Shown here: piece by piece, positions 1 through 64,000 of the stretch
Position numbering within the stretch: the stretch's first letter is position 1
How the letters are laid out: every line of letters begins with the position of its first letter
Origin: Bacteroidia bacterium
GTDB taxonomy: Bacteria; Bacteroidota; Bacteroidia; M30B66
DNA length: 64,000 nucleotides
Direction of reading: 5' to 3'
NCBI GenBank assembly: GCA_965279035.1
Contig: OZ257142.1
Span: 2,144,001 to 2,208,000 of the forward strand
Notes under the pieces: model-generated
Database searches by the model: none
The model's input: only the letters and a program-made list of their open reading frames with translations
What the model was told of the DNA's origin: nothing
Position numbers and translations under genes: made by a program

Positions 1-833
1 ATGATGTCTGCACCATTCTTATCAGCCCATTCTGCAGCTGCAACCCAATATTCTTCTTCGGCAAAAGGCTCTTTGCTTCCAATTTCTGTACGAGCTAATA
101 GGAAATCTGCATCTGTTGCTAAACCCGACCAACGACCATTGAGCTTTCCTGCGATGCATGACCAAACCGCTGTTCCATGCCAACCACCTTTCCAAACGTT
201 TTCTTCATTTTTAACAAAATCCCAGGTTTTAAGAATTCCATTTCTACTTCGGATGTGTTGAAATGCTGTGTGTTTATCAGCACCAGAAAAGCCAACATCA
301 AATATTGCTATCCTTATTCCTTTTCCTGTAAGCCCTTTTTCGATAAACAAATCGGCTCCCATCCTTTTTGTTTGAGAATCTAATATCTCATCATTAGTTT
401 CTTTGTATAATTCTAAGTTTTTCTCAAACTCATTAAAATCTGCTATTTGAATTTTTAAAGGATTGGCCTGTTCTATAGAATCAACAAAAGCAAATTTTTT
501 AATTATTGATATTTGACTATCATTTGCTAAAATTATTGCAGCATTAAACCATCGTGAATGAGTTTTTAGTTTAATACAATTCTTTTGAACTTCTGATAAA
601 TACTCATTGCAAACGGGTAAATCATACCAATCATAAATTGGAAGATGGTTTCTTTTTCTTCTGGCTATTGTATTTTCATCAAAATAGTGAATCGGATCAA
701 AAACTGTATCAGGTTTGTTTTTGAAGAAAACCCAATATTTATTCACATCTTGAGAAAAGCCTTTTATAGGAATAATTTGAAAAACAAAAATTCCTAAAAC
801 GAAAGTCAATTTTTTAATTGAGTTGTATTTCAT
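1..833 (-). CDS. S8 (subtilisin-like) serine peptidase, secreted; 5' part only, runs off the window edge
   Basis: Not in the ORF track. Manual translation from ATG at 833 gives MKYNSIKKLTFVLGIFVFQ (signal-like), YWVFFKNK (propeptide), GLTGKGIRIAIFDVGF (catalytic Asp motif), GWHGTAVWSCIAG (catalytic His motif), then GLATDADFLLARTE and AAAEWADKNGADII. Confidence 0.9.
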   Translation of the reverse strand, partial: MKYNSIKKLTFVLGIFVFQIIPIKGFSQDVNKYWVFFKNKPDTVFDPIHYFDENTIARRKRNHLPIYDWYDLPVCNEYLSEVQKNCIKLKTHSRWFNAAIILANDSQISIIKKFAFVDSIEQANPLKIQIADFNEFEKNLELYKETNDEILDSQTKRMGADLFIEKGLTGKGIRIAIFDVGFSGADKHTAFQHIRSRNGILKTWDFVKNEENVWKGGWHGTAVWSCIAGKLNGRWSGLATDADFLLARTEIGSKEPFAEEEYWVAAAEWADKNGADI

Positions 834-910
834 TTAGTTTGATTTTACTACAATTTATGAGAATTCAAATCATGTAATTTTAAATGATTATGAATCAAGT
901 AATGAGCATT

Positions 911-2632
911 TTATTCATCCGAATTGTTTTTTTTGTATATATATATATCAAATTTATCATAAGTATTTATTTTATTAAATTGAGGAATTGATTTTTGATC
1001 TTTTGATAAAACTAAATATCCAATTGAATTGCTATATTTTGTTGAATCTAATCCTACATTATAATTTTCAGGATAAACAACGATATTTTTAGATTTGGAT
1101 AGTTTAAAGTTATAATCAAGATAAGTTTCAATTAATGGATGGTTTGAATAAACATTTTTATTTGTATTTTGAATTATTTCATTTGATAGAGTATTAGCTA
1201 TTATCGGATATTTGTATGTTTCATTGAAATAATTAAAATTAATATATATCGCATTAATACAAATTGCTATCGTCAAAATGTAAACAATATTATAAATTCT
1301 TAAATTTTCAATTACAGCATTTAAGAAAATTCCAAGGATAAATAGTGTTGGAATAATTATGTAAATCCATGTTCTGCTAAAAGGTACTACTGAATGTAAT
1401 ACCATTATGAATGGGCAACTAATTAAAATATACATACATAACAATATTTCAAAATTAATTTTTCTTTTAATAATTAAGTAAATTGTAATAATTATTAAAA
1501 AAAGCATTAAATTCAATAGTGAAATCCCAAAAAACAAATTACTTGTATCATTAAAATGATTAACAATTTTACTTAAAACTTCGTGTCTAGAAATGGGAAT
1601 TACAAAGCGATTTTTGAAAACTGAATCTAAACCCGAAATAATAAAAAGAGGAAAATAAAGAAATATCGTTAGAAAAAATGTGATAATAGATGAAAAAATA
1701 TTTTTGAGAAATAATGCTTTATTTTTTTCAACAAGTGCATAAATGAATATAAATGAAAAAATTGATAGACAAGCATAAATAAAAGATGGCATAGTAAATA
1801 ATCCTATGATTGATCCGAAAATTAAGTAAGTCGAATACTTCGTTTGAAAATATGAGTTTTTCGTATTTCGTATAAGCATAATCGTAGCATAAAAGCATAT
1901 AATAAAAGCAAGAGTAATGATTGAATATCCTCGTGCTGAAACTCCATAGAATATAATTGGATTAAGTGTGCTAAAAATTGAAGTAATTAAAAATGCAATA
2001 TTCTTTTGAATTAATTTTCTACTTACAATGTAAAATAATATAATTGATAAAATACTAATTATGAATGCGGGTAATCTTAAATTTATTGTGTTATTAAATG
2101 GGAGATAAAACGATATATTTGTGAATAAACTATATAAGATATGGTTATTTGGAGCTGGGTAATAAGTGAGGGACGTTAAAAAACCATTTTTAGAAAACTG
2201 TAAAAAAGTCCATGCTTCATCGTATTCAATTGGAAATTTAATGATATAATATATTCTAATACAAATATTAAGCAGCAATAAATAAACTAGACTACTATTT
2301 ATTTTGAAATAATTACTATTACTATTAATATTTTTAATTGAATTTGAAATTGCTTTATATATATTTGATAGGATATTTGATAATTTGACATTATATATAA
2401 TTGTTAATAACCCAATAATTGATAATGAAATAGGGTATAACTTTAATAATAATATTTTATATTTAGTTAAATAACTCAAACTTATTTCTGGACAAAATTT
2501 ATTAAATACTAAGTTGCTTTGCAGATTATTAATAAAGTTTATGTCAGAAGAAAGAAATAAAGTTATGCTAATAATGAATCCTATTACAATAAGGATTGAG
2601 CCTGTTAATTTTATGAATTTATTTTTCATCAT
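911..2632 (-). CDS. GT-C fold (ArnT/PMT, GT39/GT83-like) integral membrane glycosyltransferase
   Basis: 573 aa, many TM segments, YDEAWT acidic motif after an early TM, PNNHILYS, LRLPA and ARGYS motifs typical of ArnT/PMT-like proteins. Confidence 0.75.
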   Translation of the reverse strand: MMKNKFIKLTGSILIVIGFIISITLFLSSDINFINNLQSNLVFNKFCPEISLSYLTKYKILLLKLYPISLSIIGLLTIIYNVKLSNILSNIYKAISNSIKNINSNSNYFKINSSLVYLLLLNICIRIYYIIKFPIEYDEAWTFLQFSKNGFLTSLTYYPAPNNHILYSLFTNISFYLPFNNTINLRLPAFIISILSIILFYIVSRKLIQKNIAFLITSIFSTLNPIIFYGVSARGYSIITLAFIICFYATIMLIRNTKNSYFQTKYSTYLIFGSIIGLFTMPSFIYACLSIFSFIFIYALVEKNKALFLKNIFSSIITFFLTIFLYFPLFIISGLDSVFKNRFVIPISRHEVLSKIVNHFNDTSNLFFGISLLNLMLFLIIITIYLIIKRKINFEILLCMYILISCPFIMVLHSVVPFSRTWIYIIIPTLFILGIFLNAVIENLRIYNIVYILTIAICINAIYINFNYFNETYKYPIIANTLSNEIIQNTNKNVYSNHPLIETYLDYNFKLSKSKNIVVYPENYNVGLDSTKYSNSIGYLVLSKDQKSIPQFNKINTYDKFDIYIYKKNNSDE

Positions 2633-2648
2633 TTTTGAAAATTAAAAA

Positions 2649-4283
2649 TTATTTCTTTAAGAAGAAAATATAATCATTACCTTTTTCAATGATATTATAA
2701 TTTTCTGTAATTAGATTAAATAGGCGTTTTGAAGTGGCTTCTATTGATTGTGTTTTAATGTTTGTAAAGAAAAATCGATCTTCTCCTACTAATTGAATTA
2801 TTATTTTAGGTTTAAAAATTTCTATATTTTCAATATAACAATCGATTGTTTGTTGCCTCCCTTTATAATTCTCCATAGCAAACTGAGGATAAAGAAAGCA
2901 ACTAGATCTTTGTAATTTATTTTCAATGAAATAGTTATTTCCCCAACCCCAAATTATTAATTTATCCCCTTGATGAGAATACAATTTCAATAATTTATTG
3001 ATTTCATTAGCTTCTATAATTGGTCTAGATTGTTTTAGATAATTTGTATATGGATATATTAATCTAACATCTGTTTCTTTAATATTAAATTTAGTAAAAA
3101 GTATAAACGTCATTATAAAAATGGATATATATGATTTTATATTATTTTGATTTAATTTATTATAATATTGGCTTAGAAACCAAGTTGAAGGAACTAGTAA
3201 AAATAAATTGTAATGCATGAAAAAATTCTTTGGAAGAAATATTGTGAACATTGTCACAACAAATAATAATAAGAAAAACAATTGATCAAATTTTAATAAT
3301 TTTGATATAATAACATTTTTAATTTCGTAATATATACTTATAAATAGAATGATTGAAAAAGCAAAGTATTCATTGTTAAATAAAACACTTTTTAAGAATG
3401 AACTAATTTGTATAAGAAATGAATATGTATTTCCATCCGTTAGTCCATCATTTGCATATTGAGTTCCATTAGTAAATACCCAAATTATTTTATCCAATCC
3501 ATATATATTTAATAATGGTATCATAAATAATAAAATACCTGATACACCTCCAATTGAAAAAAGTAATGATTTTAGATAATTCTTTTTTAATAAATAATAG
3601 ATTGTAATGAAAATCCCAATGAATCCAGCTATAGGAATTGCTTGTTCTTTTGAAAAGACAATCATTGCAACTGTTAATCCATTTAAAAAGATGTAAAAAC
3701 TATTAAGTTTTAATTTAACATCTTTATAAAACTGAAGAATAGATAATGAAATAAATACAATGCATGGCATTTCGCTATTATATTGTACTAAATCAAAATG
3801 ATTAGATGTTGAAAAGAAAATTATATAAATAGATACTAATAAAATTGACGTATTTTTGTTGAATTTAATTTTCAATAACTTATATTGTATTATTAAAAAT
3901 ATAATGTATAATATTATATTTATTAATCTAGCATGGTCATATGTTAAATAATTTGTAAAAAAAGAAAATATTAATAATGGAATAAATGTAAAAAATCTTG
4001 TAAAATCAAATAATGCAAACTTATTTAACCAAATTGAAGGAGAATCAATTATGCTATTTGCTATAATTAACCATTGTTCTTCATCTGGGTTCATTGATAA
4101 TGGGTGATTAAAATCATTACTTCTACATAATATTAAATATAGTATAGATATTGGCCAAAATGTATACGAAGGGAGTTTGTTATTTAATATTTTATTGATA
4201 AATATAATATATATAATTGAAATAAGGATTATTTGTATATTTCCAAAAAAGAATACAAATGAATTGTCAAAAAATGGGCTCAC
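2649..4283 (-). CDS. GT-C-like polytopic membrane protein (putative glycosyltransferase)
   Basis: 544 aa, multi-TM, NPDEEQW motif, NSE motif, SKEQ, soluble C-terminal domain (GDKLIIWGW). Lies 16 bp upstream of the other GT-C gene. Confidence 0.6.
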   Translation of the reverse strand: MSPFFDNSFVFFFGNIQIILISIIYIIFINKILNNKLPSYTFWPISILYLILCRSNDFNHPLSMNPDEEQWLIIANSIIDSPSIWLNKFALFDFTRFFTFIPLLIFSFFTNYLTYDHARLINIILYIIFLIIQYKLLKIKFNKNTSILLVSIYIIFFSTSNHFDLVQYNSEMPCIVFISLSILQFYKDVKLKLNSFYIFLNGLTVAMIVFSKEQAIPIAGFIGIFITIYYLLKKNYLKSLLFSIGGVSGILLFMIPLLNIYGLDKIIWVFTNGTQYANDGLTDGNTYSFLIQISSFLKSVLFNNEYFAFSIILFISIYYEIKNVIISKLLKFDQLFFLLLFVVTMFTIFLPKNFFMHYNLFLLVPSTWFLSQYYNKLNQNNIKSYISIFIMTFILFTKFNIKETDVRLIYPYTNYLKQSRPIIEANEINKLLKLYSHQGDKLIIWGWGNNYFIENKLQRSSCFLYPQFAMENYKGRQQTIDCYIENIEIFKPKIIIQLVGEDRFFFTNIKTQSIEATSKRLFNLITENYNIIEKGNDYIFFLKK

Positions 4284-4518
4284 TTTTTATATGATTTTAA
4301 AAATGAATTTAAAGATAAATAATTATTTTGATTTTAAAATATGTTAGAATATTTATTAATGTATTGATTATTAAACGAATAGTTTTAAATTTATTGCATA
4401 TGAACTATTTATTAAAATAATAATCTGCAATATGATCAGACCTAAAAAATTAACATATCAATAAAAATAAATTGAATTATTTTGCAATAAACCTATATTT
4501 TAATAAAAACATGTAAAA

Positions 4519-4551
4519 TTTGATTTTAATTGATGAAATAAGTTAAATTTG
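4519..4551 (+). promoter_or_regulatory. Bacteroidota sigma70 promoter (-33 TTTG / -7 TAAATTTG) for the ceramidase-like gene
   Basis: TTTG at 4519-4522 and TAAATTTG at 4544-4551, 21-bp spacer, 13 bp before the ATG at 4565. Confidence 0.55.
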
Positions 4552-4564
4552 GTTTTTTCTCATT

Positions 4565-6268
4565 ATGCTTGTTGGTGTCGGTAAATCTAAAGTCATTTTC
4601 AATAAAATGCATATCCCAATGCAAGGATATGGAAATTTTGAACATTTTGCTGAAGGTATTGAAAATGATTTATTTTCCCGTGCATTTGTTTTTAAATCGG
4701 ACAAGGTTTGTTTGGCAATAATCAATTTAGAGTGTTGCTTTTCAACTCATCATTTAAAAAAAGCTATTATTGATGGTTTCAATTTAAAGCATTCTAATTC
4801 AATGCTTTCAATTGATAATGTTATGTTTTGTTCTCAAAACACACACAGTGCACCTGGTGGATATGCTCATTATCCTTTTTTCAATTTTAGTACACGAGGA
4901 TTTCGGCCTTCAATTTTTACTTCTTATAAAAATGCATGTATTGAAGCACTTTCAATTGCATATTTGGATGTTGAACCAAGTGATGTATTTTTAAATGCTG
5001 ATAAGATTGATATTGAGTCTGATGTTGCATTTAATCGTTCTATTGCTTCTTATAATAGTAATAAAAATGTTGATTACTACGATGATAATCATACTCAATA
5101 TGCAATTGATAGAATGATTAAACAAATTAGAATTTGTTCAAAAAAATCAGTTAATAAAGGTCTTATTAATTGGTTTGGTGTTCAAGGGACTTCAATTTCC
5201 GAAAAGAATTCACGAATTCATCCTGATAATAAAGGATATGCTGCTTCTTTGTTTGAAAATGATAAATCTGAAGAACGCAATTTTGTTGCAGCATTTTGCG
5301 GAGAATCACAAGGAGATGTTTCTCCAAATTATTATGGTAGATCTAAATGGTGGCCAAGAGGTAGATATGATGATGAATTTAAGTCGGCATTTTTTAGTGG
5401 ATTTATACAATTTGAAAATGCACGAAATATTTTTGATTCTAAGGATCATCAAATTCCAATCTCAAATTCAATCGACTTTATTCATTATTTTGTTGATTTT
5501 TCAAAAGTTATTTGTGATAATGAATTTACATTTGATAATAAAAATCACTCAACAAGTGCACCTATTCTAGGATTATCTTATTTAGATGGAGATGGAATTG
5601 ATAAGCCTTTGTTAGATTCATTTTCCCTAACATTATTTAATGGAATTAGCAGATATAAAGAATCTTTAAGAAAAATCCCCATCATAACTTCCAAAAAGAA
5701 TCGTTTGCGTTTTAAAAATTTAAAGTTGGCTCATGGTAATAAAAAGTTTTTTATTGAGTTGCAAGACAAGAAAATTTTAGGTTATTCTAATTTAAATAAA
5801 ATCCCTTTGCCAAATGGTTTGAAGGATATTGGAAATGAAATAAAAAAGCAATTTAATTCAGGTGCTTTAAACAATAATACTTGGGCTCCTATTATTTTAC
5901 CAATTCAAATTTTCATTATTGGTGAACTTGCAATTGTAGGATTCCCCGGTGAAATTTCTACAATAGCTGGAAAACGTCTAAAAGAGTCTATATTAAAGGT
6001 TTTAGAGAAAAGAGGAGTTATAGATGTAATATTAACTTCTAATTCAAATGAATTTTGTGGGTATACAACAACTTTTGAGGAATATCAACTTCAACAATAT
6101 GAAGGAAGCTTTACATTATTTGGACAACATACTTTAGCGGCTTTTCAAACTGTTTTTAAACAACTATCTTTGAAGTTATGTGAGAAAAAAGAAAATAGAA
6201 TAGTATCAGATTCAATTCAACCTCCTAATTTCACAAAAGAAGAATTAGATAAAAGAACTGTCTTATAA
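4565..6268 (+). CDS. Neutral/alkaline non-lysosomal ceramidase family protein (N-terminal catalytic domain only; metal ligands partly substituted)
   Basis: Motifs MQGY, LFSRAF, (N)THSAPGG, FNRS, DNKGYAA, GDVSPN, PGE, GYTTTFEEYQLQQYEGSFTLFG. Confidence 0.85.
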   Translation: MLVGVGKSKVIFNKMHIPMQGYGNFEHFAEGIENDLFSRAFVFKSDKVCLAIINLECCFSTHHLKKAIIDGFNLKHSNSMLSIDNVMFCSQNTHSAPGGYAHYPFFNFSTRGFRPSIFTSYKNACIEALSIAYLDVEPSDVFLNADKIDIESDVAFNRSIASYNSNKNVDYYDDNHTQYAIDRMIKQIRICSKKSVNKGLINWFGVQGTSISEKNSRIHPDNKGYAASLFENDKSEERNFVAAFCGESQGDVSPNYYGRSKWWPRGRYDDEFKSAFFSGFIQFENARNIFDSKDHQIPISNSIDFIHYFVDFSKVICDNEFTFDNKNHSTSAPILGLSYLDGDGIDKPLLDSFSLTLFNGISRYKESLRKIPIITSKKNRLRFKNLKLAHGNKKFFIELQDKKILGYSNLNKIPLPNGLKDIGNEIKKQFNSGALNNNTWAPIILPIQIFIIGELAIVGFPGEISTIAGKRLKESILKVLEKRGVIDVILTSNSNEFCGYTTTFEEYQLQQYEGSFTLFGQHTLAAFQTVFKQLSLKLCEKKENRIVSDSIQPPNFTKEELDKRTVL

Positions 6269-9200
6269 ATATTTCTCTGGATATCGTATTCCTATTATTA
6301 AAACATCATCAACTTGCTCAAGTTCCCCTCTCCATTTTTCGAAATAATTATCTAACAAAACTTCTTGTTCTTTAATTGATAAATTCTTTATCTCAAGTAA
6401 ATAATCCCTTAAACGTTTAGATAATAGTTTTTTTCCTTTTTGTCCTCCGAATTGATCTGCATACCCATCTGTAAATAAATAAATCGTATCTCCAGGTTCA
6501 AATAAGAAGGAATGATTTGTGAAATTTTCTTTTGTTTTTTGATGGAATCCACCAATTGGATTTTTATCAGGTCTAATTATTTGCAAGTAATCTTCATAAT
6601 ATTCATCCTTAATTGAATTTTCTGATTTATTTTTTCGAATTATCCATAAAGGTCTATTTGCTCCAGCCATTTCGAAAGATTGGGTTTCAAAATTTAATGA
6701 GCAAATAATTATATCCATACCATCATGGTTATCAGTTTCTTCTTGTTTTAAAGCTCTTTCAATTCCTTTATCTAATTGGTTTAGAATTTCTGATGGACGA
6801 AAAATATTTTTTTCATTAATTACTTGATTAAATAGATTTGTTCCTATCATGCTCATAAATGCACCAGGTACTCCATGTCCTGTGCAATCAGCAACTGCTA
6901 TTAATATTGTATTTTCTTTTTTTGCAAATGCATAAAAATCACCACTTACGATATCTTTAGGCTTATATAGAATAAAAGATTCAGGTAATACATTAAATAT
7001 TACATCATTATATGGTAAAGTAGCTAATTGTATTCGTCTCGCATATCTTATACTATCAGTAATTGATAGGTTCTTGTGTTCAATTATTGTACTATTAATT
7101 CTTAACTCATCTCTTTGTTTTTCTATCTCATTTTTTTGAAGAAATATTTCAGAAGTTCTTTCTTGAACAATTAGCTCTAATCTCTTTTTTTCAAATATCA
7201 AATTTCTTTCTCTGTATTTAATTGTGAATATTATTAAAATTACAACAATCAATAATATTGAAGTATAAAACCACCATGTCATCCAAAATGGAGGAGTAAT
7301 TGAAAATGAGAAATCAACTGATTTAGAATTCCATATTCCATCATTATTGCAAGATTTTACATGAAAAATATACTTACCAGGTTCTAAATTATTATAAGTT
7401 GCAAAATTCAATTCACTCTCTTGCCAATTCTGATCAAATCCTTCTAATTGATATTTATACCTTACTTTTTCTGGGTCTGTAAAACAAATTCCATTGAAAA
7501 TGAATGTTAAGTAGTTCTTTTTATAATTCAATGATAATCCATCTTTTAATAAAGTATCTTGAAAAGATTTAACAGTTGTTATTTGTGTGATAGTTTCAAT
7601 TGTATTAATTTTTAAATTATTGGGAATAAATTCAATAGCCCCATTTATTGTCCCAAACCACAAATGGTTTTGAGAATCTCTAAAGATTGAATTTGATTTT
7701 GTTTCTATACGAGCTATTTTATCATATTTATCTGTAATCGATATATTTTTATTTTCCTTATCCCATGAACAAATACCCTTATTTGTCCCTATCCAGATTT
7801 TTCCTTGTAAATCGCTTTCAATAGATCCTATATAATTTGAGATAAATCCATTATTTACATTATAGTTTATAAATTTATTATTGAGGTACTTATATATTCC
7901 TCCTCCTTCTGTGGCAACCCATATATCTTTATTTTCATCTAATGTTATTGATGAAATAGAAGGATATATTTTAGGATCATTTTGACTTAAAATTGTAAAC
8001 TTATTATTTTTAAATAATGTCAATCCTGATGCCGAAGAGCCAATCCAAATTGCTCCACTATTATCTTCTTGGATATCTGTAGTGCTATTATCCGCTAACC
8101 CATCTTTGATTGTATATGTATGAATTTGATTTTTCTTTGAATCATATAATGCCAACCCCCTTAACATTGAAATCCAAACATTTCCATTTTTTGCTTGGTA
8201 AATAGTATGTACATATAATTCATTAAAAGTTATCGGATCACTATATGGAATTTTACCTTGGAAATGTTCAATTGTCAAATTTTGAGGATGTATTATATAA
8301 ATACCTGCCCCCCATGTTCCAACCCAAATTAGCCCTTTTTTATCTTCCATTAATGATGTTACTTCAACTTCTTCTCCGGAGGGTATATCTAATTTATTGA
8401 ATTCATTCTTTATTTTATTTAATATATATATACAATTTGTTGATCCAAACCACATATTCCCTTTTGAATCTGAACAAATTGCTCCTATTTGATTATTAGT
8501 TTTATCTTTTGAATGATTATATATTTTAAAATTTTGTCCTCGAAAACAGGAAAGTCCATTTTGATTTGTTCCAATCCAAAGATTTCCTTCACGATCTTCT
8601 GAAATACTTCTAATTTTATTTTCACCTAACCCGTTATTTTCTAGTAGGATATCAACTTTGTCATTTTTTATTATTGATATTCCACCTCCCCAGGTGCCAA
8701 TGTACATCCCTCCATTCTTTGCATTTTGCAGGACTGAAACGAAATTAGATCCCAATTTGCCATTTTCTAGATTATATTTTGAAAATTGATTTAAGTTTCT
8801 AGAATACTTGAAAGCTCCAGAAGAGGGAGTCCCAAACCATAAATCTTTATTTTCATCTTCAGCAATAGCAGAAAATTGAACAAAGTCAATTCCATTGGGA
8901 ACATAAAAGTCAAAACCTGAAGTAGTCGAATTATATTTTTTTATTCCTAAATCTGTAACAAACCATAGTTCTCCTTTTGAATCATTTAAAACACTTGTTA
9001 CATCTCTTGATAATCCATTTTTTGAATCGTAACGTTTGTAATTTGCTTTTTTTAGATTTTCAATAAGATCAATTCGTTTTACTTTAAATGCCCCACTTGA
9101 TTGAGTCCCTATCCATAAATATCCACTTCTGTCCATACTTAAGCAAAATATTCTACGAGTATCTTTTCCTAATTCTATTTTTTCAAATTTATTATCTTTA

Positions 9201-9517
9201 AAATAACTCAAAACTCCATTCTCATGTCCAAATAAGAATTCACCTTTATTTATCTCTAACACAGTAGTTACTTTATTGTCTGCCAATCCATTTTTTACTG
9301 TAAAGTTCTTGAATACATGTCCATCAAAACGAGAAACTCCCATATTCGTTCCAATCCATAAATAACCATCTTTTCCTTGTATTATTGAGTTAATACATGA
9401 ATGAGACAATCCATCATTAATTGAATAATTTGCAAAATAATATTGTTGACTTAATAAAGTATTTCCAGTGAGAATACTCAATACAAATACTAGAAATTTG
9501 AATATTAGGTGTTTCAT
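6263..9517 (-). CDS. Membrane sensor phosphatase: two-component-regulator beta-propeller repeats + Y_Y_Y domain + TM + SpoIIE/PP2C phosphatase
   Basis: Repeated D..G.LWIGT..G motifs, YKYQLEGFD..W and YNNLEPGKYIFHV (Y_Y_Y), PPFWMTWWF TM, then VSGDFY, ADCTGHGVPGA, DGMD, FTDGYADQFGG and QVDD PP2C motifs. Confidence 0.92.
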   Translation of the reverse strand: MKHLIFKFLVFVLSILTGNTLLSQQYYFANYSINDGLSHSCINSIIQGKDGYLWIGTNMGVSRFDGHVFKNFTVKNGLADNKVTTVLEINKGEFLFGHENGVLSYFKDNKFEKIELGKDTRRIFCLSMDRSGYLWIGTQSSGAFKVKRIDLIENLKKANYKRYDSKNGLSRDVTSVLNDSKGELWFVTDLGIKKYNSTTSGFDFYVPNGIDFVQFSAIAEDENKDLWFGTPSSGAFKYSRNLNQFSKYNLENGKLGSNFVSVLQNAKNGGMYIGTWGGGISIIKNDKVDILLENNGLGENKIRSISEDREGNLWIGTNQNGLSCFRGQNFKIYNHSKDKTNNQIGAICSDSKGNMWFGSTNCIYILNKIKNEFNKLDIPSGEEVEVTSLMEDKKGLIWVGTWGAGIYIIHPQNLTIEHFQGKIPYSDPITFNELYVHTIYQAKNGNVWISMLRGLALYDSKKNQIHTYTIKDGLADNSTTDIQEDNSGAIWIGSSASGLTLFKNNKFTILSQNDPKIYPSISSITLDENKDIWVATEGGGIYKYLNNKFINYNVNNGFISNYIGSIESDLQGKIWIGTNKGICSWDKENKNISITDKYDKIARIETKSNSIFRDSQNHLWFGTINGAIEFIPNNLKINTIETITQITTVKSFQDTLLKDGLSLNYKKNYLTFIFNGICFTDPEKVRYKYQLEGFDQNWQESELNFATYNNLEPGKYIFHVKSCNNDGIWNSKSVDFSFSITPPFWMTWWFYTSILLIVVILIIFTIKYRERNLIFEKKRLELIVQERTSEIFLQKNEIEKQRDELRINSTIIEHKNLSITDSIRYARRIQLATLPYNDVIFNVLPESFILYKPKDIVSGDFYAFAKKENTILIAVADCTGHGVPGAFMSMIGTNLFNQVINEKNIFRPSEILNQLDKGIERALKQEETDNHDGMDIIICSLNFETQSFEMAGANRPLWIIRKNKSENSIKDEYYEDYLQIIRPDKNPIGGFHQKTKENFTNHSFLFEPGDTIYLFTDGYADQFGGQKGKKLLSKRLRDYLLEIKNLSIKEQEVLLDNYFEKWRGELEQVDDVLIIGIRYPEKYL

Positions 9518-9565
9518 TATTGATTGGAAAATGTTAAAGTTAGAAAAAAGTATATAATGCTTGAA

Positions 9566-12412
9566 CTATCTTTTACAAATTGATTTGAAATCGCAAAAAA
9601 TACACCTTGACGTGTCTTCAACTTGCTTGAAATTTTTATTTGAATCCAGTAATTCATTAACAATCTGTTTAAATACGTTTTTAGTTTCTAATCGATCTTC
9701 ATTATTTAATCCTTCTTTGTTATTAATGTTTAATGCCATCAAGCCTGTTTGTGGTTTTCTAAGGCTTATTATTCCTGGAATAATTTTATAATTTTCATAA
9801 TCAGTTGGAGCCATGAAGGTGTATTGTAAAAGTTGAAGGGCCTTTGATTTTTTAGGATTTAATAGAACTTCATTTTGGTCATTTATTTTCAAATCTGTTT
9901 TAGTAATAAAACCCGTTTTATAATCAATTATTCTAATAGTATTATCTATCTTATCAATTCTATCAACTCGTCCTCTGAATTCAACTTCTTTTTCTTTTCC
10001 ATTTATTTCGATTTTCATTTTGTAAGTTAAATCACTTTCTATTTTTTCAATTAATAAATTGCTATTATTTTCATTAAGTTTTTTGATAAATAAAATTTCT
10101 GAATTAATGAAATTATTAATTATATTAATTACTCCGTTGAAAATTAAATTGTTATTTCCATTTTTAATATCCTTTATATCAATCCCTTCATTTTTAAATG
10201 CATTAAAAACTTCTTTTTTTATTTCATATTTTATTTTAATTAAATCTTCAGTAGTTATTATTTTATTTTCAAATGGTTTATAAAAAAATTGTAATACATT
10301 ATGAATTATAGTGCCCATTATGTTTGATTCAATTTCATCAGATGTTAATTCATCTACTTTTATTTTTCCTATATATCTAAAATAAAAAGATAAACTACAG
10401 TTTAAGTATATTGATATTGCTGTTGGAGATAAATTCTTAAAGACATCATCTCCATTAATTCTTTGAATAATTTTATCTATTATTTCTGATGATTTTATTA
10501 CTTCAAACGAACTTACTTCATTAAATATTAATTCGGGTACGAAAATTTCTTTTGTAATTTTTATTTTATTGTTTATTATTTCTTTTTCTAATTGAGTTAA
10601 AAATCTTGATTGTTCCCCTTTCCCAAATTCATCAGTTTCGGTATTGTATACAAACCATATATTTTCGGCACGCTGTATCATTCTATAAAAGTGATAGGCA
10701 TAAATTGCATCTCTTTCTTTATATGTCGGTAATCCAAAATATGTTGATATATCATTTGGAATAAATGATCGATGCATTTTTGATGCTGGAAGAACACCTT
10801 CATTTACTGATAATAATATTAAATTTTGGAAATCAAGATTTCTTGTTTCAAGTAGTCCCATTATTTGCAATCCATTTAATTGTTCACCATAAAATGGAAA
10901 TGATTGACTCTTAATTAACTGTGTAAATATTTTTTGGAATGTGCTAATTTTTTTAAATCCAGTAAATGTATCTTTAAGATTCTCTATTTGTTTAATAACT
11001 GAATTAATTGTAAATAAAGCCTCCATATCTAATCCAACTTCGGCCATCTGCTTTGAATTTATGTTATCATATAAATATTTTACTAATTTATTTAATGTAG
11101 ACAATGAATTTATCAATTCATTATTCCATGGTTGAAAAATAAAATCTATTTTACTTTTAATTTCATTATTAGTTAATATATTATTGTTTAAGGTTGAAAG
11201 ATTTATAAAAATATTTTTACTCTTAACTATTTTGTCAATTATTGGCTGTATTTTTTTATTATCAACTGTTGCAGCTATTATTGGATTTCTAAAAATTCGC
11301 AATAAATCTCTATAGTAAAATGAAGGTTGTTTTAAAATATCATTTGAATTTATTCTTGCTCTATTATGCATTTCAAAAACCAAAATGAATAAATTACTAA
11401 TAGGAAGTAAATGCACTGGAAAACCCATAGTAATATTTACATTTTTTATATTCTCTGGTAATAAATCTAGCATTGGTAATAATAATTGTTCATCGCAAAG
11501 CACTAAAGCCGTATTTGTCAATTCACTATTTTCATTACTTAATTTATCTAATATACTTCCTGCAACTAGTGATTGACCAAAGTTTTTAGCAACTCCTATA
11601 ATATGAATATTCTTATTTGAATTTTCTATAAATTGTTTGCTTCCATACATAGGATCAACTGGCCAATCTTTTAAATATTGTCGAATAAAGTGACCAGCTT
11701 CATTTATTTCATTATTAATATAATAGGAATCAGCATCCCATATTATTTCTGCTTTTCCAATTTTAGTTAAGTAAGAAATAATAATTTGTTCCGATTTATT
11801 CAATGCATTAAATCCAGCAAAAATTATTTTATCATATTTAAATAGATTAATGTGTGTTTCAATTTCTTTTGAAAGTTTGCGATATGCCATCGCCATTGTT
11901 GCTAATCCTTTATCATTCAAATGTTTAATAAATAAATTATACCAAATTCCTATTCGGGACCAAAATTTTAAATATTGTCTTTGATTTTCTGTTATAATAC
12001 TTCCATCAGGAGACCAATTTTTCAATGCATATGCATCATCAATTGTACTAAACAATTGTTTTGAATCAACACAATACAAATCAATTTCTTGAAAATCATG
12101 AATGAGTTGTGGTGCCCAAATACTGAATGATTCAAACGACTCAGCATTTTCTCCTTCACATTGCTGATAAACTGAATAAAATTCAAAAATTGTTGATATA
12201 GAATCTAGAATTTTAAGCTCAGTAAGTAATATAACAAATTCTTCACTTGAATAATGTTGAGGAAACCACTGAACTTCTGGATTTAAAATTGAAAGTTCTT
12301 TTCGAAAGAAAATTTTAGATCTTTTATTTGGGAAAACTAAACATGTATTTTTTCCTTGTTTAGATAGTTTCAAATACAAAGCTGCGACATCTTTTACAAA
12401 ACTCTCTTTCAT
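9566..12412 (-). CDS. AddB/RexB-like PD-(D/E)XK nuclease family protein (degenerate helicase N-terminus, Fe-S clamp nuclease)
   Basis: VFPNKRS, LQIMGLLETRNLDF, LSPTAISIYLNC, GTIIHNVL, FRGRVDRID, IIDYKTG, LQLLQY and terminal CIFCDFKSIC. ATG at 12412 is preferred over the track's GTG at 12457. Confidence 0.88.
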   Translation of the reverse strand: MKESFVKDVAALYLKLSKQGKNTCLVFPNKRSKIFFRKELSILNPEVQWFPQHYSSEEFVILLTELKILDSISTIFEFYSVYQQCEGENAESFESFSIWAPQLIHDFQEIDLYCVDSKQLFSTIDDAYALKNWSPDGSIITENQRQYLKFWSRIGIWYNLFIKHLNDKGLATMAMAYRKLSKEIETHINLFKYDKIIFAGFNALNKSEQIIISYLTKIGKAEIIWDADSYYINNEINEAGHFIRQYLKDWPVDPMYGSKQFIENSNKNIHIIGVAKNFGQSLVAGSILDKLSNENSELTNTALVLCDEQLLLPMLDLLPENIKNVNITMGFPVHLLPISNLFILVFEMHNRARINSNDILKQPSFYYRDLLRIFRNPIIAATVDNKKIQPIIDKIVKSKNIFINLSTLNNNILTNNEIKSKIDFIFQPWNNELINSLSTLNKLVKYLYDNINSKQMAEVGLDMEALFTINSVIKQIENLKDTFTGFKKISTFQKIFTQLIKSQSFPFYGEQLNGLQIMGLLETRNLDFQNLILLSVNEGVLPASKMHRSFIPNDISTYFGLPTYKERDAIYAYHFYRMIQRAENIWFVYNTETDEFGKGEQSRFLTQLEKEIINNKIKITKEIFVPELIFNEVSSFEVIKSSEIIDKIIQRINGDDVFKNLSPTAISIYLNCSLSFYFRYIGKIKVDELTSDEIESNIMGTIIHNVLQFFYKPFENKIITTEDLIKIKYEIKKEVFNAFKNEGIDIKDIKNGNNNLIFNGVINIINNFINSEILFIKKLNENNSNLLIEKIESDLTYKMKIEINGKEKEVEFRGRVDRIDKIDNTIRIIDYKTGFITKTDLKINDQNEVLLNPKKSKALQLLQYTFMAPTDYENYKIIPGIISLRKPQTGLMALNINNKEGLNNEDRLETKNVFKQIVNELLDSNKNFKQVEDTSRCIFCDFKSICKR

Positions 12413-12620
12413 TCTGCAAATTACATAGTTTGATTTTATATTCTTGCTATAAATCACATTTTCTATTTGAAATTCCTAGTATATGAAAATGATATCATTA
12501 TGTAAAATGTAGGTTTTTATATTGATTATTAGTGATTTGTATTTTTGATTTGTAAAACAATGTTAATATAATATAAAATTGCATAATATTTGTGGAGTTT
12601 TATGTCACAATCAAAAAATT

Positions 12621-14024
12621 ATGAGAAAGATTTTGCTCAATTTCATCCTTATTTTTATTTCTAATTCCATTCTCCTTGCAGGTAGTTACGAAATAAAACT
12701 CACTATAAAGGGGATTAAGAATCAAAACATTCAATTAGCTTATTATTTTGGAGATAAGCAATATATAAGAGATTCTTCAAAAGCAGATGAAAATGGAAAA
12801 TTAACCTTTAAAGGAGATGAGAATCTACCTGGAGGAGTTTATTTAGCTGTACTTCCCAATCGAAAATACTTTGAAATGATTGTTGATAAGGAACAAAAGT
12901 TTAGTATGGAAACTGATACATTAGATTTAATTTCCAATATGAAAGTAAAAGGCTCTAAGGATAACGAATCTTTTTATGAATATTTAAATTGGATATCTGT
13001 AAGAGGGAAAGAAATGGAAAGGTTGAAAAAAGAATTTGATTTAGCTAAGGGAGATGAAATGAAATCTAAATTGATTCGTGATGAACAAAATAATGTCGAT
13101 AAATCAGTAAAAGAGTATAAGAACAATTTCATTACTACTCATCCTGATATGTTGCTATCTAAGATATTTAATGCAAGCTGGGAACCGGAAATTCCTGAAG
13201 CTCCTACTTTGGGCAATGGACGAAAAGATTCAACATTTGCATATAGATATTATAAAGCACATTATTTTGATAAGTTTGATTTAAAGGATGATCGATTATT
13301 GAGATCACCAGTGTTTGGAAATAAAATTAAACAGTTTTTCGAAAAATTAACACCCCAAATTCCTGATTCTATTAATCAAGCAGCTAAACGTGTGATTAAT
13401 CTAACAGACGAAAAAAGTGAAACTTTTAAGTTCCTTGTTTATTGGATTACTAATACTTATGAAAAATCTGAAATTATGGGAATGGATGCTGTATTTGTCT
13501 ATATGGCGAAAAACTACTATATGAATGGAAAAGCATATTGGGTTGAAGATGAGCAATTAGGTAAAATTAAAGAACGTGTAACTGCATTAGAGCCTTGTTT
13601 AATTGGTGTAACTGCTAACAATATGCATCTTTTAAAAAGTGACTTTCATCCTATTGCATTAAATGATATAAAAAAGAAATATACTCTCGTTTATTTTTGG
13701 GATCCAAGTTGTGGACATTGTCAAAAAGTTACTCCTAAACTTAGAGATTTTTATAATACATATAAAAAGGAATTTGATTTAGAAGTATTAGGAGTTTATA
13801 TTGAAGCTGATACTACAGAATGGTTCAAATATATTAAGGAAAAAGAGCTCAATTGGATTAATGCAGCAGATCTTTTGGGTACTGCACAATTTCGTAAATA
13901 CTATGATATATACTCAACTCCTGTTTTGTATGTATTAGATCGAAATAAAAAAATTATTGCTAAAAGAATTGACGTTGAAAAGATCGAAGACTTTTTGAAG
14001 AATTATGAGAAGTTCAATAAATAA
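12621..14024 (+). CDS. Secreted thioredoxin-like (TlpA/redoxin) protein with DUF4369/DUF5106-type N-terminal domains
   Basis: Signal peptide MRKILLNFILIF, C-terminal thioredoxin fold FWDPSCGHC and YDIYSTP (cis-Pro loop). Confidence 0.85.
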   Translation: MRKILLNFILIFISNSILLAGSYEIKLTIKGIKNQNIQLAYYFGDKQYIRDSSKADENGKLTFKGDENLPGGVYLAVLPNRKYFEMIVDKEQKFSMETDTLDLISNMKVKGSKDNESFYEYLNWISVRGKEMERLKKEFDLAKGDEMKSKLIRDEQNNVDKSVKEYKNNFITTHPDMLLSKIFNASWEPEIPEAPTLGNGRKDSTFAYRYYKAHYFDKFDLKDDRLLRSPVFGNKIKQFFEKLTPQIPDSINQAAKRVINLTDEKSETFKFLVYWITNTYEKSEIMGMDAVFVYMAKNYYMNGKAYWVEDEQLGKIKERVTALEPCLIGVTANNMHLLKSDFHPIALNDIKKKYTLVYFWDPSCGHCQKVTPKLRDFYNTYKKEFDLEVLGVYIEADTTEWFKYIKEKELNWINAADLLGTAQFRKYYDIYSTPVLYVLDRNKKIIAKRIDVEKIEDFLKNYEKFNK

Positions 14025-14253
14025 TAATTTTCTTAGATTGAGATATTTAACAATTTCACATTCTATTGAAGATTAGTAGTTTAAATAACTTTGGTTTGTT
14101 TGAGCTAATTAAAAAAATAATATTTTAAAAGCAGTTATTCGGAAATACAATTATAATTAAATTAATATTAGGACGATTTGAATTTTCAAATGATCCTTAT
14201 ATAATTTATTACATTTTAGTTTTAATTACACTAGTGTCCGATAAAACATTTTG

Positions 14254-14286
14254 AAAGCGGGACTTCCAATTAGGTTGTCCCGCTTT
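14254..14286 (+). promoter_or_regulatory. Hairpin between the IS left end and the transposase start (possible read-through protection)
   Basis: AAAGCGGGAC (14254-14263) pairs perfectly with GTCCCGCTTT (14277-14286). Confidence 0.55.
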
Positions 14287-14317
14287 GTTGTAATTTGGTT
14301 TTGCGAACATAAATTAC

Positions 14318-15526
14318 ATGAATAAAAGTAACTACTTTTTTGGACAGTCGGTTTTCGGACAGCTGATTTCTTTAATAGATATTAGAATTATCACTTCAGT
14401 TGTTAAAAAGCATATGTCAGATCATTACGTGAAGAAGTTTGATACTTCTGATCATCTGATAAGTATGCTCTTCTCAACATTTGCTAATTGCACTTCTTTG
14501 CGCGAAGTCGCAGGTTCAATGCTCGGATTAAAGGGCAAAACCAATCATTTTCAACTTAAGCATATTCCATATAAAAGCACTTTAGGTGATGCAAACCAGC
14601 GAAGGAGCCATTTGGTATTTCAGGATATCTATTATGAACTGTTAAAAGAGTTTGGACCATTTATCTCGGACAGCCGATATAATTACAGCTGGGAAAGGTT
14701 ATTGGATATATTTGATTCAACCACCATTGGTCTTTTTAAGGATATATTGAGTTGTGTAGGAAGAGAACCTGCCAATGGAAAAAGAAAGGGCGGCATTAAG
14801 GTTCATACACAAATTAGTCTTCAAGAAAGAGTACCTAAATTGGTTTGGTTCTCAGCAGCAACAACAAACGATCGTCAGTTTCTGAAATACTTTAAATTAG
14901 AAAAAGGGCGAATCGCAGTTTTTGATAAAGGATATAATGATTACAAGGTCTTCGATGAATTCACCAAAAATGAGAGGTTCTTTGTAACCCGTTTAAAATC
15001 GAACGCAGTTTATGAATCTGTTTCTGAAAATGAAATCCCACCTTATATTGATAATGGAGTTCTAAAAGATGAAATCATTCGTGTTGATGTAAAGGAAAAT
15101 GGAAAGTATTTAAAAACAACAGAATTAAGGCGTATAGCTTATTGGGATGACGAAAATAAACGCTGTTTTGAGTTTTTAACGAATCTGTTCGGAATGAATG
15201 CTGGACACATTGCATTGATTTATAAAAAACGATGGCAAATCGAGTTGTTATTCAAACAATTAAAACAAAACTTCCCATTAAAATATTTTCTAGGAGACAA
15301 TGAGAATGCTATTAAAATCCAAATCTGGTGCACTTTAATAGTTAATTTACTCTTAAGCGTTATTCACAGAAAACTCAAGCGTAAATGGGCATTCTCAAAC
15401 CTTGCAAGCTTCTGTAGATTGCATCTGTTCAATTATATTCACCTAATTAAATTCCTTGAGAACCCAGAAAAAGACTGGCTAAAAGAAGTTGACACTCAAC
15501 TTCAATTGAAATTTAATACATCATGA
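14318..15526 (+). CDS. IS4 family DDE transposase (DUF4372-type N-terminus)
   Basis: 402 aa with IFDST, GIKVH, VFDKGY, FVTRLK and the IS4 signature Y-(2)-R-(3)-E-(6)-K (YKKRWQIELLFKQLK). Confidence 0.95.
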   Translation: MNKSNYFFGQSVFGQLISLIDIRIITSVVKKHMSDHYVKKFDTSDHLISMLFSTFANCTSLREVAGSMLGLKGKTNHFQLKHIPYKSTLGDANQRRSHLVFQDIYYELLKEFGPFISDSRYNYSWERLLDIFDSTTIGLFKDILSCVGREPANGKRKGGIKVHTQISLQERVPKLVWFSAATTNDRQFLKYFKLEKGRIAVFDKGYNDYKVFDEFTKNERFFVTRLKSNAVYESVSENEIPPYIDNGVLKDEIIRVDVKENGKYLKTTELRRIAYWDDENKRCFEFLTNLFGMNAGHIALIYKKRWQIELLFKQLKQNFPLKYFLGDNENAIKIQIWCTLIVNLLLSVIHRKLKRKWAFSNLASFCRLHLFNYIHLIKFLENPEKDWLKEVDTQLQLKFNTS

Positions 15527-15901
15527 AAAGGGGGGCTTACTTTTTAAAACAGAGAAATCATTCCAGTATAATCAACACTTTCATAGTGAAAAATTCTCAT
15601 ATTGAGTTTTTATCGGACACTAGTGTTTTAATTATAAATTATCAAATTAAAAGAATTGGTTAAATAATTTAGAACATTCAATTACTGGCATTTGTGATTT
15701 AGGGTTTGTTCTTGATTTCTTTGATTTTAAGAATGAATTATCCCATACATACAAAATATTGAACTATGTGATGCTAAATTAAAGGTCTATCATTATTCAA
15801 TTTAGAATAAACGTTTAAACAATTTATCATTTTCTTGGAATATAAAATTTAATTTAAAAATTTATTTTTATAAGTTGGTCAATGAAATACTATATGAATT
15901 A

Positions 15902-17389
15902 ATGAAAAAGATAATATCCATTGATCAAGGTACCACTTCAACTCGATGTATCCTCTTTGATGAAGAAGGGAATGTATTAGCATCAGCTCAAATAGAACTA
16001 AAGCAATATTTTCCAAATCCAGGTTGGGTGGAACATGATCCAGAGGAAATTCTAGATAGTGTTAAAGGAACATATACTTCGGTATTGATACAGTCTGGAT
16101 TAAAAGGAAGTGATATTTTCACCATTGGAATAACCAATCAACGAGAAACAACTATTTTGTGGGATAGAAAAACAGGAAAAGCTGTTTATCCTGCCATAGT
16201 TTGGCAAAGTCGTCAATCATTATCTATTTGTGATCGATTGATAAATCTTGGTTTAAAAGAGGCAATTCGAAGTAAAACTGGATTAGAATTGGATGCATAC
16301 TTTTCTGCTAGTAAAATTTCCTGGATTTTAGAAAATATCGAAGGTATTAGATCAAAAGCAGAAGCAGGGGAATTGGCATTTGGAACAATTGATACATGGT
16401 TACTTTGGAATTTAACAGGAGGTAAAGTGCATGCAACAGATTTCAGCAATGCATCGAGAACATTATTGTTTAATATTTATGATTTATGTTGGGATACTGA
16501 ATTATTAAACTGGTTTGATATTCCCATTTCTATCTTACCTGAAGTAAAAGAAAGTTCTACCTATTTTGGGACAACGGTTTCTAGTTTTTTAGATGCGGGA
16601 ATTTCAATAAATGGAATTGCAGGTGATCAACAAGCATCCTTATTTGGTCAAGGATGTATTCATGCTACTATGGCAAAAAATACATATGGTACAGGATGTT
16701 TTATGCTTATGAATACAGGAGAAATTCCTGTTAAATCAAAGAATGGATTAATCACAACCATTGCATGGATGATTGAGGGGAAAGTTTGTTATGCACTCGA
16801 AGGAAGCGTTTTTGTTGCTGGTTCAGCATTACAATGGTTAAGGGATGGATTGGGCTTATTTGATGATGTTTCAAAAAGCGAAGGAATTGCTTCACAAGTA
16901 AAAAATTCGAATGGAGTTTACTTTGTGCCTGCATTTGTGGGTTTGGGAGCACCACATTGGAATTCAGAAGCACGTGGGGCCTTTTTCGGTTTGACTCGCG
17001 GAACAAATCGATCACATATTGTACGTGCTGCACTTGAATCAATTGCATATCAAACAAAAGATGTCTTTCTAGCGATGCAAGATGATGCTAATATGGACAT
17101 TTCAATTTTGTTTGTAGATGGAGGAGCATCTTCCAATAATTTAGTGATGCAGTTTCAAAGTGATTTGCTTCAAATTGAAGTAATTCGGGCGAGATTCACA
17201 GAAACAACCGCTTTAGGTGCAGCATTACTAGCAGGACTTTCGGCTGGTGTTTGGAATTCAATTCAAGCATGTTCTGAAGTTGGGAAAAAAGGGATATCAT
17301 TCATTCCTGAAAACGATAGAAAATTCACTGAAGCTCTATACAATGGTTGGATTAAAGCTGTAGAGGCAACAATCAACTATAAATCCTAG
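15902..17389 (+). CDS. glpK: Glycerol kinase
   Basis: SIDQGTTSTR, PGWVEHDP, GITNQRET, YFSASK, GDQQASLFGQ, KNTYGTGCF, ALEGSVF, VDGGA, ETTALGAA. Confidence 0.96.
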   Translation: MKKIISIDQGTTSTRCILFDEEGNVLASAQIELKQYFPNPGWVEHDPEEILDSVKGTYTSVLIQSGLKGSDIFTIGITNQRETTILWDRKTGKAVYPAIVWQSRQSLSICDRLINLGLKEAIRSKTGLELDAYFSASKISWILENIEGIRSKAEAGELAFGTIDTWLLWNLTGGKVHATDFSNASRTLLFNIYDLCWDTELLNWFDIPISILPEVKESSTYFGTTVSSFLDAGISINGIAGDQQASLFGQGCIHATMAKNTYGTGCFMLMNTGEIPVKSKNGLITTIAWMIEGKVCYALEGSVFVAGSALQWLRDGLGLFDDVSKSEGIASQVKNSNGVYFVPAFVGLGAPHWNSEARGAFFGLTRGTNRSHIVRAALESIAYQTKDVFLAMQDDANMDISILFVDGGASSNNLVMQFQSDLLQIEVIRARFTETTALGAALLAGLSAGVWNSIQACSEVGKKGISFIPENDRKFTEALYNGWIKAVEATINYKS

Positions 17390-17412
17390 GCGATTATCCT
17401 TTGAATTTGTTG

Positions 17413-17443
17413 TTGAATACAAGAACAGAATCAGGTACTTTTG
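17413..17443 (+). promoter_or_regulatory. Bacteroidota promoter (-33 TTG / -7 TACTTTTG) for the GWxTD operon
   Basis: TACTTTTG at 17436-17443, TTG at 17413-17415 (20-bp spacer), ATG at 17458. Confidence 0.55.
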
Positions 17444-17457
17444 TATAAATACTAATT

Positions 17458-18930
17458 ATGCGAAGCTTATATATTTTATTTCTTTCATTCCTGATCCCAA
17501 TATTCTCATTAGCAGAAAATGAAGGGAATTCCATTCAGGTTCTTTTTTCCCATGCTGTTTTTCAGATGAATGGGCGTAAGCCTTATGTGGAAACCTATAT
17601 CATGGTGAATGGTTCAAGTGTTGTTTTTAAGAAAACAGCTTCAGGTAAATATCAGGGCACCATTGAAGTTATTCTCACCGTTAATCAAGGAGATCAAATA
17701 AAATATGCTGATAAATATAATTTATTGAGTCCTGAAACTGATGATTCGCTTCATGTAAGTTTTAATTTTATTGACCAACAGCGGATTCCTCTTGGATCTG
17801 GTGATTACGAACTTGGCCTCCATATTCGAGATTTAAATAGCACTAATGATCCTGTAGAAACTTCACTTCCAATTTCGATTAATTTCCCAAGAGATTCTAT
17901 AGCAGTTTCGGATATTCAATTTGTTGAGTCATATACAAAAACCGAGAAACCAGGAAATCTATCTAAAGGAGGATTTGATTTAGTTCCACATGTTGGAGAT
18001 GTGTTTATAAAGGGTGAAAACAAATTGATTTTTTATACCGAAATATATCAAACACTTGCATTTCTAGGAGAAGGTCAGAAATACCTATGCAATTTTTTTA
18101 TTCGTGATTTGAACAATGGGCAACAGTTAACAAATTATTCAGGTTTTACTCGATTTACCGCATCAGAAGTTAATGTTATGATGAAGGAATTCGACATAAA
18201 CAATTTACCGAGTGGAAATTATTCTCTATACATTGAAATTCGAGATAAAGACAATTTAGTCAGGGCTATTAAGCATCTCAATTTTGCCCGTTCTAATCCA
18301 AGTGAAACAATTGATCCCAATCTATATACACAAGTTAGTGTGTTAGGGAGTTTTGTTTCCTATTATAAAAATCCAGATAGTTTAGCGGAACATATTCGAT
18401 GTTTATATCCAATTTCTTATGAACTTGAAAAGAACATTGCTACCAATGTTATCAAAGGAAAAGATCTTCAACAGATGCAGCAATACATGCTTTCGTTTTG
18501 GATGAATCGAGATAATCAACACCCTCAGGAAGCTTGGGAGAAATATTTTCTTGAAGTACGTAAGGTTGTTAAAGAGTTTTCAACTTCTATTCGAAAAGGG
18601 TACAATACAGATAGAGGGCGAGTTTATTTGCAATACGGTCCTCCTGATAATCGTACTATGATGCCTCATGAACCAAGTGCTTATCCCTACGAAATTTGGC
18701 AATATTATAAAGTCAAAAACCAATCAAACAGGCGTTTTATTTTTTATAATCCAGATCTTGTAACCAATGATTATAAATTAATACATTCAGATGCATTAGG
18801 AGAAATAATGAATGATCAATGGCAGTTATTAATTTATAAGCGTGATACTCAAACCAACGATATAGATCAAACATCTCCATCGAGTAGGTTTGGCTCACAA
18901 ATTCAACAAAACTATCAAACGCCCAGGTGA
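17458..18930 (+). CDS. GWxTD domain-containing secreted protein
   Basis: Signal peptide; C-terminal FW..RD, GYNTDRGRVYLQYGPPD and PYEIWQY motifs of the GWxTD domain. Confidence 0.88.
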   Translation: MRSLYILFLSFLIPIFSLAENEGNSIQVLFSHAVFQMNGRKPYVETYIMVNGSSVVFKKTASGKYQGTIEVILTVNQGDQIKYADKYNLLSPETDDSLHVSFNFIDQQRIPLGSGDYELGLHIRDLNSTNDPVETSLPISINFPRDSIAVSDIQFVESYTKTEKPGNLSKGGFDLVPHVGDVFIKGENKLIFYTEIYQTLAFLGEGQKYLCNFFIRDLNNGQQLTNYSGFTRFTASEVNVMMKEFDINNLPSGNYSLYIEIRDKDNLVRAIKHLNFARSNPSETIDPNLYTQVSVLGSFVSYYKNPDSLAEHIRCLYPISYELEKNIATNVIKGKDLQQMQQYMLSFWMNRDNQHPQEAWEKYFLEVRKVVKEFSTSIRKGYNTDRGRVYLQYGPPDNRTMMPHEPSAYPYEIWQYYKVKNQSNRRFIFYNPDLVTNDYKLIHSDALGEIMNDQWQLLIYKRDTQTNDIDQTSPSSRFGSQIQQNYQTPR

Positions 18931-19790
18931 AATTTTCATACTATTTGCTCCGAGGAGGCGGCTTTTTGATCGCACAAATACCGCTTTTTTTGTTGTATCC
19001 TCTTTCAAATTTTCTTGCTTGGTTTACTCGTGTAATAGTAGGCTATCGTAAAGAGGTTGTTATGGTAAACCTCAAAACATCATTCCCTGAAAAGAGCGAA
19101 AAAGAATTAATAGAAATAGCCAAAGATTTTTATCTGAATTTTACAGATATCATGGTTGAATCATTTAAAATGCTCAGTTTGAATCCGAAACTAATTCCTT
19201 CAAGAGTGAAACTTATTAACCCAGAACTCTTAAATAAATATAAAGAAGAAGGAAAGAGTATTTTAGCAGTATCAGGGCATTATGGGAATTGGGAATGGAT
19301 GGGTGTTGGTTTGAAAGCTGTAATGGGCATGCGTTCACTTGTTACATACAAACCGCTTTCAAGTGAGTTGATGGATCGTTTAATGAAAGAAATTCGTCAA
19401 CTCAATGGTTCGGAATTAATCTCAATGCAACAAACGTTTCGTTCGATTGCCTCATCAAAAGTACCAGTCATTTCTTTACTTGTAGCCGATCAAGCTCCAC
19501 ATCCTGAAAATGCTTATTGGACAACTTTTCTTCTTCAGGATACTCCGGTTTTTATGGGAGCAGAACGAATAGCCAAATCGACAGGCCATGTTGTTGTTTT
19601 TTTAGCCATGCGACGAGTTAAGAGGGGGCATTATACATTGGAATTACAAGAATTGACTGAGAATCCTAAATCAGAACCTGAATTTAAAATTACCGAAATG
19701 CATCTTCGTGCATTAGAAAGACTTATTATTGAACAACCGGGCAATTGGCTTTGGTCGCATAAACGCTGGAAACATAAACGTCCTGAATGA
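18927..19790 (+). CDS. Lipid A / lysophospholipid acyltransferase (LpxL/HtrB family)
   Basis: YRKEVVMVNL..SFPE, GHYGNWE (HX4E), LVADQ, P..WLWSHKRWK. 4-bp overlap with the upstream gene. Confidence 0.9.
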   Translation: MKFSYYLLRGGGFLIAQIPLFLLYPLSNFLAWFTRVIVGYRKEVVMVNLKTSFPEKSEKELIEIAKDFYLNFTDIMVESFKMLSLNPKLIPSRVKLINPELLNKYKEEGKSILAVSGHYGNWEWMGVGLKAVMGMRSLVTYKPLSSELMDRLMKEIRQLNGSELISMQQTFRSIASSKVPVISLLVADQAPHPENAYWTTFLLQDTPVFMGAERIAKSTGHVVVFLAMRRVKRGHYTLELQELTENPKSEPEFKITEMHLRALERLIIEQPGNWLWSHKRWKHKRPE

Positions 19791-20803
19791 AAACGGCTGT
19801 TGTTATTCTTAATTGGAATGGAAAGCACCTGTTGGAACAGTTTCTACCCAAAGTAATTGCTTGTTCTCCCAATGCAGAAATTGTAGTAGCCGATAATGCT
19901 TCTACAGATCATTCTGTTTCATTTGTTAGAACTACTTTTCCAAGTGTTACTATTATTGAAAATCCAAGTAATAATGGATATGCAGGTGGATATAATGAAG
20001 CATTATCTCAAGTAGTTGCCGATTATTATGTATTGTTAAATTCCGATATAGAAGTTACTCCACATTGGATAGAGCCAGTTATAAATCAATTTGAGGGCGA
20101 TAATCTCATAGCTGCAATTCAACCTAAAATTAGAGCTTTCAAACACAGAGATCAATTTGAATATGCAGGAGCTGCAGGTGGTTATCTTGATCGTTTGGGT
20201 TTTCCATTTTGTCGTGGTCGAATTTTCGAAGAATGCGAGATTGATAATGGGCAATATGATGATGCACGTGAAGTTTTTTGGGCATCAGGTGCTTGCATGT
20301 TTGTAAGAGCCTCTGTTTTCCATGAGTGTGAAGGATTTGATGAGTTGTTTTTTGCTCATATGGAAGAAATTGATTTGTGTTGGAGGATGAAGAATAGAGG
20401 CTATAAAATTATGGTTGAGCCTTCTTCTGTAGTTTTCCATATTGGTGGTGGTACACTTTCAAAATCGAATTGGCGAAAGACCTATCTTAATTTCAGAAAT
20501 AACCTTGAATTAATTTATAAGAATATTGAAGATAAATACCTTTTCCGAAGTTTATTTATGCGTATGACATTGGATGGAATTGCAGCATTTAAATTCCTTT
20601 TTACTAATGGCTTTAGTCACTTTTATGCAATTATACGAGCACATTTGCATTTTTATAGAAAGTTACCTTCTATACGCCAAAAACGAAGAAAATTAAAAGC
20701 TCTCGAACGCAATAGAAATAGCACCGGCGTTTATATGGGATCGATTGTAGCCGATTATTTTGTTAGAGGAAAAAAGACGTTTACTGACCTCGACATCCAT
20801 TAA
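19787..20803 (+). CDS. Glycosyltransferase family 2
   Basis: VVILNWNG, ADNASTD, GYAGGYN, LLNSD, WASGAC, FFAHMEEIDLCWR. 4-bp overlap with the upstream gene. Confidence 0.93.
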   Translation: MKTAVVILNWNGKHLLEQFLPKVIACSPNAEIVVADNASTDHSVSFVRTTFPSVTIIENPSNNGYAGGYNEALSQVVADYYVLLNSDIEVTPHWIEPVINQFEGDNLIAAIQPKIRAFKHRDQFEYAGAAGGYLDRLGFPFCRGRIFEECEIDNGQYDDAREVFWASGACMFVRASVFHECEGFDELFFAHMEEIDLCWRMKNRGYKIMVEPSSVVFHIGGGTLSKSNWRKTYLNFRNNLELIYKNIEDKYLFRSLFMRMTLDGIAAFKFLFTNGFSHFYAIIRAHLHFYRKLPSIRQKRRKLKALERNRNSTGVYMGSIVADYFVRGKKTFTDLDIH

Positions 20804-20819
20804 GCCATGTTCATTTGGG

Positions 20820-20827
20820 TACCTTTG
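20820..20827 (+). promoter_or_regulatory. Bacteroidota -7 promoter element for marC
   Basis: TACCTTTG matches TAnnTTTG, 21 bp before the ATG at 20849. Confidence 0.45.
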
Positions 20828-20848
20828 TAATTCCCAATCCATTTGACC

Positions 20849-21415
20849 ATGTTTAATTTGGAAGAAATTATAACCATTACAGTTACTCTTTTTGCTATTA
20901 TCGATGTTGTTGGAGCAGTTCCCGTTCTCATTTCAATGAAAAGCCGTTTAGGTGAAATTGATTCTGGTAAGGCAACTATTGCTTCGGGAGTTTTAATGAT
21001 TTTGTTTCTCATTTTCGGGACAAAACTTCTCGAAATATTAGGAGTTGATATTAATTCTTTTGCAGTAGCTGGCTCGATTGTCATCTTCATCATGGGATTG
21101 GAAATGGTTTTGGGAATTGAATTATTTCGCCAAGATCCCGATGTAAAATCAGGAAGTATCATTCCCATTGCATTTCCAATTATAGCAGGCTCCGGAACAT
21201 TAACAACTGTTATGTCATTAAGAGCTAATTTCAGTGTTTACAATATTCTTATTGGAATTTTAATCAATTTAATTGCTGTTTATATCGTATTAAGATCCAT
21301 CAATTTTCTTGAACGTAAACTTGGAAAAAGTGGACTCTTTGTAATCCGTAAATTTTTTGGAGTCATCCTCTTAGCTATTGCAATTAAAATCTTTAAAGCC
21401 AATATTTCGATATAA
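20849..21415 (+). CDS. MarC family integral membrane protein
   Basis: LFAIIDVVGAVP, SFAVAGSIV, IIPIAFPIIAGSG, FGVILLAIA; about 6 TM segments. Confidence 0.92.
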   Translation: MFNLEEIITITVTLFAIIDVVGAVPVLISMKSRLGEIDSGKATIASGVLMILFLIFGTKLLEILGVDINSFAVAGSIVIFIMGLEMVLGIELFRQDPDVKSGSIIPIAFPIIAGSGTLTTVMSLRANFSVYNILIGILINLIAVYIVLRSINFLERKLGKSGLFVIRKFFGVILLAIAIKIFKANISI

Positions 21416-21490
21416 AAATTTAACTGAATTTCTGATTTGATTTTAAAGAAATTCAAGTATCAAAATTCTTCATAATTAATTCGATATTTT

Positions 21491-23446
21491 TTAATCTCCC
21501 AATAGTTGACTACATATATAATCACTTAGTGCGAGAATACTAATCATTGGGTTTACTCCACTGCAGCGAGGGAAAACACTTGCATCTATCACATACAATC
21601 CATTTATTCCCCAGACTTTTCCTTCAGGATTTACAACATCGTGGACATACGAATTTCCCATTCTACAGGTACCCATTTGATGAGCGCTGAATAATGTAAA
21701 ATCTCCTTTTTTCCAGCGCAGATGTTGAACAATTTCATTGAATTTATTCTCGTCCTTTATTATTTCTGTTGGAATATAGGTTGGAATACTATGAGGTAAG
21801 GCGATTTCAATTGCTCCTGCAGCAGCATGAATTCGAGCAGCATTCATCATTCCATGCATCAATGTTGATTGATCACTTGGATGCAAATTATAATGAATGA
21901 TTGGTCTTCCATCTCTACTTAGTTTGATTTCACCACCAAACTGATCACGACTCAACACGATAAAAACACCTAAATTTTGAATTTGTGACATACGTTTTTG
22001 GAACGAAGTAGCATCTTTCCAAGGCATTCCTAAAGCCAATAAACCGGGATGTGGAGGCGGTGTTTCTATTTTGTAGCCATAACGACCATTCAGTCGAATA
22101 TATTGGTCATTTGTACTCGTCATCATAGCTCCAGTCCATGCTTCGATCGTTTCATTATAAATTGCTGAAACTGGAACAACGGGATGTAAGTAGAGATTTT
22201 TTCCGAGTTGTGGGTGACGAATTCCACTTCGGAGCAATAGGGCAGGAGAATGAATACTTCCAGCCGATACTATTACTTGTTCAGCTTCGATGCGCACTTG
22301 TATTTGTTTTCCATCCACATCTGTATGAATTCCAAATGCACCTTGAATAGTATTTCCATTGAAAATTAAACGTTCAATAGAAGTTCGATCAAGAATTCTC
22401 GCTCCATGATCGGATGCATCTTGAATGAAAGTTTTTAAACTACTTTGTTTGCTTCCTTGTTTACAACCGAATCCACACCAACCACAGCGATATGCATTAT
22501 CATGATTGCAATGTGAGCTATTCTTGGCAATTTCATTTACTTTCTGCCCAAGCGCTTTGCTACCCGAAATTAAATGTTGGTTATTTCGATTATGAATGAT
22601 TCTTTCTGAACCAGCTCCGACACGATCCCACACACTTTGCAGATGTTTTTGAAAAATCGGTTTAACAAAATCTTCAATTCCACTTTCTTCCGCCCATTCT
22701 TCCAAAACAAAGTCAGGCGTTTTGATACACGCTTGCCAATTTATGGTTGTTCCACCACCTAAACAGGAACCTGCAAAAACAGTCATTGCCCCGTCTGACG
22801 AACTCAATGCTCCACGTTCTTCATAGAGTTGACTCACCATTTCCGCTTCAAGATTGCTCATGGAAGATTCGGGAATCCAAGGACCTTTTTCAACAATTAT
22901 AACCTCTTTTCCCGCTTTTGCAAATCTTGAAGCTGCAACACCACCGCCAGCTCCAGAGCCAATAATTAAAACTTCGCAACGGATGTTAGTACCTAGTTTT
23001 AGAAAGTGAAATGGTTGTTTTGAAGAGATTTCACTTTCTGGTTTAGGAGCTCCGGAATACTGTGTTATTGACTTTGAGAAGCTATTTCCTAATTCATCCG
23101 TTTGTGAAAAGGCAATGAATGAACAGAGTTTTTTTAATGCTTGATATCCTTTGCGTAATAAAGGAAAGCGTGATTGTGACCAAGATTGAAATAATGTTTC
23201 GCGTTGTGATTTGTTTAATTTTAAAAAGGAACATAATGGCCCATTCCAAGTGAAACCAAGAAAAGGTGATTCAAGAAGAGTAAGAAGCTGTTTGAAGTCG
23301 GCTTGTTCTTCGGGCGATTTTTCATCGATAACCAAAGCAATCCGATTGGCAATTTCGGGGATATTGAAAATTGATTTTTCTGTTGAAACTTCAACAAATA
23401 TTTCGACTACATCGATTAACAGCGACTTATGTTTCTCGTTTAGCAA
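21491..23446 (-). CDS. GMC family oxidoreductase, long-chain fatty alcohol oxidase-like
   Basis: IIGSGAGGG FAD motif, GSCLGGGTTINW, CGWCGFGC, SAGSIHSPALLLRSG, HP, SAHQMGTCRMG, DASVFP..SGVNP. TTG start 4 bp after the folA stop. Confidence 0.9.
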   Translation of the reverse strand: MLNEKHKSLLIDVVEIFVEVSTEKSIFNIPEIANRIALVIDEKSPEEQADFKQLLTLLESPFLGFTWNGPLCSFLKLNKSQRETLFQSWSQSRFPLLRKGYQALKKLCSFIAFSQTDELGNSFSKSITQYSGAPKPESEISSKQPFHFLKLGTNIRCEVLIIGSGAGGGVAASRFAKAGKEVIIVEKGPWIPESSMSNLEAEMVSQLYEERGALSSSDGAMTVFAGSCLGGGTTINWQACIKTPDFVLEEWAEESGIEDFVKPIFQKHLQSVWDRVGAGSERIIHNRNNQHLISGSKALGQKVNEIAKNSSHCNHDNAYRCGWCGFGCKQGSKQSSLKTFIQDASDHGARILDRTSIERLIFNGNTIQGAFGIHTDVDGKQIQVRIEAEQVIVSAGSIHSPALLLRSGIRHPQLGKNLYLHPVVPVSAIYNETIEAWTGAMMTSTNDQYIRLNGRYGYKIETPPPHPGLLALGMPWKDATSFQKRMSQIQNLGVFIVLSRDQFGGEIKLSRDGRPIIHYNLHPSDQSTLMHGMMNAARIHAAAGAIEIALPHSIPTYIPTEIIKDENKFNEIVQHLRWKKGDFTLFSAHQMGTCRMGNSYVHDVVNPEGKVWGINGLYVIDASVFPRCSGVNPMISILALSDYICSQLLGD

Positions 23447-23450
23447 GATT

Positions 23451-23939
23451 TTATTGTTTCCTTTCTAGCATTTGAAATGTGAGTGAGTATACATTCAAAT
23501 CATCTGCTGGATAAGCTATGTCAACATGAATATTCCAATCATCCGAATCTATCTCAGGAAAATAACGATCAGCTTCTGGTTCAATATCTACACGAGTGAT
23601 ATAAATCCGATGAGCTAATGGGAGTGCTTGTTTATACACATCAGCTCCTCCAATCACCATCACTTCAGGTTGATCTTTAACTAGATTGATTGCTTCTTCG
23701 AGCGAATGAACAACATCAACACCATTGGCTTTGTAATCGCTTTGACGGGTGATGATAATATTTCTTCGGTTAGGGAGTGCTTTTCCAATGCTTTCGAACG
23801 TATGGCGTCCCATAATAATAGGATGCCCAGTGGTAAGATTTTTAAAATATTTTAAATCGGCAGGTAGATGCCACAGAAGTCGATTGTCTTTTCCAATTTC
23901 CCCATTTTTTCCGGTTGCAACTACTATAGATAATATCAT
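23451..23939 (-). CDS. folA: Dihydrofolate reductase
   Basis: [53 protein letters not shown]. Confidence 0.97.
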
Positions 23940-24730
23940 ATGGCAACAGCGGCTTTAATAGCAGGATGAGGATCATAGCCTTCCAAAGTAAAATCGTCAA
24001 ATGTAAAATCGAACAATTCTTTAATTTCAGGATTCAGTATCATTTCAGGAAGAGGACGAGGTTCTCTACTAAGTTGTAAACGAGCTTGATCGAGGTGATT
24101 ATTATATAAATGAACATCGCCAAACGTATGAACAAACTCGCCAGGTTTTAAACCACAAACTTGAGCAACCATCAATGTGAGTAAAGCATAGGAAGCTATA
24201 TTGAATGGAACACCAAGAAATGTATCCGCGCTACGTTGATAAAGTTGGCAACTCAATTTCCCTTCGGCCACATAAAATTGAAAAAAACAATGACAAGGAG
24301 GAAGTGCCATTTGATCTACATCGGCAACATTCCAAGCGCTCACAATGAGTCGGCGGGAATCTGGATTTGTTCGAATCATATGAATGAGCTTACTTATTTG
24401 GTCTATTGTTTCTCCATTTTTCCCAGGCCAAGAACGCCATTGATGTCCGTAAACTGGACCTAGGTTTCCATTTTCATCGGCCCATTCATCCCAAATACTA
24501 ACGCCATTTTGTTTGAGATAATCAATGTTTGTATCTCCTTTTAAAAACCAAAGCAATTCATGGATAATTGAACGGAGGTGAACCTTTTTAGTAGTGACTA
24601 GAGGAAATCCTTTATTTAAATCGAAACGCATTTGATATCCGAAGCAACTGATTGTTCCGGTTCCAGTGCGATCGTGCTTTTGGGCTCCATTTTCCAAAAT
24701 ATGAGCTAATAAGGCTTGATACTGCTGCAT
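23936..24730 (-). CDS. thyA: Thymidylate synthase
   Basis: [67 protein letters not shown]. Confidence 0.98.
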
Positions 24731-24749
24731 AGAATTATGTTAGGCTTTG

Positions 24750-24757
24750 CAAAGTTA
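24750..24757 (-). promoter_or_regulatory. Bacteroidota -7 promoter element for thyA-folA
   Basis: Minus-strand TAACTTTG, 19 bp upstream of the thyA ATG. Confidence 0.5.
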
Positions 24758-24899
24758 AACTTCATTTAGGCTTTTGTTTTTGAAGATTTTGGGAATCGAT
24801 TCTTATTTATCAACGGTGATTGTTTAGAACACATGTAAAATGAATCTATCTGTTTATGAAGCAGAAAGGGCTTAATTAACTTTTTTTTGGCATAAGAAG

Positions 24900-24929
24900 T
24901 TGGAGTGAATAAAAAAATAGATACTTTTG
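24900..24929 (+). promoter_or_regulatory. Bacteroidota promoter for tRNA-Asp
   Basis: TTG at 24900-24902 and TACTTTTG at 24922-24929 (19-bp spacer). Confidence 0.6.
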
Positions 24930-24954
24930 CCATCCCTGAACAAATATTACCAAT

Positions 24955-25028
24955 GGATCGGTAGTTCAGCTGGTTAGAATGCCGCCCTGTCACGGCGGAG
25001 GTCGCGGGTTCGAGTCCCGTCCGGTCCG
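24955..25028 (+). tRNA. tRNA-Asp (GTC), CCA not encoded
   Basis: Acceptor stem GGATCGG/CCGGTCC, D-arm TAGTTCAGCTGGTTAGAAT, anticodon arm CCGCC-CTGTCAC-GGCGG, T-arm GCGGG-TTCGAGT-CCCGT, discriminator G. Confidence 0.97.
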
Positions 25029-25029
25029 C

Positions 25030-25061
25030 AAAGCCCCGAAATATACTCGGGGCTTTTTTTT
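25030..25061 (+). terminator. Rho-independent terminator after tRNA-Asp
   Basis: AAGCCCCGA / TCGGGGCTT stem followed by a T8 run. Confidence 0.85.
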
Positions 25062-25588
25062 GTCTTCATTTTCAAGTTCAATTATGTGAGTTTTTGATTC
25101 CTTTTTTAAAGATCTCTTTCATAAACGTACATCGAATCGGGTATAGGTATTTATTAAATAAAAAGCCAAAACTTCATTTTAAAGTCAACAATACAATTTA
25201 AGGTTTCAAAGACTATGATAACATTAAGTTATAGCTATAATTACAATAATAGAATCAGAAGATTTATATACTAAAAGACAGCTTTTTTTAACTAGTTTCT
25301 AAAAAATCATTTCATGAAAAATAAGAGAACATTTTTTCACTAAACAAGAATTGTATTATATCAAAATAGATTCAGTATATGAAATAAGATTCCCATTATC
25401 ATTATGAAATGTTAAGAAATTTCCAAAATCATTTTATGATTAATGTTTTCAGTTTTATTTCAATATATACAATTGAATTTTGGAGAATTTAATTCTCAAT
25501 TTGGCATCTTATTATTTTTCCAAATTTTTAAAACACTCTTTATAAAATAGGAATGACATTCAAATAGATTATTTGCTATTTTGAACAA

Positions 25589-27520
25589 ATGAAAAAGCTT
25601 CATTTTTTAATATTCTATTTGCTTGTTTATGGGCATTTTTCTTTTGGGCAACATTTTGAATGGGCTTCTTCAGGAAGTAATATGTTAGTTGGATATTCTT
25701 CTAGTTGCATAACAACAGATGGAAGATTGATTGCTGGGGCACAGTATGAACCACCTAGTTTTCAAATCTCAGAGGATGAAGCTGAAATTTATTCAGGAAG
25801 TGGTAAAGCATTTTCATTTAATAAATATTTGAGTCAGTTTATTGTTACTTGTTATTCTGCTCAAGGGGACATAGAATGGATAATAAAAAACAATGATTTA
25901 TGTTCGAATGGGAGTATTTTGGGTTTAAGTTCATTGGCAGATGGAACTGTTATAGTTGCTTTTAAAGGATTTCCCAACTCTCCAGTTTATATTATGGATG
26001 AAAATGGAGTTGAAAAAGGGCTTCATTTTAGTAATTATTCAAACTCAGAGGTCAATTATTTGGATTATGTTTTTCTTGCTGAGATTGATAAATATGGTTC
26101 ATCACGAAAAATTCATGCAATTAAAGGGATTATTAATACTGAATGGAATAGTTTTGAAAGCACGCCTGATGGAGGATTTATTTTATCTCAGACGCATTAT
26201 GAAAAATCAATGAATGCAAAGGGTGAAAATAAAGATGTAGCACATAATTATATTACTAAAATTAGTTCCGATTTCCGATTTTCATGGGTGTATAAACTAA
26301 AGTACTTAGATAAATCTTGTTGTTCATTTTTTGAAAATCCTTCATTAGCAGTTTCTTCAGAAAATGGAGAAGTTTATATTTCTGGGAATTTCAGGGAAGG
26401 AATTTTACCCGATGGAGGAAAAGCTCATACAGCACCTATATTGGATGTAGTTTCTCAATACAATCAACCTTATGAATCGTATATAGCTTGTTTAAGTGCT
26501 GATGGTAAATTGAAATGGATTCGTTATTCTGAAGGCAAATCATTAATAAGTGCCATTTCGGTTCGAAATAATCAATTATTGGTTGGAGGGAAAATACAAT
26601 TGCAAAAGAATTATTTTGGGATGAAGATCGATACATCCAATGCGAAAATTGCCTTTCTCGCTTCTTTTGATTTATCGGGAAAATCAAATTGGTGTCAAAC
26701 ATTTAATGCTATTAATATTACTTCTATTAGCCAGGATTTTGATGGGAATATTTATGCTTCATTTAGGAACAAACGGAGTAGGGGAGTTCCTCCATTAATT
26801 ATTGGTCGTGATTCTATTCCTGATGCCTATGAACGAGTAATTGTGGCTAGTTTTGATGAGAATGGAAAATACCGATGGAATAAAATGAGTGGGGCTATGT
26901 TATCCATTGATTCTCATTCGAAGATTCATAATGACGAATGTGGAAACCTCTATTTTACAGGTGAAATGTGGTATTCACTTCCTGTAAACATGAGTATTTT
27001 TGATGGAGCTATTGTAAGGGGAAAAGGCTATGGTGGAGCTCCATTGGCGGCAAGAATTCGAACTACTATTCCTGATGAATTGTTAGCATTAAATCTGAAT
27101 TTATCTCAAACCATTTCTATTCCTGGTCGTGAGAAAAAAGAGAAAACCTCCAATATAAGTAACAAGAATTCGGGAATAAATGTCGATACTGTTCACTTAG
27201 TGATTCCCAATGTAAAGCCCGATTCAGTTCATTTAAGTAGGTGTGTTCCTATACCATTCCCTTGGACTTTGGTATTATTCCCTAATCCTACAGATGGTCA
27301 ATTTACAGCAAGAGCTACACTATCCTATTGTGATTCTCATGTTAGTTTAGAATTATGGGATGCAAAAGGAGCTTTCATAAAACAATTATCATCTCCACAC
27401 ATGCAGTTGGCTGGTAGTTTCGATATAGATTGTGTAATAAATGATTTAGCTGCAGGTTTATACATTGTTGTTTTAAAGGGTTCTGGTTCTGCTATTAGTG
27501 AACGTTTGGTGAAAAAATAG
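25589..27520 (+). CDS. T9SS type A sorting domain protein with beta-propeller (SBBP-like) repeats
   Basis: Signal peptide, repeated 'D/S..G..kW' blade motifs, C-terminal LFPNPTDGQF...LAAGLYIVVL...SERLVKK. Confidence 0.8.
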   Translation: MKKLHFLIFYLLVYGHFSFGQHFEWASSGSNMLVGYSSSCITTDGRLIAGAQYEPPSFQISEDEAEIYSGSGKAFSFNKYLSQFIVTCYSAQGDIEWIIKNNDLCSNGSILGLSSLADGTVIVAFKGFPNSPVYIMDENGVEKGLHFSNYSNSEVNYLDYVFLAEIDKYGSSRKIHAIKGIINTEWNSFESTPDGGFILSQTHYEKSMNAKGENKDVAHNYITKISSDFRFSWVYKLKYLDKSCCSFFENPSLAVSSENGEVYISGNFREGILPDGGKAHTAPILDVVSQYNQPYESYIACLSADGKLKWIRYSEGKSLISAISVRNNQLLVGGKIQLQKNYFGMKIDTSNAKIAFLASFDLSGKSNWCQTFNAINITSISQDFDGNIYASFRNKRSRGVPPLIIGRDSIPDAYERVIVASFDENGKYRWNKMSGAMLSIDSHSKIHNDECGNLYFTGEMWYSLPVNMSIFDGAIVRGKGYGGAPLAARIRTTIPDELLALNLNLSQTISIPGREKKEKTSNISNKNSGINVDTVHLVIPNVKPDSVHLSRCVPIPFPWTLVLFPNPTDGQFTARATLSYCDSHVSLELWDAKGAFIKQLSSPHMQLAGSFDIDCVINDLAAGLYIVVLKGSGSAISERLVKK

Positions 27521-27604
27521 TTAGATTCAAATCGTTCAATTCACATTATCTTAATATTGTTTTTTAAATTTTTCTTTGCATATTCACTAATTAATTTTCT
27601 GAAT

Positions 27605-28033
27605 ATGAAAAAGTTACCTTTATTGCTCATTTCTCTTTTTATCATCTCTATTTCAAGTGCACAAAAAATAGCCTTGAAAAATGTTCCTCAAGTGATACAA
27701 ACGTCATTTCAAACTCAATTCCCTAAAGCAGATGACACTAAATGGGAAAAGGAAGGTCTGAATTTCGAGGCAGAATTTGAATTGGATGAAAAAGAAATAT
27801 CTGCTTTGTTTGATCCACAAGGGATTTTAATTGAAACGGAAGTTGAGATTCCCTTGTTGGAGTTGCATACTGGAATATTAGAATTTGTAGAAATAAACTA
27901 TTCAGGACAAAAAATTAAGGAAGCTGCGAAAATTACAAAGGCTGATGGGACTTATACCTATGAAGCCGAAATCAGAGGAATGAATCTCATTTTTGATTCT
28001 AACGGAGTTTTTATTAAAGAAGTAAGAGACTAA
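27605..28033 (+). CDS. PepSY-like (BLIP-like fold) periplasmic protein
   Basis: Signal peptide, VPQVIQTSFQTQFP, WEKE, FEAEF, ALFDPQG and a second YEAEI...FDSNG repeat. ATG at 27605 preferred. Confidence 0.85.
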   Translation: MKKLPLLLISLFIISISSAQKIALKNVPQVIQTSFQTQFPKADDTKWEKEGLNFEAEFELDEKEISALFDPQGILIETEVEIPLLELHTGILEFVEINYSGQKIKEAAKITKADGTYTYEAEIRGMNLIFDSNGVFIKEVRD

Positions 28034-28624
28034 AATTCCATTATTTTTTATTTCAGGAACAAAGATGGAATGAAATGGATTTTTAGATTTTTATACAGTA
28101 GATTTTATTGATATTCGGATATGTAAATTCGTTGCTATATTAATAAGAAGAATGACTTATGAGATAAATAAATTTGAAGGTCAATGCAGGAAATATGAGG
28201 GATACATTAAAAACATGACATTGAACATTCAAAATGGTTATGTAATTTTCGTGAAGATGTATTATCAAATACAGAATTAAGCTTGAATAATGATACAATT
28301 ATCTATGTCAAGCTTTCAGATTGAATGAAATTTTATAAAATTCATGGAAATAAATCTAGTTTTTGTTGACTTGAGACTCACCCTGCATTTATTCACCTGT
28401 TCTACTTTGTTGGTTAATGTTATTTTTTAATCTAATTTCATGTAATTACTTTGTTTGTTTATGATTTAGACAGAAATAGCATTAGTAGTATTGATTAATA
28501 CTCGTTATTATTTCATTAATGTAATTGAATGAAATTACATAGATAAATAAATTATAATTACTCTAAAGTAAATTAATTATTTATTCAATATTGTTGTTTT
28601 GTTCCTAATTGTAATATTTAAGAT

Positions 28625-29015
28625 ACCCGTTGTGCGGTTAAAAATTTGAATTATCCTTCAACAATATTTAACGCTTACCACATTAATCAATACTTATGTA
28701 ATGCCTTTAAATTAAATTATTTAAAATTAATATTAGGTTTAGAAACGGATCAGTGTGGAGGCTATGTCTGGGCGGCGAGGGTGTGTTTCGACATAGATGA
28801 GAAAAAAGCTTATACGAGCACAATGGTCGAAAAAAGGCCTTGAGCGTAAGCAGCATCGTCCAGACTTGACCTTCTTTGATTACTTTCTTGTGTCAAGACA
28901 AGAATTAATACGTCGTAGACAAACATGAATGATATAGTGACAAGAAGCATTAACAGCCTTATTTCATTGATTGATATGAAAAAAGATAAATTGATAATTC
29001 AACCGCACAACGGGT
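28625..29015. mobile_element. Non-autonomous MITE-like element (~390 bp) with IS982-like ACCC ends
   Basis: Perfect 15-bp TIR ACCCGTTGTGCGGTT (28625-28639; reverse complement at 29001-29015), flanked by direct repeat TTAAGAT (28618-28624 and 29016-29022). Alternative parse: 14-bp TIR with 9-bp TSD TTTAAGATA. No transposase inside. Confidence 0.85.
28766..28909 (+). ncRNA. Candidate structured RNA (multibranch domain plus pseudoknotted hairpin) inside the MITE
   Basis: P1 28766-28775/28856-28865 (10 bp, 2 G-U). P2 TTTCGAC 28786-28792/GTCGAAA 28826-28832. Hairpin GCTT-ATAC-GAGC 28808-28819. GC-GTAA-GC GNRA hairpin 28844-28851. Stem TTCTTGT/ACAAGAA whose loop GTCAAG (28892-28897) is complementary to CTTGAC (28865-28870). 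Confidence 0.55.
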
Positions 29016-29341
29016 TTAAGATATATATTAATTAGGGTAATTATATTTATTAATTCATATAACCCTAATTAATTTATAAAGGAGATTTAGCTATAATTCA
29101 TTCTATAGAAAACACATGATCAGTTTTCAAAATAAAAAAAATCAAAGTCATTTGGCTATAAATTCTATTCATATTATATTTACAATCCCTAACCTTAACC
29201 TAATTTGTCCATGCTCTATTCTGTACGAGGAAGTTAATTTCAACTCTCTTCTCATTCCTTTCGAAGGATAATATCCTCATTGACGCTTCGCGTTTGTGAC
29301 ATTTCCTATTCATTCCCAACCCACCCGAAACATCCTAAAAG

Positions 29342-32300
29342 ATGAATTTCAGATACCTCTTGTTAGTACCTGCGATACTACTTAGTTTCATCGCCAAATC
29401 ACAATCGAATGCCCTAAATTTTGGAGGAGGTAGCGATTTTGTGAATATTAATCCCATGATTCCCTATTCGGGTGATTTTACCTTGGAAACATGGTTTAAT
29501 ACATCAGATCCCAATACAACATTTTTTGCATGGGGCGGTCCTGGAGTCAACAATTACCTCAATTTTGGATTAAATACCGGTAAACCTCGTTTAGCAATTG
29601 GTAATGGTACCTTTATTACCCAATTGGATGGTATTGGTAATTGGAATGATGGTATATGGCATCACCTTGCAGTTACTAAAACAGCATCTACGGTTTTGTT
29701 TTATGTAGATGGTTTAGCATCGGGTAGTGGTGTCGTTACTAATTCAGCTGGAGCTTATTCTTATTCAAGCATCGGGGCGGGATTATTTAATAATCTCATG
29801 CAAGGCTTTGCTCCACTAAGTATTGATGAGTTGAAAATTTGGAATGTTGCGAAATCCGCCGTTTACATTTCATCAAATTACAATTGTAACCTAGTAGCAC
29901 CACAACCCAATCTTGTTGCTTATTACACATTTAATCAAGGAATTGCGAATGGTTCTAACATCGGAATAAACACTCTTCTTGATCAAAGCGGGAATAACCG
30001 AAATGGACTTCTAAATAATTTTACTTTAACAGGATCATCCTCGAACTGGGTAAATTCAGGAGCTATTCCACCTACAGGATTCTATCGAACTGTTGCCTCA
30101 GGTAATTGGAGAAATCCTGCTATATGGGAAACAAAAAATGGTAACTGTTGGGTTCCTGCTATTCAATTCCCTGATTTCCATGCTCAAGACATTGAAGTTT
30201 CATCTGGACATACCATTCAAGTCGATTCAGTTATTCAAATAGATCAAACAACAATTCTTTCTGGTGCAACTGTAATCATTGGTATTGCTGGTAATCTAGA
30301 GGTGAAAAATGGTTTTGGGGCAGATTTAACGATTGAAGGAACTCTAAACATCTCTAATGGATTGTTCACTCAAAATACGAGTTCTAACACGATTATATCA
30401 AATAGTGGAATATGCAATTTTGCTCAAGGAACAATGGGCGGTTCAGGTAACATTGATATCAGTAGTGGCACATTTAATATTATTGGCACTAGTCCTAAAA
30501 ACTTCTCTGGAGTTAATACGATATCCAATTTTGGCTTAATTAATTGGGCTACAGGCGCTGGAAACATTACCTTTTCTGGCGGTAATATTACTCTAGTTAA
30601 TAATGGAAACTTCACTATTTCCACTGCTTCTCAGTTGTTCAACAATGGAAATCCAACATCCACTTTCCAAATTCAAAATGCAGGTACACTTACGAAAAAT
30701 AATACAGGTTCTTGCATCTTTGGGGATGGAGTTACGGTAAGCAATACCAATCAAATTCAATTAAATAATGGGAAAATTGAATTTTCAAATGCATCATTTA
30801 TCAATGCAGGTTCTATTAATTGGAATGCTTCAACAACAATTAAAACTACAAATTCAACAGTAGAAATAAACGCTGGGACAAACATCATTGGTGACGGAAA
30901 ATTTGAATTAAATACATCTACAATCAGCATGAGTTCATTGTTAGAAATGCCTACAGGTTCTAGCATTGATATGAATTCTGGAACATGGAATGGTGAGGGT
31001 ACCATTCGAATGCTTGCTAACAGTATTTTTAGTTGGTATGGCGGTAATTTAAGTGGAGCCATCACCACCGAATTACAATCCAATTCAACCATGTTTATTT
31101 ATAGCAATGTGGAACTAACCGAAAATCACGCTATTCAAAATCATGGAACACTTGTATTCGTAGGAGATGCTTCTATTGATTTTCCTGGAGATGCTAGTCA
31201 AGTTACAATTGATAACTACAACAATCTAAACCTAACTACAACGGGAAATATCATAGCCAGTTCAGGAACATTAAATCGACTTACGTTAACCAATAAATCG
31301 GGTGGTGTTATAACTAAATCATCTGGTACAACAGAGTTGGGAGCACAAGTCAAATTTTTCAATGAAGCTGGTTCACAATTAACGATCAATGGAGGAATAC
31401 TAAATATTCAATCACTTGAAAAACTCTTTGAAGGAAATATTCAAGTGAATGAATTTGGATTTCTTGGTGGATCATCTGCAATTGAATTTAAAGGTCAATT
31501 CCTTACCAATTCTGGACATGTTAATTTCCCTGATTTTATCTTTAATGGTGAAATTCAACAAGTAATTAATGGAACCTCACAAGGAGCATTTTCGAATTTG
31601 AGCATCAACAATGGTTTGGATGTGATTTTAGATAATGATATTTTCATCGATAATAATTTAAATCTAATCAGCGGGTTTCTTCGTGGACCTTCTAAAACTG
31701 TTACAGCCGGAACTTTTGCAGATATTCTAAATGGTTCGGTAAATAGTTATTTAGATGCAAAACTCATTCGTGGTTTTGACATTCAACCTACTCAGTTTTT
31801 CCCGATCGGTAGCTCATCAGGTTATACTCCTGTTTCCATCGAAGTTTTTGGGGCTGAAGAAGGTGTTTCAATTATGGCTCAAGCAACTGGAACGGATCAT
31901 CCAGATGCTGCCAATTCAGGATTACAAAGTCAAAAATCAATCAATAGTTATTGGAATATAAATTCGGTTGGTAGCAGCTATGATCATTTGGATGTAACAT
32001 TCAACTACAACTTGCCTCAAATTGATTTACTAGCTAATCCGATAAACTTTCAAGTGGCCCAATACAGCAATTTAGTTTGGCAAAATTTGAATTTGGGAAC
32101 GATTACTCAAAACTCAATTCAAGCACTGAATGTAACAACTTCGGGAGAGTTCTATGTGGCTGAAGGAAGTTCTCCATTACAAGGTGCTGCACTTAATTTC
32201 TCTGGTTATACGAATATTGTTCAAGGTCCTGATCAACTCATTCCGAATTCAAGTAATCCCTATTCTGTATCAATATGGGCTCGAACTGATCAAGTTGTTC

Positions 32301-35300
32301 CTGGAGTATTTAGCACCTTTATTTCTCAAGGACGTAAATTCTATCTTGGTTACGATCAATATGGAAAGATTCGAGTTGGTGATGATTGGTTGACTACTGT
32401 TCCTTTTCCTACGGATGGATTGTGGCATAATTACTTGGTTGTTCGAAATACAAATTCAACTGAATTGTATATCGACGGCGCTTTAGCTGCATCAATCGAT
32501 TATTCTATATCTAATCCAGAACCTGTAAATGATGATCCGGTTGCTAGATTTTATATTGGTGGACAATGGTTTGGACCAAGTGTAGAAAATTGGCAAGGTG
32601 ATATTGATGAGTTATTAGTGTGGAATCGTCCTTTATGTGCAAATGAAATTGCAGATCGTTATCATTGTGAAGTTTCATTTGGACTACCTGGACTTATAGC
32701 AGCTTATAATTTCAATGAGGGAATTGCCAATGGTTCTAATGCTAATGTTGTTCAAGTTCCAGATCATTCGGGAAATAACAATAACGCCACCTTGATCAAT
32801 TTTGCACTTGAAGGAAACAGCTCAAACTGGGTTCCAGTTGGTGGAGTTTTTTCGGGAGAAAACTGTTCCGGCATGGAATCGATTATGATCTATCGTGATG
32901 CGGATAACGATGGCTTTGGTAATTTCAATAATTTCATGTGGATTAATGGTGCATGTACTATTCCATATGGATATACTTACGATTACGATGATTGTGATGA
33001 TGAGAATTCGAATGTCAACCCTAACGCTGTGGAATTCTGTGATGGTATTGATAATAATTGTTCAGGGACTGCTGATGAAAACAATGCATTATCGTTTGAT
33101 GGAGCGAATGATTACGTAACCATTCCAGAATTCAGCATCGGATCAAATCCTTTCACTATCGAATTCTGGACACGCCCTGAATTATGGCCTAATAATGAAG
33201 CTTATTTAGTAAGCAACCGAACTTTCGAATTCGATAATGTGGGGAATTGGTACCGAATCAGTATGTTATCTACTGGTCATATTGGTGTTGAATTCGGATT
33301 GTCAAATCAAGCTGTTGGGTTGAATTTGATTTCTTCTTCTATCGTACCTGTTGGTATGTGGAGCCATATTGCATTGAAACGCGATGCTCAAAATAAAGTA
33401 AGCTTATTCATCAACGGAAATCCAGAAGGTACAATCAACGATTTAGCTCGTAACTTCAGTTCATTAGATCATAACGTATGGATTGGAAGCTGGGGAGCAA
33501 TAAATCTTGCTTTTTATAATGGAACCATTGACGATTTACGATATTGGAACATAGCCCGAACAGACTTAGAAATTCGAAGTAACCAAGTAGCTAATTTTGC
33601 TCAAGTTGATGGTTTACTGAGGAATTATACTTTCAACCAAGGCGGAGCAGGTGGTGAAAATGGTGCAGTTACAACTCTGATTGATTTAGTGAATAATGAA
33701 AATGGTAGTCTAAACAATTTTGCATTAAGTAGTGATGTTTCTGGAAGTAATTGGGTAGGTTCATATTCGACAGTTGTTTATCCAGATATAGATGGCGATG
33801 GTTATGGAGATGAAGCGAATTACATCGAAGTTAATTCTGCTTGTCAGGTTCCTTTAAATTACATTTCCTATGGTCATGATTGTGATGATCAAAATTCTGC
33901 AGTGAATCCTGATGCAACTGAAATTGCAAACGGAATTGATGATAATTGTAATGATCAAATAGATGAAAACATCGCTTGTAATATCAGCCTTTCTGGGGCA
34001 AGTGGTGACAGTCTTATCGTTTGTTTAGAGAATAATCAAAATACAGGAAATGTTCATTTAGTAGTTTCTGGAGGAGCGGCACCTTATACATTCAGTGGTG
34101 CTGATACATTGAATTTAACTTCGGGTGTTTACCAATATCAAGTAATTGATGCGAATGGTTGTCAAGCAAACACCTCGGTTGAAGTCATTGTTACACATTG
34201 TATCATTCCATATTATCAACCACCTGTAAACGATACCATCAGTAATCTCATTGGTTCTGAACTTACACAGTTATTCTATTATCCTGAAAGCTTTGCTGAT
34301 TCGACAACTGCTAATGAGATTTTCCTAATCAGTGATGTGGAAGGTGAAGTATTGATTGAAATTATCGCCAATAACGGACAATACGATGCCCTTCTTGCTT
34401 TATTGCAAACTCCTGCATACGGCTTACACGATACGATCGACAATGGTGATAGTACATTAATCATTAGTGGTTTATTTCCAATAGCCAATTTGATCAAACT
34501 CGATTCACTTCCCGAACTCATCAACTACGTTCGTCCTTACTATTCACCTATCAATGGAAATTTTGCTTCTACTGGTTTGACTAAAACTCAAGGAGATTTG
34601 GTGATGGGTGGAGTAGATGCTAAAAACGGATGGGAAGTTTCGGGGCAAGGAGTAAAAGTGGGTGTTTTATCGGATAGTTATAATACTAAAACAGGTAATA
34701 AAGCTGCCTTAGATGTAATAAATGGTGATTTACCGGGAACAGGAAATCCCAATTATATTCAACCAGTTGTTGTAACGGGAGAATATAATTTTGGTCGCGC
34801 TTCGGATGAAGGACGAGCCATGTTGCAAATCATTCACGATGTAGCTCCCAATGCTGAATTATACTTCCGTACCGGATTTATTTCACCTGGTAACTTTGCT
34901 GAAGGAATCAAGGAATTAGCTGATTCGGGTTGTAAAGTGATTGTTGATGACATCACCTACATTACCGAACCTTATTATCAAGATGGGGTAATTGCTCAAG
35001 CGGTTGAACAAGTTTCTTCTTTAGGTGTGAATTACTTTACTTCTGCAGGAAATTTCGGATCTCAATCATATGAAGGAGTTTTTACTCAAACTACAGCACC
35101 ATCTGGATACACCGGACTAGCTCATAATTATGGAGGGGGAGATGTATATCAAAGCATTACACTTGAAAAAGGAACTTATACTATTGCGCTCCAATGGGAA
35201 GATGAATTCTATTCTTTAGGCCAATCCAATGGTGCACAAAACGACCTCGATATTTATTTGGTTGATCAGTTCGGTAATCGTTTATTTGGTTTCAACCGAA

Positions 35301-38300
35301 ATAATTTGGGAGGTGATCCACTTGAAATACTTCCTTTTGTTGTCAAGGCAACTATTGATGCAAACTTGATTGTGACTCGTAAATCAGGTTCTGGTAATGT
35401 GAAATTTAAATACATAGTATTTAGAGGTAATCTCAAATTTAATGAACATGAACAAGGAACATCCACTGTCGTTGCTCAAGCCAATGCAGCAAGTGCTATG
35501 TCGGTAGGTGCGGTTCTTTATAGCAATACTCCTTCATATGGTGTAAATCCACCAACACCTGCTAGTTTTTCTTCACGTGGTGGATTATTAATCAATGGAA
35601 TTGATCGTCAGAAACCAGATTTCTGTGCACCGAATGGTGTTAACACGACCGTTAATTTTGGTGGAGTAAATATCGATGGTGATGCTTTCCCTAATTTCTT
35701 CGGAACATCTGCAGCTGCTCCACATGCGGCTGGTGCTGCAGCTTTGATTCAGGAAGCGACCATGCGATTTGATTCTATTCATCTTTCTGGTTCGGAAATG
35801 AAAGCAGTTCTAAAATCATCCGCTTTAGATATGGTATCACCTGGCTATGATGTTGCTTCTGGTAGTGGTTTTATTCGTGTAAGTAATGCCCTACAACAAT
35901 TTGCCAATCCTCGTCCAGACTTGCAGTCTATTGAATTATCGGATTCTACTTTGACTCCTGGAGAAGATCCTATCTCAGTTATTTTCAAAGGTAATTATTT
36001 CAATCCCAACGCCAGTATCATTTTCCAATACGATACTATTCCAGTTCAATTCCTAAGTGATTCGCAATTAGTTGCTCAGATTCCCCAATTTGTTGGAAAT
36101 CCTCCAATAACCATTTACAATCCTGCTATCTCAAATAATGGGAACGATGGTGGTATAAGCGATTCGCTTTATTTTTTCGGAAATATTCCACTTAATGTGG
36201 TTGTGAAAGTGAATGATGCTGTGAAACTCTATGGGGAAAAAATACCTGCATATGAAGTAGCAATTTCCGTTAATAATCAACCTTTAGCTTCCACCGGTTT
36301 ATCGCTCGAACAATTAGGATTAGATGATTTAACATTTAGTTCTTCGTCAACTAATCTTTCCAATGTTGGATTGTATTACCGCCGTGCACATTCCAATGTG
36401 ACTGATTTAAGTTTGTTTTCAAGTCAGCAATTGGCTCAATTATACAACTACCAGTTTATTGATGGATTGCTGACTATTAATCGCATGCCACTTCAAGTTA
36501 CACCGCGCGATACAAGTTTAGTTTACGGTGCATCTATCAACGGAAAAGCAATTGGTTTTCATTACGAGTATGATCATACGAATGTAGATCCGATGGATCA
36601 AAGTGTTTTGCTTGATTCAATTGAAACTACACATCAATCAACAATTTCTCGAAGTGTAATTTTGGTAGATGGCCGTCGCGCTGTGAATGGTCGAATCTTA
36701 ACTGATTCAGATTTGTTAAACATGAGTTTCCTTGCGAGTGGACGAGTTTCTGATAATGCCTTGTCTGTTTCAAATGGACGTCGAGCTGTGAACGGAATTA
36801 CATTCGATACCACATCCTTTGTTCCTCTTGCTTCAGAAGCCATTTTCGATTACCAAATTGATGATGCAAATTCAACGATTTACAATGCTATCTCTCTGGC
36901 GAATGGTCGACGAGCTGTAAATGGTATTGCGGCTGCCAATGGTCGTAGAGCAGTAAATGGAGAAGTATTGATAAATGGTCGACGTGCAGTAAATGGACGT
37001 CGTGCTGTGAATGGTCGACGTGCTGTTAATAGCAGCACATTCAACGAAAACAGTAACGATAATGCAGTTGTATTGCTCGATTCTCTTGATGCAGAAGATT
37101 CGGATGGTGATAATACAGTAGCGAACGATTCCATTGTTGGATATACTTCCATGAACCTCATTACAGGAGTTACAGTTGGAAACTGGCTTATTGCTCCAGG
37201 TGTTTTGATGTCCGAAAACTTTACGATTTCATACGGATTAGGTCATTTAACAATTACTCCAGAAACACTTGAGGTAAAAGCAAACAATCAGGTTAAAACG
37301 TGTTCTTCGGGAATGCCAACGTTTACATCTGTCCAAGAGATATATCAATATGAACAAGCCGACAGTACTGTTATTGCTAGCGGTCCCGACTTTTCTTTAG
37401 TGAACAATGCAGGTGAAATTGTTTTACCAGCCAATTTGGTTGCTGGAACATATCAGATTGTACCAAGTAATGTGGTATTGATCGATTCCATGGCGAATTA
37501 TCAGCTTGTCTATATTCCAGGAACACTTACGGTAAGTGATGGTCCGAATGCAAAAGCTACAGAAGGACAAATAAGCTGCTTTGGTGGAACTACAACAGTA
37601 AACGTCACAGCAACTGGAGGTACAGCTCCATATACTGGAACAGGTTTGAAAACGGTTTCAGCTGGAGTATATAGTTTTACAGTGACTGATGCGAATGGTT
37701 GTACTTCAGTAGTGAGTGGAAACATCAGCCAACCAACAGCCTTGCAAGCATCGGGTGTAGCTGGAACCATTGCATGCTTTGGCGGAACAACAACGGTAAA
37801 TGTTACTGCTACAGGTGGAACTGCACCATACACGGGAACGGGATTAAAAACTGTTTCAGTTGGAGCGTATAGTTTCACTGTGACTGATGCGAATGGATGT
37901 ACTTCGGTTGTGAGTGGAAACATCAGCCAACCAACAGCATTACAAGCATCAGGCGTAGCTGGAACCATTGCATGCTTTGGCGGAACTACAACTGTTAGTG
38001 TTACTGCAACAGGTGGAACAGCACCATACACAGGAACAGGATTGAAAACGGTTTCGGCTGGAGCGTATAGTTTTACAGTGACTGATGCCAATGGATGTAC
38101 TTCGGTTGCGAGTGGAAACATCAGCCAACCAACGGCATTACAAGCATCAGGCGTAGCCGGAACTATTGCTTGCTATGGCGGAACAACAACTGTTAACATA
38201 ACAGCAACGGGCGGAACAGCACCATACACGGGAACTGGTTTGAAAACGGTTTCAGCTGGAGCATATAGTTTCACCGTGACAGATGCTCGCGGATGTACTT

Positions 38301-40882
38301 CGGTTGTGAGTGGAAACATCACCCAACCAACAGCATTACAAGCATCGGGAGTATTCGGAACAATTGCCTGCTATGGCGGAACAACAACTGTTAACATAAC
38401 AGCAACGGGCGGAACAGCACCATACACGGGAACTGGTTTGAAAACGGTTTCAGCTGGAGCATATAGTTTCACCGTGACAGATGCTCGCGGATGTACTTCG
38501 GTTGTGAGTGGAAACATCACCCAACCAACAGCATTACAAGCATCGGGAGTATTCGGAACAATTGCCTGCTATGGCGGAACAACAACTGTTAACATAACAG
38601 CAACGGGCGGAACAGCACCATACACGGGAACTGGTTTGAAAACGGTTTCAGCTGGAGAATATAGTTTCACCGTGACAGATGCTCGCGGATGTACTTCGGT
38701 TGTGAGTGGAAACATCACCCAACCAACAGCATTACAAGCATCGGGAGTATTCGGAACAATTGCCTGCTATGGCGGAACAACAACTGTTAACATAACAGCA
38801 ACGGGCGGAACAGCACCATACACGGGAACTGGTTTGAAAACGGTTTCAGCTGGAGCATATAGTTTCACCGTGACAGATGCTCGTGGATGTACTTCGGTTG
38901 TGAGTGGAAACATCACCCAACCAACAGCATTACAAGCATCGGGAGTAGTCGGAACAATTGCCTGCTATGGCGGAACAACAACGGTAAATGTTACTGCTAC
39001 AGGCGGAACAGCACCATACACAGGAACAGGTTTGAAAACAGTTTCGGCTGGAGCATATAGTTTTACTGTGACAGATGCTCGCGGATGTACTTCGGTAGTG
39101 AGTGGAAACATCAGTCAACCAACAGCTTTACAAGCATCGGGCGTAGTCGGAACAATTGCCTGCTATGGCGGAACAACAACGGTAAATGTAAGTGCAACAG
39201 GTGGAACAGCACCATACACTGGAACAGGATTGAAAACGGTATCGGCTGGAGCATATAGTTTCACCGTGACAGATGCTCATGGATGTACCAAAACTGTCAC
39301 AGGAACGATTACACAACCAACAGCTTTACAAGCAACAGCAAGCGGTTCAATTGCATGTGCAGGCGGAAAAGCTACTGTTGTTGTTACAGCAAGTGGAGGT
39401 ACAGCTCCATATACTGGAACTGGAACGTTTAACAATCAAACAGCTGGATTGAAAACATATACTGTAACAGATTCTCGAGGTTGTACCAAAGTAGTGACTT
39501 TGAATTTAGTGAATCCATCACCATTAACTATTTCGGCTAGTAGTACACCAGCAAGTTGTGGTTTAAGTAATGGAACCGCAACAGTATCTACAAATAACTG
39601 TACTGGAAGCTTTACGTATTTGTGGATGCCTGGTAATAAAACGACACAAACAATTACTGGATTATCTGCCGGAACTTATACCGTTACAGTAACGAACAGT
39701 AGTGGATGTTCCGCGAATACAACAGTTGTAGTTGGAACACAATCTACTTCGCTAACTGCAACTACTACTCAAACAAATGCTAGTTTTTGGAATGCAAGCA
39801 ATGGTTCCGCCACAGTAAATGTGAGTGGTGGAGTTGCGCCTTACACTTACAGTTGGAATACAAATCCAGTTCAAACAACTCAAACTGCCACTGGATTAAG
39901 TTATCGCAGTCAAGGTTATACTGTTACAGTTTCTTCTTCAAATGGTTGCAGTATTACTAAAACGGTGATGATCACTCAGCCTTCTTATGTTTGTGGAAAT
40001 TATAACAAGTATACCGATGCAAAAGTGAATGGATGGGGAGCTATTCCAAACTGTAGCAATGTGGCGAACGACTGGTTGCATCCAAATTTCAGTACTGTTT
40101 TCCCTAGTGGAATTACCATCGGAAGTAATGGAAGAACGCTCTATTTCGGATGCGCTAAAGCGATTACGAATTATTTACCTGCAACAGGAACGGCAACTCG
40201 CTTAAATGCTGGTAATATCAATAATCCGAAAGCGAATAATTCTCCAACATATACTTCATTGCCTTGTGGTTCTTTAGGTGCAATTTATACCAATACACTT
40301 GCTTCAAAAACTTTGGCACTGGCATTAAATATTGGGTTTGATCAGGCTTATCCAAATTTCTCTCCTTCATCAACTGTAACATTTGGAGATTTGACATATA
40401 ATGCAGCTCCATTTAATGGTTGGAAATTCCGAGATATCTTAACCGAAGCCAATCGACTTTTAGGACAAGGTTTGATTAATGGACAAACCAATTCGTATTA
40501 TACAACAGTGGTTTCAGTTATCAATAATATCTTAACCGGTTGCAATACTACTTGTCCGCAAAATGTTTCTGCTCGTTTAAGCGATGAAGAAGAAGTGAGT
40601 GAAAATGAAGTAAACTTTATTCCTAACTCAATTTCATTATTCCCAAATCCAACCAATGATGTGGTTTATTTGAAACTGAATATTGGACAAGATGCTCAAA
40701 CAACTATTCGTATTTATGATATGAAAGGAGCTTTGGTACATCAGATTATTCTCGATGAACAAATTCCAACTGGCGAAAAACTGTTCGAAATTGAATGTCG
40801 AAATTGGGCACGAGGAATTTATTATGTTCGTTGTTCTATTGCAGACGAACAGCATGTTTTAAAACTTGTTCTGACTGATTAA
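29342..40882 (+). CDS. Giant T9SS-secreted protease-adhesin (3846 aa): 3 LamG-like domains, beta-solenoid region, 2 Cys/Asp metal-binding (MopE-related) motifs, S8/S53-like peptidase, IPT/MBG-like Ig domains, NGRRAV repeats, SprB-like repeats, type A CTD
   Basis: Signal peptide; WHHLAVT / IDELKIWN LamG motifs (three times); DCDD.N..VNP.A.E.CDGIDNNC (twice); GVKVGVLSDS, DEGRAM, SAGN, KPDFCAPNG and FFGTSAAAPHAAG; 66-aa GGTAPY...VTDA.GC repeats; LFPNPT...GIYYVR CTD. Confidence 0.9.
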   Translation: MNFRYLLLVPAILLSFIAKSQSNALNFGGGSDFVNINPMIPYSGDFTLETWFNTSDPNTTFFAWGGPGVNNYLNFGLNTGKPRLAIGNGTFITQLDGIGNWNDGIWHHLAVTKTASTVLFYVDGLASGSGVVTNSAGAYSYSSIGAGLFNNLMQGFAPLSIDELKIWNVAKSAVYISSNYNCNLVAPQPNLVAYYTFNQGIANGSNIGINTLLDQSGNNRNGLLNNFTLTGSSSNWVNSGAIPPTGFYRTVASGNWRNPAIWETKNGNCWVPAIQFPDFHAQDIEVSSGHTIQVDSVIQIDQTTILSGATVIIGIAGNLEVKNGFGADLTIEGTLNISNGLFTQNTSSNTIISNSGICNFAQGTMGGSGNIDISSGTFNIIGTSPKNFSGVNTISNFGLINWATGAGNITFSGGNITLVNNGNFTISTASQLFNNGNPTSTFQIQNAGTLTKNNTGSCIFGDGVTVSNTNQIQLNNGKIEFSNASFINAGSINWNASTTIKTTNSTVEINAGTNIIGDGKFELNTSTISMSSLLEMPTGSSIDMNSGTWNGEGTIRMLANSIFSWYGGNLSGAITTELQSNSTMFIYSNVELTENHAIQNHGTLVFVGDASIDFPGDASQVTIDNYNNLNLTTTGNIIASSGTLNRLTLTNKSGGVITKSSGTTELGAQVKFFNEAGSQLTINGGILNIQSLEKLFEGNIQVNEFGFLGGSSAIEFKGQFLTNSGHVNFPDFIFNGEIQQVINGTSQGAFSNLSINNGLDVILDNDIFIDNNLNLISGFLRGPSKTVTAGTFADILNGSVNSYLDAKLIRGFDIQPTQFFPIGSSSGYTPVSIEVFGAEEGVSIMAQATGTDHPDAANSGLQSQKSINSYWNINSVGSSYDHLDVTFNYNLPQIDLLANPINFQVAQYSNLVWQNLNLGTITQNSIQALNVTTSGEFYVAEGSSPLQGAALNFSGYTNIVQGPDQLIPNSSNPYSVSIWARTDQVVPGVFSTFISQGRKFYLGYDQYGKIRVGDDWLTTVPFPTDGLWHNYLVVRNTNSTELYIDGALAASIDYSISNPEPVNDDPVARFYIGGQWFGPSVENWQGDIDELLVWNRPLCANEIADRYHCEVSFGLPGLIAAYNFNEGIANGSNANVVQVPDHSGNNNNATLINFALEGNSSNWVPVGGVFSGENCSGMESIMIYRDADNDGFGNFNNFMWINGACTIPYGYTYDYDDCDDENSNVNPNAVEFCDGIDNNCSGTADENNALSFDGANDYVTIPEFSIGSNPFTIEFWTRPELWPNNEAYLVSNRTFEFDNVGNWYRISMLSTGHIGVEFGLSNQAVGLNLISSSIVPVGMWSHIALKRDAQNKVSLFINGNPEGTINDLARNFSSLDHNVWIGSWGAINLAFYNGTIDDLRYWNIARTDLEIRSNQVANFAQVDGLLRNYTFNQGGAGGENGAVTTLIDLVNNENGSLNNFALSSDVSGSNWVGSYSTVVYPDIDGDGYGDEANYIEVNSACQVPLNYISYGHDCDDQNSAVNPDATEIANGIDDNCNDQIDENIACNISLSGASGDSLIVCLENNQNTGNVHLVVSGGAAPYTFSGADTLNLTSGVYQYQVIDANGCQANTSVEVIVTHCIIPYYQPPVNDTISNLIGSELTQLFYYPESFADSTTANEIFLISDVEGEVLIEIIANNGQYDALLALLQTPAYGLHDTIDNGDSTLIISGLFPIANLIKLDSLPELINYVRPYYSPINGNFASTGLTKTQGDLVMGGVDAKNGWEVSGQGVKVGVLSDSYNTKTGNKAALDVINGDLPGTGNPNYIQPVVVTGEYNFGRASDEGRAMLQIIHDVAPNAELYFRTGFISPGNFAEGIKELADSGCKVIVDDITYITEPYYQDGVIAQAVEQVSSLGVNYFTSAGNFGSQSYEGVFTQTTAPSGYTGLAHNYGGGDVYQSITLEKGTYTIALQWEDEFYSLGQSNGAQNDLDIYLVDQFGNRLFGFNRNNLGGDPLEILPFVVKATIDANLIVTRKSGSGNVKFKYIVFRGNLKFNEHEQGTSTVVAQANAASAMSVGAVLYSNTPSYGVNPPTPASFSSRGGLLINGIDRQKPDFCAPNGVNTTVNFGGVNIDGDAFPNFFGTSAAAPHAAGAAALIQEATMRFDSIHLSGSEMKAVLKSSALDMVSPGYDVASGSGFIRVSNALQQFANPRPDLQSIELSDSTLTPGEDPISVIFKGNYFNPNASIIFQYDTIPVQFLSDSQLVAQIPQFVGNPPITIYNPAISNNGNDGGISDSLYFFGNIPLNVVVKVNDAVKLYGEKIPAYEVAISVNNQPLASTGLSLEQLGLDDLTFSSSSTNLSNVGLYYRRAHSNVTDLSLFSSQQLAQLYNYQFIDGLLTINRMPLQVTPRDTSLVYGASINGKAIGFHYEYDHTNVDPMDQSVLLDSIETTHQSTISRSVILVDGRRAVNGRILTDSDLLNMSFLASGRVSDNALSVSNGRRAVNGITFDTTSFVPLASEAIFDYQIDDANSTIYNAISLANGRRAVNGIAAANGRRAVNGEVLINGRRAVNGRRAVNGRRAVNSSTFNENSNDNAVVLLDSLDAEDSDGDNTVANDSIVGYTSMNLITGVTVGNWLIAPGVLMSENFTISYGLGHLTITPETLEVKANNQVKTCSSGMPTFTSVQEIYQYEQADSTVIASGPDFSLVNNAGEIVLPANLVAGTYQIVPSNVVLIDSMANYQLVYIPGTLTVSDGPNAKATEGQISCFGGTTTVNVTATGGTAPYTGTGLKTVSAGVYSFTVTDANGCTSVVSGNISQPTALQASGVAGTIACFGGTTTVNVTATGGTAPYTGTGLKTVSVGAYSFTVTDANGCTSVVSGNISQPTALQASGVAGTIACFGGTTTVSVTATGGTAPYTGTGLKTVSAGAYSFTVTDANGCTSVASGNISQPTALQASGVAGTIACYGGTTTVNITATGGTAPYTGTGLKTVSAGAYSFTVTDARGCTSVVSGNITQPTALQASGVFGTIACYGGTTTVNITATGGTAPYTGTGLKTVSAGAYSFTVTDARGCTSVVSGNITQPTALQASGVFGTIACYGGTTTVNITATGGTAPYTGTGLKTVSAGEYSFTVTDARGCTSVVSGNITQPTALQASGVFGTIACYGGTTTVNITATGGTAPYTGTGLKTVSAGAYSFTVTDARGCTSVVSGNITQPTALQASGVVGTIACYGGTTTVNVTATGGTAPYTGTGLKTVSAGAYSFTVTDARGCTSVVSGNISQPTALQASGVVGTIACYGGTTTVNVSATGGTAPYTGTGLKTVSAGAYSFTVTDAHGCTKTVTGTITQPTALQATASGSIACAGGKATVVVTASGGTAPYTGTGTFNNQTAGLKTYTVTDSRGCTKVVTLNLVNPSPLTISASSTPASCGLSNGTATVSTNNCTGSFTYLWMPGNKTTQTITGLSAGTYTVTVTNSSGCSANTTVVVGTQSTSLTATTTQTNASFWNASNGSATVNVSGGVAPYTYSWNTNPVQTTQTATGLSYRSQGYTVTVSSSNGCSITKTVMITQPSYVCGNYNKYTDAKVNGWGAIPNCSNVANDWLHPNFSTVFPSGITIGSNGRTLYFGCAKAITNYLPATGTATRLNAGNINNPKANNSPTYTSLPCGSLGAIYTNTLASKTLALALNIGFDQAYPNFSPSSTVTFGDLTYNAAPFNGWKFRDILTEANRLLGQGLINGQTNSYYTTVVSVINNILTGCNTTCPQNVSARLSDEEEVSENEVNFIPNSISLFPNPTNDVVYLKLNIGQDAQTTIRIYDMKGALVHQIILDEQIPTGEKLFEIECRNWARGIYYVRCSIADEQHVLKLVLTD
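36668..37033 (+). repeat. Seven GRRAVN peptide copies, including a run of NG/NS-initiated hexapeptides (36902-37033)
   Basis: NGRRAV NGIAAA NGRRAV NGEVLI NGRRAV NGRRAV NGRRAV NS, plus two upstream copies at ~36668 and ~36773. Codons differ between copies. Confidence 0.9.
37562..39340 (+). repeat. Tandem array of nine 198-bp (66-aa) SprB-like repeats; copies 4-7 nearly identical in DNA
   Basis: Unit xGTIAC(F/Y)GGTTTVN(V/I)TATGGTAPYTGTGLKTVSAGAYSFTVTDA(N/R)GCTSVVSGNI(S/T)QPTALQASGV, followed by about three more diverged SprB-like units. Confidence 0.95.
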
Positions 40883-40892
40883 ATTTTTACGA

Positions 40893-40925
40893 AAAGAAGA
40901 GAGGTTTTCCTCTCTTCTTTCATTT
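40893..40925 (+). terminator. Hairpin terminator after the giant gene (possibly bidirectional)
   Basis: AAAGAAGAGAGG-TTTT-CCTCTCTTCTTT perfect 12-bp stem. Confidence 0.8.
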
Positions 40926-40995
40926 TCAGGCTATTTGTAAGCATGAATCAAAGAATTGAATCTTTTCATAGATTTACCACGGTGTAGATTATTGT

Positions 40996-42915
40996 ATGTC
41001 CCGAATTCAATCCGGTTTTTTCATTATTATCTGTTTACTTGGATTCAATCTGATGAGTCGAGCAGATGAATCGACCGATTTAAGGAAGTTATTATCTACC
41101 AAATTACCCGATACAACTCGAGTAAATACACTTAATTCTCTGAGTCGGGAATGTGTGAATGAATCGCCAGATAGTGCAATACAAATTGCCTATATGGCAA
41201 GAGAATTAGCACAAAAAGTTAGTTTCAAGCGCGGTTTAGCTTTAGCCAATAAGAATATTGGCATGGGGTATTATTTGCAAGGAAAATACCTCGAAGCCTT
41301 AAGCGCATGGGAGGAAGCTTTAGCCATTTATACACAGTTGGGTGATAAACGCGGAATTGCTAATATGTTGAGTAATGAAGCTGCTATTTATTTTAACCAA
41401 GGAGATGAAGCTAAATCGCTCGAATACGATCTTCAGGCATTAAAGATTTCAGAAGAAATAAACGACACGCTTCGAATTGTAACTTCACTCAATAATATCG
41501 GAACATTGTACCTCAATAAAACGAGTACATATTCAAAAGCATTAGAGAAATTCATCAAGGCATATCAATTAAGTATAGCCATTAAGGATCAATATTTAAT
41601 TGGAACGGCTTCGGTTAATTTGGGAGAAACGTATTACAAAATGAACGATGATGCACAATCGCTTGTGTATCTCAAAGAAGCGTTGATTGCTTTTGATGGC
41701 ACACCCGATTTGCCCGGAGCTCTAAATTACATGGGTAAAGTGTATACCCGTAAACAGGATTTTAACAAAGCACTCGAAACACATCAACGTGCCTACGAAT
41801 ACGCAAAAAACCTCGACACCAAGCTCGACATGACTCAGTCGCTCATTGGATTGGCTCAAACGTATTCCGCTCAAAAGGATTATTCATCAGCCATTCAGGC
41901 TTTTTTAAAAGCTCTAGAAATTGCTCGTCCGGTGAATTTCATTACCGAAATTAAAGACATTTACGAAGGATTGAGTGCAGCCTATTCAGCCAAGCGAGAA
42001 TTTGAAAATGCATTTAATTATCAAACACTTTTGCTTCAGGTAAAAGACACCATATACAATGTCAATACCGACAAGAAATTAGGGATGTTGCAATTTGCAT
42101 TTGATTTAGAAAAGAAAGAATCGGAAATTAATTTATTGACAAAGGATAAAGAGATTCAACAACAAGAAATTAGTCAACAAAAAATTGTGCGAAACAGCTT
42201 TATTGGAGGATTTATTATTGTGTTATTATTTGCAGGAATATTCTTCAAACAGCGCAACCGCATTGGCAAGGAGAAAAAACGCAGTGATGAATTATTACTT
42301 AACATTCTCCCTGAAGAAGTAGCAGAAGAATTAAAAGAAAAGGGTGAAGCCGAGGCTCGATTAATTGAAGATGTTACGGTTTTATTCACCGATTTTAAAG
42401 GCTTTACAGCTATGTCGGAACAGCTAAGTCCGAAAGATTTAGTGCGCGATATTCACGAATGTTTTTCGGCATTCGATCACATCATGGAGAAATATGGAAT
42501 AGAGAAAATAAAAACCATTGGAGATGCATATATGGCAGCAGGAGGAACACCGGTTCAAAGTCCTGATCATGCAGTAAATATTATTAAAGCTGCATTTGAA
42601 ATACGAGAATTTATAGCTGAAGGAAAGGCTAGAAAAATTGCTAATAATCTTCCTTATTTCGAAATACGAATTGGGATTCACACCGGTCCTGTTGTGGCGG
42701 GAATTGTTGGAGTGAAAAAGTTCGCTTATGATATTTGGGGTGATACAGTAAACACAGCCAGTCGAATGGAATCTTCGGGAGAACCTGGAAAAGTGAATAT
42801 TAGCAGTACGACCTATGCGAAAGTAAAAGACTCGTTTTCCTGTGAATACCGAGGTAAAATAACAGCTAAAGGCAAAGGCGAAATTGAAATGTATTTTGTT
42901 GAGCCATTGGGATAA
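40996..42915 (+). CDS. Membrane-bound class III adenylate cyclase with periplasmic TPR repeats
   Basis: Signal peptide, TPR repeats, TM (SFIGGFIIVLLFAGIFF), LLLNILP, VTVLFTDFKGFT, EKIKTIGDAYM, RIGIHTGPVVAG, FAYDIWGDTVNTASRMES. The K/D pair indicates ATP specificity. Confidence 0.93.
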   Translation: MSRIQSGFFIIICLLGFNLMSRADESTDLRKLLSTKLPDTTRVNTLNSLSRECVNESPDSAIQIAYMARELAQKVSFKRGLALANKNIGMGYYLQGKYLEALSAWEEALAIYTQLGDKRGIANMLSNEAAIYFNQGDEAKSLEYDLQALKISEEINDTLRIVTSLNNIGTLYLNKTSTYSKALEKFIKAYQLSIAIKDQYLIGTASVNLGETYYKMNDDAQSLVYLKEALIAFDGTPDLPGALNYMGKVYTRKQDFNKALETHQRAYEYAKNLDTKLDMTQSLIGLAQTYSAQKDYSSAIQAFLKALEIARPVNFITEIKDIYEGLSAAYSAKREFENAFNYQTLLLQVKDTIYNVNTDKKLGMLQFAFDLEKKESEINLLTKDKEIQQQEISQQKIVRNSFIGGFIIVLLFAGIFFKQRNRIGKEKKRSDELLLNILPEEVAEELKEKGEAEARLIEDVTVLFTDFKGFTAMSEQLSPKDLVRDIHECFSAFDHIMEKYGIEKIKTIGDAYMAAGGTPVQSPDHAVNIIKAAFEIREFIAEGKARKIANNLPYFEIRIGIHTGPVVAGIVGVKKFAYDIWGDTVNTASRMESSGEPGKVNISSTTYAKVKDSFSCEYRGKITAKGKGEIEMYFVEPLG

Positions 42916-43121
42916 GTTAGGGGAGATCTAGTATTTTCTAAAATCGTTCAAGCCATAAAAAACTTCAAAACGATTCTCTCAAACTACTTTATGGAAGTAA
43001 TCGAATGAGATATGTAAAATTTTTCCATTCTGATTTGAATGTGTTTATTTTGAAAGGAAATCTATTTTTCTGAATTAATAGTCTTCAACCATTACTTATT
43101 TCAAAACAAATAACACTTTTC

Positions 43122-44216
43122 ATGAAAATATTTAGCTCACTTCTATTATTGATATGTCTGGCTAATTATAGCTATGGACAAAAGATTAAATTAAAAACTC
43201 CCTTTAAAAACATAGAATATTCCGACGATTTTGAACTTTATGAAAATGGAATATACTGCGCGGGATATTCGTTCAAAACTGTTCTCAATGATGGAAATTC
43301 ATCTGATGCTTATATTGAGAAGTATGATAAAGAGACATTGAAATTGCAATGGTCAACAAAAATCAATAATAAGTATTCCAATAAGGTGAATGCAATTATA
43401 GGTCATAACAATAAGCTATATGCACTGGTAACACAAGGAAAAGTTCAACCACTAACACAGGATGTGTATTTGTGTTTATATATTTTAAATTTAAATGGTG
43501 AGATAGAAGATACGGTTCATGTGGGGAAATCATTTTCTAGAACTACACACTTTGCTAAGAGTGGAGATCTTTTGGTGTTTGGCTATCAGAGTTCCGATGG
43601 AATTAGATATAGCAGTAAATCCAATTCAATCTTTGCACGATTCAATACAAGCTCTAAAAAACTTGATCAATTCAAAAGTGAGCATTATGTTTCTGGGGCA
43701 AATAAACTACTCGTGCACAATTCAGATTGCTATTTATTTGGAAATTATATTGAGCCTAATTTGCCTAATGTGCTTGTATGTAAAAAGGGCAAGCTATCGG
43801 TGATTCATATAAAACATAAATTATCGGAGTATTTTATCGATAGTTATATATCAGATAGTTTATTGACTGTTGTTTGTGTGTTCCCCGGCACCTATGAGAA
43901 TAAAACACAATATCTACGTTATTATTACTTTAATCTGAATACAAATTCGATTACGAATAAGACAATTCCATACAAGGATCTTGGATTGAGTGAAATTCGA
44001 TTTGATGTATTTTCTACCGGCTCTTCCTCTTGGATCATTGTAAAGGAAGCAGTAACTGAAAAGTTAAAATATGTTCATATTGATAATAAAGGAACTGTAC
44101 TTTCTAGTATTGAATATCAAGATGGCAATGGTTATGCGGAGAACTTTATATTGGACAATAATTTATTAATTAATGATAGTAAAGGGAGAATTATGATCAT
44201 GAATTATAAAGAATAA
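43122..44216 (+). CDS. Hypothetical secreted protein, probable beta-propeller
   Basis: 364-aa ORF with signal peptide and beta-rich repeating pattern (AYIEKYD...W, LYILNLNGE, YVHIDNKG). No catalytic motif recognised. Confidence 0.6.
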   Translation: MKIFSSLLLLICLANYSYGQKIKLKTPFKNIEYSDDFELYENGIYCAGYSFKTVLNDGNSSDAYIEKYDKETLKLQWSTKINNKYSNKVNAIIGHNNKLYALVTQGKVQPLTQDVYLCLYILNLNGEIEDTVHVGKSFSRTTHFAKSGDLLVFGYQSSDGIRYSSKSNSIFARFNTSSKKLDQFKSEHYVSGANKLLVHNSDCYLFGNYIEPNLPNVLVCKKGKLSVIHIKHKLSEYFIDSYISDSLLTVVCVFPGTYENKTQYLRYYYFNLNTNSITNKTIPYKDLGLSEIRFDVFSTGSSSWIIVKEAVTEKLKYVHIDNKGTVLSSIEYQDGNGYAENFILDNNLLINDSKGRIMIMNYKE

Positions 44217-44302
44217 TTAAATAAAAGCATGGTTGATTTGCAAAAGGGGATATAAAAAACACTGACCGGAAAATAGTATATTCAACAAATTGGGCATTTC
44301 TC

Positions 44303-45535
44303 ATGAAAATTACAACTCCCATTATCTTACTTCTTGCATGTATGGCTTGGGGCTGTAGTTATTCAGCTGGTCCCAAAGAACATTACTACAAAAAGCACGG
44401 ACAAATTTGGAATACTACCAGAATTTATGGATATCCAGATGGCAAGCGTAAGTTAGCTCAAATTGATACGTATAGAAAACAAAACAACTCAAAGGAATCA
44501 TCAACATTCGACCTTCAGGAATCAATTTTGTTTTATGAGCTTTGGCCGAATTATGAATGGAAACTGGTCAGCAAAAAAGGCTTCACCACCTATAAAAATG
44601 GAAAGTATTTATTGAATAATGATTCACTCGTAGTTCCAGACAATGTGATCTATAAATACTTCGACAAGGAGTATATTGAGCATATTGAAGTGTACAAAAA
44701 CGGTAAAAGAATACCATACACAGCAGGATATCCCGATGGACATCGAAGTATGCAGTATTTACGAGAAAAACCCGGTGTGTATAATTGGAAAGATGGTAAA
44801 GAGTATTTCGAACGTCCATTTACCGAAGTAGAGTGGGGGAATCATCTGAAAATGAATGAGCAGTTAAATAGCAAAATAGCTAATGATAAATTAACGATTT
44901 CCCATCTCATTGGAGACTATTACATTTTTACTACTTATAAACCCATTCAAGGAAATTCGTTTCCTTTTAATGGACTGTACTGTGTTACCGATTTAGGTGT
45001 TGTTTTGCTTGATACACCTTGGGATACAACTCAGTTTCAGCCATTACTTGATAGCATTGAAATGAGACATAACAAAAAGGTTCTTGCTTGTATTGTAACC
45101 CATTTCCATGATGATCGAACAGCTGGACTTGCATATTATCGATCTCAAGGCATCAAAACATACTCTTCAAAACAAACATCTGATTTGTGTTTATTAAGGA
45201 ACGAAAAACAAGCAGAATTTTATTTTACACACGATACAACATTCAATTATGGAAATCACAGTTTCCAAACCTATTATGCTGGTGAAGGTCACACACCCGA
45301 TAATTTAGTTATTTGGATGAAGGATGCGAAAATTCTATATGGTGGATGCTTAGTCAAGAGTACCGAAAATAGTGGATTGGGGAATATTGCAGATGCTAAT
45401 TTGGATGCGTGGTATATAACAATCCAATCGATCATGAAAAAATATCCTAATCCTGATTATGTCATTCCGGGACATTTTGGTTGGTCAAATAATAGTGGAT
45501 TACAACACACCTTAAAGCTCTTGAAACAGCAATGA
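44303..45535 (+). CDS. Subclass B1 metallo-beta-lactamase (BlaB/IND/MUS-like) fused to an N-terminal ~190-aa lipoprotein domain
   Basis: The C-terminal ~216 aa (from ~44885) carry LLDTPWD, THFHDDRTAG (H116/H118/D120), GHTPDN (H196), YGGCLVKS (C221/K224), LGN (N233) and VIPGH (H263). N-terminal lipobox-like MAWG-C. Confidence 0.9.
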   Translation: MKITTPIILLLACMAWGCSYSAGPKEHYYKKHGQIWNTTRIYGYPDGKRKLAQIDTYRKQNNSKESSTFDLQESILFYELWPNYEWKLVSKKGFTTYKNGKYLLNNDSLVVPDNVIYKYFDKEYIEHIEVYKNGKRIPYTAGYPDGHRSMQYLREKPGVYNWKDGKEYFERPFTEVEWGNHLKMNEQLNSKIANDKLTISHLIGDYYIFTTYKPIQGNSFPFNGLYCVTDLGVVLLDTPWDTTQFQPLLDSIEMRHNKKVLACIVTHFHDDRTAGLAYYRSQGIKTYSSKQTSDLCLLRNEKQAEFYFTHDTTFNYGNHSFQTYYAGEGHTPDNLVIWMKDAKILYGGCLVKSTENSGLGNIADANLDAWYITIQSIMKKYPNPDYVIPGHFGWSNNSGLQHTLKLLKQQ

Positions 45536-46653
45536 AACGACTTTTAATATCGCTTTTAATATTTGCATTTGGTTGTCAAGCACAGCAAACAGGGATAAAG
45601 TATGAAAATTCGAAACCAGCATTTCGTGTTATTGGTTTTTATCATGACAATGGTAGTGATATTGAAAAATATGAATTAGATAAACTGACTCATTTGATAT
45701 TCTGTTTTACGAATTTAAATGGAAATAAAATCCAGTTAAATAGTCTTGAAGATGATAATAAATTAAAACGTTTTGTTGCACTTAAGAAAACACATCCTCA
45801 GTTGAAAGTGCTTATCTCATTTGGTGGATGGGGTGGATGTGAAACGTGTTCGGATGTTTTCTCTTCTGATAGTGGCAGAAAAGAGTTTGCTCAATCGGTG
45901 AAGGATTTACTTGATAAATACCAAGTTGACGGAATTGATATAGACTGGGAAAGTCCAGTTATTGGTGGATATAAAAACCACAAAGCATCCAAAGACGACA
46001 AATCTAATTTCACTGCTCTAATTAAAGAATTACGAAAAACTCTTCCAGCAAATCGCGAAATCTGCTTTGATGCAAATTCCTTCCAAGAATTCTTGGATTT
46101 ATCTATCGATTGGAAAGAAGTAATGCCTTTGGTCGATTTTGTGAATCTGATGACTTATGGTTTACCTAGCAATGGACGTGGACAAACCGGACATCATACG
46201 GCATTATATTCATCTCCCAATCAGGAAGAGAGTATCGATAAGGCAATAAAGACTTTCGATAGTTTAAATGTTCCTATGAACAAATTAATTATTGGAGCAG
46301 CATTTTATTCTTTTGTTGCTGAAAATGTCGATAGTATCAACAATGGTTTAGGGCGAATTGGTAAGTTTAAAGCCAATGTGAATTATAGTAAATTTATAGA
46401 ATCCTACACCGAAAAAGAGGGTTATATTTTCTATTGGGACAGTATCGCACAAGCTCCCTATTTGTATAACAATCAGCTTAAAACATTTGTCACTTACGAT
46501 GATAAACGATCGGTAGCTTTCAAAACAAAGTACGCACTGGATATGGATTTGGGTGGAATTATGTTTTGGAAATTGAATGGTGATACATATAGCAATGGGT
46601 TGTTAGATGCGATTGATAAGGAGGTTAAAAAAAATGATATTAATAGGAATTGA
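45532..46653 (+). CDS. Glycoside hydrolase family 18 (chitinase-like), probable lipoprotein
   Basis: LTHLIFCF, KVLISFGGWGG, DGIDIDWE (intact DxDxE), NLMTY, FVTYDD..S, GGIMFW. Lipobox-like FAFG-C. ATGA overlap with the MBL gene. Confidence 0.93.
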   Translation: MKRLLISLLIFAFGCQAQQTGIKYENSKPAFRVIGFYHDNGSDIEKYELDKLTHLIFCFTNLNGNKIQLNSLEDDNKLKRFVALKKTHPQLKVLISFGGWGGCETCSDVFSSDSGRKEFAQSVKDLLDKYQVDGIDIDWESPVIGGYKNHKASKDDKSNFTALIKELRKTLPANREICFDANSFQEFLDLSIDWKEVMPLVDFVNLMTYGLPSNGRGQTGHHTALYSSPNQEESIDKAIKTFDSLNVPMNKLIIGAAFYSFVAENVDSINNGLGRIGKFKANVNYSKFIESYTEKEGYIFYWDSIAQAPYLYNNQLKTFVTYDDKRSVAFKTKYALDMDLGGIMFWKLNGDTYSNGLLDAIDKEVKKNDINRN

Positions 46654-46691
46654 GTTCTAATTAACATCTAATTCAACCATTAACTAAATAC

Positions 46692-48728
46692 TTAATGACT
46701 TACTATAACCTTTTTAATTATTGATGATTGAGGTGTATAAATCTTTAGAAAATAAATGCCATTCGCCAAGTCGGCTGTTGAAATTGAAAAAGAAGTAGAT
46801 TCAATTGTTCGATTATCTAATTCTAGAAGGACTTGATTATACAGGGTTATACGTTCAATTTGAATATCAGAGCGAATGAAAAGTTCGTTTGAAACAGGAT
46901 TTGGATAAACACTTACATCCGATTGTGAAGTTGATAGTTGAACTATTCCAGTTAAATTAATCGTTGATAATTTCCAAACACCTAAATTGAGTAATCCAAT
47001 ATAAAGATTTGTTGAATCTGCAGCTAATGGAGCTGAAAATGGAGGAAGGGAAAAAGGTGCATTATAGTATGGTAATGAAACCCAAGTTAGACCATCATCG
47101 GTCGAATATTTAGTATTAGTATAAATGGCATTTGTAGTTACAGCTAGTTTTTGAGTTATGATAGAAGAAATATTCGTCCAATTATTTCCGCTATCTATGC
47201 TTAAATAAATACCTGTACTAGTACAAGCATATAATTTATTTGCCAGTGATTTTAAGCAATATACTTGAGAAGTAGCAATTGAATTACTCGTTGTATTCCA
47301 AGTAGCACCACTATCGGTTGAAACTATTAATCCTGAGTTGGTTCCTACAAATAAATTCTCTCCTTGATATTCGATTGTATTGTACGTTAAACCGCTTATT
47401 CCCGTTGAAACTGTAGTCCATGATGTTCCTAATGTGGTAGATTTATTTATTCCATTTTCGGTCAAGGCAAATACTTTATTCCCCATTAATTTAATACATG
47501 AAACAGAATATCCCGACATACCATTTCCAAAAATATTCCATGTTAAACCTCTATCTATTGAGCGATAAACACGATTCTCTATCGTACCTATGAAGACAAG
47601 CGAATCCTTAATTTCAATGGACTGAGCAGCATCTTTTCGGAAATATTGATTGGAATAGGAAACTTCATCCCATGTATTTCCATGATCATGTGAAATAAAT
47701 GTTCCGCCTTCTGAGCCAGCAATAATCATATCACCATCCACTTTAAATTCAATGATATTGGAATTGATTATGCCTGAGTTGGATCTTGTCCAGCTTTGTC
47801 CTGAATTGTCTGAAAAATAATTCCCTCCTCGATAATTGTAAAATACAGTATGCTCATAGCTACTGGCAAATAGTCGATTATTTAGTTTATAGATAGTTTC
47901 AATAGAGCGATTTAGAGGTTCCATTGTTAACGTCCAATTTGCTCCATTATCATTAGAAATTGCAATTCCATTTGATGTTGCACCGAAAATGATATTTCCA
48001 CTAAACTCAAATTTTGTAATGATCATTCCACTCAAAAGTCCATTACCTGAATAGGTCCAAGAAGAACCATTATTGGTTGATTTATACACTTCATCATTAT
48101 ATAAACAAACGAAAATGGAATTCCCATCTGTGCCCATTCCATAAATATTAGTGGTTGGTAATCCTGTATTTAAACTTGTCCAAGTAGTTCCATTGTCAGA
48201 GGAACGTTTTAATCCATCAAGAGTATTACAGCAATAAAGATTGTTATTCTTAATAAATAAGCCAGAAATATAACTCGATGGAGTAGCAGAATAATTAGTG
48301 AGCGACCAACTTTCTCCCCAATCTGTCGATTTATATAGCGTATTACTTAAAGCGAGATAGGTTGTTGTTCCTGCAATTAAAATTCGGTAACAACTTAAAG
48401 CTGTTAAACCATTGTTTTTCACTTCCCATGTATCACCGTTATCGTTTGAAACATACACACCATTGCTTGTCGCTGCGATTAGGTGTCCATTACTAAATGC
48501 TAAATCTGCGATATAGGCACTGAGCATCCCATTGTTTGAACTTTGCCAAGAAACACCATTATCAGATGATTTATATACACCCGCACCATAAGTACCACAA
48601 AACAGAAATTGTGGGCTTGAGGTATAACATAGAATGGCTCCCGTTTGTGGACCGCCGGTTTGTGTCCATTGACAAAATGCTTGAACATGAAAGAACACAT
48701 AACAAATAAATACGATCAGCTTTTTCAT
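46692..48728 (-). CDS. T9SS type A sorting domain protein with BNR/Asp-box beta-propeller repeats
   Basis: Many S.D.G..W Asp-box motifs; C-terminal VYPNPVSN...LANGIYFLKI...KKVIV. Confidence 0.9.
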   Translation of the reverse strand: MKKLIVFICYVFFHVQAFCQWTQTGGPQTGAILCYTSSPQFLFCGTYGAGVYKSSDNGVSWQSSNNGMLSAYIADLAFSNGHLIAATSNGVYVSNDNGDTWEVKNNGLTALSCYRILIAGTTTYLALSNTLYKSTDWGESWSLTNYSATPSSYISGLFIKNNNLYCCNTLDGLKRSSDNGTTWTSLNTGLPTTNIYGMGTDGNSIFVCLYNDEVYKSTNNGSSWTYSGNGLLSGMIITKFEFSGNIIFGATSNGIAISNDNGANWTLTMEPLNRSIETIYKLNNRLFASSYEHTVFYNYRGGNYFSDNSGQSWTRSNSGIINSNIIEFKVDGDMIIAGSEGGTFISHDHGNTWDEVSYSNQYFRKDAAQSIEIKDSLVFIGTIENRVYRSIDRGLTWNIFGNGMSGYSVSCIKLMGNKVFALTENGINKSTTLGTSWTTVSTGISGLTYNTIEYQGENLFVGTNSGLIVSTDSGATWNTTSNSIATSQVYCLKSLANKLYACTSTGIYLSIDSGNNWTNISSIITQKLAVTTNAIYTNTKYSTDDGLTWVSLPYYNAPFSLPPFSAPLAADSTNLYIGLLNLGVWKLSTINLTGIVQLSTSQSDVSVYPNPVSNELFIRSDIQIERITLYNQVLLELDNRTIESTSFSISTADLANGIYFLKIYTPQSSIIKKVIVSH

Positions 48729-48954
48729 TAGTGAAACGTTATACTAGTTGAATGACGAAAATAACTGATTCATTGAATAATAAATACAATTGTTAGGTGA
48801 AATAGTAAAATTTAATCTTAGATCCTTAATTGAGATATTACATTTTATACTTCTCAAGAATACCCGAAAATACTATTAAAATAAAATCTGCTTTTCATGC
48901 ATATTTAATTCTCATTCCCAATAAATAGCTCGACTTTTACCTTTTAAAGGAATA

Positions 48955-51375
48955 ATGCTCTCTATGCGTTTAATATCGATGTTGTTGATTTTGGTGGGTG
49001 TTGGTTTAGGTATGGAATGTACTGCTCAAACAAAACGTATTACATTATCTGGTATAACTCACGATCAAGAAACGCATAAACCTTTGGCCTATGTGAATGT
49101 GGTGTTGAAATCGGGTAATGATAGTCTATTTATTACGGGTGGATTGAGTAATGAAGATGGTCAATTTAGTTTATCCTCTTTAAGCCCGGGAAATTATTAC
49201 TTAGAATTCACTCTTATTGGATATCATTCTATTAAGAAGCCTTATTTTATCGGAAGCCTTTCGGATTATTTAGATTTCGGAACAATCGAATTATCGGCGA
49301 ATGTTCGTTCGTTAAAAGAAGTTGAAATATCTGCGAAGCAAGATGAAGTAAGTTCAACATTGGATAAGAAATCCTATTCAGTGAGCGAAAATATCAGTCA
49401 GGCAGGTGGATCTGTTTTGCAAACGATGCAGAATTTACCTGGGGTTACAGTTCAGGATGGAAAGGTGCAATTGCGTGGAAACGATAAGGTAACGGTATTG
49501 ATTGATGGGAAGCAAACAGCGTTGACAGGATTTGGTAGTCAAACTGGCTTGGATAATTTACCTTCATCCTCCATCGAAAAGATTGAAATCATTCAAAATC
49601 CATCTTCTAAATACGATGCGAATGGAAATGCGGGGATTATCAATATTATTTTGAAGAAATCGAATCAAGATGGTTTTTCAGGAAAAATTGGTTTTTCAAC
49701 GGGGGCTGGTGCTTTTTGGGTGAAGAAAGAGAATTTACCGACAATTCGTCCTCAATATCAATTCACTCCCAAATACAATCCTTCTGTTTCATTGAATTAC
49801 CGGAAAAAGAAAATCAATGCGTTTTTACAAGTCGATAATTTGTACACACATACCTTAAATAAAAATGAATTTGTAACTCGTACATACGACGATGGAACAA
49901 TCATCAATCAACAATTAAAACGAAATCGAAACACCAATTTTTTTAATTCTAAAATCGGCTTGGATTGGAATATCAATGCACATAATTCATTTTCAATTTC
50001 GGGATTATTTGGGACAGAAAAAATTCTGGATCATGGCGATGAACCCTTTTTCAATACGAATACTTCGGAACGAATACGCTTATGGCAGTTTTTAGAAGAT
50101 GAATTAAAGACAACGGTGATGGCTACTGCTGCGTATCAACATAAATTCAAACAAGCTGGACATTTAATCAATGTAGGCTTGAATTATACGTTTCATCGAG
50201 AGGATGAGAAATATTACTTCGACAATATTTTACCAAGCTATGCGGGGAAAGATGCTTTTAAATTGCTTTCGGATGAAAAGGTAGCTGACTTCAATTTCGA
50301 TTATATAAAGCCTTTGAAATATGGACGCATTGAAACTGGAGTTAAATTGAGAAGGCGAACCATTCCAACCAATATGCAGTTTTTTCCTGGATTGAATTCT
50401 CCGCTTGATACCAATGCAGGTGGATGGGCTACTTATAAAGAAACGATTCCTGCTTTGTATGGAAATTATGTATTTGAAAATAAACGTTGGGAAGCAGAAT
50501 TAGGAATTCGATATGAATATGTGGTATTGCATTATGAAGTAAATCCAGAGCATAATACCTATAAAAGCAATGGATATAATTATTCTCAACCATTTCCGAA
50601 TCTTCGCTTGGGGTATAAAATTAATGATCGTAACAAGCTATCAGTATTTTACAATCGACGAGTAGATCGTCCGAACGAAGTGGATATTCGGATATTTCCT
50701 AAATACGATGATGCTGAAATTATTAAAGTTGGAAATCCAGCTTTAAAGCCTCAGTTTACTCAATCGCTCGAGATGGCTTATAAAAGCTCATGGGATAAAG
50801 GATATGTCTATATATCGGCTTATCAACGCAATGTTCAGGGTACGATCACGCGTATTTCGAGTATTGCTCCCAATAGCAGTTTCATTTACGCTATTTTTCA
50901 AAATGCAGGAAAGAGTTATACCAGTGGTTTAGAACTCATATTATCGCATGAATTAACGAAATGGTATTCATTTAATTTAAGCATGAATGCCTATCATAAT
51001 CAGATTGATGCTTTTACGGTTGAAAATAAATATCCGGTAACAAGTTTATTTACTGCTGCGAAACAAGAAATTATTTCAGGGAATGTAAAATTGAATTCAA
51101 CATTTCATTTTGCCAAGAAACTCGATGCACAACTAAGTGCTGTTTATTTAGCACCTGATATCATTCCTCAAGGCAAGATTGCACAACGTTTTTCGCTCGA
51201 TTTAGGCATTAAGAAAACGATTCAAAAGGGGAGAGGTGTTTTGTTTTTAAATGCTACAGATGTATTAAATACCTTAATTATCAAAAAACAAATTCAAGGT
51301 CAAGGATTTCGTTATACGAGCAGCGATTATTATGAAACGCAAGTTGTTCGGTTGGGATATACGTATTCTCTTTAA
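48955..51375 (+). CDS. TonB-dependent receptor / outer-membrane beta-barrel protein with N-terminal carboxypeptidase-regulatory-like domain
   Basis: PLAYVNVVL, GQFSL, plug motifs LPGVTV, LRG, VLIDGK and IEKIEIIQNPSSKYDANG.AGIINIILKK, GNPALKP, terminal LGYTYSL. Confidence 0.92.
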   Translation: MLSMRLISMLLILVGVGLGMECTAQTKRITLSGITHDQETHKPLAYVNVVLKSGNDSLFITGGLSNEDGQFSLSSLSPGNYYLEFTLIGYHSIKKPYFIGSLSDYLDFGTIELSANVRSLKEVEISAKQDEVSSTLDKKSYSVSENISQAGGSVLQTMQNLPGVTVQDGKVQLRGNDKVTVLIDGKQTALTGFGSQTGLDNLPSSSIEKIEIIQNPSSKYDANGNAGIINIILKKSNQDGFSGKIGFSTGAGAFWVKKENLPTIRPQYQFTPKYNPSVSLNYRKKKINAFLQVDNLYTHTLNKNEFVTRTYDDGTIINQQLKRNRNTNFFNSKIGLDWNINAHNSFSISGLFGTEKILDHGDEPFFNTNTSERIRLWQFLEDELKTTVMATAAYQHKFKQAGHLINVGLNYTFHREDEKYYFDNILPSYAGKDAFKLLSDEKVADFNFDYIKPLKYGRIETGVKLRRRTIPTNMQFFPGLNSPLDTNAGGWATYKETIPALYGNYVFENKRWEAELGIRYEYVVLHYEVNPEHNTYKSNGYNYSQPFPNLRLGYKINDRNKLSVFYNRRVDRPNEVDIRIFPKYDDAEIIKVGNPALKPQFTQSLEMAYKSSWDKGYVYISAYQRNVQGTITRISSIAPNSSFIYAIFQNAGKSYTSGLELILSHELTKWYSFNLSMNAYHNQIDAFTVENKYPVTSLFTAAKQEIISGNVKLNSTFHFAKKLDAQLSAVYLAPDIIPQGKIAQRFSLDLGIKKTIQKGRGVLFLNATDVLNTLIIKKQIQGQGFRYTSSDYYETQVVRLGYTYSL

Positions 51376-51552
51376 AAATGTATTGTTGATTATTAATTTG
51401 AATTTAGGATTTAGGAGTCGTTTAATAAATTTTCTATTTATTCGGAAATATATTTTTACAAGAATATTCAAGATCGTTTAGGTTAATATTCAATATGTAG
51501 GTTATTCTTTTTTATAGAAATCAAAATTGGGTCAACCGAAATTTAGTATTAA

Positions 51553-51678
51553 TAACATACTGAAACTGAATAACATTCAACTGATGTTTAATTAACCAAA
51601 TCATAACTCTTTTAACATTCAAATGATTTTAACATCATAGTTTAACGAGCTTTAAGTTATACTGTAAAATCAATTTTG
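51553..51678 (+). promoter_or_regulatory. Cluster of (T)TAAC direct repeats upstream of the 3237-aa gene
   Basis: TAAC at 51553, 51571, 51593, 51604, 51613, 51630 and 51643 (some spacings 11 or 22 bp), then a -7-like CAATTTTG at 51671-51678. Confidence 0.4.
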
Positions 51679-51757
51679 CATTGCAAATCAATCTCATGCT
51701 TTTATAACCAATAATTCTAGGTTATAAAAGAATGGAAATGAAATAAAGCTCTGCAAA

Positions 51758-54700
51758 ATGAAAAAACAACTTGTATTTATTTTAATCGTGCTTTTGGGGA
51801 AGGTCAATGCTCAAACAATATCTTGGGCTAATACAGGAGCTTCAACTGCATGGTACACAGCAGCTAATTGGTCTCCTTCAACAGCATCAGGAGCTTGGAC
51901 AAGTGGTAAACTCGCTCAGTTTAATAATAATGGAAGTGCTACGACTGCTGGTATAAACATGGGAACTTCTTTTCTTTCCCTTGGAGCGATTGAAGTACTA
52001 TCATCACGGTCGCGAATATTAACCATTGGTAATTCTTCGGGCACTACAGGAACTCTTACTTTCAATGGGATGACTGTAAATGGTGTCACTAATACTATAT
52101 TAACAAATGCTTCTAGTTTCGATTTAACCCTTCAAAATAATGAAACAGGAACGGGTAAAATCATGAATATTACTTTAGCTAATGCAACTGAAAATGTAAT
52201 TAATATTGATGGAAGTGGAGGAATAGTAATTAGTTCATTAATTGGCAGTAGTGCTGTTGGAAGGTTAACCAAATCGGGCTTGGGTTCAGGGGTTTTAACA
52301 TTATCAACTGGAAATACATATACAGGAAAAACATTAATCCTTACTGGATTTATAAATACATCAGGTGAAAGTGCATTTGGCGCAAATCCAGGAGCATTTA
52401 CTTCAGATCAACTAACTTTAAATGGGGGAGGGATTGCATCAACTGCTGGCGCATTGAATTTCAGTAGCAATCGTGGAATTACTTTGGGCGCAAGTGGTGG
52501 AACCTTTTTTACAAATGGAAATAATATAACATTAACGAATGTTGTAACCGGATCTGGTGCATTAAACAAAACAGGAACGAGTACACTTATTCTTGCTGCT
52601 ATTAATACATATACAGGAGCCACTTCAGTTCAATCTGGAACATTGCAATTGAACGCTGCAAATACATTTCCTGATATTAGTGCTTTATCACTTTCGGCAA
52701 GCTCAACATTCGATTTAAAAGGATTTAGCGAGACCATTGGTTCATTAGCCAGTGCAGGAACAGTAACAAGTTCAGCAGCTGGAACAATCACATTAACCTT
52801 AGGAGGAAATAATTCAAATACTAGCTATTCAGGAATCATTCAAAATGGTTCTGCAACATCTGTTAGTCTTACAAAAACAGGAACCGGAACCTTCACTATT
52901 TCAGGAGCAAACACATATACTGGTACTACAACAATTACTGCAGGGGCAATACAATTATCAAATAATGAACGCATCGCTAATTCAAGTAATCTTATTTTAA
53001 ATGGTGGAACTTTAAGTTCAGGTGCAACTACTGGATATTCAGAAACACTCGGAACTTTAAATTTAAATGCAAATTCCAATATTGCTCTTGGAACTGGAAA
53101 TCATACTATCACTTTTTCAAATAGCAGTGCAGTTTCATGGGCTGGTTCCAATTTAACAATTACAGGATGGTCTGGAACAGCTGGATCTTCTGGAACTGCA
53201 GGAAAAATAGTTGTTGGAGCTGGAGGTTTGACAGCAGGACAATTAGCAAAAATTTCTTTTTCTGGATATCCTGGAACAGCAATTATTGTTGGAGGTGAAG
53301 TCGTGCCTCAAGCAGTATTATGTACGGCTCCAAGTATCCAATCATCTGCCATTAGTTTTTCTTCTATTGGTACTACTAGTTTTGATGTTAATTGGACGAA
53401 CGGAAATGGTGCTGGACGAGTAGTTAAGATCAATAGCAGTAATTCTTTTACTACACCTTCAACTGGCTCTAATCCTAGTGCTTCTTTAATTTGGGCAAAT
53501 GCAGGTGAGCAAGTAGTTTTTAATGGTACTGGATCTGGGCCAATAACAATTACTGGATTATCTGCCTCTACAACATATTATATCCAAGTATTTGAGTTTT
53601 GTAATCCTGATCGAGTGTATCAATCTGCAACAGCGACTAACAATCCCAATAGTCAAATTACGAATGCTGCTGCTACACCAACCTTGTCTGCAAGTTCATT
53701 AACATCTTTTGGAACACAATGTATCAATGGAACATTTGGTCCCAATTCATTTACTATTACTGGTTCTGCATTAACGAGTGCAAATGTGCTAGTAAATAGT
53801 ATTTCAGGATTCGAATTTTGCACAACAGCTGGAGGTTCTTATACTTCTTCTTTGTCTTTATCTCAATCAGGAGGTGCTTATTCTCAAACCATTTACGTTC
53901 GTTTCATTCCAACATCAGCAATTTCATATTCTGGAAATATTTCGGTAAGTGGAGGCGGTGCGAGTTCTATTTCAGTTCCTGTCATTGGAATTGGTGAGAA
54001 TGGAACGGTTTCTATTTCCAATGTGAGTGTAACATCCATAACTGCTACATCAGCGTCTAGTGGCGGAAATTCAATCAGTACAAGCTGTGGAACGATTACA
54101 AGCAAAGGTGTTGTTTGGTCTACATCTTCTAATCCGACAATTCCTTCAGTTAATTCAACCAATGATGGAACAGGAACATCGGCATTTGTAAGTTCTCTAT
54201 CAGGCTTAAGTTCCAATTCCATTTATCATTATCGAGCATACGCAGTGAATTCAAATGGTGTTGTTTCATATGGTACCGATTTAACGTTCACTACCTTAAA
54301 AGCAGAACCGAGTAATAGTCCTACAAGTTTTGCATGTGGAGCTACAACATTAACGAGTATTCCGCTTAGTTGGGTTGATGCTACAGGAGCTACGCTTCCA
54401 GATCAATACCTCATTAAATGGAGTACAATAAGTTATGCTTCTATTATTGATCCTATTGATTTAGTTGCTGAAGGAAATACTTCAACTTCACAGAATATAG
54501 CTCAAGGAGTTCAATCATTCAGTCCAACAGGACTTTCAAATGGAACAACATATTACTTCAAAATATACCCTTATACTAATTCGGGAAGTAATGTTAACTA
54601 TAAACTTACAAGTGTTCAACAAACATCGTGTTCAACCCTATCTGCACCTTGGGAAGATTTTGAAACAGGTTCGAAAGGAGCTTATGCTACAGGAAATGTA

Positions 54701-57700
54701 ACATGTACAGCCGGTAGTTGGAATATGAATGATGCATTAATTGGAACATCTGCATCGGATAGAAAAAATGGAATCCAATCGGTTCGTGTTCAAAATTCAG
54801 GAATTGTTTCGATGAATTTTGATCTTTCAACGGGAGTAGGAACTGTAAATATTCAGCATGCTTTGTATGGATCGGATGGAAATAGTACCTGGAGATTAGA
54901 GGCTTCAACAACTAGCGGCAGTACTTGGACAGCCTACACAAGTTCAGCAATAACAACTTCTTCAACAACGCTAACAAATCAGCTTTTTACATTAAACTTA
55001 ACAGGAAATGTTCGATTTAGAATTGTTAAATTATCAGGTGGTGGAAATCGTATTAGTTTCGATGATATTTATGTCACACCATTTAATGCAGTAGTATCAA
55101 CTTCTTCAATTCCAACTTCATTTTGTGCGGGGAATGCAGTATTTAATGTTCCATTTACCTATTCTGCTACAGGAAATTTTCCAAATGGTGTTTCACTCTT
55201 TACAGCTCAATTATCGGATGCTACAGGATCTTTTTCAAGTGTAACAAACTTGCAAAATGTCATTTCAAATGCATCAGGAAGTCAATCAATTTCGATTTCA
55301 ATTCCTGGAAATATTCCTACTGGTTCGGCATATCGTATTCGTGTTATTTCGGCAAATCCATCCGTTGCAGGTAGCGACAATGGAAGTAATATTTCTATTT
55401 ATAATTCTTCTACTAGTATAGCTCCTTCTACAATCCAAAATTTAACTCCATCATCGAATGGAACTACATTAAATGTGAACGAAGGAAGCACCCCAAGTTC
55501 GAGGCAATGGAAATACGGAACTGTTTCGGGTGGTCCGTATTCAACGAATTTAGGTACATCAAGTTCTCAGATTCCGAATTTTGCTATAGCTGGAACATAT
55601 TATATCGTGTGCGAATCAACATACGGAAGTCCGTGTAGTTCAACTGTTCGAAGTAATGAAGTTCAAATCAATGTTGCTCCATTAGTACCAACATTAACTA
55701 CAACTTCAATAAGTGGAATAACAACTACAGTAGCAAATTCAGGTGGAACTATTAGTACAGATAATGGCGCTGCTGTAACTCAACGTGGTTGTGTTTGGGC
55801 TACTTCGCTAAATCCAACAATGCCTAGCGCAAATTCAACTTCAGATGGTTCTGGAATAGGAAGTTTTAGCTCTTCTTTAAGTAGCTTAAATCCTGAAACA
55901 AATTATCATGTAAGAGCTTATGCAATAAATTCGGTAGGAACTGGATATGGAGCAGATGTTTCGTTTTATACATTTTCATTACCAGTTATCAATCAAGCAA
56001 ATTTGCTTATAGCCAATGCAGTAAACTCTTCTGAAATTGATTTAAGTTGGGATGCTGCAGTATTTCCAATTAGTGGTGCAACAGTTAAAGGCTATGTTTT
56101 ATTGAGAGCAAGTGGAGCAAATATTCCAGTATTAACTTCTACTAATGGACAAGCTCCAACAGGTGATGTAAATACAACGATAGTAAGTAGCTCAATTGCT
56201 GAATTAACGACAACATTTTCTAATACTTCACTTTCATCAAATACCACTTACAATTATATCCTTATTCCATATACATGGGATGGAGTAAATGCAGCAACAA
56301 TCAATTACTTAACTTCAGGTGCACCAACATCATCGGCCACAACACCTGTTGCTTCATGCACTACACCAGGGTCAACACCTTCAAGTTTAAATACAGGAAC
56401 TCCTACAAGCAGTCAAACAACTATTTCTTGGGTGAATGGATCAGGAACAAACCGTTTAGTAATTGCATCAACTACAGCAATTACTGCTTTGCCTACAAAT
56501 GGAATAGCTTATACAGCAAGCTCTACGTTTGGTGCAGGGACAAATTTAGGTTCATTTAATTATGCTGTTTACGCGAATACTGGAAACTCATTTACATTAA
56601 GTGGATTAAGTTCTTCTACACAATATTATATTGCAGTATTTGAATATAATTCGATAGGGAATTGTTACAATACAACTCCCGTATTAGGCTCTTTTACAAC
56701 TGCTGCAGCATCTTCAATTATAGAAACATTCGAGCCAGGAACGAAGATCGCTTATGCCAATAGTAATGCAGTATGTAATTTAGGAAATTGGAATTTCAAT
56801 GATGCATTAATTGGTACAACAGCCAATGATCATAAGAATGGATTAAAGTCGGCACGAATTCAAAATAATGGTTCTATTACAATGTTGTTTAATAAAACAA
56901 ACGGAATAGGAACTATCACCTTATTTCATGCAAAATATGCAACAGATGGGAATTCAACATGGCGCTTGGATGTTTCTGATAATAGCGGAGCAACTTTCAA
57001 TGCCTATTCAAGTGCTGTTATTACTACTTCATCAACAACGTTAACAAGCGCTTCTTTTCCTATCAATATACCAGGAAATACCATGCGTGTTCGAATCACC
57101 AAATTAAGTGGTGGTGGAAATCGATTGAATATTGATGATATAGCAATTACAGATTATATTTCAGGAAACACCGTAACAACAGGAACAATAACAGGTTCAC
57201 CTTATTGTATTTCAAATACTTCAGGTGCAAGTATTAGTGTTCCATATACAGCAACTGGAGTGTTCAGTACATTGAATGTTTTTGAAGCTCAATTATCCAA
57301 TGAATTAGGAAGTTTTGCCATTCCAACTGTCATTGGAAATATTACAAGTAATGCCTTAAGTGGTACAATTTCAGCGACAATTCCTGCAGGTACACTGAAT
57401 GGTACAGCGTATCGTATTCGAGTGGTTGCAAGTGATCCTCAAATTATTGGTTCTCAAAATGGTAGTAATTTATCGGTCATATTAAATGCTCAAGATGTAA
57501 GTGGATTTTATGCAACAGTAGCTTCATCTACATCCTTGAATTTAGGTTGGACGAATCCAGGAAATTGTTTTGATGAAATTCTAATTGTAGCAAAAGCACT
57601 TTCAACAACAACAGTTTCTCCTACCGGGAATGGATCACTTTACACTGCAAATTCAGTTTTTTCTACAGGAGGATCAGGTGCGAATTTGCCAGCCAGTGAA

Positions 57701-60700
57701 TATGCTATTTACAAAGCAGCTGCTGGAACATCAGTAACTGTAACTGGACTCACAGCAGCCACTATCTATTATTTTGAAATATTTACACGAAAAGGAACAA
57801 ATTGGAGTGATGGAGTAATTATTTCAGCAATTCCAATTTCTGCTCAAGTGGGAGATTTTAGATCTGTATCAAGCGGCGACTATTCGAATAATGCTATTTG
57901 GCAAACCTGGAATGGATCAACTTGGGTAAGTGCGACGAATTATCCTAATTCAGCAGGAACAACACCTCCAACTGCAAGTGTAACGATTCAAAGTGGGCAT
58001 ACTGTTGTATTAGATGCATCACGAACAAATCAACCAATAAAAAACCTCACAATTAATAATAATGCTCGTTTATGGGCACAAGACAGTACCTATAATGGGA
58101 ATGTTTATTTAACAGTTTATGGTGATATTTCATGTATCGGAACCATTGGAAATGCATTTAATAAATACGATAATATCAGTTTTAATATTGAAGGAAATCC
58201 AACAACAATAAGTGGTACAGGAGGGTTTTATGCAAGTAGGATTCGAAAAACATTTACAACAAACTTGACCACCAATTTAATTATTGCCATGAATGTGGCA
58301 TTAAAATTTAATTCTGGAACAGGAAGCAGTTCGGGAACTGAATTGTATAGTAATGTTTCAGGAAGCACGTTTAATGTAACTGTAAATGAAAATTCAACAT
58401 TGGATTTATTGGTCAGTATTGGCACTTCGGGTAATATAAGTATTGATGGAATTGATGGGCAAGGAAGTGGAGAACGAGGTGGAACGCTAACAGTGAATGG
58501 TACAGTAAATATTCCAGGAACCTTATTTGCTTTTACAGATAATATTACTTCTCCAGTGAATTATTTCATTGGAACTTCAGGAATAATCAATTGTGTAAAT
58601 GTTTGTACTGCTAATAGTGCCACTGCGAACGTGGCAACAGGAAGCAGAACAGGTACATGTACATTACGAATTTTAAATGGAGGTAAATTAAATTTAACTG
58701 GAGGATTAGCTAGTGATTTAAATACCTACAATAAACCATTTAGTATTCGCAGTAATACCACATCACCATACACTTACACTGCAGGACTTGGTACGACCAA
58801 TAATACATTTGATTTTCAAGCAGGATCAACTGTCCAATATTCTTCTGGAAGCGGAACGATGCCGATTCAATCTCAAACCTTGGTTTATTCAAACTTATTA
58901 ATTACCGGTGGTGCAACTAAAACCACAAATTCACTTTTAACTGTCAATAAAGACTTAACCATTCTTTCTCCGGCAGTTTTAAATCCTCAAAATAATCAGA
59001 TAAATATTGGAGGAGACTGGAATAATTATAATACCATTGGATTTACTGAAGGAACGAGTGGGAAAGTGGTATTTAATGGTACTGCACAACAATCGATTAC
59101 TTGCGCTACAGGTGAAAATTTCTATAATGTAGATATTACAAATTCCTCATCGCCTGGTGTCGTATTAAATTCAAATGTAACACTTGGTAATGATTTGGAT
59201 TTAGGAACAAATGGACGACTCACTTTTGGACCTTCTCCTGTTATTTTAACTTTAGCTAAAATGACAGCTTCGTCAAATACATTTAAGGGTTCATTATCTG
59301 CAATCGTTGATATGAGTAGTGCTGAACATTTATTCACTATTGGATGTGAGTATCCAGGATATTCTGGATTATTTAGTTCTGGAACATCTTCTTTAGTGAA
59401 TTATAATCGTGATAATGCTATATCTGGATCATCCGGAAACCAAGATGTATTAACAGGAATTGTCTATGCTAATTTGAGTGTAAGTGGTTCCGATTTAAAA
59501 AGAACGAGTAATCACTTTACTGTAAATAAAAATTTTGTGGTTGATGGCTCTGCTACAATTCTTCAAGCGAATACAATAGGAAAGAAATTAACCATTGGTG
59601 GGAATATTACCCTAAGTGGTGGAGCTACTATGGATGATTCGTGCCGTAGTAACTTATCTATTGAAACAGTTGGTAATACCAATCAAATATTCGATGCTCA
59701 ATCTAATATGATCAAATGCTTTAGTTTTAAATCCATAAAAAATGCTGGAAGTATAGTATTAACTGGTCCATCGGGGACTACTGGAATGGATATTAAAACG
59801 GATTTTTCATTAGATTATACTGGAACTGGATTGTTTTCTGATAATGCCAATTTAATTAAAGTGGGTGATGATGTTGAGTTAGGTGCTGCAAGTTCTACTA
59901 TAGCTAATTTCAATTTAACCGGTACAATTGAACTTACTGGAATTGGTGCTTCTACTGATATTCATATAAGTGATTACACAGGATCTTCTTATTCCAAAGC
60001 AGAACTAAATAATCTAACAATCAATTTAGGAAGCTTAACAGGTAGCTTATTACAAGCTGAAGTAATGCCAATAGCTGGAGGACAAACTACTATTATTAAA
60101 AACAACCTTAATATTATTCAAGGTGCGAATGGAGCTAAGTTGGATGCAAATAATAATACAGTAAAAATTGGTGGTAATTGGACTTCCTGGAATCAAAGTT
60201 CCTTTGTACAAGGAATTTCAAGTACTGTTGAATTTAATGGAACGGCACTTCAATCCTTAACTTGTCCAGGAGGAATTATTTTTAATAATTTCAGTTTAAA
60301 TAATACTGCATCAATTGGTTTAATAACAAATAATAATATTCAAGTAGTTGGCACATCATCATTTACAAACGGTCGACTTGATTTAAATGGTTTTACACTC
60401 ACTTTAGGAACATCATCAAGCAATGGAAATGTGATTGGAGCGAATTCAAATAGCTATGTAATTATGTGGGATGGTGCTGATAATGGTCAAATAATACATT
60501 TTGTAAATTCTACTGGAAGCACGTACAAATTCCCAATGGGTGATTTAACTGATTACTCACCATTTGAATTAACATTAACCAGTGGAACTTTACTTAATGC
60601 CCAACTTACTGGTGGATTGAAAGGATTAAGTCACCCTCAATTAGGTATAAGTTCAAATTATTTAAATCGTTATTGGAGTATAAATCAGGTTGGTTTAACA

Positions 60701-61471
60701 AATCCAATCTATAATGTTTCCTATCAATATGCTGCTGCCGATGTTATAGGTCCAGATATCGCTTTATTTCCTTTTAAATATGATGGTGCAGGTTGGCAAA
60801 GTTGCACCGGAAGTGGTTCAAATGCAATGGTCGGAACAGGTAGTGTGAATGCAGTTACAAAGACACTCAATTGGAATAGTATAACAACATTCAGCGATTT
60901 TACAGGAATTGGGAATGGAACTCCATTACCTATTGAGCTTTTAAGTTTTACTGCAACTCCAATTAATGAACATGTGGAGCTTCAATGGTCAACAGCATCC
61001 GAAACAAATAATGATTATTTTACTGTTGAAAAAAGTAGTGATGCAATTCATTTTGAAAAAGTATTTGATAAATCAGGTGCTGGTAATTCATCCACTATAA
61101 AATCATATGCTGATATTGATCCAAATCCATTCCAAGGTGTTTCCTATTATCGCTTAAAGCAAACCGATTATGATGGAGAATTTGAATATTCTCAAATTGT
61201 CCCTGTTTCATTTAATGGAAACTCAAGTTTCCAAGTTCTTTGGTCAAATTATAATGCTGAAACAGGGGCAATCAACTTAACAACTACAATGGAAAATGAA
61301 AATCTAAATTTTGCTTTGTATGATTTAACTGGACGATTAATTAATGAATCATCAATACAAACAAGTTCAAGTAGTTTTGCAATTTTTGTTGGTAAATTAC
61401 AAGCGAAAGGAATCTATCTGTTGCATATTTCAAATGGTAATAAGCAAATTGTTTTGAAATTGATAAATTGA
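51758..61471 (+). CDS. Giant T9SS-secreted adhesin-like protein (3237 aa): autotransporter-associated beta-strand (PATR) repeats, FN3-like domains, duplicated jelly-roll-like module, beta-solenoid, LPIEL Ig domain, type A CTD
   Basis: Three L.K.G.G.L.L...NTYTG.T repeats, YHYRAYAVNS.G and YYFKIY FN3-like motifs, two EDFETG/ETFEPG...GGNR...DDI modules, PLPIELLSF...ASETNNDYFTVEKS...YYRLKQTDYDG, terminal GIYLLHI...KLIN. Confidence 0.9.
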   Translation: MKKQLVFILIVLLGKVNAQTISWANTGASTAWYTAANWSPSTASGAWTSGKLAQFNNNGSATTAGINMGTSFLSLGAIEVLSSRSRILTIGNSSGTTGTLTFNGMTVNGVTNTILTNASSFDLTLQNNETGTGKIMNITLANATENVINIDGSGGIVISSLIGSSAVGRLTKSGLGSGVLTLSTGNTYTGKTLILTGFINTSGESAFGANPGAFTSDQLTLNGGGIASTAGALNFSSNRGITLGASGGTFFTNGNNITLTNVVTGSGALNKTGTSTLILAAINTYTGATSVQSGTLQLNAANTFPDISALSLSASSTFDLKGFSETIGSLASAGTVTSSAAGTITLTLGGNNSNTSYSGIIQNGSATSVSLTKTGTGTFTISGANTYTGTTTITAGAIQLSNNERIANSSNLILNGGTLSSGATTGYSETLGTLNLNANSNIALGTGNHTITFSNSSAVSWAGSNLTITGWSGTAGSSGTAGKIVVGAGGLTAGQLAKISFSGYPGTAIIVGGEVVPQAVLCTAPSIQSSAISFSSIGTTSFDVNWTNGNGAGRVVKINSSNSFTTPSTGSNPSASLIWANAGEQVVFNGTGSGPITITGLSASTTYYIQVFEFCNPDRVYQSATATNNPNSQITNAAATPTLSASSLTSFGTQCINGTFGPNSFTITGSALTSANVLVNSISGFEFCTTAGGSYTSSLSLSQSGGAYSQTIYVRFIPTSAISYSGNISVSGGGASSISVPVIGIGENGTVSISNVSVTSITATSASSGGNSISTSCGTITSKGVVWSTSSNPTIPSVNSTNDGTGTSAFVSSLSGLSSNSIYHYRAYAVNSNGVVSYGTDLTFTTLKAEPSNSPTSFACGATTLTSIPLSWVDATGATLPDQYLIKWSTISYASIIDPIDLVAEGNTSTSQNIAQGVQSFSPTGLSNGTTYYFKIYPYTNSGSNVNYKLTSVQQTSCSTLSAPWEDFETGSKGAYATGNVTCTAGSWNMNDALIGTSASDRKNGIQSVRVQNSGIVSMNFDLSTGVGTVNIQHALYGSDGNSTWRLEASTTSGSTWTAYTSSAITTSSTTLTNQLFTLNLTGNVRFRIVKLSGGGNRISFDDIYVTPFNAVVSTSSIPTSFCAGNAVFNVPFTYSATGNFPNGVSLFTAQLSDATGSFSSVTNLQNVISNASGSQSISISIPGNIPTGSAYRIRVISANPSVAGSDNGSNISIYNSSTSIAPSTIQNLTPSSNGTTLNVNEGSTPSSRQWKYGTVSGGPYSTNLGTSSSQIPNFAIAGTYYIVCESTYGSPCSSTVRSNEVQINVAPLVPTLTTTSISGITTTVANSGGTISTDNGAAVTQRGCVWATSLNPTMPSANSTSDGSGIGSFSSSLSSLNPETNYHVRAYAINSVGTGYGADVSFYTFSLPVINQANLLIANAVNSSEIDLSWDAAVFPISGATVKGYVLLRASGANIPVLTSTNGQAPTGDVNTTIVSSSIAELTTTFSNTSLSSNTTYNYILIPYTWDGVNAATINYLTSGAPTSSATTPVASCTTPGSTPSSLNTGTPTSSQTTISWVNGSGTNRLVIASTTAITALPTNGIAYTASSTFGAGTNLGSFNYAVYANTGNSFTLSGLSSSTQYYIAVFEYNSIGNCYNTTPVLGSFTTAAASSIIETFEPGTKIAYANSNAVCNLGNWNFNDALIGTTANDHKNGLKSARIQNNGSITMLFNKTNGIGTITLFHAKYATDGNSTWRLDVSDNSGATFNAYSSAVITTSSTTLTSASFPINIPGNTMRVRITKLSGGGNRLNIDDIAITDYISGNTVTTGTITGSPYCISNTSGASISVPYTATGVFSTLNVFEAQLSNELGSFAIPTVIGNITSNALSGTISATIPAGTLNGTAYRIRVVASDPQIIGSQNGSNLSVILNAQDVSGFYATVASSTSLNLGWTNPGNCFDEILIVAKALSTTTVSPTGNGSLYTANSVFSTGGSGANLPASEYAIYKAAAGTSVTVTGLTAATIYYFEIFTRKGTNWSDGVIISAIPISAQVGDFRSVSSGDYSNNAIWQTWNGSTWVSATNYPNSAGTTPPTASVTIQSGHTVVLDASRTNQPIKNLTINNNARLWAQDSTYNGNVYLTVYGDISCIGTIGNAFNKYDNISFNIEGNPTTISGTGGFYASRIRKTFTTNLTTNLIIAMNVALKFNSGTGSSSGTELYSNVSGSTFNVTVNENSTLDLLVSIGTSGNISIDGIDGQGSGERGGTLTVNGTVNIPGTLFAFTDNITSPVNYFIGTSGIINCVNVCTANSATANVATGSRTGTCTLRILNGGKLNLTGGLASDLNTYNKPFSIRSNTTSPYTYTAGLGTTNNTFDFQAGSTVQYSSGSGTMPIQSQTLVYSNLLITGGATKTTNSLLTVNKDLTILSPAVLNPQNNQINIGGDWNNYNTIGFTEGTSGKVVFNGTAQQSITCATGENFYNVDITNSSSPGVVLNSNVTLGNDLDLGTNGRLTFGPSPVILTLAKMTASSNTFKGSLSAIVDMSSAEHLFTIGCEYPGYSGLFSSGTSSLVNYNRDNAISGSSGNQDVLTGIVYANLSVSGSDLKRTSNHFTVNKNFVVDGSATILQANTIGKKLTIGGNITLSGGATMDDSCRSNLSIETVGNTNQIFDAQSNMIKCFSFKSIKNAGSIVLTGPSGTTGMDIKTDFSLDYTGTGLFSDNANLIKVGDDVELGAASSTIANFNLTGTIELTGIGASTDIHISDYTGSSYSKAELNNLTINLGSLTGSLLQAEVMPIAGGQTTIIKNNLNIIQGANGAKLDANNNTVKIGGNWTSWNQSSFVQGISSTVEFNGTALQSLTCPGGIIFNNFSLNNTASIGLITNNNIQVVGTSSFTNGRLDLNGFTLTLGTSSSNGNVIGANSNSYVIMWDGADNGQIIHFVNSTGSTYKFPMGDLTDYSPFELTLTSGTLLNAQLTGGLKGLSHPQLGISSNYLNRYWSINQVGLTNPIYNVSYQYAAADVIGPDIALFPFKYDGAGWQSCTGSGSNAMVGTGSVNAVTKTLNWNSITTFSDFTGIGNGTPLPIELLSFTATPINEHVELQWSTASETNNDYFTVEKSSDAIHFEKVFDKSGAGNSSTIKSYADIDPNPFQGVSYYRLKQTDYDGEFEYSQIVPVSFNGNSSFQVLWSNYNAETGAINLTTTMENENLNFALYDLTGRLINESSIQTSSSSFAIFVGKLQAKGIYLLHISNGNKQIVLKLIN

Positions 61472-61636
61472 TTTTTTAGCTTTTATTAATTATGAAATTT
61501 TACTAATAGCATTTATCTGAATTTATCATTTAATTGTTATTTTCAAGTTAATAAAATCTTGAAATAAATCTATTAAAATTAATAAATATATTTTGTAATT
61601 CACTGTTATTAGCTGTTTTATATCTTATATTGAAAT

Positions 61637-61677
61637 TAATTTAGGATTAACTTATATATAACATAGAGGGTAGTTTG
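61637..61677 (+). promoter_or_regulatory. Three 11-bp-phased TAA(C/T) direct repeats next to a -7-like element
   Basis: TAAT at 61637, TAAC at 61648, TAAC at 61659, then GTAGTTTG at 61670-61677. Confidence 0.45.
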
Positions 61678-61749
61678 AACCATTGAAGTTTAATGAGATT
61701 TGCATGCAATAGAAAGAAACTTCAACTCATTTCATTGACACCTTTTAAT

Positions 61750-62832
61750 ATGAAAAAACCTTTACTCTTAATTGCTTCAGCATTTTTATCAATTCAACTT
61801 TTCAGTCAAGTTGGATTAGAAAATATTATCGTGGAGAAATACTATGTTTCCGATGCAAACGATGCTACGTTAAATGATGTTGGAGGCATTTTACCAGTAG
61901 GTTCTGTAACCTATCGTGTATATGTGGATATGTTGCCAGATTATAAGCTTCAAGCGATTTATGGTAATTCTGAACATGAATTAAGACTTGCTACAACTAC
62001 TACATTTTTTAATAATGAAGATAGAGGAGCTGTTACTCCAACCTATACTAAAACTCAAGCGAAAAACAACACAGTTATGCTTGATTCATGGGTATCGGTT
62101 GGAGCTGGATGTGCGGGCAATTTTGGAATACTTAAAGCTGAAGATGATGGTGTTGCAACAAACACAAATAATGATGGTGTTCTTCAAAATACAAATGCAG
62201 CAGCAGGCATACCTTTAACGCAGCAGGATGGTTTAATTACTGGTGCTCCTCAAACAGTTACAACTTTGGGCTTAGATGCATTACTAGCTATGTTTGATAA
62301 TACAAATGGTGCTGCAAATGGAAATGTATTTTCAACTTTTAATGGTTCTTGGGCAGCACTTTCAGGTGCAACCGGACCTAATCAAGCTACTAATAAAGTT
62401 CTTATTGGACAATTTACAACTGAAGGCGTATTCTCATTTGAATTAAATATTCAAATAGGAACACCCGATGGTGGTGTAGAACGTTATGTGTCTTCAAATC
62501 CTATTGCTAGTGAAGTATTATTTCCTAGTTTAACATATACTTCAGATATCATTTCTAAAACGCATTTTATAAATAGTGATGATAGGATTTTTAAAGTATT
62601 CCCAAATCCTTCTCAAGACATTATCACTGTTGAAACAAATGAAGATAAGAATGCTTGTATGCGTTATTCAATTTATAACATGCGCGGTCAATTAGTTTCT
62701 GTTAAAACTACTTCAGGTTTTAATTCTAATTCTTTTGAACAATTTACTATTTCAAATCTTCCTAGAGGACATTACTTAATTGAATTAGTCGTAAATGGAA
62801 AACGATCGATTCAGAAGTTTACCAAGAACTAA
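61750..62832 (+). CDS. T9SS type A sorting domain protein with uncharacterised N-terminal domain
   Basis: ATG at 61750 gives signal peptide MKKPLLLIASAFLSIQLFS. TYRVYVD, DSWVSVG and VLIGQFTT motifs; CTD VFPNPSQD...LPRGHYLI...QKFTKN. Confidence 0.85.
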   Translation: MKKPLLLIASAFLSIQLFSQVGLENIIVEKYYVSDANDATLNDVGGILPVGSVTYRVYVDMLPDYKLQAIYGNSEHELRLATTTTFFNNEDRGAVTPTYTKTQAKNNTVMLDSWVSVGAGCAGNFGILKAEDDGVATNTNNDGVLQNTNAAAGIPLTQQDGLITGAPQTVTTLGLDALLAMFDNTNGAANGNVFSTFNGSWAALSGATGPNQATNKVLIGQFTTEGVFSFELNIQIGTPDGGVERYVSSNPIASEVLFPSLTYTSDIISKTHFINSDDRIFKVFPNPSQDIITVETNEDKNACMRYSIYNMRGQLVSVKTTSGFNSNSFEQFTISNLPRGHYLIELVVNGKRSIQKFTKN

Positions 62833-62847
62833 TTTTTTATAGAAACA

Positions 62848-62873
62848 ATAAGGGATTCATTTGAATCCCTTAT
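62848..62873 (+). terminator. Intergenic hairpin (terminator or mRNA-stabilising stem) before the TBDR
   Basis: ATAAGGGATTC-ATTT-GAATCCCTTAT perfect 11-bp stem with a weak U-tract. Confidence 0.65.
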
Positions 62874-62889
62874 CATTTTAGATTCTACC

Positions 62890-64000
62890 ATGAGAGGATT
62901 CTTGTTTTTATTTTTTTCGTTTCTATTATTTAACAATACGTATAGTCAAGGAATTTTTCGCGGGAAAATTTCTGATCCTAATGGTGAAACAATCATTGGT
63001 GCTGCAGTTGTTCTTAAAGCAAATAAATCGATAGGAGCAATCACCGATTTTGATGGAAATTTCTCATTATCAATCAAAGATTCCCTACCTCAAACTATAG
63101 TAATTACTTTTGTTGGATATACCCCTATTGAAGATGTTATCAGATTTAATTTTAGAGGTGAAGTTGTTATTCGAAATTATACGATGTCGCTTAAGCAAAA
63201 TGACATTAAACAAGTAGAAGTTTTTGCAACAGCTATAAAGAATAAGGATTATTATTTAGAAAATCTTAAGAAGAAATCTTCCGCTTCCATTGATTACATT
63301 TCTTCAGAAACAATGAAGAAAACAGGTGATAATAATGTAACTGCTGCTATATCCCGCGTTAGTGGAGTTTCAACAAATGGTAGTTTTATTACAGTTCGAG
63401 GTATTGGCGATAGATACCTTAAAACCAATATTAATGGCTTGAGAATTCCAACACTAGATCCATTTACTAACAATATTAAACTTGATTTATTTCCTTCAAG
63501 TTTGGTTGATAATATCATCATTACGAAAACAGCTTCTCCAGATTTACCGGGCGATTGGGCTGGTGCATATATATCCGTTGAAACAAAAGAATATCCTGAG
63601 AATTTATCTGTAAATATAGAATCTATGTTTGGGTATAATGCTCAAACAACAGGTAAGGATATGTTAACGAGTTCAAGAAGTAGTACTGATTGGCTAGGCT
63701 ACGACAATGGATATCGGAATGTAGATCATAATGCGTTTGTTCCTGTAAATGTTGAACCTTCCACATATCAAGAGATGGCTGCATTAGGATTAAAGGATTA
63801 CTATGCTTCATTGGGAATTAATGAACAATCCAATTGGAATGACACGTATTTTAAATTGGGTTTAATTCAATTAGGCTTATTGAAAAAGGGGCATTTTTAT
63901 AATCAAACTGCTTTTAGTGAAGCTAGAAATCTATTCAATAGCGACCAGTATAGCGGGAAAGCATTTTCTATAATTAATAAAAAAGCTGCCGAGAATGCAC
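62890..64000 (+). CDS. TonB-dependent receptor (carboxypeptidase-regulatory-like domain + plug), partial, runs off the window
   Basis: Not in the ORF track. Manual translation from ATG at 62890: MRGFLFLFFSFLLFNNTYSQGIFRGKISDPNGETIIGAAV, TDFDGNFSL, RVSGVS, VRGIGDRY, LDLFPSSLVDNIIITKTASPDLPGDWAGA. Confidence 0.92.
   Translation, partial: MRGFLFLFFSFLLFNNTYSQGIFRGKISDPNGETIIGAAVVLKANKSIGAITDFDGNFSLSIKDSLPQTIVITFVGYTPIEDVIRFNFRGEVVIRNYTMSLKQNDIKQVEVFATAIKNKDYYLENLKKKSSASIDYISSETMKKTGDNNVTAAISRVSGVSTNGSFITVRGIGDRYLKTNINGLRIPTLDPFTNNIKLDLFPSSLVDNIIITKTASPDLPGDWAGAYISVETKEYPENLSVNIESMFGYNAQTTGKDMLTSSRSSTDWLGYDNGYRNVDHNAFVPVNVEPSTYQEMAALGLKDYYASLGINEQSNWNDTYFKLGLIQLGLLKKGHFYNQTAFSEARNLFNSDQYSGKAFSIINKKAAENA

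Follow-up and report, generated by a model that had tools for sequence, protein, structure and literature searches.

Positions 28626-29014 of the 64-kb stretch of DNA analysed here (the window) are occupied by a MITE, a 389-bp and slightly decayed copy of a non-autonomous DNA transposon that is separated by 327 nt from a downstream ORF of 3846 aa carrying a Laminin_G_3 domain. Perfect 14-bp terminal inverted repeats (TIRs), 361 nt apart, bound the element and a 9-bp target-site duplication (TSD) flanks it (Table 1); counted with an ambiguous 15th base, the TIR pair has 2 matches in the window compared with 0.49 expected. The element contains no transposase gene, which makes it non-autonomous. 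Although the window holds only one copy, contig depth summed over the MITE was 16,000-34,000 in the isolate run (X1), compared with 509 for single-copy sequence, a 32-68x excess that is to be read as a multi-copy signal and not as a copy number. Depth over the MITE was also raised in two metagenome runs (X5 and X9), and copies that are 94.6 and 94.4% identical occur at another site, with unrelated flanks, in metagenome contigs L067 and L068, respectively. The TIRs, the 9-bp duplication, the many copies and the second site show that this is a mobile MITE, as a first-pass annotation of the sequence had proposed. Within it, a core is better kept than the rest, the window and L067 copies differing 3 times over its 147 nt and 18 times over the remaining 242 nt.

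Table 1. Features of the MITE and its folding core, in window coordinates.
Feature	Sequence	Position	Strand	Basis or remark
Left TSD	TTTAAGATA	28617-28625		Identical 9-mer at 29015-29023; similarity to the L067 copy stops here
Left TIR	CCCGTTGTGCGGTT	28626-28639	+	Perfect inverted match, 14 bp, at 29001-29014; loose ends of other copies at 28625
Sole ORF in the MITE		28646-28843		65 aa, no Pfam match
P1 closing helix, 5' strands	GTCTGGGCGG; CGAGG	28766-28775; 28776-28780	+	Pair with 28856-28865 and 28838-28842 in the minimum-energy fold
Internal arm	TTTCGAC / GTCGAAA	28786-28792 / 28826-28832	+	Predicted fold only; 3 copies, near-identical
Inner hairpin of internal arm	GCTT / GAGC	28808-28811 / 28816-28819	+	As for internal arm
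P1 closing helix, 3' strands	CCTTG; TCGTCCAGAC	28838-28842; 28856-28865	+	Predicted fold
GNRA hairpin	GC-GTAA-GC	28844-28851	+	Between the P1 3' strands; predicted fold
Pseudoknot 5' strand (a)	CTTGAC	28865-28870	+	Exact complement of loop GTCAAG, 28892-28897
Pyrimidine linker (L1)	CTTCTTTGA	28871-28879	+	Putative Hoogsteen third strand; TTCTT(T) parallels AAGAA(A) of the purine arm
P3 hairpin, 5' arm	TTACTTTCTTGT	28880-28891	+	12 bp in L067/L068
P3 loop, pseudoknot 3' strand (a')	GTCAAG	28892-28897	+	Complementarity to 28865-28870; covariation
P3 hairpin, 3' purine arm	ACAAGAA + damaged TTAAT	28898-28909	+	L067 has ACAAGAAAGTAA
Right TIR		29001-29014	-	Mirrors 28626-28639; loose ends of other copies at 29015/29018
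Right TSD	TTTAAGATA	29015-29023		9-bp direct repeat of 28617-28625

BLAST revealed no full-length copy of the MITE in 401 sampled Bacteroidota genomes, four of which matched window positions 28861-28904 only. A pattern scan of metagenomes for the MITE family returned three stretches (two true copies and one within coding sequence), two scans of viral contigs returned 4 and 33 stretches with no MITE copy among them, BLAST of the MITE against plasmids and phages gave no match, and none of 41 loci around PepSY-like homologues carried it. Among the loci examined there was also no parent, that is, no autonomous element with the same TIRs (an IS bounded by ACCCGTTGTGCGGTT). The lineage itself is isolated in the genome collection, where it has no close relative and its best PepSY-like and GlpK matches are 54% and 57% identical, respectively.

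The core of the MITE is a GC-rich island (GC of 0.48 in 28750-28849, compared with 0.15-0.28 in 28450-28749), and the nested stems that the first-pass annotation had drawn in it are all present and are recovered by RNAfold on the + strand, at -39.7 kcal/mol (z -1.89). Since 7 of 200 shuffled sequences match this energy, the fold of the window copy is only marginally above chance; the - strand reaches -23.8 kcal/mol (z +0.89, 165 of 200 shuffles as good). The L067 copy, in which the terminal hairpin is intact at 13 bp, gives -48.5 kcal/mol on the element strand (z -4.37, 0 of 200 shuffles) and -32.1 on the other (z -1.42, 19 of 200), and the early claim of a + strand preference is borne out in both copies. 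P1 contains three G.U pairs, which are C.A on the opposite strand, and minority cells show the same strand sign in one sister family (12 G.U compared with 4 A.C) and in another (25 compared with 15 overall, and 12 compared with 3 in the core rod). P3, on the other hand, has no G.U excess (6 G.U compared with 9 A.C). A closing helix abutting CTTGAY is seen again in sister families, and relatives have a hairpin at the site of the GNRA hairpin (TGA-GC[loop]GC-(G)AG, the loop being GGA or CCCGAAGGG). Among families, the content of P1 can be as small as an 8-nt loop or as large as about 190 nt.

Directly after the P1 closing helix/rod domain comes a conserved 3' module (28865-28909) that ends in the P3 hairpin. 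The terminal hairpin of the first-pass annotation is present, but what was seen in the window is a remnant: intact copies have a stem of 12-13 bp, whereas the window copy, with AATTAAT in place of AAAGTAAT of L067, has lost the outer 5 pairs and keeps 7. Covariation supports P3 and the pseudoknot together, with 96.4% of their cells paired across 40 modules, compared with 80.2% in shuffled controls (none of 500 reaching the observed level) and 42-52% after sliding of the partners. Both sides change at 10 of the 12 pairs of the P3 stem in these 40 modules, and pseudoknot pair 16-42 is UA in 24 sequences, CG in 16 and unpaired in none. Likewise, in 65 distinct modules the last base of CTTGAY and the first base of the loop form T-A in 44, C-G in 18 and T.G in one, are degenerate in two and are never C.A. 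Of the six pseudoknot pairs, five do not vary and had been imposed by our first search pattern; modules found by the covariance model, free of that filter, obey the same pairing rules. These data uphold the CUUGAC/GUCAAG pairing noted at the outset and, with the fold and the L067 copy, the view of the core as a folded single-strand structure; to call it an ncRNA would be an interpretation. All 6 nt of the hexaloop are paired with no connecting nucleotides, which makes the loop sterically demanding, and the six pseudoknot pairs and the triplex described below may fail to form all at once.

The linker between the two helices mirrors the purine arm of P3. In 64 of the 65 modules it copies that arm in a parallel code (T for A, C for G) over 3-9 positions, with one run of 0; the run is 5 positions long in the window copy and 6 in L067. 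Run lengths sum to 336, compared with 249 +/- 5.4 (maximum 271 of 1000) after the purine arms were swapped between modules (n=65). All 16 asymmetric, C-containing linkers mirror the Watson-Crick arm and are not direct repeats. Antiparallel Watson-Crick pairing of linker and purine arm suits the U-only linkers but was rejected as an alternative, having at least one mismatch in each of the 16 asymmetric ones. In the G033-type family a GC hairpin replaces the Watson-Crick arm, and antiparallel pairing between linker and purine tract is conceivable there instead. Along one strand, positions 28871-28909 present Hoogsteen, pyrimidine and purine blocks in succession and of matching composition, as in a class IV triplex; relative to the limits of ITxF (stems of 6-15 nt, loops of 1-6 nt), the triple run is 5-6 nt here and up to 9 in other families, and the second 'loop' consists of the hexaloop plus 2 apical pairs. 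Because the stem covaries, the loop covaries with CTTGAY and the linker mirrors the purine arm, the sequence comparison strongly supports reading the module as a pseudoknot-locked, pyrimidine-motif intrastrand triplex (parallel U.A-U / C+.G-C), which would place it in class IV of Holder et al.

The module is spread widely in Bacteroidota. A covariance model (R1) has matches at E<=0.001 in 37 of 151 sampled genomes, and the pattern CTTGAYN{18,26}RTCAAGRCAA is present in 78 of the 401 genomes, the richest of which has 48 matches; with the reversed control no genome had more than 3. Copies per genome reach 35 or more (G040), with 18 in G152. Modules are found as palindromic doublets, in tandem and within MITEs whose TIR sequences are unrelated; outside MITEs they also stand singly and without TIRs beside housekeeping genes, as in L053 and L055, where the start codon follows after 17 and 26 nt, respectively. 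Within MITEs the module sits toward one end (the window copy leaves 103 nt to the right TIR, and MITEs of the G040 family about 75 nt), and some MITEs carry a second, degenerate and inverted module at the opposite end. Thus the module is not the private payload of one MITE, as had first been thought, and its homologues are not confined to TIR-bounded elements. An Rfam search of the whole window gave a single gathering-level match, a tRNA elsewhere, with only noise at E<=10 in 28400-29340; six related loci had no gathering-level match and 15 further loci had none of relevance at E<=0.5, in keeping with the initial failure to assign an Rfam family. Overall, the comparison strongly supports the GC-rich core as a probable member of a family of single-strand folding units that spans Bacteroidota, in which a variable P1 closing helix or rod is predicted to be followed directly by a module with CUUGAY-RUCAAG hexaloop pairing and a 12-14 bp, A/U-rich P3.

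Examination of 170 ORFs neighbouring modules in 50 loci (74 + 71 Pfam families) revealed no gene partner, as no family occurred in more than two ORFs. Transposase families were absent from the 25 commonest families of either neighbour set, and no module was found beside a transposase gene in the loci examined. Y1_Tnp genes are present in five of five module-rich genomes, and no modules flank them in eight loci (best 17.7 bits, E 0.064, compared with 43-74 bits for true modules). DUF559 is absent from G040 and G152, and eight DUF559 loci lacked the module. Orientation relative to genes is biased only weakly. In a set of 47 modules whose flanking ORFs were called roughly, 28 share the strand of the gene upstream and 16 oppose it; for the gene downstream the counts are 17 same-strand and 27 opposite. 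A less refined tally showed a similar trend. No exact TAnnTTTG box was present within 28177-29341, or on either strand inside the element, and there was no terminator-like site in 28000-29400 and no promoter conserved in sister families. A near-match (TAGGTTTA) to the -7 consensus lies at 28734-28741, 24 nt upstream of P1. In one sister family only, conservation ends about 10 nt past the purine arm.

Correia/NEMIS, ERIC/IRU and REP/BIME are short, non-coding repeats dispersed in intergenic DNA that have TIRs or palindromes, fold in transcripts and affect mRNA stability; they fold as simple long hairpins, and REPs have RAYT partners, of which there was no sign beside the modules in the Y1 transposase loci examined. 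No pseudoknot or triple helix is described for them in the literature examined, whereas both are predicted for the module. Holder et al. 2015 (PMC4666352) refer to such repeats in their introduction and treat the nearest relatives of the module, the intrastrand triplex repeats PIT, BoxC and TMECO, as DNA structures (PIT-type repeats also in Hoyne and Maher 2000/2002, as cited there). Like the module, these consist of three consecutive blocks on one strand that folds back twice, and they are multi-copy, intergenic and set among unrelated neighbours. By the classes given there, the + strand order of the module, Hoogsteen-pyrimidine-purine, is class IV, and its - strand is a purine-motif triplex of class II, the class of TMECO. 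TMECO is 37 nt long, G/C-rich, purine-motif and proteobacterial, whereas the module is A/T-rich, and the published TMECO/BoxC consensus (CCCTCNCCC-N3-6-GGGNGAGGG-N3-GGGNGAGGG) is absent from 28865-28909. In the text at hand, no mobility functions were ever found near PIT, BoxC or TMECO, TMECO had no promoter or terminator activity, and in vivo footprinting gave no support for a stable TMECO triplex. The module, in contrast, rides in a TIR/TSD MITE, has a loop-to-flank pseudoknot (a word that occurs 0 times in PMC4666352), and combines a 12-14 bp hairpin reaching past the triplex with an attached closing-helix domain. The same source notes A/T-only triplex motifs in a Bacteroidota genome, that of Flexibacter litoralis, and judges A/T-rich motifs largely due to chance, whereas three strands covary here. 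It also states (its refs 42, 43) that RNA can form pyrimidine-motif triplexes but not purine-motif ones.

The module also resembles Flavo-1 (RF01705; available text of PMC2864571), a repeat-like Bacteroidota motif whose hairpin is A/U-rich (CCUUUUUUGU...ACAAAAAAG) and whose UAGCC...GAAGC flank is similar to that of long-type relatives; as far as PMC9723704 was available, Flavo-1 matches lie sense or antisense to transcripts and many are untranscribed. Identity with Flavo-1 was rejected: its consensus lacks CTTGAY/RTCAAG, and the best match scored 23.7 bits, compared with a threshold of 42, on the strand opposite a G076 module, with no match at E<=10 in the window element.

Crossing helices, a U-rich loop 1 in the major groove of an A-U-rich second helix and U.A-U triples, features given in the accessible parts of PMC6061858 and PMC13541005 for triplex H-type pseudoknots (telomerase RNA, SAM-II, SAM-V and preQ1-II), are likewise predicted for the module. 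Its loops 2 and 3 are nevertheless 0 nt long, so that the geometry resembles a kissing loop more than a classical H-type knot. Unlike SAM-II/V and preQ1-II, the module has no ligand-type conserved pocket and no gene-family association and occurs in tens of copies per genome; the Rfam models of these families gave no match at gathering level or E<=10, and a position in one pathway, as they have, was not seen among the 170 neighbouring ORFs. ENE-type triple helices (ENE, MALAT1, PAN; PMC13541005, and Tycowski 2016 as cited there) share a long U.A-U run broken by C+.G-C, an A-rich strand that is 3'-most and carriage by transposable elements. In the available text of PMC13541005 they are proposed to protect RNA 3' ends and are reported to stabilise plant and fungal transposon RNAs, and, in eukaryotes and eukaryotic viruses, they clamp a poly(A) tail or 3'-terminal A-tract within an internal loop. 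The module differs in its three contiguous strands, predicted pseudoknot lock and bacterial host. Our literature search found no bacterial transposon-borne or Bacteroidota triple-helix pseudoknot, although supplementary tables (ITxF, the MITE catalogue of PMC11602168, the Weinberg 2010/2017 motifs) may list the family; the main text of Weinberg 2017 contains none of the words 'triple', 'triplex', 'Bacteroidetes' or 'repetitive'. The first-pass description of an undescribed system is too strong because, in the text of PMC4666352 available, the intrastrand triple helix class is already in print as DNA repeats; what survives of it is the pseudoknot-locked variant, not found in the literature searched.

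We tentatively favour, as a possibility somewhat short of probable, the view that this MITE-borne member of a Bacteroidota-wide module family is a cis-acting RNA stability or insulator element of the + strand. MITE copies would be transcribed by read-through from neighbouring genes, and P1, the pseudoknot and the triplex would then stack into a compact rod burying the A-rich 3' arm. Such a rod could be a roadblock to exonucleases, or an insulator, and might stabilise or delimit transcripts in the way of REP elements or eukaryotic ENE/MALAT1 triple helices; the stabilising effect could make the element tolerated or useful. That it is, by analogy, a bacterial ENE/MALAT1 counterpart, whose RNA triplex would shield transcripts from 3' exonucleases and which MITEs and other repeats would have spread in Bacteroidota, we consider rather unlikely. 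Several observations weigh against action as RNA: the regions scanned have no conserved promoter or terminator, the orientation bias is weak and P3 shows no G.U excess. Its nearest relatives are treated as DNA structures in the available text of PMC4666352, TMECO being inactive as promoter or terminator, and the - strand shares TMECO's class. The steric demand of the fully paired loop, the invariance of the five imposed pairs, the G033-type family without a Watson-Crick arm and the damage to P3 in the window copy also count against the favoured explanation.

Alternatively, the fold may belong to the PIT/BoxC/TMECO class and act at the level of single-stranded DNA, forming transiently in replication, repair or uptake. 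There it would stall polymerases, promote rearrangement or be a target for the nuclease or recombinase responsible for its spread, with the MITE as only one vehicle; we regard this as possible though doubtful. Hairpin loops of the C-GNA-G type, which are stable in DNA, occur in relatives, and the occurrence of modules in doublets, tandems and MITEs with unrelated TIRs fits this alternative. The CTTGAY/RTCAAG hexamers are more conserved in sequence than base pairing requires, a hint of a protein partner. Intrastrand triplexes are defined in PMC4666352 by precisely this three-block architecture, and, as for TMECO in the text available, modules are dispersed in intergenic DNA beside unrelated genes with weak orientation bias. 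However, changes of the G.U type are tolerated on one strand only, in helices outside the triplex, and that same strand carries the pyrimidine motif, whose C+.G-C triples need cytosine protonation in DNA as in RNA. Moreover, a single-stranded transposition intermediate is not expected because TIR/TSD elements move as double-stranded DNA, and neither the Y1/HUH transposase loci nor the DUF559 loci (eight of each) link modules to such genes. The footprinting result for TMECO likewise speaks against a stable DNA triplex.

An unlikely alternative is that the core is a relic of an untranslated region of the parent IS (an mRNA-stabilising 3' UTR or a translation-controlling leader) without function in MITE copies. 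The placement of the module near one MITE end is consistent with this, the degenerate inverted second module at the other end of some MITEs is expected if one IS end was duplicated, and copies decay, as P3 of the window shows; ENE-type helices offer a precedent in the transposon RNAs that they stabilise in plants and fungi (PMC13541005, in the text available). Against a relic stand the absence, in the loci examined, of an autonomous element with these TIRs and of a module beside a transposase gene, and the single, TIR-less modules next to housekeeping genes. We consider it very unlikely that the MITE carries a trans-acting small RNA, ribozyme or transposase-guide RNA as cargo, part of which the first-pass annotation had suggested. 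The compact multi-helix fold with its GNRA loop and pseudoknot, and the near-consensus -7 box upstream of P1, would suit such an RNA, but Rfam gave no ribozyme or guide-RNA match at E<=10, there is no variable guide-like segment and no adjacent nuclease or recombinase gene, the promoter is not conserved in sister families, and the variable content of P1 is a poor fit to a catalytic core. Finally, an inverton, in which the inverted repeats would mark an invertible promoter switch for the downstream gene of the giant surface protein, the fold being incidental, has practically nothing left to commend it beyond the perfect repeats and their position, and was rejected because it is contradicted by the tens of copy-equivalents (with an unrelated site in L067/L068) and the 9-bp direct duplication flanking the repeats; the contigs, which drop rare variants, also had no strand-change joint, and the element has no exact Bacteroidota -7 box.

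PIT, BoxC and TMECO have been known since the 1990s without a function or a known route of spreading. If the module is indeed a bacterial ENE/MALAT1 counterpart, which we consider rather unlikely, it would provide an RNA-level function and the first defined mobility vehicle for bacterial intrastrand triplex repeats. The presence of a covarying triplex and pseudoknot inside a TIR/TSD transposon makes the questions of RNA or DNA action and of mobility testable in a cultured isolate. With 6-9 layers, the module would rank among the longest natural U.A-U / C+.G-C triplexes and be useful for structural work, and, given the model matches in about a quarter of the sampled genomes, it deserves annotation as a Bacteroidota repeat class.

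A perfect inverted repeat, with two matches in the window against 0.49 expected by chance, delimits the MITE, and because a direct 9-mer, TTTAAGATA, flanks the unit on both sides (28617-25 and 29015-23), the element spans 28626-29014 (389 bp). Duplications of 9 bp are compatible with several IS families (IS4, IS5/IS903, IS982, IS1 and IS256). In the Logan contigs of an isolate sequencing run (X1), the flanks had a depth of 509 and five bins across the element totaled 16,182-34,488 (summed contig depth, which is not equivalent to copy number), with loose contig ends at 28625 and 29015/29018; element depth was also elevated in three metagenome runs of other studies. From these sums the MITE is read as present in tens of copies. 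Furthermore, a metagenome scan identified a copy at an unrelated site in two contigs (L067 and L068, 94.6% and 94.4% identical across 392 nt), and identity to the window drops away exactly beyond the TIRs. The proposal that the MITE is mobile is thus supported by its TIR, target duplication, raised depth and copy at an unrelated site; its copy number and target duplication are inconsistent with an inverton. The sole internal ORF (65 aa) had no Pfam match.

The start codon of the first of two giant ORFs is 327 nt downstream of the MITE, which is located within a 1.3-kb intergenic region, and in a related organism (X5) 862 different letters, versus 1091 here, lie between the same two genes. Two inverted repeats near the site may represent other small repeats or a preferred target. 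Elsewhere in the window, an exact Bacteroidota-type -7 box is found before tRNA-Asp and similar boxes are found upstream of several ORF starts (4544, 12540, 17436, 20820), indicating that this promoter type is used in this genome.

All stems named in the first-pass annotation were located at 28766-28909, in a GC island (core 0.48 versus 0.15-0.28 upstream) for which RNAfold recovered the nested fold. The predicted fold of the window copy on its own is borderline on the + strand (-39.7 kcal/mol, z -1.89, 7 of 200 shuffles equally good; - strand -23.8 kcal/mol, z +0.89, 165/200). For a sister copy whose end hairpin is intact, the energies were -48.5 kcal/mol (z -4.37, 0/200 shuffles) and -32.1 kcal/mol (z -1.42) on the other strand. 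The end hairpin of the window copy is short by five pairs, and this copy may be inactive. The window and L067 copies differ at 3 positions in the 147 nt of the core and at 18 in the remaining 242 nt of the element.

Features of the folded core, of P1 in related types and of the surrounding region
Feature	Position	Strand	Details
Closing helix	28766-75 with 28856-65	+	10 bp; CGAGG/CCTTG extends helix
Arm TTTCGAC/GTCGAAA	within 28766-28909	+	inner hairpin GCTT/GAGC
Hairpin GC-GTAA-GC	within 28766-28909	+	
CTTGAC	28865-70	+	exact complement of hexaloop GTCAAG 28892-97
Linker TTCTT(T)	28872-77	+	opposite AAGAA(A) 28900-05
P1, window			11 pairs; 80 nt enclosed
P1, short types			10-13 pairs; 7-32 nt enclosed
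P1, long types			15-18 pairs; 135-193 nt enclosed
Giant ORF	29342-40882	+	3846 aa; begins with Laminin_G_3 domain
Giant ORF	51758-61471	+	3237 aa
Inverted repeat, directly right of MITE	29022-29041 / 29059-29078		20 nt; 90% complementary; TATATATTAATTAGGGTAAT / ATAACCCTAATTAATTTATA
Second inverted pair	28420-52 / 28518-50		33 nt; 79% complementary
tRNA-Asp (GTC) and its -7 box	24922-25029		-7 box TACTTTTG 26 nt upstream

The full element was absent from 401 sampled Bacteroidota genomes, and window 28861-28904 was matched in four of them. The common piece consists, in order, of CTTGAY (a), a T-rich linker (L1), a pyrimidine arm (b), the loop RTCAAG (a') and a purine arm (b'). This pattern matches 78 of the 401 genomes, some with 48, 10, 8 or 6 matches, and since a reversed-pattern control matched about 45 genomes with at most 3 each, single matches are at control level. 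With a covariance model built on the hairpin (R1), 37 of 151 genomes had matches at E<=0.001, in many cases several; Sphingobacterium alimentarium DSM 22362 is a named carrier. On a question posed in the first-pass annotation, homologs do not always lie within TIRs. In one genome (G040) the module is inside a different MITE of roughly 480-560 nt with its own TIRs, ACTGAGTATCCGC, in at least 40 copies; in another (G076) it is arranged in palindromic doublets and as tandem units, and in others solo modules adjoin housekeeping genes.

Several loci have additional features. Two G076 loci (L064 on contig C46, L043 on C7) carry two module-bearing units in tandem at 275 nt, directly upstream of cas1 (Cas_Cas1, 5.6e-87) and at a contig end. 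The element of genome G033 (loci L121-L129) is composite, with a second conserved hairpin, GTACTTTTGT...ACAAAAGTAC, about 60-110 nt past the module, having a 4-nt loop or a 22-nt insert and followed by CAAAAGCTCCCGACAAGAATTA, downstream of most copies. Some MITE copies (X1 and metagenome run X9) have different letters between linker and hairpin arm (28877-28889), where loose ends start CATGCACGCTGAGCTTGTCGAAG..., suggesting a MITE subfamily with an extra hairpin inside the module, like the G033-type family. Finally, a module locus (L109 1-83, genome G248) has a group II intron D1-D4-3 match (58.3 bits) at its edge.

Hairpin and pseudoknot both change compensatorily. In an alignment of 40 distinct modules (A1), selected by a pattern in which five of the six pseudoknot pairs were invariant and the sixth could only be Y/R, and by a script demanding at least 7 apical hairpin pairs, 96.4% of cells were paired, versus 80.2 +/- 0.8% in shuffles (0/500 reached the observed value) and 42-52% with slid partners. 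Two-sided changes occurred in 10 of 12 hairpin pairs, and the sole variable pseudoknot pair was U-A in 24 modules, C-G in 16 and unpaired in none. Among 65 distinct modules found by the model without the pattern, this pair was T-A in 44, C-G in 18, T.G in one, degenerate in two and C.A in none, in agreement with the CUUGAC/GUCAAG pairing proposed previously. One genome carries the two variants in modules that are identical apart from this pair, and this favors base pairing over a protein half-site.

Linker and purine arm also covary, in a parallel register. From its second base the linker parallels this arm 5' to 3', with T opposite A and C opposite G, in a run of 3-9 positions in 64 of 65 modules (6 in the L067 copy; only 5 in the window copy, because its arm is damaged). 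The summed run length was 336, compared with 249 +/- 5.4 (maximum of 1000, 271) after purine arms were exchanged between modules. G opposite G closes the run in 52/65 modules, and hairpin length and linker length go together. In all 16 asymmetric C-containing runs the linker mirrors the Watson-Crick arm and in none is it a direct repeat, and antiparallel pairing of these 16 linkers leaves at least one mismatch each; a mirror repeat is the requirement of a parallel pyrimidine-motif triple helix (U.A-U, C+.G-C). The three strands would form a triple helix, probably stacked beneath the pseudoknot and the upstream domain, P1.

P1 is a recurrent helix, with a 3' strand that either ends next to the C of CTTGAY or includes it. 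Many relatives carry a conserved box, CTGTYTGAGC[hairpin]GCGAGTT, inside P1; window 28764-82 is similar to this box but is used as a P1 strand. RNAalifold predicted long rod-like folds terminating at the module in two sister families, with few true compensatory changes (2/58 and 3/86 pairs). Single changes favor G.U on the module strand, with 12 G.U versus 4 A.C in one family and 25 versus 15 overall (core rod, 12 versus 3) in the other, and the window P1 has three G.U pairs.

No conserved gene partner was found among 170 ORFs adjoining modules at 50 loci (74 + 71 Pfam families, each at most twice), and transposases were absent from the 25 commonest families of both neighbor sets. Some carriers have Y1 transposase or DUF559 genes, none of them flanked by modules, and DUF559 is missing from two of the richest carriers. 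Solo IS200-like Y1 genes (140-190 aa) gave 9, 6 and 5 matches in G076, G044 and G049 (L221-L228) and may serve another repeat family. In rough ORF calls for 47 modules, there was a weak tendency to follow a gene of the same orientation (28:16) and to face a convergent one (27:17).

The first-pass annotation could not assign an Rfam family, and none matches the element: the single match in the whole window at gathering level was a tRNA outside it, three matches at E<=10 in 28400-29340 were noise, and related loci had none either. Flavo-1, the closest family, scored 23.7 bits against a threshold of 42, and this was in a relative and on the opposite strand.

In the available text of Holder et al. 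2015 (PMC4666352), the module + strand agrees exactly with class IV, the pyrimidine-motif class of intrastrand triplex, and the - strand is class II, as are E. coli TMECO/BoxC/PIT. That text describes TMECO as intergenic, without orientation bias, unlinked to mobile elements, lacking observed promoter or terminator activity, and showing no in vivo footprint that would indicate a stable triplex; it does not mention pseudoknots. Pyrimidine-motif intrastrand triplexes, unlike purine-motif ones, are stated to form in RNA as well (PMC4666352). A 2026 review, in the portion available, lists bacterial RNA triple helices solely for riboswitches and group II introns and transposon-borne ENEs solely in plants and fungi (PMC13541005). 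No bacterial repeat carrying a triplex locked by a pseudoknot came up in our literature search, although supplementary catalogues may include one.

The active strand is probably the + strand and the active molecule may be RNA. That the fold acts as DNA, the printed reading for the intrastrand triplex class, is nearly as likely. A ribozyme or guide RNA, as suggested initially, has no support, given Rfam noise alone and neighbors without a common family. We favor RNA because TIR/TSD elements do not go through single strands, because the RNA-capable motif lies on the strand that tolerates G.U, and because solo modules occupy would-be untranslated regions. In genome G006, solo modules (L053 and L055) stop 17 and 26 nt upstream of the start codons of rhamnose-mutarotase-like and 6-phosphogluconolactonase-like genes, and their A-rich arm would lie at the ribosome-binding place of Bacteroidota mRNAs.
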